A DNA stretch of 64,000 bases from Chthoniobacterales bacterium. Its GTDB lineage: Bacteria > Verrucomicrobiota > Verrucomicrobiia > Chthoniobacterales > Chthoniobacteraceae. Made by a program: the position numbers and the translations under genes. The notes under the pieces are model-generated. The model worked only from the letters and a program-made list of their open reading frames with translations, made no database searches and was not told the DNA's origin. The DNA lies in contig JBBQZX010000032.1 of assembly GCA_038207335.1 (NCBI GenBank), positions 1 through 64,000 on the forward strand, given 5' to 3'. The stretch's first letter is position 1, and the number at the start of each line of letters is the position of its first letter. Of the stretch, positions 1-64,000 are shown in pieces.

Positions 1-141
1 CCCTTCGAGCCCGCCTGCATCCTCGTCTATGGCCCCGGCAAATACCGCTTCCTCGACTACGTGAAAACTGGCCTCGGCCTGACGCTGATCCTCTCAGTCG
101 TGGTGCTGCTCCTCATCCCGCTCTTCTGGCCGCTGCGGTGA
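1..141 (+). CDS. 3' end of an SLC13/DASS-family permease (partial)
   Basis: Frame 1 reads PFEPACILVYGPGKYRFLDYVKTGLGLTLILSVVVLLLIPLFWPLR*, matching the typical VYGPGxYxFxD..G C-terminus with a final TM helix. Confidence 0.75.
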   Translation, partial: PFEPACILVYGPGKYRFLDYVKTGLGLTLILSVVVLLLIPLFWPLR

Positions 142-263
142 ACGCGGCTATGAAATCCGTCAACATTCTCGCCCATTCGCGGAGGTCCGATAAAGTCTTC
201 GCTAAAAGTCATGCGTAAGCCGCGTGTATCAGCCTGTGGAGCCGCGCGAGCGTGCGCGGTTAG

Positions 264-875
264 TTAGGTGAGGAAGCGATGTTTCACCCAGCCCCGGAAC
301 TCCTCGGTCGCCGACCGCAGTTGCACCGAATAGATGGACTCTCCGCGCTTCATCACCACGCCCTCGAAGAAATCGCAACCGAGCACGCGGTTCGCATCAC
401 GGAGCCGCTGGTAAAACGCGAGCGCATCGGCGTGCAAAACGCCGCGCTGGGCTGGCGTCAGCACCACAGCGCCGCATGGGACCGGGCGCGCAGTGTCGCC
501 GGCGAAGACGGCATCGCACGGGAGAAACGATTCGAGCAGCGCGCGTCTCTCCGTGTAAGGCGGTGTGCGGGATTTGGGCACGACGTGCGTGCCGCGTCCG
601 AGATTGTGGCGACGTTCAAGAGCCTCACAATCGGCCCACACGAGGCCACTTTGGGCGAGCTTCGCGAGAGCTGCAAGCGCGGGACGGAAGCAATCAGCGA
701 TGGTGAGCAGCGCGCCATGCCGATTCCACATCGTCCCGGTCGGCGTGTGGATGAGCGTTCGCCATCCATTCAGTTTCGGCTCGGCATACCACAGCCCGCG
801 CTTGGGTGGGGCGAGTTCGAGCCGACCACCCTGAATCGGCCGCGCCGGATACGTGATCAGTGGAGGCACGTTCAT
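264..875 (-). CDS. Minimal ATP-dependent ligase-type nucleotidyltransferase (adenylation domain only)
   Basis: Motif I EPKLNGWR, motif III DCE, motif IV EGVVMKR, motif V WVK; no OB domain. Confidence 0.75.
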   Translation of the reverse strand: MNVPPLITYPARPIQGGRLELAPPKRGLWYAEPKLNGWRTLIHTPTGTMWNRHGALLTIADCFRPALAALAKLAQSGLVWADCEALERRHNLGRGTHVVPKSRTPPYTERRALLESFLPCDAVFAGDTARPVPCGAVVLTPAQRGVLHADALAFYQRLRDANRVLGCDFFEGVVMKRGESIYSVQLRSATEEFRGWVKHRFLT

Positions 876-1091
876 GGGCTTGGAGCCTCCGTCTCGGAAG
901 GCCCGGATTTCTCATTTATCAGGCGAATTGGGCCTTCGATTTCCGCAGCGTAGGTGGAGATTGCCGCGCGTCTCGGAATCACGAACAGCCTTCTGATGGA
1001 TGGCTTTTGCGGCAGCATCGAGATCGTCGAGCGACACCACGCAACGCTCGTTACCTAATATCGTCAGGACGATGTGAGCGTCAGTCTTCAT
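872..1091 (-). pseudogene. Small hypothetical gene, probably frameshifted
   Basis: ATG overlaps the DUF6573-like 3' end (MKTDAHIVLTILGNERC...); an alternative frame reads AEIEGPIRLINEKSGPSETEAPSP* and ends overlapping the ligase start. Confidence 0.35.
905..946 (+). repeat. 42-bp diverged repeat, copy A
   Basis: GGATTTCTCATTTATCAGGCGAATTGGGCCTTCGATTTCCGC aligns without gaps to 13746-13787 and 27020-27061. Confidence 0.85.
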
Positions 1092-1669
1092 CGAGCATGA
1101 GGATTGTGATGGCAGGCCTCCGATCGTCGATGTCCAGCGGGCCACAAACGGCCTTGAGGGTGACCAGTGGCGGCGTCCGGTCGCGGTTGCCGTTGCGGAC
1201 ATGGAGCTTGAACGTCATCTGCGGTCCGCTCGTGCGCCGGGCGGTCATTCTGAGCATCCACACCACATCCCAGAGCCGGCCGCTCTCGTCCTGACAGCGC
1301 ACGCCATCGGGCACGCGCACGTAGTTCTCCCATACGGCGGGTGTAAGCAAGACCGGGAACTTTCAACCCGGCCTCGCGCGCGGTTTCGCTAACGTCCACC
1401 TGCATACCATCAGCGAGCGCATCCTTGCGCGTGTAGGCGTAGATCACTTCGGCACCAGCGAACGGGTCCTCAGCCTCATCCATCAGCGCGACGTTCTCGA
1501 TGTGGCGTGTAAGTGCATCGATGCGCTTGCTCGGCCACGGCACGAATTCCAGCGGGCCGTGGATGCGCTCCATCGCCTGCCGCAACTCCGCCGCCGATTC
1601 ATCATCGGCGGCGGTGAACACTGCAGCGAGGTTCGGGTTGCTCGTCGCCGTGTTCGTCGGTGAACTCAC
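1081..1669 (-). pseudogene. DUF6573-like mobile-element protein split by a frameshift near 1355
   Basis: IYAYTRKDALADGMQVDVSETAREAG in one frame continues as LTPAVWENYV...QDESGRLWDV...LKAVCGP...PAITILMLDED in another. Confidence 0.7.
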
Positions 1670-2019
1670 CCAGCGGCCATCAGCGCGAGCAGCGGCTCCA
1701 CTGCCGCTTCGGGAATCACATCGCCTTTGATCTTCAACTCGAATGACTGCTTGAAATACCGCGCGGCGTGCTCCCCGGCGAGCCGCGTGATGGCAGGCTC
1801 ATCGCTTGTGCCCCGGTAAGAGTTGGTGAACCCAACACGCACGACCTTGCCATCTGCCGAGCGCGCCTCGACCGACGATGCAATGGCGTGCTGCCCGTGG
1901 TGGTGGGTGAAGTAGAACGGCTTCGCGATGGCGATCAACTCGGCCTTCTCCAGTTCGAGCGTCACGTGACAAGTATGACGACTGAGACGACTGAGACGAC
2001 TGCCGTTTTTGCACTTCAA
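1666..2019 (-). CDS. Hypothetical protein (start uncertain)
   Basis: ORF stop overlaps the start of the DUF6573-like gene; plausible composition. Confidence 0.5.
   Translation of the reverse strand: MKCKNGSRLSRLSRHTCHVTLELEKAELIAIAKPFYFTHHHGQHAIASSVEARSADGKVVRVGFTNSYRGTSDEPAITRLAGEHAARYFKQSFELKIKGDVIPEAAVEPLLALMAAG
1977..2002 (+). repeat. Tandem 9-mer GACGACTGA, about 3 copies
   Basis: gacgactga gacgactga gacgactg. Confidence 0.85.
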
Positions 2020-2213
2020 CTTGGCCCAGAACCGCGCCGGACGCTGGGGGGCGCATGTTCACCCCGATTCGTCGCGATGCACGCGACAGGATGCACCAAT
2101 CGCCGAACGCGAAGTTTCTAACCAACGATTCCACCCGCGATTTGGTGCATCCCTTCACACACGACATTTCCAGCGGCGAACGACGAAAACCGGCAGCAAG
2201 GACAGCGCGCCCG

Positions 2214-2443
2214 AGGTGTAAAGCACGGGCACAAAACGGGATCACCTTACACCTCACATGCACAGCGATGAAGTGCCTCAAAAGCCCGCGAGTCCTGTGT
2301 TTATCAGCCTTGGGAGCTCACGAGCGCACGCTGGGAATGGGGTGATGGCCGTGCAAAAAGTGGAAGATTCAAAAATCGAATCCTCATAGAATTGAGGTGA
2401 TGGTCCCCCAACCCAAGTGGGAGGCGCTCGCTCGTAAAAGATT
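2214..2443 (+). repeat. Non-coding motif module, copy 1 (AGGTGTAAAG-N20-ACCTTACAC ... TCGTAAAAGATT)
   Basis: The same three motifs occur in the same order and similar spacing at 30503-30746. Confidence 0.7.
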
Positions 2444-2491
2444 ACCTTGCTCGATGCGCTCACACCTCTTCGTCAATCGGCGAAGCTCGTG

Positions 2492-4096
2492 CTATGGGCT
2501 ACCGCCAAAATGGCCTCTCCAATCCGTGCGCGATGAAAGCGCCTGGGGCTTGATGTCGCCGAGGCGCTGCCCCGCGTTGAAGCTGGCCTTGCAGAAGGCA
2601 TCGTAGGCGCCGCTGGCGATTCGGAAGCAGCGCAGCGGGCCGAGTTGGCTGAGATCGCGGCAGAGTGCGTAGTGCGGATTCTTCCGCAATTCTTCGTCGA
2701 GGCGCGCGGTGAATTCTCGCGGCAGTTCACCCTCCGCGAACAAGGTGTAATTCCAGCTCCCGGCGGCATCGACCTCCGGCGCGAGCATGGCAAAACGTGG
2801 GACGAAGCCGAGCGATGCACACACCGTCTTGGTGGCGCGCGTGACGAAAGTCTCTGCGAGTTTTTCCCCGCACAAATCCGACACGCTCCCGCCGCGGCCG
2901 AGAAAGCGCAGTGACGGCGTGGCGGCAATGAAGCCGTCCACTTCCACCAGGTCGCCGAGGCGGTAGCGCCACAGTCCGCCGGCGGTTGTCACGATCACTT
3001 CGTAGATCTCGCCCGCGCGCAACTCGTGCGCGAGCCGCGGCTCGCCGCTCGCGTCGGTGAATTCGTAGAAGTGCGACGCCACGGCGACGGGATGCTGTCC
3101 GCAGAATGGGATGGAGACGAACGCCTCGGTTGCCAGCAGTCCCTTTGGCTGGACGACTGCGCGCGGTAAGCGCCGCCGCAAATCAGCGAGTGCGATCGTG
3201 GCCTGCCCGTCGCCCCAGCAGCTCACGATTCGCAGACGCGGCCAGAGCGTGTGGGCATCCACCGGGTCGGCGCGGTGCAGTTCTCTCGCGCGTTGCGGAT
3301 TCGGCGGTGCGTCCACGGCGCAGCGGACTTCCGGCGGTAGCACCGAGGTTCGAGCGCAGCCTCCGCGTTCCACATCTTGCAGCAACTCATCCCACCACGC
3401 GGGCAGCGCATCCAACAGCAGGGTGAGAAACGACGGATGCCAGACGGACACGAGCCGCAGCTCACGTTGGCGCAGCAGGCAGAGGAGCGTGACGTAACGC
3501 GAGCTTTCCACATCGCCAACGAGCCGCAACGCGGATGGCACCGCGAAGGACGCCTTGACGAATCGCCGCCGCAGACCGCCGACGTAGGCGCTGTCATCGT
3601 CGAAGCCCACGGGCACCGCAGACTTTTCGGCGGACGCCGGTATCGCGGGTGAGATCGACCAATATGCTGGGCCGAGGGCGATCGAGGGATTCTGTCGGCA
3701 GAGGTCCACTATCCACGGACCGATGGCGGCGTTCAGCTCGCGCTGAAATGTGGCGGTGAACGGAATGAGCTTGCGCCCGCCGGTGGAGCCGCTCGTCGGC
3801 AGGAGGCGCATCACGGGCTCAACGGTCAGCACGGACTGTTCGCCCCGCACGATGCGTGCGACCCACGGCTCGAGCGCCTCGTACTCCACGACCGGCACGC
3901 GCTCGCGGAATTGCTCGTAGCTGCGGATTTCGCCGAAGCCGTAAGCGCGGCCATACGCGCTCGCCGCGTTGCTCGTGAGGAGTCGGCGCAAGATTTGCCG
4001 CTGAGATTTCTCCGGGTCGTGCAGTGCCCGGTTGAAGCGCATCCACGCCGGGATGCTCGTGGCGAGCCACGCGCAGTTGGCGATGGCAGCCTTCAT
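2492..4096 (-). CDS. GH3 family acyl-adenylate-forming (amido)ligase
   Basis: TSGSTGGRKLIP P-loop, GLLATE, YEVIVTTAGGLWRYRLGD, FLGR...GEK motifs; start set at MKAAIANC, which overlaps the upstream stop. Confidence 0.9.
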   Translation of the reverse strand: MKAAIANCAWLATSIPAWMRFNRALHDPEKSQRQILRRLLTSNAASAYGRAYGFGEIRSYEQFRERVPVVEYEALEPWVARIVRGEQSVLTVEPVMRLLPTSGSTGGRKLIPFTATFQRELNAAIGPWIVDLCRQNPSIALGPAYWSISPAIPASAEKSAVPVGFDDDSAYVGGLRRRFVKASFAVPSALRLVGDVESSRYVTLLCLLRQRELRLVSVWHPSFLTLLLDALPAWWDELLQDVERGGCARTSVLPPEVRCAVDAPPNPQRARELHRADPVDAHTLWPRLRIVSCWGDGQATIALADLRRRLPRAVVQPKGLLATEAFVSIPFCGQHPVAVASHFYEFTDASGEPRLAHELRAGEIYEVIVTTAGGLWRYRLGDLVEVDGFIAATPSLRFLGRGGSVSDLCGEKLAETFVTRATKTVCASLGFVPRFAMLAPEVDAAGSWNYTLFAEGELPREFTARLDEELRKNPHYALCRDLSQLGPLRCFRIASGAYDAFCKASFNAGQRLGDIKPQALSSRTDWRGHFGGSP

Positions 4097-4809
4097 CCCG
4101 CGACCATCCGGCGACCGGCGGGCGTGAGATTGGCCGCGCTGATTTCCGTGATGCAAACCAGCTCATCGCCGCTGGTGTGGCCCGGGTTTCGAGCAAGGAA
4201 GAGCGCCACATGTGCGTCATCGGTGCGCCCTGTCGGCAAGGTAGCGAGCGGCCCGCAAAGTTTTTGCGGATGAGAAAAGCGCACGATGCCCGCCGCCGCG
4301 TCATACCCTTCGCGGTAGCGAACGGCCGCCAGATAATCGAGGAGTTGCTGTTCGCGAGGCGGCGTCAGTGCATCGTGGCGTGGATAAAATTCGCGCCAGA
4401 AAACCGGCAGAAAACGGTAGGTACGAAAGCCCGAGGTGAGCAGCAGCCAGTAGCATGGGCGCGCTGGAAAGGCGGCACGCAGATGGTTCACCGCCGCGAT
4501 CCAGGTGCGCGCCAAAACGGGGGATCCCCAAGCCTCGGGTGCGACGATTGTGTCGCCGGAGTAGATCACCGTAAGGGCGCGCCCGGCGTGCCGTTCCTCG
4601 CAAACGAGCAACGTGGAAAAGCCGAGCAGCCGCCCGTCGCGGCGGATCTCCACGACCCAGTTTTTCTCGGTGAGATCGCGCTCGAACTGGTCGCGCATCA
4701 CGCCATCAAAGTGACGCGAAAGGAGCGCAAACATCTCGTCGCGCTGCGTGTCGGCGAGTGCCTCGCGCGGGAAAAGGCCGGGGATCTTCTGGGACGGTGC
4801 ATCGGTCAT
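4093..4809 (-). CDS. Hypothetical protein, probable GNAT-like fold
   Basis: LLGFSTL, IYSGDTIVAPEAWG, YWLLLTSGFRTYRFL; translationally coupled on both sides. Confidence 0.65.
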   Translation of the reverse strand: MTDAPSQKIPGLFPREALADTQRDEMFALLSRHFDGVMRDQFERDLTEKNWVVEIRRDGRLLGFSTLLVCEERHAGRALTVIYSGDTIVAPEAWGSPVLARTWIAAVNHLRAAFPARPCYWLLLTSGFRTYRFLPVFWREFYPRHDALTPPREQQLLDYLAAVRYREGYDAAAGIVRFSHPQKLCGPLATLPTGRTDDAHVALFLARNPGHTSGDELVCITEISAANLTPAGRRMVAG

Positions 4810-5927
4810 AACAATGCGACGTCTGGCAGAAACGGGGCCTGCGTTTCGATCAGCTCAAGCGGCGTGCGTTCCGGCCAATCTACACGGTAGAGCCGGCTCG
4901 TCCAAGTTCGCGTGGAGAACCGCCGACGCATCACCGGAAGACGCGTATCAGTTGCGGGCAGCATGACCGTGAGAAATTCGACACCGAGACAAGCCGCCCA
5001 TGGAAAGAATGCCGCCACAAAATCCGGCAACACCGCGCCGACTCCGTCTGCAAATGCGAGCGGCGAGAGGAAGGCGTGTGCGAGAGCGGAGTTGGGGCGT
5101 GGCAGGCGCGGCGTGCCAAGAAAATGACTGACGAAGTTCATGATCGGTCGTGCGGCCGAAAGCGCCTTGGCATACCCACGGATCACGGTTTGCCGGAAGC
5201 CGCGCTGATCCCACAGCCCGCCACACGCGACGACTTTGCCGCCATCGATGGCGAGGAGAAATCGATCCAGCGGCAGCCCATGATCTTCAAGAGCGAGCAG
5301 CCTTTCCTCGGTCCAGACCGCAGCGAGTTGATGGCGTCGTGCGTGATCATTCAGCACGCGCAGCATCTCGGGAATGCGCTCCGGCTTGGCAGCCTCGACA
5401 CGGAGCTCCGACGCGCGCGGCCGGCTCGGCACGGCAACGAGCAGCGTGGCCAATTCCGCCAGAAATTCATATCCGGGAAGCCCCCGCGCGCCGCGTTCCA
5501 GCAGTCGGCGGGCGCGGTCGTTGTCGGCGGCGATGCTTGTAAAATAGAGGCTCGCCGGGTCATCGCGTTGCAACTCGTGAAAGAAGCGGTAGCCGTCGCG
5601 GAGGATGCTGAAACGTCCGCGCGCCGCCGCATCGAGCCGCAGTTCGGCGAGATAGCCCACGCGACGCAACGCGCCATTCATCCAGCATTCTCGCTTCGTG
5701 CAGCGACCCATGCAGACAAGCTTTTCGTTTTCAAAAGCGACGATCGTGTGGTCCTCGCCGCTCCCGAGATTTGCACCGCGAAAGTAATCCGGCTCGCGCT
5801 CGAAGCTGAGGCTGATCGCGCCGCGCATCGGATTGTCGCGCAGCAACCGACGAATCGCGGAATCGTCCGCCTCGGTCGCAACTGCGAAATGCGTGCTCAG
5901 TTCGCGGTCAGCAGCGGCCCCTGCCAT
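4806..5927 (-). CDS. Tandem-GNAT-like acyltransferase
   Basis: VGYLAELRLDAAARG acyl-CoA-binding-like motif, TSIAADNDRA; second lobe VVACGGLWDQ. Confidence 0.7.
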   Translation of the reverse strand: MAGAAADRELSTHFAVATEADDSAIRRLLRDNPMRGAISLSFEREPDYFRGANLGSGEDHTIVAFENEKLVCMGRCTKRECWMNGALRRVGYLAELRLDAAARGRFSILRDGYRFFHELQRDDPASLYFTSIAADNDRARRLLERGARGLPGYEFLAELATLLVAVPSRPRASELRVEAAKPERIPEMLRVLNDHARRHQLAAVWTEERLLALEDHGLPLDRFLLAIDGGKVVACGGLWDQRGFRQTVIRGYAKALSAARPIMNFVSHFLGTPRLPRPNSALAHAFLSPLAFADGVGAVLPDFVAAFFPWAACLGVEFLTVMLPATDTRLPVMRRRFSTRTWTSRLYRVDWPERTPLELIETQAPFLPDVALL

Positions 5928-7255
5928 GATTCGTCTCCAAGCGGAAAGTGATTTCGTCCGCTCACATCGGCACGGTGCATTTGGTTGATCAGAAAGAAGT
6001 TCCGCCACATGAAACCGTTCGCGCGGTTCACTGCATCGAAGCCGCGGCGTGCGATGCTTTTCCACGAATAAAAACGCCGCCGCGCGCCGAGGCAGCCGCG
6101 CTGCAATTCCTCCGCGCTCATGCCGTGCGGCGTGAAGGGAATTTGGTTGTAGGTGTAGCGGTCATCGAGCCACCACGCGTCGTAGCTCAGCCGATTTTCC
6201 GTCGCCAGCCGACGGTAGAGCGGCGTGCCGGGGAAGGGCGTGAGGTGATTGAACGCGGCGATATACATCGCGTGCTCCTCGGCAAAATCGACGGTCTCGG
6301 CGAAGCTCGCGGACGTGTCGCCATCGTAGCCGAAAACGAACGTGCCATAGACCCGGACGCGATGTTTCCGCAGATTCGCGAGCGCCTTTGTGAAGCCGCC
6401 GCGCGCCGTGTTGAAGGTCTTGTTCATCGCCGCAAGATTCGCGGGATTCAGGCTCTCGAAACCAATGAGCACACCCTGGCAACCGCTACGCACGAGCAGG
6501 TCGAGGAACTCCTCGTCGTGCGCCGCGTTAATGCTCGATTGCCCGACCCAGCGAATTTTCAGCGGGATGAGCGCGCGGAAGAACTCCTTCGCCTGCGCGA
6601 GGTTCGACGTGATGTTGTCGTCCACAAAAAAGAAGAGCTTTTTCTGGTTCTTGATCGCCGCCACTTCCGCGAGGATTTGATCCGCTGGCCGGCGCGTCTG
6701 ACTTTGTGAAAAGACCGTCTGCACCGCGCAGAAGTCACATTTGAAATGGCAGCCGCGCCCAGCTTCCACGAGGCCGATGGGGAGGTAGCGTTTGCCTTTG
6801 AAGATCGAGCGGTCGGGCTGCAAGCCGTCGAGCGATGGGCGGCTTTCGGAGCGATAGAATTTCTCCAGCCGTCCGTGCCGCGCGTCATCGAGCACTTCCG
6901 GCCACACGGTTTCCGCTTCACCGATGACCACGGCCTCGGCGTAGCGTCCGACTTCATCCGGGCAAAGGCTTGCGTGGAAGCCGCCCATCACGACGGGCAC
7001 CCCGCGGCGGCGATATTCGCTCGCGATCTGGTAGGCGCGTTTTGCCGTGTAGGTCTCGACACTCATCGCCACGAGGTCCGTCGGCTCGTCGAACGGGATC
7101 GTCTCCATGCGGTCGTCGTAAAAGCGCACCTCGACCTCTTGCGGCGTCAGTCCGGCCACCGTCGCGGCAGGGAGCGGCTCCATCTGCCAGGTGCGCACAT
7201 AGCCGCTATCACCGCGCCGGCGCCCGATGCAGGGATGGACGATCGTGAGCCTCAT
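5897..7255 (-). CDS. B12-binding domain radical SAM enzyme
   Basis: N-terminal cobalamin-binding domain (DLVAMS..VVMGGFHAS..GEAE), CHFKCDFC triad, FVDDN, IGFES, LTPFPGTPLY. Confidence 0.93.
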   Translation of the reverse strand: MRLTIVHPCIGRRRGDSGYVRTWQMEPLPAATVAGLTPQEVEVRFYDDRMETIPFDEPTDLVAMSVETYTAKRAYQIASEYRRRGVPVVMGGFHASLCPDEVGRYAEAVVIGEAETVWPEVLDDARHGRLEKFYRSESRPSLDGLQPDRSIFKGKRYLPIGLVEAGRGCHFKCDFCAVQTVFSQSQTRRPADQILAEVAAIKNQKKLFFFVDDNITSNLAQAKEFFRALIPLKIRWVGQSSINAAHDEEFLDLLVRSGCQGVLIGFESLNPANLAAMNKTFNTARGGFTKALANLRKHRVRVYGTFVFGYDGDTSASFAETVDFAEEHAMYIAAFNHLTPFPGTPLYRRLATENRLSYDAWWLDDRYTYNQIPFTPHGMSAEELQRGCLGARRRFYSWKSIARRGFDAVNRANGFMWRNFFLINQMHRADVSGRNHFPLGDESWQGPLLTAN

Positions 7256-8613
7256 GCGTGTGCGATTTCGACCGCGAGCGGCGCGGATGGTGCGCGACCG
7301 ATGATCCAATCGCAGTTGTAGAAACGGCTGAGATTTTGCGCGTAAAAACGGTAGCCGAGATTCGTGCCGATTCGCACCGGCCACGGCGCGGGCGAACGAC
7401 TGATACGGCGGACAATCGACTTCCAGCTGTAGGCGTGATTCCACGCGGTCTCGATCCCGAGTTGCAGCTCCTCCACGCTCATGTGGCGCGGCTGGAAGAC
7501 GACGTGCTGCGCGTCGTAGAGCTCCCAATCCTTGGTGAGGATGCGGCCCTCGGCCTCGAGCCGTTTGTAGAGCGGCGTATTCGGAAACGGTGTCACCACC
7601 GCGAAGCGCGGAAGGTCGATGCCGGCCTCCACGGCAAACTCCGCGGTCTTCATGAAAATGTCCGGCTTGTCGTCATCCAGGCCGAAGACGAAGCAGCCTT
7701 GCAGCGCGATTCCATGCGCGTGCAAACGCTCCACGACGCGGCCGTAATCGTCCGGCGAATTGAAGCCCTTGTGGTTCTGTTTAAGATTCGTCGCGGAGAT
7801 GGATTCGAGACCCATCAGCAATCCCTTGCAACCGCTGCGGCCCGCCAGTTCCAGAAGCTCGGGATCGTCCGCGAGCAACACCGTGGCAAGGCCATACCAC
7901 TGCAAGCGGAGGGGGATAAGCGCGGTGAAAAGCGCCAGCGCATAACCGCGGTGCGCGATGAGATTCAGGTCCACGAAGATGAGCTTTCGCGCGCCGTGCT
8001 GCCGGATGTCGGCGACGACTTCGGTGACTGGTTTTTGAAAAGGCTTCCGTCCCCACGCCGTCGGCACGACGCAGAAATCGCAGCTATGCACGCAGCCCCG
8101 CGTCGCCTCAAAAACATTGCTGGTGAGGAAGTGTTTCGTTGGCAGCAAGTCGCGGCGCGGAAAGGGCCGCCCGCCGATCTCAAGGCCGGCGGCCTGCCGG
8201 TATTGCCTGACCATTTTTCCGGCGACGAAATCGCGCAGGAGCTGCGGCCACGAGTCCTCGGCGTAGCCGATCACCACAGCATCCGCGTGTGGTTCCGCGT
8301 CCTCGGGGATGAGCGTGACATGCGGCCCACCCAACACCACCGCGATGCCGCGCGCGCGGAAATGATCTGCTAATTCATAAGCCCGCCGCGCGGTGCCGGT
8401 GATGACCGTGAGCGCGACCAAGTCCGCGTCGAGATCGAGCGGCACATCAGCAATTCCTTCGTCGATAAGCTGCAGCTCCGCGGGCACGTCGTCCGGCACC
8501 AACGCGGCGAGCGTCGTGAGCGTGAGCGGTTGGTACCGAAGCGACTTTTTCCAAATGCCGCCGCGATGCCGGTAAAGCGGGCCTTTGGGAGAGACAAGTG
8601 CGATTCGAATCAC
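7252..8613 (-). CDS. B12-binding domain radical SAM enzyme (second paralog)
   Basis: VVLGGPHVT, CVHSCDFC triad, MGLES, VTPFPNTPLY. Confidence 0.93.
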   Translation of the reverse strand: MIRIALVSPKGPLYRHRGGIWKKSLRYQPLTLTTLAALVPDDVPAELQLIDEGIADVPLDLDADLVALTVITGTARRAYELADHFRARGIAVVLGGPHVTLIPEDAEPHADAVVIGYAEDSWPQLLRDFVAGKMVRQYRQAAGLEIGGRPFPRRDLLPTKHFLTSNVFEATRGCVHSCDFCVVPTAWGRKPFQKPVTEVVADIRQHGARKLIFVDLNLIAHRGYALALFTALIPLRLQWYGLATVLLADDPELLELAGRSGCKGLLMGLESISATNLKQNHKGFNSPDDYGRVVERLHAHGIALQGCFVFGLDDDKPDIFMKTAEFAVEAGIDLPRFAVVTPFPNTPLYKRLEAEGRILTKDWELYDAQHVVFQPRHMSVEELQLGIETAWNHAYSWKSIVRRISRSPAPWPVRIGTNLGYRFYAQNLSRFYNCDWIIGRAPSAPLAVEIAHA

Positions 8614-8772
8614 GATCGGAAGCTATGCACGGCGACACTGAGCGGCATCATTGAAAAAACACGACTCAAGCATCGGCTTTTCGATTACCCAGCCGCGCGG
8701 GCATCAAGGTATCTATCCAAACGCCGCCGCACTCACGATGAACGCCGTCGGTCATGAAATTGAAGATGCCAC

Positions 8773-9669
8773 ATGATGACTGAATCCACTTCGCTCAATG
8801 ATGCGCGGATTGATTTCAGTCGGCGCTTCATCGCCGAGGAATTCACGCCACTGTTTCATACCCGCGAATACCGCGCGCTGCCCGATGCGGCGAGGCTGCG
8901 CTACAACCAGCTTCACGCGCTCTACTTCAACGAGCAGGTTTCGTTTTTCGAGCAGGAGATGCTCAGCCCCGCCTTGCTCGCACTGCTGCGCGGTCCGCTC
9001 CCCGCGAGCTTGGCCGAAGGGTTGCGGGTTTTTTTCGACGAAGAACAGCGGCACACGGCGGTGTTCCGCGCACTCAACCGCGACTGCGCGCCGGAACTCT
9101 ACGCAAGCAGCAATCACCACTTCATCCGAATCGCACGTCCATGGCGGGCGCTGCTCGGCGCTATGGCGGGCATGCCGCGTTATTTCCCGCTGATCATTTG
9201 GCTGGCACTGATGCAGGAGGAGCGCTCGCTCCATTACTCGAAAGGCTGCCTCGAAAAGGCCGCTGAACTGGAGCCGCATTTCGTCGCGACCCATCGGGCG
9301 CATCTCGCCGACGAGGTGGGCCACGTCGGCTGGGATGAGGAGCTGCTTGATTGGTTGTGGCCGCAGGTCGGGCGCGCCGTGCGATTCGTAAATGCCCGAC
9401 TGCTCTCTTGGATGATCGGCGAATTTTTTCTTTTGCCGAAGCGCTCCGGCCTGCGTGTCGTCGAGCAACTCGCGCAGGAGTTTCCGCAACTCGACGCCAC
9501 AACTCTGCGACGCGGGATGGACGCGCTGAGTGATGACACCGAATACCTGCAAACGCTCTACTCCCGCGAAATCACGCCGCGCACCTTTGCGCGCTTCGAC
9601 ACCCATCCCGAATTCGCGTTGCTCGCGCGAACGCTGCCCGGCTACCGTCCCGCCGGTTCCGCAAGGTGA
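8773..9669 (+). CDS. AurF-like ferritin-fold diiron oxygenase
   Basis: Ligand pattern FFE, DEEQRH, QEE, HLADEVGH. Confidence 0.8.
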   Translation: MMTESTSLNDARIDFSRRFIAEEFTPLFHTREYRALPDAARLRYNQLHALYFNEQVSFFEQEMLSPALLALLRGPLPASLAEGLRVFFDEEQRHTAVFRALNRDCAPELYASSNHHFIRIARPWRALLGAMAGMPRYFPLIIWLALMQEERSLHYSKGCLEKAAELEPHFVATHRAHLADEVGHVGWDEELLDWLWPQVGRAVRFVNARLLSWMIGEFFLLPKRSGLRVVEQLAQEFPQLDATTLRRGMDALSDDTEYLQTLYSREITPRTFARFDTHPEFALLARTLPGYRPAGSAR

Positions 9670-10574
9670 AAGCTTACCGCATCCCCGCACGTCTGAATCT
9701 CTGCATCGCCGCAGCGCAACTCCTCGCCATGCTCGCGATGCTCTGGGCTGCCGGGCGCGCGACGAACTGGTGGGCCGTGGCGCTGCTCGCTCTCGGCTAC
9801 GGCGTGGTGATGAACTCCGCCTACGCGATGCTGCACGAGGCGGAGCACGGCATGCTGCACCCGCGGCACGGGGTGAACGATGCGGTCGGCACGGTGCTCG
9901 CGCTGTTTTTTCCCGCGCCGTTTCACCTGATCCGGCAGGGGCACATCGGACACCACATTCGCAATCGCAGCGACGATGAAGCGTTCGATTTGTATTTTGA
10001 AGACGAGAGCCGGTTTTGGAAATGCGTGCAGCTCTACGGCACGCTCACGGGACTTTTCTGGGTGCTCATTTTCATCACAAACGTCGTCGTCCTTTTCGTC
10101 CCGTCTCTCGCCGTGCCTGCGCGCATCAATCGGACGACGGACGCCTTTCTAGAATCGCTGAACCCGCGTTATCGGCGGCTCATTCAGGCGGAGGCACTCG
10201 CCGTCGTCGCGCTGCACGCGGGCCTCGTGTGGGCGTGGCACATTCCGCTCGCCCACTACTTCGCGGTGATGTTCAGCTTCGGCTTCCTGTGGTCGGCGAT
10301 GCAATACGCGCACCACTACGGCACCGAGCGCGATGTGCTGAAAGGCGCGCGCAATCTGCGGACCTTTCGCCTGCTCGACCTCGTCTGGCTGAACCACAAC
10401 TGGCATCGCAATCATCACGCGCAGCCGACCGTGCCGTGGGTGCATCTGCCACGGCTCGATGATTCGCGGGAGCCGCGGGGCAGCCTGCTCCTTGCGTACG
10501 GCAAAATGTGGCACGGTCCGCAGCCTGCGACAGAGCACGTCGAGAATCGTTTCGCGGGAAAGGTCATCCAATGA
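9666..10574 (+). CDS. Membrane fatty-acid desaturase family protein
   Basis: Three His boxes HEAEH, HIGHH, HRNHH plus TM segments. Confidence 0.9.
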   Translation: MKAYRIPARLNLCIAAAQLLAMLAMLWAAGRATNWWAVALLALGYGVVMNSAYAMLHEAEHGMLHPRHGVNDAVGTVLALFFPAPFHLIRQGHIGHHIRNRSDDEAFDLYFEDESRFWKCVQLYGTLTGLFWVLIFITNVVVLFVPSLAVPARINRTTDAFLESLNPRYRRLIQAEALAVVALHAGLVWAWHIPLAHYFAVMFSFGFLWSAMQYAHHYGTERDVLKGARNLRTFRLLDLVWLNHNWHRNHHAQPTVPWVHLPRLDDSREPRGSLLLAYGKMWHGPQPATEHVENRFAGKVIQ

Positions 10575-11557
10575 ACCGCGCGCCATCGGTTGACCTCTTC
10601 GCGCAATATCCGGCGTCGTGGTATCACTTCGGCGCAACTCGCGAACTCGCGCGAGGGCCGGTGTCGAAGCCGATGCTGGGTCGGCAGCTCGTGGCGTTTC
10701 GCGGGGAAAGCGGCACGCTCGCGGTGATGGATGCGCGGTGCTCTCACATGGGCGCGGACCTCGGCTGCGGACGCGTCGATGGTGAAGCGATCGTCTGCCC
10801 GTACCACAACTGGCGCTACAGCTCCGACGGCATCTGCACGCGCGCCCCGGGCGTCGAACACCCGCCGCGATTCGCGCGCCAGCAGACGTTCCCCGCAGTC
10901 GAGCGCCACGGATACGTGTTCTTTTTCAACGGCCCCGAACCGCTCTTTCCGCTCCCGTTTTTCCTCGGTGAAAATGCCGATGATTACGCCGCTGGCCACG
11001 TCTTCCGATACGTCGCGGATTGCTCGTGGTTCGTGAATTCCGCGCACGCTTTCGACCGGCAACACTTCGACGCAGTGCATGACCGGCGGCTCCTCGGGCC
11101 GCCGGAGATCGACGGTCCGGCGCCATTCGCGCGGCGCAATCGCTACCGCGCCGAAGTGCTCGGGCGCACACCGCTCGATCGCGTGCTGCGAATCGGGGCC
11201 GGCAAAATCGTCGAGATTTCACTGACCGTTTGGGGTGGCACTTTCGTCTGTATCACTGGCGATTTCGGGCGAACGCGCAGCCGCTTTTTCATGATCACGC
11301 GCCCGCTGGAAAACGGTCACACGCTTTGCGAAGGCATTGTCTTCGCCCCCAGCCCAGCAAACCCACTCGCGCTGTGGATGCGGCGATTTTTCACGCACGG
11401 CTATCTCGCCGACGAAGCGCAGCGCATCCGAGGGACGCGGTACGACGCGGCGCGTTTCGTCGAAGCCGACGCCGACATGATCGACTACTTCCACTGGCTC
11501 GTCGCGCTGCCCCAAGAGACCGCGACCACGCCGCAACCCGAACCCGCCCTCGCATGA
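10571..11557 (+). CDS. Rieske [2Fe-2S] non-heme iron oxygenase alpha subunit
   Basis: CSHMGADL...CPYHNW Rieske motif; DRQHFDAVH mononuclear iron motif. Confidence 0.9.
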   Translation: MNRAPSVDLFAQYPASWYHFGATRELARGPVSKPMLGRQLVAFRGESGTLAVMDARCSHMGADLGCGRVDGEAIVCPYHNWRYSSDGICTRAPGVEHPPRFARQQTFPAVERHGYVFFFNGPEPLFPLPFFLGENADDYAAGHVFRYVADCSWFVNSAHAFDRQHFDAVHDRRLLGPPEIDGPAPFARRNRYRAEVLGRTPLDRVLRIGAGKIVEISLTVWGGTFVCITGDFGRTRSRFFMITRPLENGHTLCEGIVFAPSPANPLALWMRRFFTHGYLADEAQRIRGTRYDAARFVEADADMIDYFHWLVALPQETATTPQPEPALA

Positions 11558-12132
11558 AAACCAGACTCCTCGCCACCGCACTCGCGTGCCTTTTCGCCAT
11601 CGTCGTCCACGCGGAGGAAGACCCCGCACACAACGAACTCCGCGCGGTGCGCGACGGTCTGCTTGCCGGCATGAACAGCGGCGACATCGACGCGCAACTC
11701 GCCTTTCTCCATCCCAACGTGGTCGTGACCTGGCACAACGCCGAGGTGAGCCGCGGGCGCGAGGGCGTCCGCAAATATCTCGACCGAATGCTCAACGGGT
11801 CGTCGAAGGTTGTGCAGAAATTCGGCGCAGAGGTGAAGGTGGACGAACTCAGCATCCTTTACGGCGGCGACACGGCCATCGCGTTCGGGAGCGCGCAGGA
11901 GCACTTCACTCTCGCGGCCGGACGCTCTTTCGACTTCACCGGACGCTGGTCCGCGACGCTCGTAAAGGACGGCGGCAAGTGGCTCGTCGCGAATCTGCAC
12001 ACGTCAGACAACATTTTCGACAACCCGTTGCTCAACGCGGCGACGAAAGCGCTTTGGTGGGCCGGCGGCGGCGCGTTGTTGGTTGGACTGTTCGGCGGCT
12101 GCCTGCTCGGGCGACGCGCTCGACGCGCGTGA
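11554..12132 (+). CDS. NTF2/SnoaL-like protein with signal peptide and C-terminal membrane anchor
   Basis: MKTRLLATALACLFAIVVHA signal; RWSATLVKDGGKWLVANLHTS NTF2-type end; TM helix followed by RRARRA. Confidence 0.8.
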   Translation: MKTRLLATALACLFAIVVHAEEDPAHNELRAVRDGLLAGMNSGDIDAQLAFLHPNVVVTWHNAEVSRGREGVRKYLDRMLNGSSKVVQKFGAEVKVDELSILYGGDTAIAFGSAQEHFTLAAGRSFDFTGRWSATLVKDGGKWLVANLHTSDNIFDNPLLNAATKALWWAGGGALLVGLFGGCLLGRRARRA

Positions 12133-12164
12133 CGCGCGTGACGCGCGTGACGCGCGTGACGCAC
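12122..12164 (+). repeat. Tandem 9-mer GACGCGCGT x4 spanning a stop/start overlap
   Basis: Four exact copies at 12122-12157 followed by gacgcac. Confidence 0.9.
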
Positions 12165-13103
12165 TTTTTTCCCGAGCCCGCAAACGGCGACGAACGCGAG
12201 CTTTTCCAGAGCATCGCGCGGTGGGATGGCCCGCGTGAACTCGCTGTACTGACGCCGGAAATGTTGCGCGAGCTGACCGCGCGACACGGCTGCGACTTCG
12301 CCACGGCGCTGCTGCATCGGCGCATCGTCGAGTCCGATGCGCATTCGCCATTTCTGCGTGAATTGCGTAACGAGCCGTCCTCAGCTCCGCCCCGGGACGT
12401 GCGCGTGGTCATCGTGCCCGGCGCATTTTACCGAGAGAATCCCCGCACCGGCGCAGACGGCCGCATCGCCCGCGAAGTGGCTTCCCAGCTTGATCTACCG
12501 GTCGTCGTCGCGCCGGTCTCAAGCACCGGCGGGCTCGCGGAGAATGCGCGCATCCTGGCCGAGTGGCTGACCACCCAGCGCGAAGAGCCGCTGATTCTCG
12601 TCTCGGTGAGCAAGGGCGGCAGCGACGTGAAGAGCGCGCTGGCTCGTCCCGACGCGGCTCGCGCGTTTGCGCGCGTGATCGGGTGGGTGAATCTCTGCGG
12701 CATCCTCGACGGCACGCCCATGGCCGACTGGCTGCTCTCCCCCGCCTTGCTCGCGCGGGCGAATCGCTTCGTCTATCGCATCCGCGGGCGCTCGCTGGAT
12801 TTCCTCGCGGACATGAGGCGCTATCCCGGTTGCCCGCTCGACTTCCCACTCGCGATTCCCGCCCATCTTCGCGCCATCCACGTCGTCGGCTTCCCGCTGC
12901 GGCGGCATCTTCGCAATGGTCTGGCTCGGCGATGCCACACGCGGCTCGCAGCGTTCGGACCAAACGACGGCTCCATCCTGCTCGCCGACGCGCCCCACTG
13001 GCCCGGTCAGCTCTGCCCCGTTTGGGGTGCTGACCACTACCTCCGCCCGCGCGCAGACGTGCGTCCACTGCTTGCCGCGCTGCTCCGTTCCCTCGCGACG
13101 TGA
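12129..13103 (+). CDS. Alpha/beta hydrolase-fold protein
   Basis: VIVPG oxyanion region, SVSKGG nucleophile elbow, NDG acid, ADH histidine. Confidence 0.75.
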   Translation: MTRVTRVTRVTHFFPEPANGDERELFQSIARWDGPRELAVLTPEMLRELTARHGCDFATALLHRRIVESDAHSPFLRELRNEPSSAPPRDVRVVIVPGAFYRENPRTGADGRIAREVASQLDLPVVVAPVSSTGGLAENARILAEWLTTQREEPLILVSVSKGGSDVKSALARPDAARAFARVIGWVNLCGILDGTPMADWLLSPALLARANRFVYRIRGRSLDFLADMRRYPGCPLDFPLAIPAHLRAIHVVGFPLRRHLRNGLARRCHTRLAAFGPNDGSILLADAPHWPGQLCPVWGADHYLRPRADVRPLLAALLRSLAT

Positions 13104-13768
13104 AGCATCCGTTCATCGCGTGGCCCGGCTGGCCGTTTCTTCGCTTCGCGTGGCTGCTCTCCGCGGCCAATGGCGTGTGGTTCGCCATCGTCTATGGCGG
13201 CTGCGACTGGCTCACCGCGCACCGCACCGTGCTCGTGCCGATCCATCTGCCTATCGAGCTTTCCATCCCGCTCGTTCCAAGCGCAGTGCTCGCCTACATG
13301 AGCATCTACCTTTTGTTTCTCGGCGGCCCTTTCATCGTCCGAGACCGACGGGAATTCGCAGCGTTAATATCCGCCCTCGCCCTCGCGACGCTCATCGGCG
13401 GCATCGGTTTTCTCCTCATTCCATCGCGAGCTGCGTTCGCTCCGCCCGGAGAACTCGGGATATGGAGCGGTCTCTTCCATTTCGCCGATCAACTCAACCT
13501 CGACTACAACATGGTTCCGTCCCTGCACGTCGCATTGTCTGTGTGCTGCACAGCCGTTTTTGCACGCCGTGCGTCGCAGCTTGGGCGCGTCCTGATGTGG
13601 ACTTGGGCCGGCACGATCGCACTCTCGACGCTGCTGACGCATCAGCATCACATCGTCGATGCCGTCACCGGCTGGGCCGTCGGAATTGTCTCCTATCGGG
13701 TCGCATGGTTGCGTATCGCGAAATGGAGAGTCTTAAAAGAGCGCAGGATTCCGCATTTATCAGCCTGA
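13100..13768 (+). CDS. PAP2 superfamily membrane phosphatase/phosphotransferase
   Basis: PSLHVA (C2) and HQHHIVD (C3) motifs with multiple TM helices. Confidence 0.85.
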   Translation: MKHPFIAWPGWPFLRFAWLLSAANGVWFAIVYGGCDWLTAHRTVLVPIHLPIELSIPLVPSAVLAYMSIYLLFLGGPFIVRDRREFAALISALALATLIGGIGFLLIPSRAAFAPPGELGIWSGLFHFADQLNLDYNMVPSLHVALSVCCTAVFARRASQLGRVLMWTWAGTIALSTLLTHQHHIVDAVTGWAVGIVSYRVAWLRIAKWRVLKERRIPHLSA

Positions 13769-13787
13769 TCCGCCCTTCGATTTCCGC
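13746..13787 (+). repeat. 42-bp diverged repeat, copy B
   Basis: GGATTCCGCATTTATCAGCCTGATCCGCCCTTCGATTTCCGC; contains the PAP2 stop codon; similarity to copy A extends about 40 bp further. Confidence 0.85.
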
Positions 13788-13902
13788 GTCGAGGGTGGAG
13801 GGATTAGCGCTCGTCTCAGATTCACGAACGGTCTTCCGATACCAACACGGGAAACGCCCACCGGCTCGGGGCCAGCGGGCGCTTGCGTTCCATCGGCTTT
13901 GC

Positions 13903-14442
13903 TCAGCTCTCGGGCAGATCGTCGAACAGGCCGGGTTGAAAGGGCTTCAACGCCTTCTGCTCTTCGCGGAAGAAGTCGGCCTTGGTCTTGCCCTTTCGCT
14001 TCCCCTTCAACCTGTGGCAGTCGAACGCATACTCCGGCACGTCCTCGCGGTCTGCGGCCAGTAGATCGGCGGCGAGTTTGTCGGCATCAAGACCCGCGCA
14101 TTTGTCATAGACGAAGTTTTGCAGGTGGTCGGCATCCCGGTTCTTCTTCGCCGCGCACAGGAGGATCACGGCCTTGCTGATGAAGATGCGGCCCTTGGCC
14201 TGCTTGGCCGGCACGTTGGCGTTCACAAGGGCGTAGCCATCATGGAGCGCCTTCACTTCCTGAGTGAGTATTCCCCAGCAATCTTCGGCTGAACTGTGAG
14301 CAGGCGCTTCCAGACATAGTTCCCATAACCACTGGCCCACACCTCCAAGGCCCAATAGCCCGCAAGGCGAGTGTCCCCGCGGCGAATGGCCTTCTGCATT
14401 GCCGAGGCCGAACTCATAGCCTCGTTTAGTTAGAAATCGCAT
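13903..14442 (-). pseudogene. RarA/MgsA C-terminal-like mobile-element gene, frameshifted (copy 1)
   Basis: MRFLTKRGYEF start preceded by TAAGGA; SAMQKAIRRGD in a shifted frame; EDCWG...KNRDADHL...PEYAFDCH. Confidence 0.65.
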
Positions 14443-14446
14443 GTCC

Positions 14447-15016
14447 TTATGGTCGTTCGCCGAGCACGTTGGGCCAAAAAGAAAGGAGGGTGTTGAGGGG
14501 TGCTTCGAGCGGTCGCGCGTTGATGGTAAAGACATAGCTTTCCCTCGTCGTCCGGCCCTCGCGGAGTCCAACCCCCTTGAGCAGCTCGTCCCACTTCGGC
14601 ACGCCGCCGTTCGCATCGCGCACAACCCCGACTGCGCCACCAACCCAATGATGAACACCAAACGGATAATTGCGCTGGAGCAGGCGTGGATCGCTGCTGA
14701 TGCCATCCGAACAGCCGCGCTTCGGCGCCGCGCGCGCTGTAGGCGGAGTTTTCAAGCATGGCGAGAGTCTCGTCGGTCGAGAGCTTGCGGAAGCGCAGCG
14801 ACACCATGCAAACGCAGGCCGTGATGTCGTCGTCGAGCATCACGATCACGTCCTCGGTAAAGCTCCGCAGAATCCAATTCCGCACCGCACTCACCCGCTC
14901 ACCGCATCGGGAATCGTCACCTTCACCAGCGGGACGTGCGCGTAGTCAGTCAGTTCGCTTTCCGGCACGACGAGCGTTGCGGTCGGGAGCAGGCGATGGC
15001 TGTTGATCGACCGCGG
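14447..15016 (-). pseudogene. GT-A fold glycosyltransferase remnant (TAGT/GREB1-like), multiply frameshifted
   Basis: TLVVPESELTDY / VRNWILRSFTEDVIVMLDDDI / SDPRLLQRNYPF..WVGGAVG segments read across frameshifts. Confidence 0.5.
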
Positions 15017-15173
15017 TTACAGTGAATGCTGAGTCACTCATTTTCGGCCTAGACCCGTGATCAGTTTGTGAATCTCGCTCTTTTATGCGCAAGCCGACTG
15101 ATGCGACGGCACCGGCGCACGGCCGCTGCGTTGCGCGGGAGCGACTCAGGCGGAAATGAGCCGGATCGGCTTT

Positions 15174-16568
15174 CTACGCCCCTACCAGCTCGCGGATCGG
15201 CACGCCGCTATCGGTCACGCTGCGCGGGCGGTTCAGCGGGTCGAGGAACTCTGCGTTGGGCGCGATGCCGAGCAGGTGAAAAATCGTGGCGGCGAGTTCC
15301 GGCGGGCGCACGGGATGCGCGTCGGGCACGCCGCCGATGCGGTCGCTCGCGCCGATAATTTGGCCCCCGCCGAGCCCAGCGCCCGCGAGGGCGACGGAGA
15401 AGCACGAACCCCAGTGATCGCGCCCGCCTTCGCCGTTGATCTTCGGCGAGCGACCGAATTCACCCATCGCGACGACAAGCGTTTCGTCGAGCAGCCCGCG
15501 CGTCGCGAGATCTTCGATGAGCGTGGCGAAGGTGCGGTCGAACTGCGGGCAGAGCACGTCGCGCACACGCTCCGCGTTGTTGCGGTGCGTGTCCCAAAGC
15601 GGACTGCCTTTGAGTTCCGCGGCGCCCTCGCGCGGCCAGTTTACTTGGACGAGCCGCGTGCCGGCCTCGATCAGCCGCCGCGCGAGCAGCACGCTCTGGC
15701 CAAATTTGTGCGGCCCGTAGGCCTCGCGCAGCGCAGGCGTTTCTCGCTCCATCTGGAACGCCGCACGGCTTGCATCGGAATGCAGAAGATCGAACGCCTT
15801 TTGATGCATCTGCCCCAACTCCGCGACCGCACCGCTTTGCGCGCCCGCGCGAAAATGCGCGTCGAACTGATGCAGCAAATCGAATCGCTCGGCAAGTCGC
15901 AGCGTCGTCATCTCTTCCGAAAGACTCATGCCCTCAATGTGCATCGGGATCTGCGTCGGGTCGCATTTCATCAGCATCGGATGCCACGGCGCGCCCATGA
16001 ATCCGCCGTTCTGGCACGGCCACAAAATGTTCCCGTCGTTCGCGAGCACCTCCGGCAGCACGACCGACGAGAGCGGCGACCGCGTGCTCGGCTTCAGTGC
16101 GCCGACGACCGACGCGATGCTCGGCCAATCCTGCGGCCCGGGCGGGACGTTCTCCGCTTTGCTCGCCGGCACGTAGCCCGAGAGCATGAAAGCGCCGCTC
16201 GTCGAGTGCGAGTGGATGTCCGTCGTCATCGAGCGGATGATCGCGAGCCGATGCGCGACGCGTGCGGAGTGCGGCAGTGTTTCGGAAAAATGTAGGCCAG
16301 GAACGCTCGTCGGGATCGATCGAAAATCACCGCGCACTTCGCGAGGTGCATCCGGCTTGGGATCCCAAGTCTCGTGCTGCGGCGGCCCGCCCGCGAGGAA
16401 AAGAATGATGCAGGATTTCGCCCGGCCAAAGCTCGCAGTTTTCCCGATTTCCGCCGCCATCGCCTGCTGCCTCCACAAGCCCGGCAGCGAAAGTCCGAGG
16501 CAACCTAGCCCGCCCACGCGCAGCCATTCTCGGCGCGTCAAGGATGGTCCGGGGCAGGCGTTATGCAT
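15174..16568 (-). CDS. DUF1501 domain protein with Tat-like RR signal
   Basis: LTRREWL; GGPPQHETWDPKP; ARRLIEAG; WDTH; GEFGRSP; GRDHW. Confidence 0.92.
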   Translation of the reverse strand: MHNACPGPSLTRREWLRVGGLGCLGLSLPGLWRQQAMAAEIGKTASFGRAKSCIILFLAGGPPQHETWDPKPDAPREVRGDFRSIPTSVPGLHFSETLPHSARVAHRLAIIRSMTTDIHSHSTSGAFMLSGYVPASKAENVPPGPQDWPSIASVVGALKPSTRSPLSSVVLPEVLANDGNILWPCQNGGFMGAPWHPMLMKCDPTQIPMHIEGMSLSEEMTTLRLAERFDLLHQFDAHFRAGAQSGAVAELGQMHQKAFDLLHSDASRAAFQMERETPALREAYGPHKFGQSVLLARRLIEAGTRLVQVNWPREGAAELKGSPLWDTHRNNAERVRDVLCPQFDRTFATLIEDLATRGLLDETLVVAMGEFGRSPKINGEGGRDHWGSCFSVALAGAGLGGGQIIGASDRIGGVPDAHPVRPPELAATIFHLLGIAPNAEFLDPLNRPRSVTDSGVPIRELVGA

Positions 16569-16736
16569 TGAGGGTTGCTAGTTGGACGATGGAGAATTTA
16601 GACGAAAACACGAATCGGTGTCCCGGCAGAAATCGTGGCGATCACGTTCTTCGGCACGCCGTCCAACAGGCGCTTCACCTCGCGCCGCCCGACGCTTCGT
16701 CCACCCGGGCCGCGATCGTGGATGGTGATCATGGCG

Positions 16737-19610
16737 TTAGTTCTTGGGCGGAGGAAAAGCTGCGATGGCCTTGCCGTCTGCGGCGTTCCAGATGCGCAAG
16801 ACGCCGTCCTGTCCACCCGCGATGATGATCTTTCCATCCGCGCTCACCGCCGCGGCATCCATGAAATCGGAGACGTCTGGAAACACGCGGACCTGGTTTC
16901 CATCGGCGGCGAGCAGGCGCACTTTGCTGTCGCCGGAACTCGTCACGAGCGTCGCGCCCGCACCGGCGAAATGCACGGCGGTCACTTCCTTCTCAAAGCC
17001 CTCGATATTCTTTTTGCGGTCGCCGGTCGCGGCGTCCCAGAGCTTCACCTGAGCGTCGGCACCCGCGGTCGCAAGCGTGCGGCCGTCGGGGCTCCAACTC
17101 AACGCGAGCACATGCTGCGTGTGCCCCTCGAACGTACGCGCGAGTTTGCCAGTCGCGACATCGGTGATGCGCGCCATTTTATCGGCGGCGGCGGAGGCGA
17201 GGAAATTTCCGTCGGGTGAAAATTCAAGGCCGAGCACGGCGTCGCTGTGGATGTTAGGAAGGTCGCGCTCAAGTTCGCCGGTCGCCACGTTCCAGAGCTT
17301 GATCTCTCCGCCGCGCGAAGGCTCGCCACCTCCGGTCGCGAGCAGCTTTCCATCCGCGCTGAAGGCCAGCGAGCAGATGCGATCGATAAAGGGCGACTTC
17401 GCTTCGGCGGTGCCGATCGTGCGCTCGAGTTTCCACGCCGGGTTCGCGTCCCGCACCACGACGCCACGATCCTGCGCCGCTGAGATGAGATCGCCGCTGG
17501 GCGCGAAGGCGAGCGCGGTGACGATGGCCTGGTGTCCCGTGAGCACCTCGAACGCCGCGCCATTTTCCGCGTTCCAAGTATGCACGAGTTGGTCGTCGCC
17601 GGTGGTCGCGACGAGGAGATTGTCCGGCGAGAACGCGATGGCGCGGACCGGCTTCTCGGCGTCAGTCACGCCCTTCTTCGCCGCCTGCAAATCCGCATCC
17701 GCCTTCACCCGCGCGGCCTCCGCGATGTCGATCGCGGCCTTCGCGTCAGTAAGCGCAGTGGTGGATTTTTCCGCCTGCGATTTGGAAAGCGTGACTTCCG
17801 TGTCGGCAGCGGCGCGTGATTGCTCGGCGCGTTTTACGTTCGCTTCACCTTCGGTGAGCTTCTTCGCTGCGGGTTCGATCTTGTCCGTCGCGGGTTTGCG
17901 CTGCGCGGTCTGCTGATCGAGCGCGGCCTTCGCCTTCACCGACTCCTGCGCCTTCGCGGCGGCTTCGGCGTTGGCCTTGTCGAATGCCGCCTGATCCTGC
18001 GGCGTGTTCGTCTTCTGCGCTTCGGCGTCGGTCTTCGCCTGCTGAGCGAGTTTTTCGGTGGCCTCGAATGCCTCCGTCGCCGTCTTGATCTCCGCCTCGA
18101 CGGCGGCGAGCGCCGTGTCCGCTGCGGTCTTCGCGTCCTTCGCCTCGGCGAAGGCTTTCTGTTTCGCTTCGAGTCCCTGCTGTTTCACCGGCACCGCATC
18201 GGTCGCTTTCTTCACCGCGTCGTTCGCCGCCGCGACGGCCTTCTCCGCGTTTTGCGCGGCTTCCTTGCAATAGGCGACGTTGCCGGTCGCAATCTGCAAA
18301 CCGCGATCGCGCGCGTCCGCGAACTCGCCAGCGAGCCGGTTGCCCTTCATCTCGGCGAGCGGCTTGCCCGCAGCATCCCAAAGCTTCGAGACATTGTTCG
18401 CACCGGCTGACGCGAGCACTTTTCCATCGCTGCGAACCGCCACCGCGCTGACCGCGCCGCCGTGCGCCATCTGCACCGTCGCCTGCGCTTTCTCGACATC
18501 CCACAAGCGCACTGTGCCGTCCGCGCCGCCTGATAAAAGCAGGGCTTCGCGGGCGGCGAGCGCCGTGACCGCGCCAGCGTGACCGGGCAATTCCTTCACC
18601 GGCGTGAGCGCAGCGGTCCACACACGAATCACACCATCCGCGCCCGCGGACGCGAGCTTGTCGGTGAACCACACAATGGCGTTCACCTCGGCGGGCGTTT
18701 CGACGCGCGCGACTTGCAAACCGTTGCTCCACACCGACACCGACTTGTCCACCGACGCGCACGCGATCTTGGCGCTGTCGGGTGAAAACGTGAGTGCCGT
18801 GATCCCGCCGTTCGCGCCGTGGAAATTCTGCACGACTTTGCCGCCGGGGAATTCGCAGACCTTCACATTTCCATCGTCGCCGCTGGTCGCGAGCCATTTG
18901 CCATCCGGGCTGATCGCGACGCGTGTGCCGGCATCGCTGAGCGCAAGTTTCTGCACGTCGTGCGGGCGACGCCACAGCTTCACCTCGCGATAACCCGCGG
19001 ATGCGAGCAAGGTGCCGTCGGGGCTAAAGGCGAGCGCGTTCACCTGATCGCGATGCGCATTCTCCGTTGCTACGGTGCGGCCCGAGGGCAGGTGGTAGAA
19101 AGAAATCCGGTTCGCCCGTGCGCACGCCGCGAATTGCCCATCCGGTGTGATCGCCGCGGCGAAGATCGCCTGCAATGTTCCCGGCACATCCTGCCAGACG
19201 AGCACGCGCTCCACTTTCGCGGATGGCTTCGCGCCTTGATCGATCCAAAGCTTCAACAGCGCGAGTTGTTCCGGTGTGAGGTCGTGTGCCTTCGCCTTGT
19301 TGTCGCGGGGCGGCATCTTGAGATCGTCATCGAGATGCGCCGCCGCTTGCAGCGCCAGGCTTTCCGCGCCTTTTCCCGCGACAATCGCCGGGCCGGTGTC
19401 GCCGCCCTTGAGCATTAACTCCGGTGTTTCCAAATTCAGTCCGCCCTTGGTCGTGGTCTGGCAATGACAGGCGAGGCAATTGTCGCGCAGAAACGGCCCC
19501 ACCTCGCGCTCGAAATCCACCGGGGTCGCGCGTTCCATCGGCGCAATCGTGATCGGCGCGGCCCCGGCGGCGGCGATGCTCGCGAGGAGTGCGAAAGCGG
19601 CGTGCTTCAT
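16737..19610 (-). CDS. Secreted planctomycete-type cytochrome c domain + WD40 repeat protein with coiled-coil insert
   Basis: Signal peptide, CLACH, LWIDQGA, many AFSPDG...W repeats, Ala/Lys/Glu-rich central segment. Confidence 0.9.
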   Translation of the reverse strand: MKHAAFALLASIAAAGAAPITIAPMERATPVDFEREVGPFLRDNCLACHCQTTTKGGLNLETPELMLKGGDTGPAIVAGKGAESLALQAAAHLDDDLKMPPRDNKAKAHDLTPEQLALLKLWIDQGAKPSAKVERVLVWQDVPGTLQAIFAAAITPDGQFAACARANRISFYHLPSGRTVATENAHRDQVNALAFSPDGTLLASAGYREVKLWRRPHDVQKLALSDAGTRVAISPDGKWLATSGDDGNVKVCEFPGGKVVQNFHGANGGITALTFSPDSAKIACASVDKSVSVWSNGLQVARVETPAEVNAIVWFTDKLASAGADGVIRVWTAALTPVKELPGHAGAVTALAAREALLLSGGADGTVRLWDVEKAQATVQMAHGGAVSAVAVRSDGKVLASAGANNVSKLWDAAGKPLAEMKGNRLAGEFADARDRGLQIATGNVAYCKEAAQNAEKAVAAANDAVKKATDAVPVKQQGLEAKQKAFAEAKDAKTAADTALAAVEAEIKTATEAFEATEKLAQQAKTDAEAQKTNTPQDQAAFDKANAEAAAKAQESVKAKAALDQQTAQRKPATDKIEPAAKKLTEGEANVKRAEQSRAAADTEVTLSKSQAEKSTTALTDAKAAIDIAEAARVKADADLQAAKKGVTDAEKPVRAIAFSPDNLLVATTGDDQLVHTWNAENGAAFEVLTGHQAIVTALAFAPSGDLISAAQDRGVVVRDANPAWKLERTIGTAEAKSPFIDRICSLAFSADGKLLATGGGEPSRGGEIKLWNVATGELERDLPNIHSDAVLGLEFSPDGNFLASAAADKMARITDVATGKLARTFEGHTQHVLALSWSPDGRTLATAGADAQVKLWDAATGDRKKNIEGFEKEVTAVHFAGAGATLVTSSGDSKVRLLAADGNQVRVFPDVSDFMDAAAVSADGKIIIAGGQDGVLRIWNAADGKAIAAFPPPKN

Positions 19611-21736
19611 TTCACACTGATGCGGATCGGCGCTGAGAACAACGTGATCGGAGTTTCCTTGTCGCGGAACTTGCCCTTGGTCTGTGAGCGGAAATGGATG
19701 GTGTAATTACCGGCCGGGATTTTCACCGCAGCCAAGTCGATGCTCGCGGTGGCGGTCGGCGTCTTGCCGTCCACGTCGATTTCCTTGAGCCCTTCAATGG
19801 CGGGCGCGTTGAACGCTTTCAACTTCAACGCCTCCTCGTAGCCGCCGCGCCGCGTGATCTTCAACGGGATGTCGAGCTTCGCCCCGGCGGCGGCCTCCCA
19901 CACTTTATCCTCCGCGGCCTCGACGGAAATCGGCGCATTCTCGACGCCGCTGACCGCCAACTCGAATTCCTGCGCGAGTCGTGCGGACACCGGCTCGTTG
20001 TTATAGTCGGCCACATTCCACGACACGACCGCCGGGCGGGCATCGTGCACGATCTCGGTCTCGCCGACCTTCGCCTTGCCGACGATGCGGATCGGACCGG
20101 CCCAGCGCGCGGCACCTTCGGCGGCGGTGAGTAGCAGCAGCGCGTCGGTCTTTCCGGCGGCGATTTTCGCGGGCGGGCAGGTGACTCCCGCGGGGAGCGC
20201 GTCGCCGCTCAACTCGATGTCGCCCGCGAAGCCATCGCGACGAAACGCGATCACGCGCACCGCTGTCGTTTCGCCGCCGTGGAGAAATGCGGCGCGTGCG
20301 AACGCGGCCCGATCGTCGTCTTTCTTCGGCGGAAGTTCGGCGAGCGCGACGAGGCGGAAATCCGGGGCTTCTTGGTGAATCGAGAGCCGATAAACGCAGC
20401 GCGGATCGCTGCGCGTGTTGCCGAAGAGGTCGCGCACTTGCACGCGATAGACGCCGTCCTCCTTTACCTCGAGGCGCGTCGCGGGATCGTTCGTCGTCGT
20501 GTTGAAATGCGGACCGCCGACGTTGGCATCCGCGCCGTAAACTTCCTGCGCTTCGCCGCCTTCGCGCTGAACGAGCAGGAACGGATTCGTCGGGAGGCCA
20601 AGCCGTTGCGAGAAGACTTCGATCCAAAACACGTCGCCCTTTTTCGCCCCGAAGGTGAATGCATCCACATCGCCTGCAGGGAAGAACTGGCCCGCGACTT
20701 CGCAGGGTACGGCAACCTTCTGCGCCTCGGCGGCTTTGTTGTTCGGTTCGACCTCGGCGATCACCGGCGCGCTCGCGAGGCTGATCAATACAGGATTCGA
20801 CGCGCCCTGTGGCGATTGGAGACGATACGAAAAGGCATCGACTGAGACGGAGGCCGGTGTGGACGCCCCTTCCCCGCGCGGCGGCGGTGCGGCGGGAACA
20901 TCGATCTCGACGTTGAGTTTTTCGAGCGGCTTGCCGTCGGCGTCGGCGATATTCGCGGGCGCACCACCCGGGAGCGCACGACCGAAGATCGTGAACTTCG
21001 CCTTCGCGCCTGCGATGCTGACTGGCGGAAAGATGAAATCCACGCGCGGGGCGCTCGTGAGCGCGAGGCGGTAGAAGAACGACTCCGCGCCGCCGGAGTA
21101 AGTCAGGTCGTTCACGCGCGCGAGAAACGTCCCGTCGGCGGGCGCGGTAAAATCGACGAAGCCATCCCGGCGGCTCGCGGCAAGTTCGCGTCCGCCGGTG
21201 TCGAGGACCGCGACCACCGGGTTCAACTTCGAGTCGATCTCCCGCGCGGCGCATTCAAGAAAAACGCGCTGGCCCTGCTTCGCGGTAAATTTCAAATACT
21301 CCGCCGCCGCGGGATTCACGAAGCCGTTGAAAACGCTGCCAATGGCCACTTCGATCGCGGTCTCTAGCTTGTCGTTCGGCGCGTTATCGACGGCCTCCGG
21401 GAGATCGCCGATGACAAACGTCCGCGGATTCGACACGCCCGACTTTCCGACGACCCGCACATCGTAGCGTCCGACCGGCACCTCGGACGCAATGTGGACC
21501 ACGAATTTTTTCTCCGCCGTTGGTTTCGCGGTAATGCCCGGATGCGAAAAGAGCAATGCATTCGCCTCCTCGAGATCGGCACCGGTAATGGTGACCGAGA
21601 CCTCCGTGCCGATCTTTCCGCCGGGCGGCATGACCGAACTCAGCGAGATGATTGGCAACTCGGCGAGCGCGACCGGGCTCAACAGAAGCGCCATCCATCC
21701 CGCGAACTGAAGGCGGCGCTGGGGTGCCAAGCTCAA
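19607..21736 (-). CDS. Secreted PPC (pre-peptidase C-terminal) domain protein
   Basis: PPGGKIGT N-terminus, EVEPNN, GDVDAFTFGAKKG; TTG start overlapping the upstream stop is assumed. Confidence 0.8.
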   Translation of the reverse strand: MSLAPQRRLQFAGWMALLLSPVALAELPIISLSSVMPPGGKIGTEVSVTITGADLEEANALLFSHPGITAKPTAEKKFVVHIASEVPVGRYDVRVVGKSGVSNPRTFVIGDLPEAVDNAPNDKLETAIEVAIGSVFNGFVNPAAAEYLKFTAKQGQRVFLECAAREIDSKLNPVVAVLDTGGRELAASRRDGFVDFTAPADGTFLARVNDLTYSGGAESFFYRLALTSAPRVDFIFPPVSIAGAKAKFTIFGRALPGGAPANIADADGKPLEKLNVEIDVPAAPPPRGEGASTPASVSVDAFSYRLQSPQGASNPVLISLASAPVIAEVEPNNKAAEAQKVAVPCEVAGQFFPAGDVDAFTFGAKKGDVFWIEVFSQRLGLPTNPFLLVQREGGEAQEVYGADANVGGPHFNTTTNDPATRLEVKEDGVYRVQVRDLFGNTRSDPRCVYRLSIHQEAPDFRLVALAELPPKKDDDRAAFARAAFLHGGETTAVRVIAFRRDGFAGDIELSGDALPAGVTCPPAKIAAGKTDALLLLTAAEGAARWAGPIRIVGKAKVGETEIVHDARPAVVSWNVADYNNEPVSARLAQEFELAVSGVENAPISVEAAEDKVWEAAAGAKLDIPLKITRRGGYEEALKLKAFNAPAIEGLKEIDVDGKTPTATASIDLAAVKIPAGNYTIHFRSQTKGKFRDKETPITLFSAPIRISVK

Positions 21737-24180
21737 TGGTTGAAGAGGAATTCCTTGCTGCTCACGAGCGCCCACACGAGGTCCTCGTAAGCCTGGCGCA
21801 CGGCGGCGGGTTTCTTGGCGGCGTCGGGTTCTTGCGCGAGTTTTTTCGCGATGTGCTGCTTGCAGAATTCGAGTTCGTCTGGCGCGGGAGGGCGGGCGTA
21901 GGCGACGGCGTAAAGATCGCGGAGCTTGTCGTCGTCGCCACGCTTGTCATCGGCGGCGAGGAGCGCGGGACGGCCGGTGGGTGCGGCGAGTTTGTCCTGG
22001 ATATCTTTCGAATTCAGCAGGTGCAGGCACTGCGCGAGGCTGGCTTCCTGCGTGCGCTCGCATTCGCACGCGCTCGAGGATTCGGGGCGGCCAAAGACGG
22101 TGAGGAAATACGAGCCAGCGTTGAAACTGTTATCGGGCAGCGCAACGGCGCGGGTTCCGGCGGGCATGCCGGGAAAAGCGCTTTGAGACCCGGTGAGTTG
22201 ATTTACGGAATCGAATAGCACCTCGGCGTTGAGCCGCTTCGGATAGTAGCGGGAAAAATTTTGCCGGTCGGATTTGTTGAAGTCATTCGGCAGCGCGCTG
22301 AGCTGGTAGGTGCGCGATTGCGTGATGTCGCGGATCAGCGCCTTCATGTCGTAATGGTTTTCCGCGAAGCGATGCGCGAGCGCGTCGAGCAGATCCGGGT
22401 TCGAGGCGGGATTCGTCTCACGCATGTCGTCCTCGGGCTCGACGAGGCCGCGATTGAAAAAGTGCTTCCAATATCGATTCACGAGCGCGCGCGCGAAGAA
22501 CGGATTGTCGGTGCGCGTCATCCAGTCGGCGAGCGCGAGCCGCGGATCATCGTCCGGCGCGAGGTCGAGGATGGCACCACCGAGCCCGGCGGGCTTCACG
22601 GGTTGTTTGGTTTTCTTATCCACCGCCGTCGCTACGCCGCGGCGCGGGAAGAGCGTGTCGGTGCCTTTCCGCCCGACCTGCGAGAAGAACGCCGCGAAGC
22701 TGTAGTAGTCGTGCTGGCTCCACTTTTCGAAGGGATGATGATGGCACTGCGCACACTGCAAGCGCATGCCGAGGAAAAGCTGGGCCGTGTCCTCGAGCTG
22801 CTGCTGCGGCTCCTTCACCTGCCGATACCATGCGACGGGGGGATTGTCGGCGAGGTCGCCGCTGGCGGCGACGACTTCGCGCACCAATTGGTCGTAAGGC
22901 TTGTTCGCCAGCAGGCTGTCGCGAACCCACCCGTGGAAGGCGAAGGTGCCGGGCGCGTCCTTGGCCGCGGTGCGTTTGTTGCGCAGCAGCGCGCTCCATT
23001 TGTTCGCGAAATAATCCGCGTATTCCGGACTCGCGAGCAGCGTGTCGATGAGCTTGTCGCGCTTGGCCGGATCGGTGTCGACGAGGAAACGGCGTGTCTC
23101 CTCGAGCGACGGAAGCTGGCCCGCGATATCGATATTCACCCGGCGGAGAAACGTCGCGTCGTCGCACGGCGCGGACGGCGGCATGCCCATCGCCTTGAGT
23201 TTCGCGAAGACGAGTTCGTCGATGAAATTGCGCGGCACGGGCAGATTCTCGACGGGCGCACCGAGCGGCGCGGTCCCGCGGAAGACCGCAACTTTCCCCT
23301 GATAGCGCACCATCACACCGACATCGCCGGGCTGATCGAACAGCGTCACGCGTCCGTCCTCCTCGACCTTGCCCATGCTCTTGTCGTTCGGCTCGTAGAG
23401 CGCGCTGCGCGTCACATCCTGCACCGCGCCGTCGCTGAAATGTGCGAGCACGACGAGCTGCTGCTCGCCGCCGAGCGCCATCGTGCGCTGCTTCGGCAGG
23501 ACCTCGACGCGTTCGAGTTTCGGATCGCTCTCCGCACCGTAGGGCATGCCCTGCGTGATCCAGCGCTTGATGAGCCGATAATCTTCCGAGTTTGCTTCGA
23601 GCCGCTTGCCGCCGCCATGCGGGACGACGCCGATGGCCTTGAGCAGCAGCAGACTGTTGTCCGGCGCGGACGGGAACACGCGGCGTCCTCGCGCCTCCTT
23701 CACGATGTGCTCGTAATCCTCCATCGGCTCGAAGCCGAGGAGCGAAAGGCGGAATCCGTTTTGCCCGCTCGACTTGCCATGGCATCCACCGGCGTTGCAC
23801 GTGGCCTTGGTGAAAATGGGGACGACTTGGTTCACGAAATTCACCGGCGGATTGCTCGCGACGTTTTCGATTTTCACCTCGATCGTCGCGGCAACGCCAT
23901 CAGCGGTCGCGGCGATCGTCGCGGTGCCGTCAGCGACGGGTGTGACGAGGCCGTTCGCATCCACCGTCACGACGCCCGCGGGTGCGGCGTGATACGCGGA
24001 CTTGTGCGTGAAATCGCGCTCGGCGTTCGTGTCGAGTTTTCCGGTGACGAGCAACTGCTGGCGCGCATCTTTTCCGCGCAGCGTGAGCACCGGCGTTCCG
24101 GTCGCTTCGATTTGCAGGGTCACGAGTTTTTCCGCGTGAGCGGTGGCGACGAGCATGAGGAAGACGAGCCAGTGTTTCAT
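21733..24180 (-). CDS. DUF1549/DUF1553 protein with Ig-like domains
   Basis: CNAGGCHG, DDATFLRR, CAQCHHHP, VNRYWKHFF, EFLFNH C-terminus. Confidence 0.92.
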   Translation of the reverse strand: MKHWLVFLMLVATAHAEKLVTLQIEATGTPVLTLRGKDARQQLLVTGKLDTNAERDFTHKSAYHAAPAGVVTVDANGLVTPVADGTATIAATADGVAATIEVKIENVASNPPVNFVNQVVPIFTKATCNAGGCHGKSSGQNGFRLSLLGFEPMEDYEHIVKEARGRRVFPSAPDNSLLLLKAIGVVPHGGGKRLEANSEDYRLIKRWITQGMPYGAESDPKLERVEVLPKQRTMALGGEQQLVVLAHFSDGAVQDVTRSALYEPNDKSMGKVEEDGRVTLFDQPGDVGVMVRYQGKVAVFRGTAPLGAPVENLPVPRNFIDELVFAKLKAMGMPPSAPCDDATFLRRVNIDIAGQLPSLEETRRFLVDTDPAKRDKLIDTLLASPEYADYFANKWSALLRNKRTAAKDAPGTFAFHGWVRDSLLANKPYDQLVREVVAASGDLADNPPVAWYRQVKEPQQQLEDTAQLFLGMRLQCAQCHHHPFEKWSQHDYYSFAAFFSQVGRKGTDTLFPRRGVATAVDKKTKQPVKPAGLGGAILDLAPDDDPRLALADWMTRTDNPFFARALVNRYWKHFFNRGLVEPEDDMRETNPASNPDLLDALAHRFAENHYDMKALIRDITQSRTYQLSALPNDFNKSDRQNFSRYYPKRLNAEVLFDSVNQLTGSQSAFPGMPAGTRAVALPDNSFNAGSYFLTVFGRPESSSACECERTQEASLAQCLHLLNSKDIQDKLAAPTGRPALLAADDKRGDDDKLRDLYAVAYARPPAPDELEFCKQHIAKKLAQEPDAAKKPAAVRQAYEDLVWALVSSKEFLFNH

Positions 24181-25527
24181 TCAGAGGAGTTCTTTCATGG
24201 GCGACCAACCATCGACGAGATACTGCGGGCGGCCGGAGAAGTCGGGCAGCGTGACGCTCGCGAGGTCGAGGCCGAGCCAGTGGTAGAGCGTGGCGAAGAC
24301 TTCGCCGAAATGCACCGGGCGCTCGCTGACCTCGCCGCCGAGGCGGTCGGTCGCGCCGATGACTTGCCCGGTCTTAAAGCCGCCGCCCGCGAGCACGGCG
24401 CAGCCGACTTGTGGCCAGTGGTCGCGGCCGGCGTCCTTGTTGATCTGTGGCGTGCGGCCAAACTCGCCCCACGCGACAACCGCCACGTCTTGGTCGAGCC
24501 CGCGGGCATGCAAATCCTCGACGAGCGCGCTGAGCCCTTGATCGAAAAGCGGGAGATGGGTGAGTAGTTCGGAGTGGTTGTTCGAGTGGAAATCCCAGCG
24601 TCCAAAATTGATCGTGACGCAGCGCGCACCGGCCTCGACGAGACGGCGGGCGACGAGGAAGTGCTCGTTGTTGCGCGGAGCGCCGTCGCCGTAGTTTTTC
24701 GGATCGCCGTGGCCGTAACGCTCGCGGACTTTCGCGTCCTCTTTGCTCACGTCGAGCGCCTCGACGAGCCGGCTGGAGGTCAGCACGCCGAAGGCCTGCT
24801 GATTGAAAGCGTCGAGCCCGTCCATGAGGCCGCTGTGGTCGGCGTCGCGGCGGAATTTATCGAAGCCTACGAGGAGCGCGCGGCGGTCGGCGAGGCGGTC
24901 GCTGGTCACGCCGTTCAGTGTTAGGTCGCCGACTCCCGCGCCGTTCGGGCGGAACGCCGCGCACGTCGGGCCGAGGAAACCGGGATGACCGGGGGAGCCG
25001 TAGGGCGGATGGCCAGCGTTCGGCGCGAGCCCGATGAACGGCGGCACTTCCCTGCCGCGCTCGACGCAGAGTTTCGTCATGACCGAGCCGATCGACGGCC
25101 AGCCGCCGGGCGGCTGCGGCGCGCCCTTCGCCGTGCGGCCGGTGTAGCAAATGTGGGAATCGTGATCGCCGGTGAGCGAGCCGACCATCGAGCGGATGGG
25201 GACGAGCTTGTCCATGATCCGCGCGCAGTGCGGCATGTGCTCGGAAATCTGGATGCCGGGGACGTTCGTGGAGATCGGCGAGAACGGCCCGCGATATTCC
25301 AGCGGCGCGTCCATTTTCAAATCGAAGATGTCCTGATGTGGCGGCGCTCCCGCCATGTAGATCATGATGACTGCCTTCGGCGATTTGCGGATGCCGGAGA
25401 GCGCTTCGGCGCGGAGGAGCTGCGGCAGGCCGAGCCCGCCCATCGCCAGCCCGCCGATGCGGATGAAGTCGCGCCGCGAAAGGCCGTCGCAAAACCGTCC
25501 GCGGGGCTGGCCTTGGATGGTCAGCAT
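24181..25527 (-). CDS. DUF1501 domain protein
   Basis: [44 protein letters not shown]. Confidence 0.92.
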   Translation of the reverse strand: MLTIQGQPRGRFCDGLSRRDFIRIGGLAMGGLGLPQLLRAEALSGIRKSPKAVIMIYMAGAPPHQDIFDLKMDAPLEYRGPFSPISTNVPGIQISEHMPHCARIMDKLVPIRSMVGSLTGDHDSHICYTGRTAKGAPQPPGGWPSIGSVMTKLCVERGREVPPFIGLAPNAGHPPYGSPGHPGFLGPTCAAFRPNGAGVGDLTLNGVTSDRLADRRALLVGFDKFRRDADHSGLMDGLDAFNQQAFGVLTSSRLVEALDVSKEDAKVRERYGHGDPKNYGDGAPRNNEHFLVARRLVEAGARCVTINFGRWDFHSNNHSELLTHLPLFDQGLSALVEDLHARGLDQDVAVVAWGEFGRTPQINKDAGRDHWPQVGCAVLAGGGFKTGQVIGATDRLGGEVSERPVHFGEVFATLYHWLGLDLASVTLPDFSGRPQYLVDGWSPMKELL

Positions 25528-26871
25528 CTAGGCGAGTTCCTTCATCGGCCCGCAGCCGGGCTCGACGAGAAATTGCGGGCGGCCGGTGAGGTCGTTTATG
25601 GTCGTCTTCGCCACGTCGATGCCAAGGCTTTGGTAAAGAGAAGCAAACACTTCGCCGAAGCGCACAGGCCGCTCGGTAGCCTCTCCGCCGAGGCGATCGG
25701 TCGCGCCGATGACTTGGCCGTGGCGCATCCCGCCGCCGGCGAGAAGCGCGCAGGAGACGCGTGGCCAGTGATCGCGGCCGCCGTCTTTGTTGATCGTCGG
25801 GGTGCGACCAAACTCGCCCCACACGACCACCGACACGTCCTTTTCCAGCCCGCGCTCGCGCAGGTCGGTGAGCAGCGCCGTGAGGCCCTGATCGAGCAGC
25901 GGCAAGTCTTGGCGGAGCGCGCCGAAGTTATCGCCATGATGATCCCAGCGGCTGAACGCCACCGTCACGCAGCGCGCGCCCGCCTCCACGAGCCGCCGCG
26001 CGGCGAGGAAGTGCTCCATCATCTTTGGCCCGCCGTCGTCGCGATTTTTCGGGTCTCCTTTGCCGTAACTGGCGAGCACGCGCGGGTCTTCCTTCGAGAT
26101 GTCCAGCGCGGTGAGCAGCTTGCTGGAGGTGAGCACGCCGAACGCCTGCTCATTGAAAGTGTCGAGCCCGTCCATGACCCCGCTGGCGTCCACTTCGCGG
26201 CGGAAATGATCGAAGCCTGCGAGCAACGAGCGGCGGTCGGCGAGGCGCTCGAGGGTCACGCCGTTGAGCGTCATGTCCTCGGCGGCACCGCCTTTGTTCG
26301 GCTGGAAAGACGCGTGCGCCACGCCGAGAAAACCGGGGTCGCCCGAGCGCGCCCATTCCATGTGGCCCATCTTCGGCGCGAGCCCGACAAAAGGCGGCAC
26401 CGCCGGATCGATCGCGCCTTGCAGCTTCGACAGCGCTGAGCCGAGCGCCGGCCATCCTCCGGGCGCCTGGCCTTTGAAAGTGCGGCCGGTGAGGCATTGG
26501 AAAGCGTCGTGCCCGCCGTCGCAGTCGGCCATGGAGCGGATGAGCGTGCAGCGATCCATCATCTGCGCGAGCCGCGGCAGATGCTCGCAGATTTGGATCC
26601 CGGGGACATTGGTGGAGATGGGCCGGAACTCGCCGCGCACCTCCGTGGGCGCGTCCATTTTGAGATCGAAGATGTCCTGATGCGACGGCCCGCCCGGCAG
26701 GAAAATCATGATCACCGCCTTGTGCGCCCGCTTTTCCCCCGTCTGCGCCTGCGCCCGCAAAATCTGCGGCAGACTCAGCCCGCCCATCGCGAGTCCACCG
26801 ATCCGGAGAAAATTACGCCGCGAAATCCCGTCGCAAAAGCGTCCGTGTGAGTTGCCCGGAATCGTGATCAT
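25528..26871 (-). CDS. DUF1501 domain protein (tandem paralog)
   Basis: [38 protein letters not shown]. Confidence 0.92.
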
Positions 26872-27019
26872 GGGTGGTTTTAAGGGGGTTCGTGGATCGT
26901 GCGCATTGCGACGAGTCGACGGAATCTTGTCGTAAGCCGGACACGCCCGGCATTCTTAGCCTGCATCGCGGAGCACACCCTCGCCGACGTCGTGATGTGG
27001 CCGGATTCGCAGATGGGTC

Positions 27020-27061
27020 GGATTTCGCACATATCAGCCTGGGATGGCCTTCGATTTCCAC
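27020..27061 (+). repeat. 42-bp diverged repeat, copy C
   Basis: GGATTTCGCACATATCAGCCTGGGATGGCCTTCGATTTCCAC. Confidence 0.85.
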
Positions 27062-27155
27062 GCCGAGGAGGGATGAATCCCCGTCCGTGTCACAAACTGT
27101 CGTTCGATCCCGACCCGCGCAACGGCCAGCGGGCTTTTGCGATCAGCTTAGTAGC

Positions 27156-27545
27156 TCAACTTTCTGCCAGGTCGTCGAACGAACCCGGCTGAAACGGCTC
27201 CAGCGCGGCTTGCTCGTCGCGGAAGAACTCGGCTTTGGACTTACCCATCTTGCGGCCCTTCTGCGTGTGACAGTCGAAGGCGTAGTCTGGAATCTTTTCT
27301 CGCCCGGCGCGTTGAAGTTCGTCGGCGAGTTTGTCCGCATCGAGGCCGGCGCACTGGTCATACACGAAGTTCTGCAAATGGTCGGCGTCGCGGTTCTTCT
27401 TCGCCGCGCACAGGAGGATTACGCCCTTGCTGATGAAAATGCGGCCCTTGGCCTGCTTCGCTGGCACGGTGGCGTTCACCATCGCGTAGCTATCGTGCAA
27501 AGCCTTTACCTCCTGAGTCAGAATGCCCCAGCAATCCTCACTCAA
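27156..27545 (-). pseudogene. RarA/MgsA C-terminal-like gene, 5'-truncated (copy 2)
   Basis: EDCWGILTQEVKALHD...KNRDADHLQNFVYD closely matches 13903-14290 but lacks the N-terminal part. Confidence 0.75.
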
Positions 27546-27576
27546 GCTTCTCCATCAATGACTTACGTCGGAGACG

Positions 27577-28887
27577 GTGGCTTGCCTGACAAATTGCATG
27601 ACAAGGTTGACTCCCGCGCCCAACCAAATGAGCGCACGCAAGCAAACGCCAGTCACGGTCAGCAATGACCAGCACGAGATCAAAATCTACACGTCGGAGA
27701 GCCACGGGAAGCCGCTCTTCCAACTCTCCTACTACCGGGGCGGGAAACGGGAGCGGCGCAGCTTCGCCGACTTGAACGAAGCCAAGCGCGAGGCGCGCAT
27801 CATCCTCGGTGACCTCGCGCGTGATAGCATCCAGGCCGAGAACCTATCGGCGGCCGAGATCGAGAGTTACACGGTCGCGCGTCGTGTGCTCGCAGCGCAC
27901 AACACGCCCGTGCATGTCGCCGCGGAAGCCTATGCCGCCGCGCGTGAGCAGCTCCCGGCTTCGGTTTCCATCCATGATGCGGTGCGCTACTTCGTGCAGT
28001 TCAATCGCGGCGTGGAGCGCCGGGAGATGCGCGACTTGCTCGACGAGTATCTCGGCGCGCGGCGGGCCAGCGGAGTTTCCGAGCCCTACGTCTGGCTGAT
28101 GCGGCGCAACGTGGGCCGGCTCGCCAAGTTCACAGCGGGGCGGATGCTGCCGGATCTGCGGGCGCGTGACCTCGATGATTGTTTGCAGCAGGCGACCCTC
28201 GCGCCGCTCACGAAGAATAACATCCGCGACCACATCCTGACGTTCTGCCGGTGGGCAATCGGTCGCGGCTACCTACCGCGCGACTGGCGGGAGTTTGAAG
28301 AGTCGGTGACGTATCAGGTGCCGCCGCAGGACGTGACGATCTTCACGCCGGATGAAATGGCGCGGCTGCTGACGACGTCGGGCGGGCATCTGGCGACGCC
28401 GTTCCTCGCCATCGGTGCCTTCGCCGGCCTGCGCTCCGCTGAGATTGAGCGGTTGGACTGGAAGAACGTGAGCTTTGAACGCAGCTTCATCGAAGTTCGG
28501 GCCGCGACGTGCAAGACGCGTGCGCGGCGGCTCGTGCCGATTAGCGACAATCTCCGCGCATGGCTGAAACCCTTCGCGATGCCATCGGGGCCGGTCGTGC
28601 CGTATCGCGGCGTGGCCAACGTCCACGCGCGCCTCTCCGTGCGTGCTGGCGTGGAGTGGAAGAAGAACGCCCTGCGCCACAGCTTCGTGTCCTACCGGCT
28701 CGCGCTCACGCATGACCCCGCGAGAACCGCGCTGGAAGCCGGGCATGACCAGAACATCCTGTTCCGCCATTACCGCGAAGTGGTGACGCCAGAGCTTGCC
28801 GCGAAGTGGTTCGCTATCATGCCGCCGCTGGAGATGGAGCGCGGGATGATCGGCATCGGGCGGGCGGCGAAGGACGCGTATAAGTGA
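27577..28887 (+). CDS. Tyrosine recombinase / phage integrase (start possibly 27628)
   Basis: GLRSAE (R), CKT (K), NALRHSF, AGH, FRHY (Y) catalytic motifs. Confidence 0.93.
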   Translation: MACLTNCMTRLTPAPNQMSARKQTPVTVSNDQHEIKIYTSESHGKPLFQLSYYRGGKRERRSFADLNEAKREARIILGDLARDSIQAENLSAAEIESYTVARRVLAAHNTPVHVAAEAYAAAREQLPASVSIHDAVRYFVQFNRGVERREMRDLLDEYLGARRASGVSEPYVWLMRRNVGRLAKFTAGRMLPDLRARDLDDCLQQATLAPLTKNNIRDHILTFCRWAIGRGYLPRDWREFEESVTYQVPPQDVTIFTPDEMARLLTTSGGHLATPFLAIGAFAGLRSAEIERLDWKNVSFERSFIEVRAATCKTRARRLVPISDNLRAWLKPFAMPSGPVVPYRGVANVHARLSVRAGVEWKKNALRHSFVSYRLALTHDPARTALEAGHDQNILFRHYREVVTPELAAKWFAIMPPLEMERGMIGIGRAAKDAYK

Positions 28888-28900
28888 CCCGATTCCCGAT

Positions 28901-28920
28901 AGTTCGTGTCGACACGAACT
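28901..28920. promoter_or_regulatory. Perfect 20-bp palindrome, candidate operator
   Basis: AGTTCGTGTC-GACACGAACT between the integrase and the HTH gene; TTGACA at 28940. Confidence 0.55.
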
Positions 28921-28958
28921 TCGTCGCACGGACTGCTGGTTGACAGCGCGGAGCGGGT

Positions 28959-29213
28959 GTGAACCAAGACAACTCCTCTCTCTCCAACATCTCCGTGCCC
29001 GGCTGGATCACGGAAGCGCAGCTCTCGCAGCGTCTCCAGGTCTCGACGCGGCACTTGATCAACCTGCGCAAGTGCGGCCTGCCCTTCATCCAGTTGGGCA
29101 ACAGCGTGCGCTACGACCTCGAAGAGGTTGAGCGGTATCTGCGCAGCAATCGCCGGCTCAGCAGCCACGTCACGCGCCAGCAGCGCCGCAAGATTCTGGA
29201 GGGCTCGAAATGA
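28959..29213 (+). CDS. Excisionase/AlpA-like HTH DNA-binding protein
   Basis: ITEAQLSQRLQVSTRHLINLRKCGLPFIQLGNSVRY, directly downstream of the integrase. Confidence 0.85.
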   Translation: MNQDNSSLSNISVPGWITEAQLSQRLQVSTRHLINLRKCGLPFIQLGNSVRYDLEEVERYLRSNRRLSSHVTRQQRRKILEGSK

Positions 29214-29695
29214 GCACCGCGCCGAATGGATATGGCTGGGCCGACTGCGGTGGCGGCGAGCGGCGGCTTGAGGCCACGGTCACGCCCGACATGGCCGGAG
29301 AAATCGACGGCGACACGGAGCAGCAGCAGACGGATTTCACCGTCGCGGCGGAGTTGCTGCACGAGATCCTCGCGTTCTGCTTCGCCTATCGCGGTGGCAA
29401 GCCGCAGCCGAAGCTGCACGTCGCGTTTCGGAGGTTCGTCTGCATCACGTGGCTGACGAGGCCCGAACTTTTGGGCGACAAGCCGCTGATGGACCTCGGG
29501 CCGGAACTGGGCTGCACGCGGGCGAATCTGTCGAAGTTGATCCGCGACTTCGGCGACAGCCTGGGTGGCCTTCGCAACCGGCTGCAGAAGACGGAGGGCG
29601 CGCCAAATCTACTCCACGGCGCAGCTCAAGGACCACTGGCGGAATCGGGCAAAAAAGAAACCGCCCGCCTCCGAAGAGACGGGCGGCTGCCATGA
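29210..29695 (+). CDS. Hypothetical mobile-element protein with possible C-terminal HTH
   Basis: Coupled ATGA start; LGPELGCTRANLSKLI. Confidence 0.6.
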   Translation: MSTAPNGYGWADCGGGERRLEATVTPDMAGEIDGDTEQQQTDFTVAAELLHEILAFCFAYRGGKPQPKLHVAFRRFVCITWLTRPELLGDKPLMDLGPELGCTRANLSKLIRDFGDSLGGLRNRLQKTEGAPNLLHGAAQGPLAESGKKETARLRRDGRLP

Positions 29696-30084
29696 ACACT
29701 CGAAAGCACCAACGCAGGAGCTTCCACATGACTGAGGGTGTCAAAGTCATGCTCTGCCCAACCGGCGAACGCATCGTGGCGGATGAGGATGACCTGCGCG
29801 TGCAGGCCACGGCGTTGCGCCTGGGAGTGCTCGAGCAGTTGAGCGCGGCGGTTCGCAACGGCAACGGCCAGCGCGGCGCGTCCATCATCACGAAGGACGG
29901 TGCGCAGTTCGTGGCAGTCATCCGGTGGGCCGGGTTCGCCAAGGCGTCGAACAACGGCTGGGCGAGTTTCGCAGTCACGCCGGCCAACGAGAAAACGGCG
30001 GGCTGGCTGATGGATGCCTGCCGCATCCTGATTGATGGCGATACCGTGGGCCTGACGCCCGCAGACACGTCATGGCGCAACTGA
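29692..30084 (+). CDS. Hypothetical protein
   Basis: MNTRKHQRR start overlaps the upstream stop. Confidence 0.55.
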   Translation: MNTRKHQRRSFHMTEGVKVMLCPTGERIVADEDDLRVQATALRLGVLEQLSAAVRNGNGQRGASIITKDGAQFVAVIRWAGFAKASNNGWASFAVTPANEKTAGWLMDACRILIDGDTVGLTPADTSWRN

Positions 30085-30521
30085 CGCAGCTCCCGCGCTT
30101 CGTTCTCGATCTGCTCGCCGCGTGCCCCTCTGCGGGCGCGGGCGTGCATAACCACTTGTTCCGCCTCGCCCGTGTGTTGCATCCGTTTTACGCGTACAAA
30201 GCCGAGATGGCCGCGCTCATTGCCGCGTCGGTGGCGGGCTGCGGGCGCGACGTGCCCGCGAGCGAGATCGAGCACGCCGAGCGTAAGTGGCGTGCGGACT
30301 TCGCCCACATCGAGAGCCGGACGCTCATCGAGATCGAGGGCGGGCTATGGATTCAGGGGCGCCACAATCGCCCGCAGGGGTTCGCCGCTGACGCCGAGAA
30401 GTATCTGGAGGCGGCAATGGCCGGCTGGCGCGTCCTCCGCCTTACCGAACTTCAGATCACCGCCCCGATGATCGAGCGCATCGTCGTCTTCATCCGCACC
30501 GCAGGTGTAAAGTCGGTGTAA
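30072..30521 (+). CDS. Probable chimeric ORF: primase-associated-like N-terminus joined to a PD-(D/E)xK (DUF559/Vsr-like) nuclease C-terminus
   Basis: RKWRADFAH...IEIEGGLWIQGRH...DAEKY..A...GWRVLR phage nuclease signature follows an apparently unrelated helical N-terminus. Confidence 0.6.
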   Translation: MAQLTQLPRFVLDLLAACPSAGAGVHNHLFRLARVLHPFYAYKAEMAALIAASVAGCGRDVPASEIEHAERKWRADFAHIESRTLIEIEGGLWIQGRHNRPQGFAADAEKYLEAAMAGWRVLRLTELQITAPMIERIVVFIRTAGVKSV

Positions 30522-30746
30522 GGTTGCGGCCCAACCTTACACGTTCTGAAGCCCGAATTTCCGCACGAGGCCGCGCGAGTGGTGCCAGAGTAGGTGATTC
30601 GCACAATGCCGCGAAATTTGCTTCGTGGAGAGTGTTTCAGCGCTCGTTCGGGGCGTCAAAAAGTGTAAAGCGCGAAAAACAGCCCCTCATGGTTTTGAAG
30701 GGATGGTCGCTTTACCCAAGTGACAATCATGTCGTCGTAAAAGATT
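30503..30746 (+). repeat. Non-coding motif module, copy 2, including an 11-bp-stem hairpin at 30516-30542
   Basis: AGGTGTAAAG-N21-ACCTTACAC ... TCGTAAAAGATT; GTGTAAGGTTG cggcc CAACCTTACAC. Confidence 0.7.
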
Positions 30747-30938
30747 GCTTCGTGTTTCGGTCTGCGGTGCCCGCCATGTCGGGCCATCATCACCTTCATC
30801 CACCTTGCTTGTGGGAGGGGCGGGGCAACCTGCAGATTGCTTCGCGTCGTCACGAGGCGCGTTAGATAAGACAGTCCTCGCCTCCTCCCGCAGGCTCGCC
30901 AACACCGAACTGTATCATAGACCCATCGAGTCTGAACT

Positions 30939-31379
30939 TTACGAAGCTGGTGTAGCCGGGCCTGCTTTCACAAGCGTGGTGGCGTGGAGGCCCTCCACCT
31001 TGGGCATCGGGCCCACGGGCGAAGGCGTGGCGGCCACGGTCATGTCGGCGCTGGTCACGATTTCCTCGGGCGGGTTGAGCGGGTCCACACTGGCGTTGGC
31101 TTTGTCGGCCACATAATTTGCCTCGCTGTTGAGCAGCCCCTCCCCGGCGTTGCGCATGGCGCGGATGGCCACCGTCTTCGTCTGGGCCTGGCTGAGCAGG
31201 GCATCGCGATCGGCGATGAGGATGCCTAGAAAGTAGGCGTTGGTCGTGAGGTCGGCGAGCGGCGGAGTGGGGCTGGTGAAGTTCGTATTGCCAGTCATCG
31301 CGGTGACGATGGCCTTTTCCCTGGCGACAAATTCGAGGTCGGTGAGGCTTTTAAGATCGAGTTTAACGTGGACGGGCAT
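30939..31379 (-). pseudogene. Fibronectin-III-associated protein, probably 3'-truncated
   Basis: IVTAMTGNTNFTSPTPPLADL helical N-domain typical of this family; ORF ends just after PVGPMPKVEGLHAT, where an FN3 domain would begin. Confidence 0.55.
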
Positions 31380-31472
31380 GGGGTGCTATGGGGTTGCTGC
31401 GTGGGTTGTTGGGTTTTGCTGCGGTTCTGGGAGGTTTTTCTGGAAAAGCTCAGTTTGGGAAAAGATGAGATC

Positions 31473-31521
31473 GTAGGGCGACCGCATCGGTTGCCCGGGG
31501 CAGGCGGAGCCCCCGCCCTAC
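31473..31521. repeat. GTAG-type REP-like palindrome; partial second copy at about 32015-32040
   Basis: GTAGGGCG...CGCCCTAC; GGGCAGGCGGAGC(C/G)CCCGCCCTACAA recurs. Confidence 0.65.
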
Positions 31522-31564
31522 AAAAAGGGCCCGAAAAGTGGCGATTTTTGCGCAAAGAGTCTTC

Positions 31565-31850
31565 GGAAAATGATTTTCCGGATACTCCCAGCCATTTTTC
31601 CAATACGCGGAGCGGCTCCACAGGCCAGCCCAGCCGCTTCGCTGCAATGCGAAACGGCTTTCCCGGCCAGCCCCGCCACTTTGCTGGCTAGCGGCGAGGC
31701 TTGCCCCTGTCCGCCCAGCCATTTTCCCGACACGCGGAGCGACTTCGCTGAAGGTCCCAGCCCTTTCGCAGACACGCGAAACGACTTCGCCGGAGATCCC
31801 AGCCCCTTCGCCGACCAGCGGAGTGGCTGGGCAGGTGAGGCCGGAGGCTG
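31565..31850 (+). repeat. Degenerate 21-nt-period tandem repeat
   Basis: Translates as heptads PSHFPDT/RSDFAEG/PSPFADT/RNDFAGD/PSPFADQ, interrupted by a stop and a frame change. Confidence 0.65.
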
Positions 31851-32138
31851 GCTCCAATGGCCCGAAGACGGCGCTCTTTCTCCGAACGACCCGCGGCACA
31901 GAGCCAGCGCGAGCCCTCAGGAGGAGCATGATATCCATCATGGGAAGCGGAACGGCCGCACCCTGCCCCCCGCCCCGCGCCGACCGCAAGGCTTTTTTCC
32001 CGCGACGTCGGCTCGGGCAGGCGGAGCGCCCGCCCTACAATTGCCAGGGGCGCGTGGGAGATCGGCGCTGCCGGCTTGGATCAGGCGGGGAGGCGGATGT
32101 AAGGGGGGGGACTGGGCGGGGCCGCGGCGGGGCCGCGG

Positions 32139-35100
32139 TCAGGGGAGCTCGACTCGGGCGCGGTAGAAGGCGGCGGTGGAGGGGGCAGAGGGGTCGGTGA
32201 GGGGGACGGGGGCGTCGGCGCTGAGGGTGCCGCTGGTGGTGACGGTGGTCCAGGTGGGGGCGGCGAGTGTGAGCTTTCGCTCGAGGATGTAGCGGCGTCC
32301 GATTTTACCGGGGACGGTGACGGTGAAGGTGGTGGTGGTGCGGGTCGAGCTGGCGATTTTAAAGACGTCGGCGGCGGAGGCGGGGTCGGTGCCGGCGAGG
32401 TATTCGGCGGCGTTGTTTTGGCCGTCGGTGTCTTTGTCGAGGAGGGCGTCGGTGGCAGAGTAGGGGTTGAGGCCGTGGGTGGATTCCCAGGCGTCGGGGA
32501 GGCCGTCGTTGTCGCTGTCGGGGTCTTCGAGGTTGGCGAGGCCGTCGCCGTCGGTGTCGCCGGTGCCCTCGATGAGGTCGGGGATGCCGTCGTGGTCGAA
32601 GTCACCGTCGCTGAGGGCGAGCCAGTCGATGTCGAAGGTGGAGCCGGTGCTGCCGGTGGGGTCGAAGCGGAGGTCGGTGATGATTTGCGCCTTCCAGTCG
32701 GCGTGTGCTGAGACGTCGAAGAGCAGCGCTTTCCAGGTCTGGGAAGTGGTGTAGCTGGCGGTGCTCGAGCGCGGACCGACATATCCGCCCGCGCCGACGC
32801 GGCCCCAGAACCACTGTGCGCTGCCGCTCGCGCTGCCGCGATATTTCACGAGAAGATGTTTCGCGAGGTCGCCGCTGACGTAGGCGGCGTTGAGCTTGTA
32901 AGTCCACGGATCGCTGCTGGTTGCCGTGCCGCTGAGGGTGCCGCCGGATGCCGTGAGGCCGCTGACGTTTGTGCCGCTCCAGCCCTCCAGATTTCCGACG
33001 GTATTGAAGTCCCAGCGGGCGTCGAGGGAAAGCGCGAGGGTCTGCTCGGTGAAGGTTTTCACGGTGCCGTCGTCGGCGCTGGCGCGGAGGGTGTAGGTGC
33101 CGGCGGCGGTGAAGGCGGTCTTGGGGGAGGCGCTGTTTTGGATGGAAAATGTGACGGTGCCGGGGCCGCTGACTTTCTCCCAACTCCACGCGGGCGCGCC
33201 GCTGGTGAGGGCGGTGAGGGTGAAGCCATTGGCGGCGCTGGGGTTCTGCGCGGCGGGGAGCTCGATGACGGGGGCGACGGGGGTGGGGGAGGTTTCGAGG
33301 AGGGTGAGGTTGTCGAGGGTGGCGGTGGTGGTCGCGGTGTTTGTGCTGCTGGCGATGAGGAGGCCGGCGTAGAGGGTGGGGGGCATGTCGGGGAGGACGG
33401 TGGCCGGGCCGAGGGGTGTCCATGTGATGCCGTCGGCGGAGGTGGTGCAGGTGAAGGTGTTGCCGCTGCGGGCGAGGCGCACCCAGTAGGGCGCTGCGGG
33501 GGTGTCGGCGGTGATGGTGGTGTAGGCGGCGTCTTCTTCGCGGCGGGAAAAGCGCACGCCCCCGGCTTTGCGCGCGGTGGCGGCGAGGTTCGCACTTTCA
33601 CGCCCGAGAGTGGCGCGGAGGGCGATGCCCGCGAAGGCTTCGCTGGCCGCGCCGCTGCCAAAGCTGGCGACGCGCGCGGTGATGGTGCCGTCGCCGGTGA
33701 GGGGCTGCCAGTTGAAGCGCGCGGAGTCGCTGACTTCCTCGAAGCCCGCGCCGGCGCCGGTGAGCGCGGCGGTGGTGCCGGTGATGGTCTCGCTGCCGGT
33801 GGCGGTGACGCCGCCGATGTTCGCGGGAGTCCAAGGGCCGGTGAGGGTGCGCGCGGGGCTGGCGGGGATGGGGGTGACGGTGACGTTGTCGAACGAGGCG
33901 GCGCAGAGTGTGCCCGCGACGTGCGAGGTGACGGCGAGGCCGGCGTATGCGGTGCCAGGAAGGACGACGGACATCGCGGGCGCGGTGGGTGTCCAGGTGA
34001 CGCCATCGGCGGAGCGGAACGCATGGAAGAAGTCGCCGCGCCTTTCAAACCGAAGCCAATACGGCGCGGCGAATCCGGCGGTGACGGTGCTGGTGGTCGT
34101 CGCGCCATTCGTGGTGCGGAGCTGGCGCGAGATGCCGCTGGAGCCGGTGACTAAGAGCGCGCTGTTGGCGGAATTCGCGGCGAGGGAGCCGCGGAACATG
34201 GGGCCGGCTTTTGAGAAGGTGTTCGTGGCCTCGACGCTGACGACGCGGCACTGGATGCGGCAGTCGCCGGTTACCTGCTTGTTCACGAAATAGAAGCCGT
34301 CCGCGGTGCTCCAGATGTCCGCGCCGCTGCCGCTGACATTGAATGTCCCGCCCGCAATCGTGTGCGACCCTGCCGCGCCGACGGTGCCGATGTCCTGGCC
34401 GTTCCAGCCGAGCGGGAGCGCGGGAAAGACCTCGATGACGAGGGGTTCGGTGCGGCTCTGTGCGCCGTCGGTGGCGGTGACGTTGAAGAGATACGTGCCC
34501 GCGACGGGGAAGGTGATGCGCGCGGGCAGGGCGTTGGCGGGCGAGATGGCGGCGGCGCCGGGGCCGCTCGTTTGCGTGATCGCGACGGTGGGCGCGGCGC
34601 CGGTCACGGAGCCCTCGACGGTGAGTCCTTGGCCGACGAAAACGCCCGCGCGATTGGCCGCGGGGCGCGTGAGGGAGAAGTCGAATTGCGGGCCGACGTA
34701 GGTGGTTTTGAGTTCGCTCAAAAGCGCGCCGGTCGCTGCCGCATCGAGCGCGCCGCGGTAGAGCCGCACCTCGGCGATCGAGCCATTGAGATACCGCGCA
34801 ACGCCGCGGCTGCCGCCGAGCGTGAGCGTGGCCGAGCGGCGCGCGACGTCGATGAATTCAGGCCCCGCACGCGAGACGCCGCTCGCGAGCGTGTCCACGA
34901 AGACCTGCATGTTTTTGTCCGTGCCCGCGGCGTCGCCGACCACCTCCGAGCCGTCCCACGACGCGACCAGGACATGCCACTGACCATCCGCCAGCGACGC
35001 GCCGCCGGCATACAGGGAGGTGTCCGCATTCCCCACGCCGAGCGCCGGACGCCCGGTGCTCGCGAGCGAAACGCCCCAGTCGTTGAGCGTGCCGGTTTCG

Positions 35101-36224
35101 TCCGCATCGAGCAGGCCGGTGTTGTCGTACCAATTTCCCTGCGCCCCCGCGCCCACCGCATTGGCCTTGAAGACGAGCGCGACCGTGAACGCCGTTTCAC
35201 TCGCCACCGGATTCGAGGCCGCCGCCAAACCAAGGCGGGATGCGCCTCCGAAGCTCACCGCGGCTTTTCCAGTCGGCGTCGCCGCGGTCGCCAGCGTCGC
35301 CGTGCCAGCGCCGCTGTCCGTGCCTACATTCGTCCACGCATCCGTGCCGCCCTGCCGCGTCCACGATGCGACAGCGCCGCCATTCGCGATCGTTGACGCG
35401 AGATCTTGCGCCACCCATTTCATCTCGAGCGCGGTCGCCGTCGGGCGCGCCCAAGTGTGCCCGGTGACCGAGACGATCTGAGGATAGTCCGTGCGCACCC
35501 GCCCGTCGCGGTAGAACCCCGCGTCCGGCCCGGAGGTGACGCCGATGACCCACCAGCGCCCATTTTCAAACATGTAAAGCGGCCCGCCCGAATCGCCCGG
35601 CGCCGTGCCGCCCTCATATAAAGTGCTCGGCCGCGTCGCCACGCTCGGGGCCTCGTCGAAGTCGTAATAGAGGTAATCCGTGCTCACCGGATTCGGCGGA
35701 TTCGCGACGTTGTTCACCTCGATGCGATTCGTCATCGCGCGGAAAATGTAGTCGTAAGTCGGGTCTTCACCGGTGCCGAGCGCGGCGTGCCCGCCCTGCG
35801 CGACTTTCCACGCGAGTCGCCCGGTTTCGGTCGAATTCGCATAAGGCGCGGTCAGCTTCCCTGCCGTGCCGGTGAAGGCCGTGTCGAGCTTCACGACGAT
35901 GACATCCGCGCCGATCATCGTGAACGTCCCCGAGCGCGTCTGCCCATTCCATGTGATGCTCGTCGTGCCAGTCGCCGCGTAATTCACACAATGCGCCGCG
36001 CACAGCGCCACGTCCGGCGCGATGAGCACGGCCGTGCAGCCGCCGCCGGTCATGATCGCCTTCGAGGTGAAAGGCGCGAGGAGCGCGAGGTCTTTGGATT
36101 TCTGGTCGCCGGTGTCGCGGTTATACATCACCGCCACCGCACTCGGCAGCACGGCGACCACGGCCCACGCAGCAAGCACGAGAGCGATCTTGTTGAAAGA
36201 AAGACGAGTCGGGGAAGGGGACAT
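32139..36224 (-). CDS. Secreted multidomain trypsin-like serine protease with LamG/ConA-like, PKD-like and TSP3-like Ca-binding regions
   Basis: CAAHC, DVIVVKLD, GDSGGP triad; DGQWHVL; two PYWxRxxR lectin-like modules; DSDNDGLPDAWE. Confidence 0.88.
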   Translation of the reverse strand: MSPSPTRLSFNKIALVLAAWAVVAVLPSAVAVMYNRDTGDQKSKDLALLAPFTSKAIMTGGGCTAVLIAPDVALCAAHCVNYAATGTTSITWNGQTRSGTFTMIGADVIVVKLDTAFTGTAGKLTAPYANSTETGRLAWKVAQGGHAALGTGEDPTYDYIFRAMTNRIEVNNVANPPNPVSTDYLYYDFDEAPSVATRPSTLYEGGTAPGDSGGPLYMFENGRWWVIGVTSGPDAGFYRDGRVRTDYPQIVSVTGHTWARPTATALEMKWVAQDLASTIANGGAVASWTRQGGTDAWTNVGTDSGAGTATLATAATPTGKAAVSFGGASRLGLAAASNPVASETAFTVALVFKANAVGAGAQGNWYDNTGLLDADETGTLNDWGVSLASTGRPALGVGNADTSLYAGGASLADGQWHVLVASWDGSEVVGDAAGTDKNMQVFVDTLASGVSRAGPEFIDVARRSATLTLGGSRGVARYLNGSIAEVRLYRGALDAAATGALLSELKTTYVGPQFDFSLTRPAANRAGVFVGQGLTVEGSVTGAAPTVAITQTSGPGAAAISPANALPARITFPVAGTYLFNVTATDGAQSRTEPLVIEVFPALPLGWNGQDIGTVGAAGSHTIAGGTFNVSGSGADIWSTADGFYFVNKQVTGDCRIQCRVVSVEATNTFSKAGPMFRGSLAANSANSALLVTGSSGISRQLRTTNGATTTSTVTAGFAAPYWLRFERRGDFFHAFRSADGVTWTPTAPAMSVVLPGTAYAGLAVTSHVAGTLCAASFDNVTVTPIPASPARTLTGPWTPANIGGVTATGSETITGTTAALTGAGAGFEEVSDSARFNWQPLTGDGTITARVASFGSGAASEAFAGIALRATLGRESANLAATARKAGGVRFSRREEDAAYTTITADTPAAPYWVRLARSGNTFTCTTSADGITWTPLGPATVLPDMPPTLYAGLLIASSTNTATTTATLDNLTLLETSPTPVAPVIELPAAQNPSAANGFTLTALTSGAPAWSWEKVSGPGTVTFSIQNSASPKTAFTAAGTYTLRASADDGTVKTFTEQTLALSLDARWDFNTVGNLEGWSGTNVSGLTASGGTLSGTATSSDPWTYKLNAAYVSGDLAKHLLVKYRGSASGSAQWFWGRVGAGGYVGPRSSTASYTTSQTWKALLFDVSAHADWKAQIITDLRFDPTGSTGSTFDIDWLALSDGDFDHDGIPDLIEGTGDTDGDGLANLEDPDSDNDGLPDAWESTHGLNPYSATDALLDKDTDGQNNAAEYLAGTDPASAADVFKIASSTRTTTTFTVTVPGKIGRRYILERKLTLAAPTWTTVTTSGTLSADAPVPLTDPSAPSTAAFYRARVELP

Positions 36225-36412
36225 GTCAGGAGTTCGGAGGGGGATTGAAAAGCGTGCGGTGCGTCGGGGAGGGGAACCTTGTCAGGAGTTTGGAAGGGGG
36301 GACTGAAAAGTGGGGGGAAGAATGCGATTTGAACGAAACGGTTCCTAAACCGCCGATACTAAACCCACGATCGCGCCTCCGCAAATCCCCGTACCAAGGT
36401 TCCGATTCCGAG

Positions 36413-36559
36413 AATAGCCCAGCACTTCAGTGCTGGGGTCCGCGATCACCACGGTGGGCCAGTCCCCCGGGGACGACAGAATCTCACGAATGTCCTTCCG
36501 TCCCCTCCGAACTGGGTGCGTCGCTGGCGGAAGCCCCATCGCTGAAGCCCTGGGCAATT
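36413..36559. repeat. Degenerate REP/MITE-like nested inverted repeat
   Basis: AATAGCCCAGCACTTCAGTGCTGGG versus CCCATCGCTGAAGCCCTGGGCAATT (20/25 inverted match), plus inner GGGGACG/CGTCCCC arms. Confidence 0.65.
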
Positions 36560-37123
36560 TTCAGGACCGGGGGATTGTGACCCAACCCGAGAGCATCCAC
36601 CGAAAATCCAGGAACTCGATTTTCGACCGCGGATGGATGCGAAAGGACTGGATTGTATGGCGGGCGCTCCGCCTGCCCGTGGAGTGGGACGCCTCCCGCT
36701 CCGAGGCAAGCGATGCGCTCGTCCTACACCTCCGCCGAGAGGATGGAGAAATTTCACACAGCCTCTCAAAAAACTTCCGCTTGACAGGCACCTTCGCCAT
36801 CTCGCACAACCTCCGGCGCGAGAAGAGGCGGTATGTTGTTTCCCCACACATCATCTGGAAAGTGTGCAATGCCCGATGGCGTCGCGGATTCCAAGCGCCG
36901 CTATGCCAGCACCGGGACATCAGCCGGAAAAGATGACATCGGCACCGCCGGCAGCGGCGGAATCCGCAATCCGGCGGAATGCTGACGCAAGCCGAGACCT
37001 CACGGCTTTTCTCCGAAATCCAACCGCCGCAAGCCGAGCCCGCATCGCCGAAACTCGGACCGGCGTCGCTTATTCGCGAGACAACGCCGCCGAAACGGGC
37101 GCAATGATAATTAAGTTGAAAAT

Positions 37124-37675
37124 ATGACGCTATCATCTTTCATAATTCGTTCATGCATTCTTTTATCCCGTTTTACTCCAGTGCCGCTCTGGCCGATTCC
37201 GCAGAGTCAGAAGATCTGAACGATTTCCACTACGCACTCAGCGTTACTGTGATGGCCAAATACGGTGGGAGGGATTATAATATCGAGTCCGATTGCGCCC
37301 GGTGGTCATGGATGGATATACGCCACAGGCACCTCCCAAAGCGAGGGTGCGGAATTAGCATGGAAACCCGTGCCAAATAGTGCAGTCGATTGGATAATTA
37401 GCGAAACAGCCGTGTGCCGCTCTATGCTGCTCTTCAGTATTTACGTTAAGTGGTATGAGGGCGACTTGGGAATTACCCAATGTCAGAAGCCGACGCCTTC
37501 CGCATCAACTACATCTTCCCCTAGCATAAGTGGCCTGAACTTTAGTGGGTGGATGGATGACAATCAACCAGTGGCTATAGACCCGCGGGGATATTCTTCA
37601 TTTGGGTGGACTTCATGGGCGGCACCTTCGCAAGAAGAATTTTGGTTATCAGAAGGATTATACCAGAAGTTTTGA
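37124..37675 (+). pseudogene. Lower-GC hypothetical gene, possibly a frameshifted secreted protein
   Basis: Overlapping short ORFs (from 37124, 37153 and 37265) could join into one; visibly more AT-rich than the flanks. Confidence 0.3.
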
Positions 37676-37688
37676 TTCTCCCAGATCG

Positions 37689-38843
37689 ATGATTTGGAAG
37701 CGAGTGCTCGTTTTCGCCATTGGGTCCTTCTCGATCCTTGTGCTTTGGGTGGCAAGCGAGGTATATTCGCCGCCTTGCCGGTGGCCAGCGTCTGCTTTGC
37801 CTCCTCCCATCATAAACGGTCTATCCGCGACTGCGGACTTGGGCGTGCCCGACAAGGACTCTGAAAGCGCGGTGGCGCTGCGTTTGAGACAGACACTCCT
37901 CGATTTTGAGGGCGACAAGCTTTCCCAGCGGGAGGCAATTTTCAACAATCTCCTTTCTCGTTTAGAAGACCGCGATGCGTTCATCGATGCGGCGCTGGCG
38001 ATCCTGCGCGAAGGAGCGGATTTCTTGATGCAAGAGGATACGGAACTTCACGCGCATCTTCTGACCCGCCGCACTTTGCGCCTTGCATTGCTCAGTGTTT
38101 TGAGCGATTTCGACAAACCAGAGGCAAAAGCCGTCCTGCGGGAAGTGGCAGCGAATGGCGACGATGGATGTGAGGTGCTCATTTGCCTGAGGGGGCTTTC
38201 GAAAGATGATTTCATGGACACTCGCGCACTCGCGCTTTCCGCAGCGCAACGATTTGCATCGCGGGAGCAACTGGGCCGATTGAGGTATTTCGATCTTACC
38301 GGTGCCGATTTTCTCATCGAGTGCATGGGAGCCTTCAGCCTGCCGGAGTTGCTGCCGGAAGCCGAAACGTATCTTCGAGCGGACCAAGTCCGACTGCCCT
38401 TGGTGGCGGCCATTCGTTCTCTCTCTCCAGAGCTTCAGGAGAATTTTATACTTCGCGCGCTCGCGCCTCCAAATCGATACGATGACTGGTTTTTAAAGTT
38501 TAACGCGATGGGCCAGCTTGATTTGTCTTCTCTCGCTGTTCAAGACGCCGTCGTCGCGCTCTTTCCTTACTGTCCCTCCGATTCCATGAAGATTGGCTTT
38601 GTGGAGGCGATCACCACGCCGGTTCGCCTAGTTTTTCATCCGGGCCACTTTGAGCCACTGGAACTTTCGGGCGACCGCTCGGAACAGTTTCGGCGAGAGA
38701 TGGAGAATCGTGAAAAACTGTTGGAACGTCTCGAACGCGGCACTAACTCGCCTTATGTGGTTCATAAGCTGTCGAAATGCCGGCAGCTTCTCTCGAGTTG
38801 GACGCGCCTTGGCGAGGAGCGGCGCAGCTACAATCCGGATTAA
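37689..38843 (+). CDS. Hypothetical membrane-anchored helical protein, lower GC
   Basis: MIWKRVLVFAIGSFSILVLWVAS N-terminal TM segment; long ORF. Confidence 0.7.
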   Translation: MIWKRVLVFAIGSFSILVLWVASEVYSPPCRWPASALPPPIINGLSATADLGVPDKDSESAVALRLRQTLLDFEGDKLSQREAIFNNLLSRLEDRDAFIDAALAILREGADFLMQEDTELHAHLLTRRTLRLALLSVLSDFDKPEAKAVLREVAANGDDGCEVLICLRGLSKDDFMDTRALALSAAQRFASREQLGRLRYFDLTGADFLIECMGAFSLPELLPEAETYLRADQVRLPLVAAIRSLSPELQENFILRALAPPNRYDDWFLKFNAMGQLDLSSLAVQDAVVALFPYCPSDSMKIGFVEAITTPVRLVFHPGHFEPLELSGDRSEQFRREMENREKLLERLERGTNSPYVVHKLSKCRQLLSSWTRLGEERRSYNPD

Positions 38844-39013
38844 TTCGCAGAGTAGGAAGTAGGGTCAGGCGAAATTTCTTGACTGCGGCAAAGAATTTTC
38901 GCTGTCGGGAGTCTCCGGGCTTTCGCGAAAGCGATTTGCGTGTGTGAGGGGTCAAGCTTAAGAAGCTCGCTCGTTTGCTCGGGTGGGTGAGGATCGCGAA
39001 GGGGAGGCGTCCC

Positions 39014-40342
39014 TTATCTCACGTCACTCCACTTTTTCACTCCCACTACTTCGAGGTATGGCGCAAAGGCGGCCTCGCGCTCTGGCGTGTCGCAGGCGCG
39101 GAAGACTTCGTAGATCAGCTTCTTGCGGTCCGGCTTGGTCGTCCCCGGCACATTTTTCCAGAGCCCGAGCTGCAGGCCGCCCTCGTGCGGATGATCGACG
39201 TGGCGGTGCAGGATGTACGCGTCGATGCCCTCCAGGCGCTGCAATTTGACCCATGTGTAGCAGAAGCCCGCTGCCTGCCACGCCTCGCCTTCCGGGCAAT
39301 CGGGAGTGTTGAAGCCCTGCTCTGAGAGGATGATCCGGCGCTGCTTGCCGTTGAAGAGCATCTCGGGGCGCTTCATGTAGGCGGGCAGCACTTCGAGGTT
39401 TCGGGGCGTGATCATCGCCGTCTCCGCATCGTCGCGCACGGACCGGTCGAGCCACGCGCGCGGGTCGCGGATATTCTCGGGGTATGGGTGAAAGGCGAGG
39501 CTCCAGTCGTAGTCGCCGCCCGCCCGCGCCCGGCGTGCGAAGGCGTCCAGAACGATACGCGACGGTGCCGACCGCAGCGGCTCGACGAATGCCGCAGTCA
39601 TCCACTGCCGATCCAGCGAAAGATAAACCCGCGCGTGAGTCGAAGCCTTGCGCACCGCCGCGTGGGCCAGCCGCACGGCGCGCTCGTAATTTTCCACCAG
39701 CGCCTCCACGCCCACGTCCCCCATGTCGTACCACGCAAAGTGCGAATCGACCTCATTCCCGATGATGTAACCCGTCACCCGACCGTGGCTCGCGTCGTTC
39801 GCCGAGTATCGATCCGCGATGAATTCCATCAGCGCGCGAAACCACGCCGCGCCCTCCGCGTCGCCCACGTTGAACGCATCGATCGGGCTCGCCGAAATCG
39901 CGCGTGACGCCGATGGGCGCATGATCGCCGACACCGCGGGGTCCTTGGAGCGGTAGTTCAAAATGATGAGCGCGACTTGAATCCCCGCGTCGCTCAGCGG
40001 CTTGATCTCCCGGTCGTGCGCCTCCACCGCGTCGCGCCGGAAGTGAAACGTCCTGCCATCCATCTCCCACGGCACGCTGTCCGGCGCGCCCGCCGGGTCG
40101 ATCATCCGTGCGATGTCGATGTTGAGCGTCGCCCGCTTCACCCCGAGCGCGATCGCGTCCGCGGTGATCTGCACCTGCAAGCCTTTCATGCTCGCCGCCT
40201 CCGGGATGGGGTCGTTGTTTTTTGAAAGGAATGAGCCTGCCTGCGCGGTCGCGCCGCTCGCGGAGACGACGAGCGCGATGGCTGCGAAGCTAGATTTCAA
40301 GCGGGCGGAGAGGCGGAGGCGTTGCATCGGGGTCGAATCCAC
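39014..40342 (-). CDS. DUF5722-like secreted glycoside hydrolase-fold protein
   Basis: SMKGLQV, IIGNEVD acid/base, AFHPYP, ILSEQG nucleophile. Confidence 0.8.
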   Translation of the reverse strand: MDSTPMQRLRLSARLKSSFAAIALVVSASGATAQAGSFLSKNNDPIPEAASMKGLQVQITADAIALGVKRATLNIDIARMIDPAGAPDSVPWEMDGRTFHFRRDAVEAHDREIKPLSDAGIQVALIILNYRSKDPAVSAIMRPSASRAISASPIDAFNVGDAEGAAWFRALMEFIADRYSANDASHGRVTGYIIGNEVDSHFAWYDMGDVGVEALVENYERAVRLAHAAVRKASTHARVYLSLDRQWMTAAFVEPLRSAPSRIVLDAFARRARAGGDYDWSLAFHPYPENIRDPRAWLDRSVRDDAETAMITPRNLEVLPAYMKRPEMLFNGKQRRIILSEQGFNTPDCPEGEAWQAAGFCYTWVKLQRLEGIDAYILHRHVDHPHEGGLQLGLWKNVPGTTKPDRKKLIYEVFRACDTPEREAAFAPYLEVVGVKKWSDVR

Positions 40343-40389
40343 AAGTAGGCTGTCACCGCATCCGTCCGCAAGAAACCTTTCCTTTTTCC

Positions 40390-43300
40390 GTGACCGAAAA
40401 TCCCACTGCCTCCGCGCCCGACCCGCTGGTCGGGATGTTCAAAAACCCGCCCGCTGTATTTCGCGGAAAGCCTTTCTGGAGTTGGAATGGCGCGCTCGAT
40501 TCCGATGAGCTTCGCCGACAGGCGCGCGTCTTTTCGGACATGGGAATGGGCGGCTTTTTCATGCACAGTCGCACCGGCCTGAAGACCGAATATCTCGGCG
40601 ACGAATGGTTCGAGTGCATCAACGCCTGCGCCGACGAAGCCGCGCAGCTCGGCCTCGAGCCGTGGCTCTACGACGAGGACCGCTGGCCCAGCGGCTCTGC
40701 TGGTGGACTCGCTACAGCCGACCCGCGTTTTCGGATGAAAGTCCTGCGCCTCCGCATCCTCGACGCCGCGGATTTCACCTGGCCCGCCGATGTTGTCGCC
40801 GTCTTTATCGCGCGCCTCGACGCCGTCGCATTCACCGACTCCGCGCGCCTCCAGCCCGGCGAGGCTGTGCCCGACGACGGTCGCAGCGTCCTGCTTTTCA
40901 CCATCGAGGCATGGGCCGGCCACAGCTTTTACAACGGCCAGACCTACCTCGACACGCTCAGCCGCGAAGCCACCGATCACTTCCTCAAAATCACGCACGA
41001 GCGATATGCCGAGCGGTGCGGCGATCGGCTTGGCAGCTTGATCCGCGGCATTTTCACCGACGAGCCGCACCACGGCACGGTCATGTGCGAGAACAACGAA
41101 AACCGCGCGATGACCGATCAGCGCTGGACCACGCCGTGGACGGAAAAGCTGTGGGCAGAGTTTGAAAAAGCGTGGGGCTACGACCTCCGCGCGCATCTGC
41201 CGGAACTCTTTCTTTTCCCCGCCGCCCGCCGCATCTCGCGCGTGAAGTGGCAATACATGGAACTGCTCCAACGGATGTTCCTAGAGCACTGGGCCGCGCC
41301 GCTGCACGACTGGTGCCGCGCGCATTCGCTCCAGCTCACCGGGCACATTTTGCACGAGGATTCGCTCGTCGCTCAGGCCGTCCCCGGCGGCTCCGCGATG
41401 CGCTACTACGAGCACCTCGATGTCCCCGGCGTCGATGTTCTCGCGCTGCACAACCGCAACTTTTGGATCGTCAAACAGCTCGCCTCCGCCGCGCGCCAGC
41501 TCGGCAAAAAGTGGCTCCTCAGCGAGCTCTACGGCTGCACCGGCTGGCAGCTCGACTTCGCCGGGCACAAGCGCATCGGCGCATGGCAGGCGCTCCTCGG
41601 CATCAACGTCCGCTGCCACCACCTCGCATGGGCCACCATGCAGGGAGAGGCCAAGCGCGACTACCCCGCGAGCATCGGATTCCAGTCCGCGTGGAGCGGG
41701 AAATATCGCATCGTCGAGGACTACTTCGCGCGCCTCCACATCCTGCTCCAGCGCGGCTCGCCGGTCTGCGACATCCTCGTCCTAAATCCCGTCGAAACGA
41801 TGTGGGCGCAAATCCATCCCGGCTGGGCGCAGTGGCTCGGCGCGCTCGATCCGCACCTCGAAAACCTCGAGCAAATCTACCGCGACATCTTCACCTGGCT
41901 CACCTCCGCGCAGCTCGATTTCGACTACGGGGATGAAGATCACCTCGCGCGTTTCGCTCGCATCGAGCGGCGACAGGACGGCTCGCTGCTCCACGTCGGC
42001 CACGCGAAATATCGCGCCGTCATCGTCGCCGGAGCCGAGACGATTCGCGGCACCACGCTCGATCTCCTTGGCGAATTTCACGCCGCGGGCGGCACGCTCA
42101 TCTTCGCCGGAAAACCGCCCGCGCACATCGACGCCATCGCCTCCGAATCAGCCACCTCGCTTGCCTCCCACGCCATCGCCATTCCGCTCGACGAGTCCGC
42201 CGTCATCCGCGCTGCGCGCAAAAGCAACGCCTCTCCGCTGCTCATCGCGCCCTCCGAATCGGGCAGCCCTCGCGAACTCCTCGCGCAGCTTCGCCGCGAC
42301 TGCGACACGCTCATCCTCGCTCTCCTCAACACCTCCGAAACTACCGCGCAAACCGGCCTCCGCATCCGCCTCGCCGACACCTCTGGCGCGGTTGAAGAGT
42401 GGGATTGCGCGACTGGCGAACGCTTCCTCCAACCCGCCGAATCCACCGGCGAAGCACTTGAATGGCGCACCGATCTCCCGCCACTCGGCGAGCGGCTCTT
42501 CCTCATCCGACCCGCTTCCAGCCTTGATCCGCGGCCTGAGGATTCGCTGGTCGGATGGTATTTTTGCTCAAGCGAGAGGCCTGAGCTACCGGAGCAAACG
42601 CGATTCGAGGGGCCATTCGCTTGCGAGCTGCTTGGGCCTTTCCATTACGAACTCGATGAGCCGAACATTTGCGTGCTCGATTTCGCCGAATACCAGCTCG
42701 GCGACGGCGACTGGCGACCCGCCGAGGAAATCCTGAAACTCGACGAAATCGTCCGTGCCGAGCTCGGCTTCGAGCAGCGCGGCGGCACCATGCTCCAGCC
42801 TTGGGCTCGCCCGCCCGCCGACCCCGCCGCCGGCGTCCCGCTACGCCTCCGGTGCCGCTTTCACATCGCGCACCTCCCGCCCGCAGACACCGAGCTGCTC
42901 ATGGAAACTCCGCACCTTTTCCAAGCCAGCCTGAACGCCTGCGAAGTGGCTCCAGCACAGGATCCCGCGTGGTTCATCGATCCGTGCTTCAAGCGCATCC
43001 CGCTCCCGCCCGGCGCGCTGCGCGTTGGCGAAAACGAGCTCATCCTTTCCCTTACCTTCACCCCCGAAACCGACCTCGAAGCCATCTACCTCATCGGCAA
43101 TTTCGGCGTCTCCCTCGCCACCGAAATCCCCAACCTCACCGCGCTCCCCGACCTCCTCCAGCCCACCTGCATCACCACCCAGGGCCTTCCATTTTACAGC
43201 GGCAAAATCACCTACCGCCTCCCGCTCCCGGCCGCCGCCCACACCCTCGACCTCGGCGCCTTCGGCGGCGCAGTTGCCCAGCTCCGCGCCCCCGCCGAAC

Positions 43301-43542
43301 CCGACGGACCCATCATCGCCTGGCCTCCCTTCGCCGCCGAAATCCCCGCCGCCGCCCGCGCCGCCGGCCTTGTCCTCTGCGACATCTGGCTCACCCGCCG
43401 CAACACCTTCGGCCCCCTCCACCTCACCCCGCTCGACCAGCCCTTCATCGGTCCCCAGAGCTTCCGCTCTACCGGCTCCGCCTTCTCCCGTCCCCCCATC
43501 CTTCACCCCGCCGGCATTTTACAAGCACCCACTGCGTCGTAG
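40390..43542 (+). CDS. Glycoside hydrolase, GH106 (alpha-L-rhamnosidase)-like
   Basis: PFWSWNG, GGFFMHSRTGL, WLYDEDRWPSG, GIFTDEP, PGVD, KRDYP. Confidence 0.85.
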   Translation: MTENPTASAPDPLVGMFKNPPAVFRGKPFWSWNGALDSDELRRQARVFSDMGMGGFFMHSRTGLKTEYLGDEWFECINACADEAAQLGLEPWLYDEDRWPSGSAGGLATADPRFRMKVLRLRILDAADFTWPADVVAVFIARLDAVAFTDSARLQPGEAVPDDGRSVLLFTIEAWAGHSFYNGQTYLDTLSREATDHFLKITHERYAERCGDRLGSLIRGIFTDEPHHGTVMCENNENRAMTDQRWTTPWTEKLWAEFEKAWGYDLRAHLPELFLFPAARRISRVKWQYMELLQRMFLEHWAAPLHDWCRAHSLQLTGHILHEDSLVAQAVPGGSAMRYYEHLDVPGVDVLALHNRNFWIVKQLASAARQLGKKWLLSELYGCTGWQLDFAGHKRIGAWQALLGINVRCHHLAWATMQGEAKRDYPASIGFQSAWSGKYRIVEDYFARLHILLQRGSPVCDILVLNPVETMWAQIHPGWAQWLGALDPHLENLEQIYRDIFTWLTSAQLDFDYGDEDHLARFARIERRQDGSLLHVGHAKYRAVIVAGAETIRGTTLDLLGEFHAAGGTLIFAGKPPAHIDAIASESATSLASHAIAIPLDESAVIRAARKSNASPLLIAPSESGSPRELLAQLRRDCDTLILALLNTSETTAQTGLRIRLADTSGAVEEWDCATGERFLQPAESTGEALEWRTDLPPLGERLFLIRPASSLDPRPEDSLVGWYFCSSERPELPEQTRFEGPFACELLGPFHYELDEPNICVLDFAEYQLGDGDWRPAEEILKLDEIVRAELGFEQRGGTMLQPWARPPADPAAGVPLRLRCRFHIAHLPPADTELLMETPHLFQASLNACEVAPAQDPAWFIDPCFKRIPLPPGALRVGENELILSLTFTPETDLEAIYLIGNFGVSLATEIPNLTALPDLLQPTCITTQGLPFYSGKITYRLPLPAAAHTLDLGAFGGAVAQLRAPAEPDGPIIAWPPFAAEIPAAARAAGLVLCDIWLTRRNTFGPLHLTPLDQPFIGPQSFRSTGSAFSRPPILHPAGILQAPTAS

Positions 43543-43618
43543 CTGGGATCTGTGATTCCTCCAGTGGCTCACCTCACCGGCAGAATCCATCCCGGCCAAA
43601 ATCCAGTTGCCCATTCCC

Positions 43619-44803
43619 TCACGTCTCGCGCAGTGCGGCCGCGATGGGCAGGCGCGCCGCGCGGATCGCTGGGAAGATGCCGCCGAAAAGGCCGAGAGCG
43701 GTGGCGACGCCGATGGCGGTGAGCAGCAGCATCGGCGTCACGGCGAAGGCGAAGGTGACCTGGCTGAATGTCTGCCAGTTGATCGTCGAGGCCTGATAGC
43801 CGTCGAAGGCCAGCCACGCGCCCGTCGCGCCGAGCGCGCCGCCGAGCAGCGCGATGACCACGGATTCCGCGAGGACCGACGTGACGATCGGCCCTGCGCC
43901 GAAGCCGAGCGCGCGCAGCGTGGCGATCTCGCGAGTGCGCGCAGAGACGGCGCCATACATCGTGTTCAGTGCGGCGAAGAGCGCGCCGATCGCCATCATC
44001 ACCGCGATGGAAACGCCGATGGTCGTGATGAATTTGCTGACCATCTCCGACTGCTCCGCGAAGAATTCGTCGAGCGTGACGACCTTCACTTTCAACTGCG
44101 GATTCGTCGTCAGCGCGTCTTTGAACTGCGTGAACGATGCCGGGCTGTTGAGCCGCGCATAGACGGATTGGTAGCCGGTGCGGTTGTAGGCGGGCATGAG
44201 CACATCGGCGTCGCTCCAGAGTTCTGATTCCGCCGAGCCGCCGCCAGCGGTGAAGATGCCGACGATTTTCCAGCGGTTCGCGCCGAGTTGGACTTCGCCG
44301 CCGAGATCGAGCCCCGCAAATGCCCGCGCCGCGCCCGCGCCGACGATGATCTCGTTTTTACCCGGCTCGAATTTCCGACCCTGCACGAGGCGGATGCTGC
44401 CGCGCACATCGAATCCGGCCGCGCTGACGCCGCGCATGGGGACGTTTGCATCGGTGCCCGTGGAGCGCTTCGGCAGCGTGATGACGACGAAAAGTTCCGG
44501 CGACGCGAGCGGCCCGGCAGCGCCGCGCGCGAGGCCCGGCGCGTCGGTGACGACTCGCGTGTCCTCGCGTGTGAGGCCGCTGTTCATCTCGTTGTCCGCG
44601 CCCGCGCGCAGCACGATTGCGATGTCTTTTGATCCCGAGGAATTGAGCGCGCGCTGAAATCCCGCGGCGATTGCCAGCACGCCGACGAGCACGAGCACGA
44701 CGCCCGCGATGCCGACTGCTGCGGTGAGCGCCGAGCCTTTGCGCTCGGGGATCGTGCGCAGGTTGTAGAGCACGACGGCGAAGATTTGCGAAAGCCAGTT
44801 CAT
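43619..44803 (-). CDS. ABC exporter permease (MacB/FtsX family)
   Basis: RTREIATLRALGF, PAIRAARL. Confidence 0.92.
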   Translation of the reverse strand: MNWLSQIFAVVLYNLRTIPERKGSALTAAVGIAGVVLVLVGVLAIAAGFQRALNSSGSKDIAIVLRAGADNEMNSGLTREDTRVVTDAPGLARGAAGPLASPELFVVITLPKRSTGTDANVPMRGVSAAGFDVRGSIRLVQGRKFEPGKNEIIVGAGAARAFAGLDLGGEVQLGANRWKIVGIFTAGGGSAESELWSDADVLMPAYNRTGYQSVYARLNSPASFTQFKDALTTNPQLKVKVVTLDEFFAEQSEMVSKFITTIGVSIAVMMAIGALFAALNTMYGAVSARTREIATLRALGFGAGPIVTSVLAESVVIALLGGALGATGAWLAFDGYQASTINWQTFSQVTFAFAVTPMLLLTAIGVATALGLFGGIFPAIRAARLPIAAALRET

Positions 44804-44822
44804 GAAAGCTGGGAGAAAAATT

Positions 44823-45992
44823 TCAACCGAGTCTGCGTAACGCTACGGCGATCTGCAGGCGCATCGCGGAGAATGCGGGAATGGTTCCGGCGACAAGCCC
44901 GAGCAAGACAGCGAAGACGACACCGAGCGCGAGATCGCGGTGCGGGATGACGAAGATCGGGAGCATCTGCGGGACGGGACTTCCGCCGAGCGTGATGACC
45001 CACGCGAGCAGCAGGCCGGCCAAGCCTCCGAGCATCGCGATGACGCACGACTCGATCAGCACGAGCGTGAGCACGAGGCCGTTCGGGTAGCCCATCGCTT
45101 TGAGCACGCCGATCTCCTCGGTGCGCTCGCGCACGGACTGGCTCATCGTATTCCCCGCGACGAGCAGGATCGTGAAAAAAACTGCGCTCACGACGCCCGA
45201 GACAATCGCGCCGATATCGCCGATCTGCGACGCAAAGCCTGCGGCAAAAGCGCCCTCGGCCTCGGCCTTCGTTTCAAACGGCGAGTTGGCAAACTCCGCG
45301 TCGATGCGCTCGGCGACATCGGTCACTTGCGCGGCATCTTTCACCCGAACGCCGAACCACCCGACCGTCCCTTTGCGTTCCTGACGCGCCTCCTCGAAGT
45401 AGTCGTATCGGAAAAACAGCGATGAGTCGTCGCCGCCCTTTTTGGCTGCGGTGTAGATGCCGACGATCTCGAATTCCCACTGCGTCTGACCTGCTGGCTG
45501 GCCCCAGATCGGCGAAGTGAAAGGAACGCGCCCGCCGATTTTCCATCCCTCCTTTTTCGCCATCCGATCGAATGTCGCCTTGCCGACCACCGCACCCGTC
45601 CGCGTCTGTTTCCACTTGGCCATCACGTCGGGCGCGATGACATTTTCGGGATAGACGTTCACAAAGCTGTCCGGATCGACGGGGAACGTCCCGATGAAGT
45701 CTTTCGGGTCTTTGTAAATGCCGCCAAACCATGTCTGAGCGGACACCGCATCGACGCCGGGGATCGCTGCGATGCGTGCTTCGTAGCTCTCCGGCAGCGG
45801 TTGGATAAGAGAGACTTTGTGCCGCACGATGAGCCGGTCCGCGCCCGCCATGCTGACGCCCGCGAGGAACGACGCCTTCATCGCGCAGAGAAATCCGAAC
45901 AGCAAAAACGCGACGAAAATCGAGAGCAGCGTGAGCGATGTCCGCAGCTTCTTGCGCTTCAGATTGCTGAAGACGAGCGCGAGGAATTTCAT
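44823..45992 (-). CDS. ABC exporter permease (MacB/FtsX family)
   Basis: MKFLALVFSNLKRKKLRT start; ERTEEIGVLKAMGY. Confidence 0.92.
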   Translation of the reverse strand: MKFLALVFSNLKRKKLRTSLTLLSIFVAFLLFGFLCAMKASFLAGVSMAGADRLIVRHKVSLIQPLPESYEARIAAIPGVDAVSAQTWFGGIYKDPKDFIGTFPVDPDSFVNVYPENVIAPDVMAKWKQTRTGAVVGKATFDRMAKKEGWKIGGRVPFTSPIWGQPAGQTQWEFEIVGIYTAAKKGGDDSSLFFRYDYFEEARQERKGTVGWFGVRVKDAAQVTDVAERIDAEFANSPFETKAEAEGAFAAGFASQIGDIGAIVSGVVSAVFFTILLVAGNTMSQSVRERTEEIGVLKAMGYPNGLVLTLVLIESCVIAMLGGLAGLLLAWVITLGGSPVPQMLPIFVIPHRDLALGVVFAVLLGLVAGTIPAFSAMRLQIAVALRRLG

Positions 45993-46681
45993 GCGGGCGT
46001 TTCGGTCGAGAGCTGGCCTTTGTCGAGGTGGACGGTATGGCTCGCGCGTGCGGAGGCGTGCGGGTCGTGCGTGACCATCACGATCGTCTTGCCGTGCTCG
46101 CGATTTAGCGCTTGGAGGAGGCTGAGAATCTCGTCGCCGGATTTGCGATCGAGGTCGCCGGTCGGTTCGTCGCAGAGCAGCAAAGTCGGGTCGGTGACGA
46201 TGGCGCGCGCGATGCCGACGCGCTGCTGCTCGCCGCCGGAAAGCGTTCGCGGATAATGCGTGAGCCGGTGCGAAAGCCCGACGACTGCGAGCGCGGTCTC
46301 GACGTGTTTCTTGCGTTCGCTCTTCGACAAATGCGTGAGCAAAAGCGGCAACTCGACATTCCGCGCGGCATTGAGCGCGGGCATGAGATTGTAGAATTGA
46401 AACACGAAGCCGACGTGCCGCGCGCGCCACGCCGCGAGCTGGCGATCGGAGAGCGAGTCGATGCGATCTTCTCCGATCTGCACGCTGCCTTTATCCGGCC
46501 GGTCGAGACCGCCGATGAGATTGAGCAGCGTCGATTTTCCTGAGCCGGACGGGCCCATGAGTGCGAGGAAATCGCCTGATTGCACCTCGAGATCCAGCCC
46601 GGAGAGGACGTGGATTTCCTCGGAGCCGCGGCGGAAAAAGCGGCTCACGTTTTTGATCTGGATCAGCGCGGCGTTGCTCAT
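45989..46681 (-). CDS. ABC transporter ATP-binding protein (LolD/MacB type)
   Basis: GPSGSGKST, LSGGEQQR, DEPTG, VTHD. Confidence 0.95.
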   Translation of the reverse strand: MSNAALIQIKNVSRFFRRGSEEIHVLSGLDLEVQSGDFLALMGPSGSGKSTLLNLIGGLDRPDKGSVQIGEDRIDSLSDRQLAAWRARHVGFVFQFYNLMPALNAARNVELPLLLTHLSKSERKKHVETALAVVGLSHRLTHYPRTLSGGEQQRVGIARAIVTDPTLLLCDEPTGDLDRKSGDEILSLLQALNREHGKTIVMVTHDPHASARASHTVHLDKGQLSTETPA

Positions 46682-47901
46682 GGTTTTTTCTCGGAAATGT
46701 GCGCGCCATCGGACAAGCCGGACGGCGGATCGACGACGACTTTTTCGCCGCCGATCAGCCCGGCGGTAATCGTGGATTCCGCGCCGTCGGTCTGCGAAAC
46801 CGTGACCGCGCGACGCTCGATGCGGCCATCGTTCACGACCCACACAATGTCGCGCCCGTCGCGATTTTGCACCGCCGCTTTCGGCGCCACGACCGCGCTC
46901 TCCGCGGCGTCGACGCTGGCGGGCGCTGCGCTCTGGAAGGCGACTTTCACGCCCATTTCGGGCAGGATTCGCGGATCGAGCTGATCGAATCCCACGCGCA
47001 CTTTCACCGTGGCCTTTTGCCGGTCTGCGGTCGGGATGATCGCGATGACGTGCGCCGGGATGCGCCAGTTGGGATACGCGTCGAGCGTCGCCTCGACCGG
47101 CTGCTGCGACTGGATGCGGTTGATGAAGCTCTCATTCACGTCCACCTCGATCTCGAGCGAACTCATATCGACGATCGTGCAAATGCCAGTGCGGGTGAAA
47201 CCGCCGGACGACATCGGCGAAATCATCTCGCCGGGCTGCGCGTTTTTCGAAGTGACGACGCCGGCAAAAGGCGCGCGGATGATCGCGTCGTCGAGTTGCT
47301 GCTTCCACTGCTCCACCTCGCGTTCGCGGATCGTGATCTCGGATTTCTGCCGCACCAGCCGCGCTTCGAGGCCAAGCGATTCCATCTCCGTTTTCCGCAA
47401 ATCCGAGTCGCTCACCACCTTCGTCTTCGCGAGTTCGCTGAAGCGTTTGAACTCCCGCTGCGCAAAATCGAGGTTCGGCTTCGTCTCCTCCAGCGACGAC
47501 CGCGCGGCATCCGCCTGCGCCTCCGCGAGCCGCAGCCCCGCCTCCACATTCGACGCATCGAGCCGCGCGAGCACCTGCCCCGCGTCCACTTTTTTGCCTT
47601 CCTCCACAAGCACCTCGACGACCTTGCCCGTGACTTTCGACGACACCGTCGCCGCCCGCCGCGCCGTTACATACCCCGAGGCATTCAGCAGCGTCCGCGC
47701 CCCGCCGCTCCCCGCCTGCACCCGCACCACCGCCGTTTGCACCGCCATCGCCCGACTCCCGCGCTGCCACCACGCAAAGGCGACACCGAGCAAAATAAAG
47801 ACGATGAGCAGCGCCGTAACCCACGTCGACTTCGCAGTGCTTGGGGACGCGATGTGCCGCTCAATGCGCAACCCTTCAAGCGTCGGTTTTTCGGAATTCA
47901 T
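46678..47901 (-). CDS. Periplasmic adaptor (MacA/HlyD family membrane fusion protein)
   Basis: N-terminal TM, ASGYV, IRAPFAGVV, IIPTADRQKATVKV. Confidence 0.92.
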   Translation of the reverse strand: MNSEKPTLEGLRIERHIASPSTAKSTWVTALLIVFILLGVAFAWWQRGSRAMAVQTAVVRVQAGSGGARTLLNASGYVTARRAATVSSKVTGKVVEVLVEEGKKVDAGQVLARLDASNVEAGLRLAEAQADAARSSLEETKPNLDFAQREFKRFSELAKTKVVSDSDLRKTEMESLGLEARLVRQKSEITIREREVEQWKQQLDDAIIRAPFAGVVTSKNAQPGEMISPMSSGGFTRTGICTIVDMSSLEIEVDVNESFINRIQSQQPVEATLDAYPNWRIPAHVIAIIPTADRQKATVKVRVGFDQLDPRILPEMGVKVAFQSAAPASVDAAESAVVAPKAAVQNRDGRDIVWVVNDGRIERRAVTVSQTDGAESTITAGLIGGEKVVVDPPSGLSDGAHISEKKP

Positions 47902-48216
47902 GAAAGTGCGGCTGAGCTTGTTCGCGAGGATTGCCCCCGTGCCGACGGATGACAAGGTTACGTCGAAGCGCTCACGCACATTGCTCCCCGACCCATTTCC
48001 GAAGACTCCTCTTGGTTCAGGGGATAGTCAGCGCTCGGGCGCGGTAGAATTCTTGGTCTGCGGGCGCTGGTCTGCGCGCTGGCGGTCACCGCCTAGATAG
48101 GGGTCCAGCCGATCTTTCGTGGCCTCTTATCGGCGCAGGAAAGCAAGTCCTTGCGGCAGCAGCGCGAGGGGAAAACGGCCTCGCGTTGCCAAATGAAAAA
48201 GCGCTACAACTCTTCC

Positions 48217-51200
48217 ATGAAGGCGAGCCGTTTCCCCAACTGCATCGAAGTCCTCGAAGCCCGCATTGCGCCGGCCTCACTCAATGTCGCCGGCGGCGTC
48301 GCCACCTACACCGCAGTCGCGGGAGAGAGCAATGCGTTCGCGCTCTCGATCAATGGGTCGGATCAGTACGTCTTCTCGGACGGGCCAACGATCACGCTTA
48401 CGGCGGCGGCGATCACGTCTGGCTTTACGGGTAGCGGCACGAGCACGGTGAAAGGCCCGAATGCCGCGGTCTCCTCGATCGTTCTCGTTCTCGGCGATCA
48501 GAATGATCAAGTCGCGATCGACGGGCTCGCCGATCCTCTCTCGGTGGACACGGGAACTGGAACCGCGGATTCGATCGTCGTCGCGACCAATGCTCTGACC
48601 GTCAACGGCGCGCTGACCCTCGCCGCGGAGTCGATCACGATCAGCGCGCCGATCAACGCCGCCACGACCGTCCTGCTCGCGGGCGACTCGATCGCCCTCA
48701 ACGCCGCGATCAGTGCGAGCACGAAGGTCACGCTCCAGCCGTTCACAGCGACTGCGGACATCAATCTCGGCGCGGCGGATTCGGCGGGAGTGCTCGGCTT
48801 GACCGATGCGGAACTTGACCGCGTGACCGCTCCTCTTTTGCAAATCGGCGTCACCGCCGGCAGCATCGACATCATCGTGAGTGCGGCGATCTCGCCGGCC
48901 AACGCCAGCACGCTGCGGCTTATCAGCACGGGCTCGATCACCGCGACCGGGAGCGGCAGCATCACGGTCGCGAATCTCGCCGTCACCTCGAAGAATGCCG
49001 TGACGCTCGGCGGCGCGAACAACGTGAGCGTCCTCGCCGGGCAAGTCACGACGAGCGGGCAAAACTTCGCGTTCACCGACGCCACCGGCTTCGCGGTCGG
49101 AACCGTGGACGGGATCGTGGGTATCACCGTTCCGCCGGCTACGGCGATCATTCTTAATGCCGGGCCGGTGACGCAGCAGGCGGGCGCCGGGCTGCACGCG
49201 GGCTTCCTCTCGCTGCTCGGCACGGGGCCGTTCACCCTGACGGAGCCGACCAACGACATTGCCACGATCGGCGCGAACATCGGCGGCGTGCTCAACTACG
49301 TGGACGTGAACGACCTCTTTGTGGGCCTCGTCGCGACGACCAACGGCATCGTGACCTCGAACGACAACGTCTCGCTCACGACCATCGACGGCGACATTCA
49401 CGTGACCGATCAACGCTCCGGCGCGGACATTAACACCGGCGGCGGCGCGACCGTCACGCTCACCGCGGGCAGCGCCGCGGGGCAGGACCGCTCGTTGATC
49501 CTCGATGTGAATGCCGGCGTCACTGGAACGGGCGGGATCACCTTCATCGCGGATCACATGAGCCTCGGGGCGGCGATCAATGCAGGCGTGCAACTTGCGA
49601 CGCTCCGGCCATTTGAACTTGCCACGTCCATCGATCTCGGCGGGGCCGACGCCGCGACCAAACTCGGCCTCACCGACGCGGAGCTCGATTTCATCACCGC
49701 GGACACTTTGAAAATAGGGAGGACGGTCGGCACGCCCATCTTCGTCAGCGGCGCGATCAGCCCCGCGAACACCACCACGCTGTCGCTGCTCAGCGCGACC
49801 AACATCACCGAAGGCGTCGCGGGCTCGGTGCAAATCGCGAACCTCGCGATCGTGGGAAATGGCGTGAACCTCGGCAGCGCCACGAATCAAGTCGGCACCA
49901 TCGCCGGGAGTGCGCCGGGGTCTTTTACCACGGCATTTCTCGTCTCCAGTTCCGTCGCACTGACCGTCGGCACGGTCGATGGAATCTTCGGCATTACGAC
50001 GGCCAGCGGCGGCGTCATCCTCACGGCCGACACGATCACGCTCAACGAAGTGATAATGGCTTCCGGGGCGGTCGCATTGAAGGCCGCGACAGCCGCGCGG
50101 ACGACCAATCTCGGGACCAAATCGGCAGGTTCCCTCAGCTTCACCAGCGGCGAATTGGGGTTCGTCCATGCGCCCACGTTGCGCCTCGGCAGCGCGACGG
50201 CCGGAGCGCTGACCGTGTCTGCGGCGCTCTCTCGAGCGGGTGCGACGGAGCTCATCGCCTCCGGCAGCATCGCAGTCTCCGCCGCGCTGACGCTCGGCAC
50301 CGCGACGTTCACCGCGCCCGTTGTCAATGTCACCAGCGGTGGCTCCCTCACCGCCGCAGGCACCTCCAGCGGCTCGATTAACGTCCTCGCCGGCGGCTCA
50401 CTCGCGCCCGGCGACGGACCGGGCCGCCTGACAGCCACGGACGCCACCTTCGCCGCGACCTCCACCTTCGCCGTCGAACTCAACGGCCCCGTCGCCGGCA
50501 CCCAGCACGACCAATTCACCATTGCGGGCACCGTGAATCTCGGCGGCGCCACGTTCGTCCCGACGCTTGGCTTCCCGGTCGGCCGCGGCGAGGAATTGAT
50601 CATCATCGACCACGGCGGCAACGCCAATCCCGTCATCGGCACCTTCGCCGCCCTCCCGAACGGCGCCATACTCCCCATCGGCGGCGTCCTCTTTTCCATC
50701 AACTACGCCGGCGGCGACGGCAACGACGTCACCCTGACCCCGGTGCCGCTCACCGTCTCGCAGTTGGACGCGAAGACCGTGACTTTCACCGACATCGACG
50801 GCGACCTCGTCACGGTGAAATCGAGCATCGGCGCGTTCGCGGGCGACGGCAGCGAATTCATCGGCGTCGAAACCGGCGCAAATAGCGCGGGTGTGCTCCA
50901 GCAACTCAAGCTCGGCCCCGCCTTCAAAGGCGCGAACCTCACGATCACCGCGAAGCCCACGGTCAATGGCGGCAACGGTTTCGTGAATCTCGGATTCCTC
51001 GATGCCATCGGCGTGGACCTCGGCACGGTCTCCATCGCCGGCGACCTCGGGCGCATCGGCGCGGGCACCGTCGGCGGCGATGTCCACGTTCCCGTCGTGA
51101 AATCGCTCACCGTCCAAAGCTTCGGCCTGCTCGGCACCGCCACGCAGGGCACCGACACCAGCAGCACCAGCGTCCTCCACGGCGCACTGCCGAAATTCAC

Positions 51201-53181
51201 GGTCAAGGACGACTTCCGCGACGCGACCTTCCTCCTCCTCGATGCCGATGGAAAGCTCGGTGCCGTGAGCATCGGCGGCTCGCTCGTCGCCAATGGCTTC
51301 ACCAAAATCAGTGCCGTCGCCGGGATCGGCTCACTCAAAGTCGGCGGTGACATCCGCGCCTCCGCCGGCTCCGGCAGTCCATTGGAAATTGCAAGCGGCG
51401 GCGGAGCCATCGGCGCCATCACCGTTGGCGGCAACATCGTCGGAGCCCCGGGCCTCGGCATCGCGATTAGCGCCTTTGGGCAAACGACCGCACCGGCGCG
51501 CGGCCTCGACCTCGCGCTCAAATCACTCACCGTCAAAGGCAGCGTCGAATTCCTCACCATCGCCGCGGGCGCGGGTGATACCCTCAACGCCGACGCCTCC
51601 ATCGGTGCCATCAGCGTCGGCGGCGATTGGATCGCCAGCAGCGCCGCCGCGGGCGTGAAGCCCAACGCCAACGGCTTCGGCAACAACGACGACGCCCTCT
51701 TCACCGGCGGACGCAACAAAGACACGACCCTCTCCACCATCGGCAGCTTCACCGTGAAAGGCCAGGCCCTCGGCACCAACACCAGCACCACCGACATGTT
51801 CGGCGTCGTCGCCGAGCGCATCGGCAAGGCCAAAGTCGGCGGGCGCACGTTCGCCTTCGTCGCCGACAAAGGCGCGACCCTCCACCGTGAAGCCTTCTTC
51901 GCCGCACCGACCCTCGGTGGCGCGGGCGCGGAAAATCCCGTCTTCGACTTCACCATCCGCGAACTCGGCTCGACCACCCCCACCGTCGCCCTCGCCACCG
52001 ACTTCGACCTCGGCGACGGCAAAACCGTCACCTTCACCGACGTGGACGGCGACCACGTCACCGTCAAGCGCACCGTCGGCGTCTTCACCGCGGGCGACTT
52101 CACCTTCGCCGCCGCCACCCTCTCCGGCGGCGGCCTCCTCACGAGCCTCGCCCTCACCTCCGCGCCCGGCAATCTCACCATCACCGCCAAGCCCGGCCCC
52201 GACGGCGGCAACGGCCTCGTCAACATCACCGAAATCGACGCCACCGGCCTCGACCTTGGCGCGGTCAGCATCGCGGGCGATCTCTTCGGGTTCCTCTCCG
52301 GCAGCGGCAGCAGCGCGCCTGGCCTGAAATCGCTCACCGTCCGCTCGGCCGGGCTGCTCACCGAAGGGGGCACGATCGTCGTCTTCGGCGGCTTGGCGAA
52401 ATTCACCGCCGCCACCGACGTCCGCGGCATCGTCGTCGCCACCGGACGCCTCGGCAGCGCCACCCTCGGCGGCTCCCTCGTCGGCGGGCCGCTCGGGAAT
52501 GGCAAAACCGGCATCCTCCGCGGCCATCTCGGCATCGGCACCGTGAAAATCGCTGGCGACATCCGCAGCAACGACAACGCCAGCTTCTCCTCCGGCCAAG
52601 TCCTCTCCGATGCCGGCGCGCTCGGCAGCGTCAGCATCGGCGGCGACCTCGTCGGCACCGACATCAACCCCGTCCTCATCGCCGGCTTCGGCCAAGCCAA
52701 CGCCCCCGCGCGCGGCGGCGACATCGCCCTCAAGAGCCTCAGCGTCCGGGGCAGCGTCGAAAAAGCCTCCATCCAGGCCGGCATCGACTCTCCAAATGCC
52801 GACGCCTCCATCGGCACCATTACCATCGGCCACGCCTGGCTCGCCAGCAGCGTCCTCGCCGGCATCGAAGCCGGGACCGACAACGCCATCGGCACCTCCG
52901 ACGACCAAAAGATCTTCGGCGGCATGCGCGATCTCGCCGCGCGCTTCTCCAGCATCGCTAGCATCACCATCAAAGGCCAGGCCCTCGGCAGCACCGCCAT
53001 CGGCGACAGCTTCGGCATCGTCGCCGAGCAAATCGGCAAAGCCAAAATCGGCAGCCGCACCTTCCGGCTCGACCGCGGCGAAGGCGACCTCGCCGACACC
53101 TTCGCCCTCTCCCCCACCGGCCCCGGCCCCGCCCCCGACAGCGCCGCCAGCGACTTCTTCCTCCTCGAAATCCCCACCTAG
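48217..53181 (+). CDS. Large secreted beta-strand repeat protein with LEPR-XLL-type N-terminus
   Basis: IEVLEARIAPA; Gly/Thr/Ala-rich; YAGGDGNDVTL; duplicated C-terminal module starting KTVTFTD(I/V)DGD. Confidence 0.88.
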   Translation: MKASRFPNCIEVLEARIAPASLNVAGGVATYTAVAGESNAFALSINGSDQYVFSDGPTITLTAAAITSGFTGSGTSTVKGPNAAVSSIVLVLGDQNDQVAIDGLADPLSVDTGTGTADSIVVATNALTVNGALTLAAESITISAPINAATTVLLAGDSIALNAAISASTKVTLQPFTATADINLGAADSAGVLGLTDAELDRVTAPLLQIGVTAGSIDIIVSAAISPANASTLRLISTGSITATGSGSITVANLAVTSKNAVTLGGANNVSVLAGQVTTSGQNFAFTDATGFAVGTVDGIVGITVPPATAIILNAGPVTQQAGAGLHAGFLSLLGTGPFTLTEPTNDIATIGANIGGVLNYVDVNDLFVGLVATTNGIVTSNDNVSLTTIDGDIHVTDQRSGADINTGGGATVTLTAGSAAGQDRSLILDVNAGVTGTGGITFIADHMSLGAAINAGVQLATLRPFELATSIDLGGADAATKLGLTDAELDFITADTLKIGRTVGTPIFVSGAISPANTTTLSLLSATNITEGVAGSVQIANLAIVGNGVNLGSATNQVGTIAGSAPGSFTTAFLVSSSVALTVGTVDGIFGITTASGGVILTADTITLNEVIMASGAVALKAATAARTTNLGTKSAGSLSFTSGELGFVHAPTLRLGSATAGALTVSAALSRAGATELIASGSIAVSAALTLGTATFTAPVVNVTSGGSLTAAGTSSGSINVLAGGSLAPGDGPGRLTATDATFAATSTFAVELNGPVAGTQHDQFTIAGTVNLGGATFVPTLGFPVGRGEELIIIDHGGNANPVIGTFAALPNGAILPIGGVLFSINYAGGDGNDVTLTPVPLTVSQLDAKTVTFTDIDGDLVTVKSSIGAFAGDGSEFIGVETGANSAGVLQQLKLGPAFKGANLTITAKPTVNGGNGFVNLGFLDAIGVDLGTVSIAGDLGRIGAGTVGGDVHVPVVKSLTVQSFGLLGTATQGTDTSSTSVLHGALPKFTVKDDFRDATFLLLDADGKLGAVSIGGSLVANGFTKISAVAGIGSLKVGGDIRASAGSGSPLEIASGGGAIGAITVGGNIVGAPGLGIAISAFGQTTAPARGLDLALKSLTVKGSVEFLTIAAGAGDTLNADASIGAISVGGDWIASSAAAGVKPNANGFGNNDDALFTGGRNKDTTLSTIGSFTVKGQALGTNTSTTDMFGVVAERIGKAKVGGRTFAFVADKGATLHREAFFAAPTLGGAGAENPVFDFTIRELGSTTPTVALATDFDLGDGKTVTFTDVDGDHVTVKRTVGVFTAGDFTFAAATLSGGGLLTSLALTSAPGNLTITAKPGPDGGNGLVNITEIDATGLDLGAVSIAGDLFGFLSGSGSSAPGLKSLTVRSAGLLTEGGTIVVFGGLAKFTAATDVRGIVVATGRLGSATLGGSLVGGPLGNGKTGILRGHLGIGTVKIAGDIRSNDNASFSSGQVLSDAGALGSVSIGGDLVGTDINPVLIAGFGQANAPARGGDIALKSLSVRGSVEKASIQAGIDSPNADASIGTITIGHAWLASSVLAGIEAGTDNAIGTSDDQKIFGGMRDLAARFSSIASITIKGQALGSTAIGDSFGIVAEQIGKAKIGSRTFRLDRGEGDLADTFALSPTGPGPAPDSAASDFFLLEIPT

Positions 53182-53533
53182 CCGTCCGCCAGCCCGCCGC
53201 CGCGCCGAGATAGGACGCCAACTGCGTTCAGGGATCCTCCAGCCGCTTCTCGATCAGCAAGATGGCGAGGTGCGTGATATGGGCAGGCGGGGGGCTCGCA
53301 AGGGTGTCTCTTTCTGTAAGGAGCACGGATTTTATCTATGGATTCACGCGCTTTTGTTCCAACGTGCGTCGATGATGTTTAGGCGCGCGCCGGTTCTCCT
53401 CGGGCGTGCGCCGGTCCTCTAGCGACGTGAGAGGGTTTTGCAGGGAGAGGGGGTGATTTCAATCCGATCGGTACCGGTGTCAGCGTGCGGGTGCGGGTGG
53501 GCAAGGGGGCGCGGCACTCGCCGTGGGTCTGGC

Positions 53534-56500
53534 TCAAGGGGTGGTCAGGACGCGGGCGCGGTAGAATGCCTGGCCGGGGAGAGGGGTGGGGTCGGTGGCG
53601 GTGGTGTTTTGCCCGGTGGCGGTGACCGTCTGGAGGGCGGTCCAGCCGATGAGTTCGGGACTGCGCTCGAAGGCGTAGCGCAGGCCGGGGACGCTGGACC
53701 AGTTGAGGGTGAAGGTATTCGCGCCTCCGCTGAAGGTGGCGGCTTGCGGGCGCGGCGGGGTGTAGGCGTTGGCCACGCCGGGGGTGGGGGTGTCGAGTGG
53801 GAGGACGGCATCGGGAGCGGCGGCGTGCCAGTGGCCGGAGGTGCGGTCGGTGGTCTGCGCGCCGAAGGTGACGGTGTCGATGACGGTGGCATCGGGCGCG
53901 GTGAGGGTGAGGGTGTCGCCGCTGGCTGAGATTTTAAATGCAACGTGGAGGTCGGGGCGGACGGGAAGGTTGTTTTGGGCGGTCTCGCTGTCGGCCCAGA
54001 CGACGAGGTATCCGCCAGCGGGGACGCTGAAGCCGGCGGGGATGGGGGATGCGGTGCCGCTGTTGCGCAGGGTCCAGCCATCTAGGGAGACGGCGCCGGG
54101 GGTGGGGTTGTAGAGCTCCAGCCAGTCGTCGAAATGGCCGTCGGCGGGGTCGGCGATGAAGGTGCTGTTGCTCGCCATCCATTCGTTGATGCGGATTCCC
54201 GGCCATGCGTTGGCGCCGGTGAAGGTGACGGTGAGTGTGGTGGAGCCGACGGACGCGCCGGAGCGGTCGAGGCCGGTGATGACGAGGGTATTCGCGCCGC
54301 CGCGCAGCAGAACGGAGGTGCTCCAGTCGGTGAGGGAGGCCCATGTCAGCGGGACGGCGACGCCATTTACGGAGATGCCGGTGAGTGCGGTCGGGGCGGT
54401 GCCGGCGATGGAAAGTTGGCCGTTGGTGACGGTCTGGTTGTTCGCGGTGGAGACGGACCACGTCGCGCTGCCGAGGCCGCTCAAGCCGCTTTGGATGACT
54501 GTGCGCTGGCCCGCGATCCAGCTTTTCAAGCTCGACGGATCGGCGACTGCAAGGCCGTCGGCGGTGAATGCGCGAAAGGTGGCGTCGAGCATGGGATTCA
54601 TGGCGACGGGATCGAAGACGCGCGCGGCGATCTCGGAATAGGTGCTCCAGTAGGCGCGGCGAAATGCGGGGTGGCCGAGCAGCGCGAGGAAGTTGGGATC
54701 GGCTGTGCGGCCGGCATTGGCGGGGGTTTGCCAGAATTGGAAGAGGTCGGTCGCGGGCTGGAAATCGTAGCCGAAGACGAGGTTGCGGTCGTATGGGAGG
54801 AGCAGCCAGCGCGCGCCTGGCGGGTGGTAGGCGTACATGTTTTGGCCGTTGCGATTTCCGTAGGAGTCGCCGTTGCCGCAGGCGTGATCGAGCGCGATGA
54901 CGCGGGCCCACTGGTCGAGGTCGAGGAGGGCGTTCACATTCATCGGGAAGGCGGGCGCGCCGGTCTGGGAGGCGAGGGTGGTGAGCTCGAGGATGGGCGA
55001 GTAGTCGCTCCACGATGCGCCTGCGCGCGGGTCCCAGTTCCAGCGAAGGCGCGCGACTTTCGGCACGGTGCTGCCGGTCGCGGGGTCGGTGGTGGTGTAG
55101 AGGCCGAGGGTGCAATACGCGCCGTTGGTTTCCGTCGTGGTTGCGGTGTTGGGCGTCGCCGGTGTGTCGCCGGCTTCAGCCCAGATATTCATGCGGTAGA
55201 GCGGGCCATTCGCGGCGGCGGGGTAGGCGTAGTTCAGGAAGCGCTGGTCGGCCTGCTCGGCGTCTTCCATGAGCGTGCCGTGGCGGTTGCCGTTCATCAT
55301 CCAGACGAAGTAGCGGCGGTGACCGCCCGGGATGCCGAGCCGGTGCGCGGCCCAATAATACGTGCGCTCGTGCTGCAGGTCGGCGTCTGCGAACGGGTCG
55401 TTGCCGGGCGCGCGGAGCTTGCTGAAATCGTCGGTGCCGAGGAACCGGTCGTGCCGCGGGACGTTCATGGTGTAGTGGCCGGGGCCGAGCGTGGGCGTGG
55501 CGTATTGCGGCTTTCCCTGCTTCGCCGCGCTGCCGGAGAAACGAATGTCCGCTCCGTGAATGGCACGCGAATTTCCAACGACGAGCGTGCCGGAGAAGCT
55601 GCTATTTGAAAGGAACGAACCGCTGGTCCAGCGCGCCTGCTCCGCGCTGGTGATCCAGAAGCGCTGCGTGACGAACGCACTCGCCGGAATGCCCTCGCCG
55701 AAGCGCACGAGCGCGAGCGCCGGGTCGCTGAATGCCTGTGCGGAAGCGGCCGCGGAGTCGGTGGCCGCGATATTCCACGCGACGAGCGCGCCCGCGGACT
55801 GTCCCGGAATCGTCCCCGTGAAAATGCCGTCGCCGGCGAGCGTGTCTCCGCCGGTCCCGTCGTCTTTCATCGCGATATTCGTGAAGGTCGCGGATGGGTC
55901 GAGCCGCCACGAAAGTGTGCGCGCAGCGACGCCGTCGGGATCGTCGAAACGCGCCGTGACACGCACCGGCTCGCCCGCCGCGGGCAGGACCGGAGTCGCG
56001 GCGATGTCGTAGATGGCGGGACCGATATTCGCCACGGCGCGGGTGTTCGGAGCGCCGGGAGTGCCGCCCGATGAGGGGACGGGGAGCGCGGCGCTGAGTT
56101 CGTGCCAGTTGCCCTCCAGTCGCAGCAGGAGATCGCGCGAACCTGCGAGCCAGCGGGCGCGGGCGCGAATCGTGCAGGTGCTTCCCTGCGGAATCGCGCT
56201 CGTGAGGATCGTCTGCACGCGGTTGGCGATATTGTCCCCACCGGAGGTCGCGCGGAGATGCAGCGCGCCGCCGCCACCGAAGCCCGCGCCCGCCGCGGAC
56301 GCGCCGGAGCCGCTGTGCGTGCCGAGCGCCGTGTAGCCGGAGGCGCCGCTGTCGAGGGAAGAATTTCCCACGAGATTCGCGCCCCCGTTCACCGTGACTT
56401 CGATGTCGTCGAGCAGGCATTCGCCTTCGCCGCCGAGCATGATTTCGAGGCGGTTGATCGCGCTGTCGCCGCCCGCCTGCTGCCCGAGATCGATCTTCCC

Positions 56501-59500
56501 CGTCGCCTGAATCAGCGTCCACGGTGCCTTTGCGGATTCGTCGCTGTCGGCCCACGCGGACGCGCGGCGCCCATCCGCACGCGCGTCCCGTTTTTCCAAG
56601 CTGCTCCCGCCGCCATCGGCCCAATGACCCCACCGCGCGGCGTCTCCGTAGGCGACCTCATCGACCGTCGAGTCGTCGGTCGCGGTCGCGCCAGTGGATG
56701 TGAGATAGGTCATCGGCCGCTTCAGACGCACGAGGTCGCGGGTGTTGCCGAGCCCGCCGGTCCAGTTGCCAAAAACGCTCGATGAATTGAGCGCCGGATT
56801 CGCCGCGAGGAGCGCCGCGCGATTGGCGGCGACGACGATATATCCATTGGCGGCGATGCTCGTGCCTCCGGGAAAAGTGAAGCTCGTTGCGCGTTTCAAC
56901 TTCCATCCGCCGATGTCCACCGGCGCTGCCGTGCGGTTGAAAAGCTCGACGAATTCGCCGCCCGTGTCGCCGTCGGCGGGGTGAATGTCCAACTCGTCGA
57001 TGACGATTTCCGACGTGAGCCGGACGGCATTCGCAGCGCCGGCTGTCCGCGCCGCGAGACTGATGAAATCAGGCGAGCCGTCCGGTGCGCGGCCTTGCGA
57101 GACATTCGGAAGCTGTGGGGTGAAACGCACGACATCGAGCAGGCGCGAGCCGTCCGACGATCGGAGATAGATCGTGCCGCCGTTCGATTTCAGCGCGAAT
57201 CCGAGCGTCGTCTCATCGAGAGAAAGGAACGCGCCCGGAGCGAGCACGGTGCCGGCGGGGATCGCGTAGCCCGCGAGTGCGGGATCGTCGCTGAGTGAGC
57301 ACCCAGAGAGATCGGCGGGCGCCGTGGAGCGGTTGTAGAGCTCGATGAAGTCGATGAGCGGCTGCTCGGAATTCGCGAGCCATTCATTGATCGCGACGCC
57401 CGATCCCGGGACCGCGGAGACCGCATCGAAGCCGCCTGGCGAGCCGCCGCGACGGTCGCTCGCGGCCCATGCGCGGGGATCATCTTCGCCGTAGCTCGGG
57501 CTCCGAAGCACGAGTGAGTGGCCCGTGGAATCAGCGCCCGCGGGCCAAGGCGGGGAGTTGTCATATTTCACCTCGAGCAGTTGCGCGTCGATATCGTCGC
57601 GCAGTCGCACCATACCGGATTTTTTCAAAGTGCCGGTGTAAGGCCCGAGCACACCGCCGATTCCGTAGATGGCCTGCACGTCCGCTGGCACGCGCGCGAC
57701 GACGAGATACGCGCCGCCCTCGATCGATGCGCCAGCGGGGAAGGGGAATGAAATGTCGCCGCTGAACCGCCAGCCGGCGAGGTCCACGGGCATCGGATCG
57801 GAGTTGAAAAGCTCAACGTATTCGATCACACGCCCATCGCTGCGAGGCGCGTCTTTATACATGATCTCGGAGATTGTGAGACCGGTGTGGCGGCTGCTCG
57901 GACCCGGCCCCTCGATCATCGGAGGCGCGACGGCAGCGGGTGTGCCGGAGACATTTCCGAAGCTCGAAAACTGCGCTGTCGCGGTGCTGCCGGGCGTCGC
58001 GCTCTGGCTCGCGAGTGAGACTCCGACATCGAGCGTGGCGGGAAGCGCGATGGTCGCCGAACCAAGCACCGACCAGCCTTCGCCGTCCGTGCCCGCGTAT
58101 CCTGTGAAGAGATTTCCCGCGCGTTTCAGCCGCAGCCAGAGGTATGGGAGATTCGGAGGGAATGCGCCGCTTTGCTGCGCCGCGCTGGCTGCGGGATCGC
58201 GCCACTGAAAGAAGCACCCGGCCAGCGTTGGAGTCGCGACCGCGGCAGCGAAACGCGAGCTCGAACTCGCGCTGCTCTCGCGAGCCATCAGCGCGAAACG
58301 CGTCCACACATCCGATCGCGTGAGCCCCGCGACTTGCACTCGTACGTCGAAATCGCCGCTGCGCTGCGTCGTCCCGAATGTGCCCTGATCGCTGGTCCCG
58401 CCGAGGCCGCGGCCCGCCGATGTGAGCGTGATCGTCGGACCGGTGGTTAGGGTGGGCGCGGAATTGCCGTCGAGATTTGCGTAGCTGAATCCGCCGACCA
58501 CGAACACTGCCGCGCTTGCGGGTGCAATCGTGTTTGGCGGAGCGGACGTGTCCTGCACATTCGACACCGCGACACGCACGATAGCGCCGGACGGCAACGC
58601 TGCCGAGGTGGTGAGCGTCGCAGTTTTTCCATCGCCGCTGAGCGTCGTGCCGGTGATTGCCGCAGCCGCGTTGTCGATCGTCAGCACGTAGTTCGCGGAA
58701 GCAGTCGTCGATGCGGATGACATGGATTTCGAGAAGAGCACGGCAACGGAATTCGACGCCGGAGAAGTCGCGCGGATGAGCGTGGGCGGCGCGGTGTCCG
58801 CGGCAGTGAGGGCGGAAAGTTCCGCGATGTCGGAAGCCGTCAGCGCGCGATTGTAAACACGCACCTCATCCATCGCGCCTTTGTAGCGGAACTGCGTTTC
58901 GCTCGCCGCACTGCCGAGTCGCCAGTCCTGCAGCTGCGACAGCGGTGCGGTGCTATTTCCGAGGGCGAAGCTCGTGCTGTCGCGCCACATCACGAAGTTC
59001 CCGCTCGCATCGCGGGTAAGCGCCACGAGGTGAAAAGCCCCGTCATTCGGCACCACGAGCGTTGTATTCACCTGCCCGAGTCCGCCGTTGTGAAACCAGA
59101 ATATCTCGCGTTGAAACCCGTCGCTGTCCGCGTCGATGAGGCCGAGATTTGCGCGGTTTGTCTGTCCCGCATTGCAGGAGAAAAGGTGCATCTGTCCGCC
59201 CGCTCCGCTTCCCGGAGAGCCGTCACATTTCACGAACATCGCCACAGAAAATGCGCCCGTGGCCGGGATGAGCGACGCCGCGCTTCCGGTGAGTTGCACG
59301 CGATCATCCACGCCATCGAAGCTGAATGCCGTGCCGAGGCGCCCCGGCACTCCGAGCGTTACCCCCGCCTCGATCGACCCGCTGATCGAGCCAGTCGCCG
59401 GAGCCGCGGTAAGTCCGCTCGTTTCATCGAAAGCCCACCGCCCCGTGAGCCCGCTCACGATGTCTCCATGCGCCGAATAGCAAGCTGCAAACACCATCGC

Positions 59501-59536
59501 AAGGCGGACGACGAGCTTCACAGCGCGACTTTTCAT
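53534..59536 (-). CDS. Secreted LamG / lamin-tail-domain / CotH-kinase-like multidomain protein
   Basis: MDEVRVYNRAL (LamG); four LTD-like repeats (ISEIMY, INEWLA, IDELDI, INEWMA); GNGDSY..N.Y and LLPYD CotH-like motifs. Confidence 0.88.
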   Translation of the reverse strand: MKSRAVKLVVRLAMVFAACYSAHGDIVSGLTGRWAFDETSGLTAAPATGSISGSIEAGVTLGVPGRLGTAFSFDGVDDRVQLTGSAASLIPATGAFSVAMFVKCDGSPGSGAGGQMHLFSCNAGQTNRANLGLIDADSDGFQREIFWFHNGGLGQVNTTLVVPNDGAFHLVALTRDASGNFVMWRDSTSFALGNSTAPLSQLQDWRLGSAASETQFRYKGAMDEVRVYNRALTASDIAELSALTAADTAPPTLIRATSPASNSVAVLFSKSMSSASTTASANYVLTIDNAAAAITGTTLSGDGKTATLTTSAALPSGAIVRVAVSNVQDTSAPPNTIAPASAAVFVVGGFSYANLDGNSAPTLTTGPTITLTSAGRGLGGTSDQGTFGTTQRSGDFDVRVQVAGLTRSDVWTRFALMARESSASSSSRFAAAVATPTLAGCFFQWRDPAASAAQQSGAFPPNLPYLWLRLKRAGNLFTGYAGTDGEGWSVLGSATIALPATLDVGVSLASQSATPGSTATAQFSSFGNVSGTPAAVAPPMIEGPGPSSRHTGLTISEIMYKDAPRSDGRVIEYVELFNSDPMPVDLAGWRFSGDISFPFPAGASIEGGAYLVVARVPADVQAIYGIGGVLGPYTGTLKKSGMVRLRDDIDAQLLEVKYDNSPPWPAGADSTGHSLVLRSPSYGEDDPRAWAASDRRGGSPGGFDAVSAVPGSGVAINEWLANSEQPLIDFIELYNRSTAPADLSGCSLSDDPALAGYAIPAGTVLAPGAFLSLDETTLGFALKSNGGTIYLRSSDGSRLLDVVRFTPQLPNVSQGRAPDGSPDFISLAARTAGAANAVRLTSEIVIDELDIHPADGDTGGEFVELFNRTAAPVDIGGWKLKRATSFTFPGGTSIAANGYIVVAANRAALLAANPALNSSSVFGNWTGGLGNTRDLVRLKRPMTYLTSTGATATDDSTVDEVAYGDAARWGHWADGGGSSLEKRDARADGRRASAWADSDESAKAPWTLIQATGKIDLGQQAGGDSAINRLEIMLGGEGECLLDDIEVTVNGGANLVGNSSLDSGASGYTALGTHSGSGASAAGAGFGGGGALHLRATSGGDNIANRVQTILTSAIPQGSTCTIRARARWLAGSRDLLLRLEGNWHELSAALPVPSSGGTPGAPNTRAVANIGPAIYDIAATPVLPAAGEPVRVTARFDDPDGVAARTLSWRLDPSATFTNIAMKDDGTGGDTLAGDGIFTGTIPGQSAGALVAWNIAATDSAAASAQAFSDPALALVRFGEGIPASAFVTQRFWITSAEQARWTSGSFLSNSSFSGTLVVGNSRAIHGADIRFSGSAAKQGKPQYATPTLGPGHYTMNVPRHDRFLGTDDFSKLRAPGNDPFADADLQHERTYYWAAHRLGIPGGHRRYFVWMMNGNRHGTLMEDAEQADQRFLNYAYPAAANGPLYRMNIWAEAGDTPATPNTATTTETNGAYCTLGLYTTTDPATGSTVPKVARLRWNWDPRAGASWSDYSPILELTTLASQTGAPAFPMNVNALLDLDQWARVIALDHACGNGDSYGNRNGQNMYAYHPPGARWLLLPYDRNLVFGYDFQPATDLFQFWQTPANAGRTADPNFLALLGHPAFRRAYWSTYSEIAARVFDPVAMNPMLDATFRAFTADGLAVADPSSLKSWIAGQRTVIQSGLSGLGSATWSVSTANNQTVTNGQLSIAGTAPTALTGISVNGVAVPLTWASLTDWSTSVLLRGGANTLVITGLDRSGASVGSTTLTVTFTGANAWPGIRINEWMASNSTFIADPADGHFDDWLELYNPTPGAVSLDGWTLRNSGTASPIPAGFSVPAGGYLVVWADSETAQNNLPVRPDLHVAFKISASGDTLTLTAPDATVIDTVTFGAQTTDRTSGHWHAAAPDAVLPLDTPTPGVANAYTPPRPQAATFSGGANTFTLNWSSVPGLRYAFERSPELIGWTALQTVTATGQNTTATDPTPLPGQAFYRARVLTTP

Positions 59537-59573
59537 ATTTCCAATGGAACGCCCGGCAGGGGGCGCGCAACAG

Positions 59574-61559
59574 TCACTTCCGACGGCGGCGAAGCCCGGC
59601 GATGAACCCAAATCCACCGAGCAAGAGCGCCACTCCCGAAGGCTCGGGAACTGCGAGCAACGTCACGTCGTTTCCGCCGTCGCTCGCGTAGCTGATCTTG
59701 AAATCCTGGCTGAATGCTCCGGTTGTCACCTTGAAAACAGCGTCTGAGGCGAGTGTGTTTCCGAGATAGCTAAACTGGCCACCGCCAGAGAGGGGTGCGG
59801 TGCCGTCGAGGATCGTGAAAAGCGCATTCGCGTTCGGCGTTGCCAGCAGCGTAAGATTCAGCGTGATCGCGCCGGTGAGCGTTGCCGCGCCGAAAACGCT
59901 GAGCTGGTCTGCGGTGCTCTGCCCGATCTCGAGTGTGAAGGCCGAGCCAGTGGCAAAAGAGATAGGTCCGGTCGTGAGCGTGCCGATGCCGTCGCCGGGA
60001 GAAATTGCGCCTCCCGTCGCCACGGTCACATTCGCGGAGGAGTTGATGAGCCCGATGCCTCCGAGCGTGCCGCCCGAGTTCACTGCGGTGCCCGACGTCG
60101 AGCCGAGCACGGTATTCACGAGGAGCGTCCCGCCATTCACGATTGTGGCGCCCGAGCGGGAGCTGATGCCTGCGAGTCTCGCGGTGCCCGTGCCGCCTTT
60201 GAAAAGATCCGCCGTCCCGGAAACCGCCCCGGAGAGCGCGAAGTTACCCGGTCCGGTGAGCGCCACGGAATTCGCAGAGCTGCCGAGGATGAGCGCCGCG
60301 GGGATCGTGATATTGCCGCCGAGCCCGGCGTAAAAGGTCGTGCCCGGCGCGGTGATCGTCTGCGCAGCGGTGCCGAGAGTCAGAAGATTCGTGCTCAGGT
60401 TTCGCACCGTGCTTCCGGGGACGAGAGAAAAGTCGTTGCCCTCGATGCTGTAGGTGCCCGCGCCGGCTGCAATGTTCAGCCCGCCGATGAGCGCTCCGCT
60501 CTGGTCATTCGTCGAGACGCCGCCTGCGCCGGTGAAGGTGATCGGCGATGGACCCGCGCCCGTATTCACGAACGTCGGAAGTGCGTTCGCGCCGCCGTTC
60601 GTCTGCCAGTTTGCCGCCGTGCCCCACGCTCCCGTGCCGCTCGTCCAAAGTCGGTAATCCTGCACCGCGAGCAGATTGCCGGCATTGAATACCGTGGCAA
60701 CTGCCGTCCCCGCGCCGGGGGCGATTTCCACGGCAGGAACACCCCCGAAAACCGTGTAGTAGTTCACGCCGCCTATCACTTTGATATCGATCACGTTGTT
60801 TCCACCCACCGTCTGAACGTTCGTCAGCGCACCGGCCAGAGTCACAGCGGAGATGTTGCGACTGTTGTTCGGGCCGACGAGGAATCGGTTGGTCGCTGCG
60901 TCCCATGTCACAGCTTCTGCGCCAGTCAGGGTCACCAGATTGCTTGCTGAAGTGACCGTCGCGCCGTCGATCGCGTATCGGCGAATCGCATTCCCACCGC
61001 GGCTGGCGATGTAGAGATTCCCATCACCACCAAACGTCAGACCGCGCGGTGCATTCAGGACGGTCGTGATGATGGCGGTGGTGGTTGAAGCCGTTCCGTC
61101 TTTGTCCGGGAGCGTGAGCTGGAAAGCCTTGTTGTTCCCCGCGCCAAAAGCCGACGTCAGATAGATGTTCCCATCCGGCCCGACCGCCATCGCCTCGGGG
61201 CGTCCCGTGAGTGGGCCGGCTCCGACCGTCGCGCCAGTGGTGGTGCTTTGCGCGATCGCGCCGAGTGGCGTTCCATCCGTCTTGAATTTTAGGACACGGC
61301 CCAGGTCCGCCTCCTCAGAAGTGTATATATTCCCAAAGATGTCCTGGGTCGTTCCCCAGTTCACAGTAATGCCGGAGGCGAAGTTCGCGCCTTGAGTCCA
61401 GACGCCGCCGCTGTCGATCGTGTAGGTGCGGACGACATTTGTGGTTGTCTCCGGCAGTAGCACCGTCGTCTGCGCGGAGAGGTGCAGGGGCGCGCCGATC
61501 AGGATCGCTGCGCTGGTCGCGAGGATGAGTCTGGAGCCGAAGTTTCCGGTGGTGTTCAT
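59574..61559 (-). CDS. PEP-CTERM protein with beta-propeller-like N-terminus and autotransporter-associated beta-strand repeat
   Basis: VPEPSGVALLLGGFGFIAGLRRRRK; LFKGGTGTARLAG..GATIVNGGTL; GPDGNIY repeats. Confidence 0.9.
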   Translation of the reverse strand: MNTTGNFGSRLILATSAAILIGAPLHLSAQTTVLLPETTTNVVRTYTIDSGGVWTQGANFASGITVNWGTTQDIFGNIYTSEEADLGRVLKFKTDGTPLGAIAQSTTTGATVGAGPLTGRPEAMAVGPDGNIYLTSAFGAGNNKAFQLTLPDKDGTASTTTAIITTVLNAPRGLTFGGDGNLYIASRGGNAIRRYAIDGATVTSASNLVTLTGAEAVTWDAATNRFLVGPNNSRNISAVTLAGALTNVQTVGGNNVIDIKVIGGVNYYTVFGGVPAVEIAPGAGTAVATVFNAGNLLAVQDYRLWTSGTGAWGTAANWQTNGGANALPTFVNTGAGPSPITFTGAGGVSTNDQSGALIGGLNIAAGAGTYSIEGNDFSLVPGSTVRNLSTNLLTLGTAAQTITAPGTTFYAGLGGNITIPAALILGSSANSVALTGPGNFALSGAVSGTADLFKGGTGTARLAGISSRSGATIVNGGTLLVNTVLGSTSGTAVNSGGTLGGIGLINSSANVTVATGGAISPGDGIGTLTTGPISFATGSAFTLEIGQSTADQLSVFGAATLTGAITLNLTLLATPNANALFTILDGTAPLSGGGQFSYLGNTLASDAVFKVTTGAFSQDFKISYASDGGNDVTLLAVPEPSGVALLLGGFGFIAGLRRRRK

Positions 61560-61620
61560 GAGGGTCATATCTGGGTTTGGTGGAAATTCGGGTTTATAAG
61601 GAACGCTCGGATATCAGGCT

Positions 61621-62325
61621 TCAATTTGGTCGCCACCAACGTTCGGATCGCTGCTGCTCGGCCTGCCGCGCGAGAGTGCGCTCGAGGCTCCGCTGGATGT
61701 GTAGCGCCACTTGCCGGCGCGCCTCCTCGCCGTCGTGTCGCGCGAGCGCTTCGTAGATTGCACGGTGCTGGCGGCACGCTTCATCGAGAAGCTCACGGTC
61801 GTGGACGCACCGATCCGCGTTGAAAATCCGGACATGCGCGTGACTGTCCGCGGCGAGGTTGGTCAGGCGTCGATTTCCTGCGCTCTCGATGATCGTCATG
61901 TGAAACGCGAGATCGGCGGCGAGAAAATCACGCAACGGTGCGCCCTCGAGTGCGGGCTTTTTCGGCGTGAGTGAGCGTGCTGCGATCGCCTCCATCTTCT
62001 CCAGAAAACCGGCAACCTCTGCGAGATGCGCGGGTGCCATGAAAGTCGCGCATTTGTAAGCTGCGTGAGTCTCCATGGCCTCCCGGACTCCATACAGTTC
62101 CTCCGTTTCCTCGCGGTCGAGTTGCGGCACGATCGCTCCGAGGCGGGGGACGAGACGCACGAGTCCTTCGCTCGCCAGGCGGCTCATTGCCTCGCGTACC
62201 GGGGTCGTGCTGACTCCGAGATCGGCTGCGAGTTGCTTGAACTCGATGCGCCCGCCCGGTGCGAAGTCTCCGGCGAGGAGACGTCGCCGGATTTCAACGT
62301 AACTGCGACTGGAGCGCGTGGGCAT
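61621..62325 (-). CDS. GntR family transcriptional regulator (FCD type)
   Basis: LAADLGVSTTPVREA..L..EGLV HTH; DLAFH...GN. Confidence 0.92.
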   Translation of the reverse strand: MPTRSSRSYVEIRRRLLAGDFAPGGRIEFKQLAADLGVSTTPVREAMSRLASEGLVRLVPRLGAIVPQLDREETEELYGVREAMETHAAYKCATFMAPAHLAEVAGFLEKMEAIAARSLTPKKPALEGAPLRDFLAADLAFHMTIIESAGNRRLTNLAADSHAHVRIFNADRCVHDRELLDEACRQHRAIYEALARHDGEEARRQVALHIQRSLERTLARQAEQQRSERWWRPN

Positions 62326-62521
62326 GTGCCTTGGTGGAGGGAAGACGTCGCACCTGATCGGGCAGCGACGCCGCTGAAGCTCTCGGTAAATGCGAGTATC
62401 GTCAAATATATTCGCCGACATCTGAGTTCGAAATGTGTTCCATTTCCGCGACACTTAGTTCAGCAAATCGCTCGGCTCCCATCCTCCTGTCTTCAAGTCG
62501 CGCAGCATTTCCCCCCTTCTC

Positions 62522-64000
62522 ATGCCCCGCACCACCCCCGCTCTGGCTCTCGCATTTTTGGCGGTTTCGCTGAGCACCACGTTCGCGCTCGAGCCGCTTC
62601 AGTACAATGATCCGGGGTTGGTGGTGGATTTGGGGGTGGGGCTTTGGGCTTGGCCGCTGCCGATGGATTTCGATGGGGATGGGGATTTCGATTTAGTAGT
62701 GAACTGCCCAGATACGCCTTCGAATGGGGTTTACGTTTTCGAGAATGTGACGGGGGATACGGCGGCGACGAAGATGCCGGTTTTCAAGGCGGGGCGGCGG
62801 ATCAGTAAGGGGGTGCAGAATGTGGAGGTGAGCTATGTGGACGGGAGGGCGCGAGTGCTGTCGCCGGGGATGGAGTATCCCGAGTTTTTGAAGAGCGGAT
62901 TGACCGATGGGAAGAAGCTGCCGCTGCCCGCGAATCCTCATGGGAGCAAGGTGCGCGCGAATATGTGGCGGCTCGTGGACTTCGATGGCGATGGGCTCGT
63001 CGATGTCGTGGCCGGGGTGGGGGACTGGGCGGATTACGGCTGGGACAATGCGTACGATGCGAGTGGGAATTGGACGCGCGGGCCGCTGCGAGGGTTCGTT
63101 TATTTCTCGAAGAACATCGGCACGGCGGAGGCGCCGAAGTATGCGGCGGCGGTGAAGGTGATGGCAGCGGATCAAGCGCTGGAAACGTACGGATGGCCGT
63201 CGCCGAATTTCGCGGATTTCGATGGCGATTGGGATTTGGACCTGCTGTGCGGGGAGTTTCGCGATGGCTTCACGTATTTCGAAAACATCGGGACGCGCAC
63301 GGAGCCGAAGTATGCGCCGGGCAAGCGGCTGCGGACGGCGGCGGGGAAGCCGCTGGTGATGGATTTGGAGATGATCACGCCGACGACGTTCGATTGGGAC
63401 AAGGACGGCGACCTGGATTTGATCGTCGGCGATGAGGACGGGCGCGTGGCGTTCGTGGAAAACACGGGGGCGCTCGCGGCGGACAAGGCGCCGATTTTCA
63501 AAGAGCCGGTCTATTTTAAGCAGGAGGCGGAGGCGCTGAAGTGCGGGGCGCTCGCGACGCCGGTCGGGGTGGATTGGGACGGGGACGGGGATACGGATAT
63601 CGTGAGCGGGAACAGCGCGGGGTATATCGAGTTTTTCGAGAATCTGAGCGGGCCGAATGTGGCGAAGCCGAAGTGGGCTGCGCCGCGGCGGCTGGAGGTC
63701 GGTGGCGTGCCGTTTCGCGTGATGGCGGGTGAGAATGGGAGCATCCAAGGGCCGGCGGAGGCGAAGTGGGGATATACGACTTTCAGCGTGGCCGATTGGG
63801 ATGGCGACGGGCTGCCGGACATCGTGCTGAACAGCATCCTGGGGAATATCGTGTGGCTGAAGAACGTCGGGACTCGGGCGCAGCCGCGGCTCGCACCGCC
63901 CGAAGCGATCGAGGTGGAGTGGGCGGGCGCGCAACCGGCGCTGGCGTGGGGTTGGCGGAAGCCGGAGGGGAAGGCGCTGCTGACTCAGTGGCGCACGACG
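62522..64000 (+). CDS. Secreted FG-GAP/VCBS repeat protein (runs off the window end; absent from the ORF track)
   Basis: MPRTTPALALAFLAVSLSTTFA signal, then repeated D(F/W)DGDGxxD motifs (DFDGDGDFDL, DWDKDGDLDL, DWDGDGLPDI). Confidence 0.88.
   Translation, partial: MPRTTPALALAFLAVSLSTTFALEPLQYNDPGLVVDLGVGLWAWPLPMDFDGDGDFDLVVNCPDTPSNGVYVFENVTGDTAATKMPVFKAGRRISKGVQNVEVSYVDGRARVLSPGMEYPEFLKSGLTDGKKLPLPANPHGSKVRANMWRLVDFDGDGLVDVVAGVGDWADYGWDNAYDASGNWTRGPLRGFVYFSKNIGTAEAPKYAAAVKVMAADQALETYGWPSPNFADFDGDWDLDLLCGEFRDGFTYFENIGTRTEPKYAPGKRLRTAAGKPLVMDLEMITPTTFDWDKDGDLDLIVGDEDGRVAFVENTGALAADKAPIFKEPVYFKQEAEALKCGALATPVGVDWDGDGDTDIVSGNSAGYIEFFENLSGPNVAKPKWAAPRRLEVGGVPFRVMAGENGSIQGPAEAKWGYTTFSVADWDGDGLPDIVLNSILGNIVWLKNVGTRAQPRLAPPEAIEVEWAGAQPALAWGWRKPEGKALLTQWRTT

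Follow-up and report, generated by a model that had tools for sequence, protein, structure and literature searches.

Our analysis suggests, with a probability of roughly one half, that eleven adjacent genes in the window (the whole stretch of 64,000 nucleotides analysed here, from a Chthoniobacterales bacterium) are an intact copy of a mobile, cross-phylum pathway whose product would be a lipid with several amide links and radical modifications. The constant core of the cluster is a GH3-family ligase together with two acyltransferases, GNAT2 and GNAT1, and the oxidases, the hydrolase, the NTF2 protein and the PAP2 protein are swappable accessories. The core would link acyl chains with amino acids or amines, all supplied by the host, via amide bonds, and the eight other products would methylate or cyclise, oxidise and O-acylate the resulting lipid and cap it with a phospho-head-group. 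The genes, the folds of predicted models, the catalytic residues, the co-occurrence of the genes and the swapping of accessories are observations; every substrate and product named here is inferred.

The cluster spans positions 2492–13768 and consists of 11 stop-free, intact ORFs in two divergent operons of five (minus arm) and six genes (plus arm). Neighbouring genes overlap by 4 bases at eight of the nine junctions, the exception being GNAT1/rSAM2 with an overlap of 31 bases. A promoter scan found no sigma-70-like site in the intergenic region separating the arms, and this DNA is not conserved in the fetched loci. Among sequencing runs, only the probable source run contains the DNA of the cluster, and no RNA run was listed for it. 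The cluster itself encodes neither a PKS or NRPS nor a terpene cyclase or carrier protein, and a crude motif scan detected no carrier-protein motif in 204 loci. The initial annotation had described the divergent operons with their overlapping junctions, the intact genes and the missing scaffold enzyme in the same way, and its family calls hold, since GH3, both radical SAM enzymes, AurF, FA_desaturase, Rieske, SnoaL/DUF4440 and PAP2_3 all score above the Pfam cut-offs; the flanks, which it had called pseudogenes, are better described as mobile-element remnants. Both GNATs fall below the Pfam cut-off, yet their predicted models adopt the GNAT fold. In alignments, the catalytic residues of the cluster enzymes are conserved across orthologues.

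Table 1. Genes and intergenic region of the cluster, with positions in the window
Feature	Position	Strand	Length	Role	Basis of assignment
GH3-family adenylating ligase	2492..4096	-	534 aa	core	Pfam GH3/GH3_M/GH3_C above cut-off
GNAT2, single-domain GNAT acyltransferase	4093..4809	-	238 aa	core	AF2 pLDDT 94.4
GNAT1, tandem-GNAT, N-myristoyltransferase-like acyltransferase	4806..5927	-	373 aa	core	AF2 pLDDT 93.7
rSAM2, B12-binding-domain radical SAM	5897..7255	-	452 aa		Pfam B12-binding + Radical_SAM
rSAM1, B12-binding-domain radical SAM	7252..8613	-	453 aa		Pfam B12-binding + Radical_SAM
Divergent intergenic region	8614..8772		159 bases	presumed promoters
AurF-like ferritin-fold dimetal oxygenase	8773..9669	+	298 aa	accessory	Pfam AurF 40 bits, cut-off 29.6
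His-box membrane desaturase/hydroxylase	9666..10574	+	302 aa	accessory	Pfam FA_desaturase E 1e-28
Rieske non-heme iron oxygenase	10571..11557	+	328 aa	accessory	Pfam Rieske
NTF2/SnoaL-fold protein	11554..12132	+	192 aa	accessory	Pfam DUF4440/SnoaL_2
Lipase-type alpha/beta hydrolase or O-acyltransferase	12129..13103	+	about 315-324 aa	accessory	profile match MGS0156
PAP2_3 membrane protein, inositol-phosphoceramide-synthase type	13100..13768	+	222 aa	accessory	Pfam PAP2_3 43 bits

That the genes act as one system, as proposed earlier, is supported by their recurrence together across phyla. All eleven occur together in 9 fetched loci, among them that of the cultured Chthoniobacter flavus (Ellin428), and the core was also found in Chloroflexota, Acidobacteriota, Planctomycetota, Gemmatimonadota, Bacillota and Proteobacteria (including Citrobacter). 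When 20 loci of the host phylum were picked by GNAT2 alone, GNAT1 was present in all 20, GH3 in 19 and at least one B12-radical SAM gene in 18. The radical SAM pair was considered as part of an indispensable core and rejected, as the trio occurs without B12-radical SAM genes in Burkholderia and Acinetobacter; the pair is missing in L081, L084, L096 and L102. The locus of Burkholderia arboris combines the core with a PAP2-desaturase, a hydrolase-like protein, a PF10118 protein, a desaturase and a Rieske enzyme but no radical SAM gene, so the accessories track the core and not the radical SAM enzymes. Elsewhere the genes beside the core mostly encode lipid enzymes, e.g. extra desaturases, a fatty-acid hydroxylase, P450s and a PlsC-type acyltransferase; further neighbours are an ACP-ligase-acyltransferase fusion, a GDSL lipase and squalene-synthase-like domains, the latter next to PAP2, or fused with it, in L048, L070 and L196. 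A heme-copper oxidase is encoded in 6/6 hosts of the oxidase/desaturase versions and is lacking in 8/10 hosts, mostly of one clade, whose operons carry extra, partly tetraether-synthase-like radical SAM enzymes. Decoration likely relies on O2-dependent enzymes where the host is aerobic and on additional radical enzymes where it appears to be anaerobic. The distribution is patchy, with the cluster in 0/10 same-genus, 2/36 same-family and 22/401 phylum genomes (about 5%). Insertions in related loci comprise toxin-antitoxin, Uma2 and Wadjet genes.

GH3 acyl-acid amido synthetases are recognised by their GH3 domains and the motifs SSGTSxGxxK, YGSSE and GLYRYRLGD; besides the domains, the cluster protein carries TSGSTGGRK, LLATE and GLWRYRLGD at these places, keeps G103, K109, E324, G374, R377 and D382 in 56/56 orthologues, and matches plant GH3 structures at E 8e-25. 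Orthology to OlsH was rejected (48.1 bits on NCBIfam NF052613, cut-off 620); the cluster ligase is of a GH3 subfamily distinct from OlsH. The next-nearest GH3s in a plasmid collection are from Streptomyces. The one examined (L204, 31% identity) is the longest branch of a quick, midpoint-rooted GH3 tree and lies in a polyketide cluster whose gene content we take to be borrelidin-like, with the GH3 presumably being BorL. Unlike the cluster ligase it has no GNAT1 or GNAT2 homologue in its record as far as plasmid searches could find, and it may only activate an acid.

GNAT2 is tied to the ligase by two natural GNAT2::GH3 fusion proteins (P0121 and P0122, 40% mutual identity). The fold search picked out no single family for it, with NatD, Gcn5 and LasI tying at Z 11–12. 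For GNAT1 the top fold match is yeast N-myristoyltransferase (NMT; 2P6E, Z 23.0, rmsd 3.6, 306 residues aligned, through the last residue), with the tandem GNAT 7Q3A tying (Z 22.0) and short-chain acetyltransferases scoring nearly as high (Z 20–22). The C-terminus of GNAT1 is fixed and of [ED]xxxL type, with Glu or Asp five residues from the end in 86/88 copies and a final Leu in 83/88; longer or fused forms were not found, which is weak evidence. The general base of NMT is given as the C-terminal carboxylate of Leu455 (PMC4964394), and the NMT-like fold of GNAT1 together with its fixed C-terminus agrees with such a base. The model is a tandem GNAT fold with its carboxylate at residue 373, corresponding to 455 in NMT as placed from the alignment range. 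GNAT1 has no Pfam NMT match, and a PDB profile search at E 10 came back empty, i.e. it does not belong to the NMT sequence family. It also differs from NMT in its identity of only ~10%, its bacterial origin and its place in a small-molecule-type operon with no protein target found. We predict an NMT-like acyltransferase from the modelled structure, bearing in mind that a fold match does not fix function.

Both radical SAM enzymes (37% identical to each other) combine a B12-binding domain with the CxxxCxxC motif, kept in 67/67 orthologues of rSAM2 and 77/77 of rSAM1, as in class B radical SAM methylases. They are most likely methylases, and relatives of the same architecture also cyclise or desaturate. 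The named equivalogs HpnJ, HpnR, BchE and ladderane B12-rSAM were rejected (best 88 bits against cut-offs of 251–750), and for rSAM2 all NCBIfam models scored far under their cut-offs; DUF4070 (Pfam) and ApyD (NCBIfam) gave weak matches, and the only PDB matches of rSAM1 are distant (6FD2, 9CCB). With a median identity of 78–79%, compared with 44–58% for the core genes, they represent an unusually conserved subfamily without a name. Related operons, though not the window, contain extra radical SAM enzymes, for which Tes is among the two best NCBIfam families in 4/4 of the longer subtype. The four best score 83–98 bits against a cut-off of 450 on NF045702, so that a Tes/GDGT-MAS equivalog was rejected; Tes/GDGT-MAS is also the best PDB match of the one tested (E 8.7e-18). 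Tes, Grs and Ted modify lipid tails (PMC13459092; bioRxiv 10.1101/2025.10.20.683597). Among such lipid-modifying radical SAM enzymes (GrsA/GrsB, HpnP/HpnR, Ted, Tes), GrsA/GrsB are likewise a paralogous pair with B12 domains, and relatives of the cluster add Tes-like enzymes, but no model reaches its cut-off; the comparison with Grs, HpnP and Ted is by description. Besides a MetH-sized protein with a B12 domain, the host has a cobalamin riboswitch. No cobQ passed the cut-off in the host, so B12 is probably salvaged.

The AurF-like protein matches AurF (3CHH) and 5HYG by profile at E about 1e-5. When aligned to 3CHH, E60, E91, H94, E150, H177, E181 and H184 are invariant in 21 orthologues; we take these four Glu and three His to be the AurF metal ligand set. 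In this it resembles the arylamine N-oxygenases AurF and CmlI, from which it differs in its distant match and in the absence of any arylamine-supply gene among the recurrent neighbours of the cluster. The gene is present in 18/80 loci and replaced by PF10118 in the Burkholderia cluster, and beyond the metal ligands we found no support for the arylamine N-oxygenation suggested before. The His boxes of the desaturase are kept in 45/45 orthologues (H247 in 32), and C76, H79, D162, H165, H170 and D300 of the Rieske enzyme in 33/33; the best matches of the latter are steroid enzymes (best in the PDB KshA).

Read by eye, the NTF2 protein begins like a signal peptide and ends in a hydrophobic stretch with an Arg tail. 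The hydrolase (in 29/80 loci) has an uncertain start because of a 9-base in-frame repeat. It lacks a Pfam match; its profile matches the esterase MGS0156 (5D8M, E 3.6e-12), and its ESM Atlas matches are PGAP1/LCAT-like clusters. Position 161 is Ser in 19 and Cys in 3 of 22 sequences, with Asp280 and His303 in 22/22. PAP2 lipid phosphatases carry the motifs KxxxxxxRP and SRxxxxxHxxxD, and enzymes of the IPC-synthase/AUR1 type PSLH and STx5Hx3D. A phosphatase was rejected for the PAP2 protein, since Kx6RP occurs in 0/31 rows and the Arg gives way to Thr in 30 and to Cys in 1. The protein belongs to PAP2_3 and carries PSLH and STx5Hx3D; it scores 14 bits (E 0.019) against 480 on NF052609 and is thus not that bacterial equivalog. 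From these motifs it looks like a head-group transferase.

On the reading as an amide-lipid pathway, GNAT2 would N-acylate an amino acid from an acyl-thioester, and the GH3 ligase, its fusion partner, would adenylate the carboxylate of the product with ATP and condense it with a second amine. In the transfer of a long acyl chain to a free amine by GNAT1, the C-terminal carboxylate of the enzyme itself would act as base. The B12-radical SAM pair would most likely C-methylate the tails at two unactivated carbon positions, with ring closure or desaturation as alternatives, and the desaturase, Rieske and AurF-like enzymes would introduce double bonds or hydroxyls using O2. The hydrolase could then attach a second chain to a hydroxyl in the manner of OlsI, PAP2 could transfer a phospho-head-group from a phospholipid, and the anchored NTF2 protein might keep the product at the periplasmic face. 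This exact order of steps is rather doubtful. In Singulisphaera acidiphila, a bacterial GH3 and an alpha/beta hydrolase (OlsH/OlsI) use ATP to turn free fatty acid into ornithine lipid (PMC12493201). As there, the cluster combines a GH3 that would form an amide from acid, ATP and amine without carrier protein with a same-operon hydrolase, which serves as the O-acyltransferase in ols; unlike the cluster, where the hydrolase is optional, the ols operon lacks two GNATs, two B12-radical SAM enzymes and three oxidases. The initial annotation had proposed tailoring of a host lipid. A lipid-like substrate remains probable, but with three probable amide-forming enzymes as its core the cluster likely makes a scaffold of its own. 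Several points count against an amide-linked lipid: the cluster has no conserved gene for the supply of amino acids, amines or acyl groups, its GH3 is not an OlsH, the Streptomyces GH3 in the polyketide cluster may only activate an acid, the Acinetobacter baumannii locus has export-type genes, the GNAT1 fold is also near short-chain acetyltransferases, and the patchiness and surrounding mobile-element remnants are unlike a housekeeping lipid.

In the main rival reading, which we regard as possible but unlikely, the same core makes no membrane lipid but a small acyl-amide for export, to serve as a signal, surfactant or antagonist, and the accessories diversify it. The Acinetobacter baumannii locus consists of HlyD and MFS genes upstream, then GNAT2, GH3, an outer-membrane efflux protein within the operon, and GNAT1; with its efflux and MFS/HlyD genes and no membrane enzymes it points to export. 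The patchy distribution, the insertions in relatives and accessories as variable as in specialised metabolism fit this as well. However, no transporter is conserved among 80 loci, and the version in the window has three membrane or anchored proteins, including the head-group-transferase-type PAP2.

A role of the cluster in conjugating and oxidising an isoprenoid of the host seems improbable to us; GH3 would then activate a hopanoid- or prenyl-derived acid, and the radical SAM enzymes would be HpnP/Grs-like methylases or cyclases. The host has a squalene-hopene cyclase, isoprenoid chains are the substrates of Tes and Grs, and the DUF4070 matches, the steroid-enzyme matches of the Rieske protein and the squalene-synthase-like domains near PAP2 point in this direction; yet all hopanoid radical SAM models stay far under cut-off (HpnJ 87 vs 578, HpnR 49 vs 650) and the KshA match is confined to the Rieske domain. 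The core is also present in Acinetobacter and Citrobacter, which are not known to make hopanoids. Highly improbable, finally, is a true NMT-like GNAT1 that lipidates a protein or ribosomal peptide at its N-terminus, the other enzymes preparing the unusual acid for this. NMT is the best fold match in the same C-terminal register, and B12-radical SAM enzymes can methylate peptides (cf. the ApyD match). Clustering of ORFs of at least 70 aa from 80 loci, though, revealed neither a short ORF that is conserved nor a target gene; the intergenic DNA is not conserved, and the presence of PAP2, hydrolase and desaturase speaks for a free lipid.

A bolder version of the amide-lipid reading, which we hold only as a long shot, would be a new route to a ceramide-like phospho-amide lipid independent of serine palmitoyltransferase, using three amide-forming enzymes including a bacterial NMT-type one, while B12- and tetraether-synthase-like radical enzymes would methylate the tails, form rings in them or cross-link them. 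Serine palmitoyltransferase is absent from the cluster, and among the four of nine host PF00155 matches scanned the sole one of oxoamine-synthase type is nearest to BioF (398 bits; Spt 272 vs 640). If true, the interchangeable aerobic and anaerobic tailoring modules would make the cluster an origin of branched or cyclic lipids that are so far unexplained in soils, peats and sediments. As the initial annotation supposed, the pathway appears uncharacterised: a literature search, with subscription journals, supplements and MIBiG outside its scope, found no published description of the cluster or its product, although the core occurs in about 5% of sampled host-phylum genomes and in six further phyla. 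GNAT1 offers a bacterial NMT-like enzyme for study, and with all eleven genes in the cultured C. flavus Ellin428 and minimal three-gene versions at hand, the question is directly testable.

The divergent two-arm cluster of intact genes proposed in the initial annotation is indeed present: we found eleven open reading frames, all of them stop-free, with a minus-strand arm (the radical SAM genes rSAM1 and rSAM2, then GNAT1, GNAT2 and GH3) separated by 159 bases from a plus-strand arm (AurF-like, desaturase, Rieske, NTF2, hydrolase and PAP2). Neighboring genes overlap by 4 bases at eight junctions and by 31 bases at one. Nine family assignments lie above the Pfam cut-off, both GNATs were confirmed as such by predicted structures, and the hydrolase was assigned by a profile match to the esterase MGS0156 together with a Ser/Cys-Asp-His triad. 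Using tblastn, no paralogues of the cluster genes were found in the host genome, save that rSAM1 and rSAM2 match each other. Mobile-element remnants are located on both sides of the cluster (see table); the left flank carries a fragment resembling an ATP-dependent ligase along with a DUF6573 gene, split and, as judged by eye, apparently frameshifted, and the right flank a phage-family fragment (phrog_16866).

Coordinates of features in the window and in two other loci
Feature	Location	Coordinates	Remark
Mobile-element remnants	window	264-2019; 13774-14894; 27048-28887	
Integrase beside second copy of phrog_16866 fragment	window	27577-28887	fragment copies 74%
Similar segments	window	905-997 and 13746-13840	77%
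9-base unit, four copies	window, NTF2/hydrolase junction	12129-12164	in frame, giving VTR repeats at hydrolase start; missing from close orthologue in L069; either local duplication or assembly slip
DUF1501, WD40 and further large genes	window, minus strand	15174-24180	PVC-typical, no relation to cluster
HlyD, MFS, GNAT2, GH3, outer-membrane efflux protein, GNAT1 (in this order)	L084, Acinetobacter baumannii	7141-14820	
PKS, P450, aminotransferase, GH3, F420 oxidoreductase, second ThrRS	L204, Streptomyces plasmid	1-15380	presumably a borrelidin-type cluster

Co-occurrence of the genes in other genomes, named in the initial annotation as a check, was borne out: all eleven are found together in 9 of the fetched loci L001-L185, including Chthoniobacter flavus Ellin428 (L047), and the metagenome contig L106 reproduces the gene order of the window exactly. 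A genome search with rSAM1 gave 259 hits. Within 10 kb of rSAM1 in the best 80 of these 259 loci we counted rSAM2 in at least 78, GNAT1 in at least 69, GNAT2 in at least 65, GH3 in at least 63, desaturase in at least 46, Rieske in at least 44, NTF2 in at least 37, hydrolase and PAP2 in at least 29 each and AurF-like in at least 18, all of them lower bounds because contigs often end early. Among the matches listed, the closest named relatives belong to the Chthoniobacteraceae. The cluster is patchily distributed: it occurs in 0 of 10 genomes of the same genus, in 2 of 36 of the same family and in 22 of 401 across the phylum, host counted. Nine loci (L002, L005, L006, L011, L012, L014, L017, L045, L069) have insertions of PIN-type toxin-antitoxin, UPF0175, Uma2 and Wadjet genes in or beside the cluster, frequently between rSAM1 and rSAM2.

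Since the first sample was biased by the rSAM query, a second one was drawn by GNAT2, covering 20 of the 21 other hits in the phylum; all 20 of these loci contain GNAT1, 19 contain GH3 and 18 contain a B12-rSAM. In a plasmid collection 12 records carry GNAT2, 4 of which were read. Burkholderia arboris combines GH3, GNAT2 and GNAT1 with PAP2-desaturase, hydrolase-like, PF10118, desaturase and Rieske genes, without any rSAM; in Citrobacter five rSAMs accompany this core, and in Azospirillum a distant GNAT2 stands alone, with both GH3 and GNAT1 missing from its surroundings. Two natural GNAT2::GH3 fusion proteins were also found. Based on the GNAT2 sample, the plasmid versions and these fusions, the minimal unit consists of three probable amide-forming enzymes. 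In six loci (L051, L053, L065, L079, L082, L194) one core is surrounded by four or five B12-rSAM paralogues. The A. baumannii locus has an EmrAB-like pair upstream of the core and an outer-membrane efflux gene within it; judging by gene order, the pair is probably a published pump. The article describing that pump states that its operon includes no channel gene.

The GH3 protein has all three nucleotide motifs given in PMC12493201. As a candidate identity OlsH, the bacterial GH3 of the ornithine-lipid pathway, was rejected by comparison with the OlsH model. For the predicted GNAT1 model the best match is N-myristoyltransferase (Z 23.0, rmsd 3.6, 306 residues, aligned through the final residue), with which a mycobacterial tandem GNAT ties in the fold search. 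An acidic residue stands exactly five residues before the chain end in 86 of 88 GNAT1 copies, and the final residue is Leu in 83 of 88; in N-myristoyltransferase the C-terminal Leu455 carboxylate acts as general base, according to PMC4964394. GNAT2 is modeled as a single GNAT with no family standing out as nearest.

The best-conserved genes are rSAM1 and rSAM2 (median identity 79% and 78%, versus 44-58%, across 60 loci), and neither matched a named family among NCBIfam models and the PDB. In the host genome we found a B12-domain frame of 1289 codons, matching MetH in size, as well as a cobalamin riboswitch; no cobQ was detected above cut-off. Metal ligands are kept in the AurF-like, Rieske and desaturase proteins. 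PAP2 lacks Kx6RP in all 31 aligned rows and has the STx5Hx3D form, which we take to be of the inositol-phosphoceramide-synthase type. The hydrolase nucleophile is Cys instead of Ser in 3 of 22 orthologues (L016, L025, L039). In L048, L070 and L196 a squalene-synthase-like domain adjoins PAP2, is fused to it or lies in the vicinity of the cluster, and a membrane protein with hexapeptide-like repeats, missing from the window, recurs with the desaturase/AurF arm of relatives (L010, L033, L034, L036, L037, L040, L071, L076, L087, L090, L095).

In 10 of 20 phylum loci, one to three extra non-B12 rSAMs lie in or beside the operon, without oxidase. The profiles used were made from the same loci and therefore count presence rather than prove family. 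The two NCBIfam families that score best on the four longer proteins scanned are TrsS and Tes, far under cut-off, and Tes/GDGT-MAS is the best PDB match of the one compared; placement of the shorter subtype is less clear. In the ten phylum loci (L089, L096, L097, L101 and six others), small membrane proteins also sit inside the operon along with the Tes/TrsS-like paralogues. Among 77 GNAT2 loci of at least 16 kb, oxidases alone are present in 56, extra rSAMs alone in 6 and both types in 3; the other 12 carry neither. A heme-copper oxidase is present in 6/6 hosts of oxidase-type clusters and in 2/8 remaining hosts; of 10 extra-rSAM hosts, eight have none over cut-off, one a strong and one a weaker match. 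The nine extra-rSAM phylum loci included in the tree share one 12-row clade (SH-aLRT 99, quick tree) and L038 is placed outside it, so the pattern perhaps reflects two events rather than ten. Tes, Grs and Ted target inert lipid carbons, according to PMC13459092 and bioRxiv 10.1101/2025.10.20.683597. In further phyla the other accessories are mostly lipid enzymes too.

We give about even odds (roughly 0.5) to the cluster making a lipid that carries multiple amide links, all substrates of the pathway being putative. The efflux genes of the A. baumannii version, the patchy distribution and the lack of a supply gene count against such a lipid and speak for an exported acyl-amide, which we consider a possible but distinctly less probable product. 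An isoprenoid conjugate appears unlikely, and lipidation of a peptide or protein still more so. No published description of the cluster was found in the open literature searched, and the passages of PMC12971839 that were covered name GH3 for OlsH only. Taken together, the cluster is real and uncharacterised, and is probably a variant form of GH3/GNAT amino-lipid synthesis.
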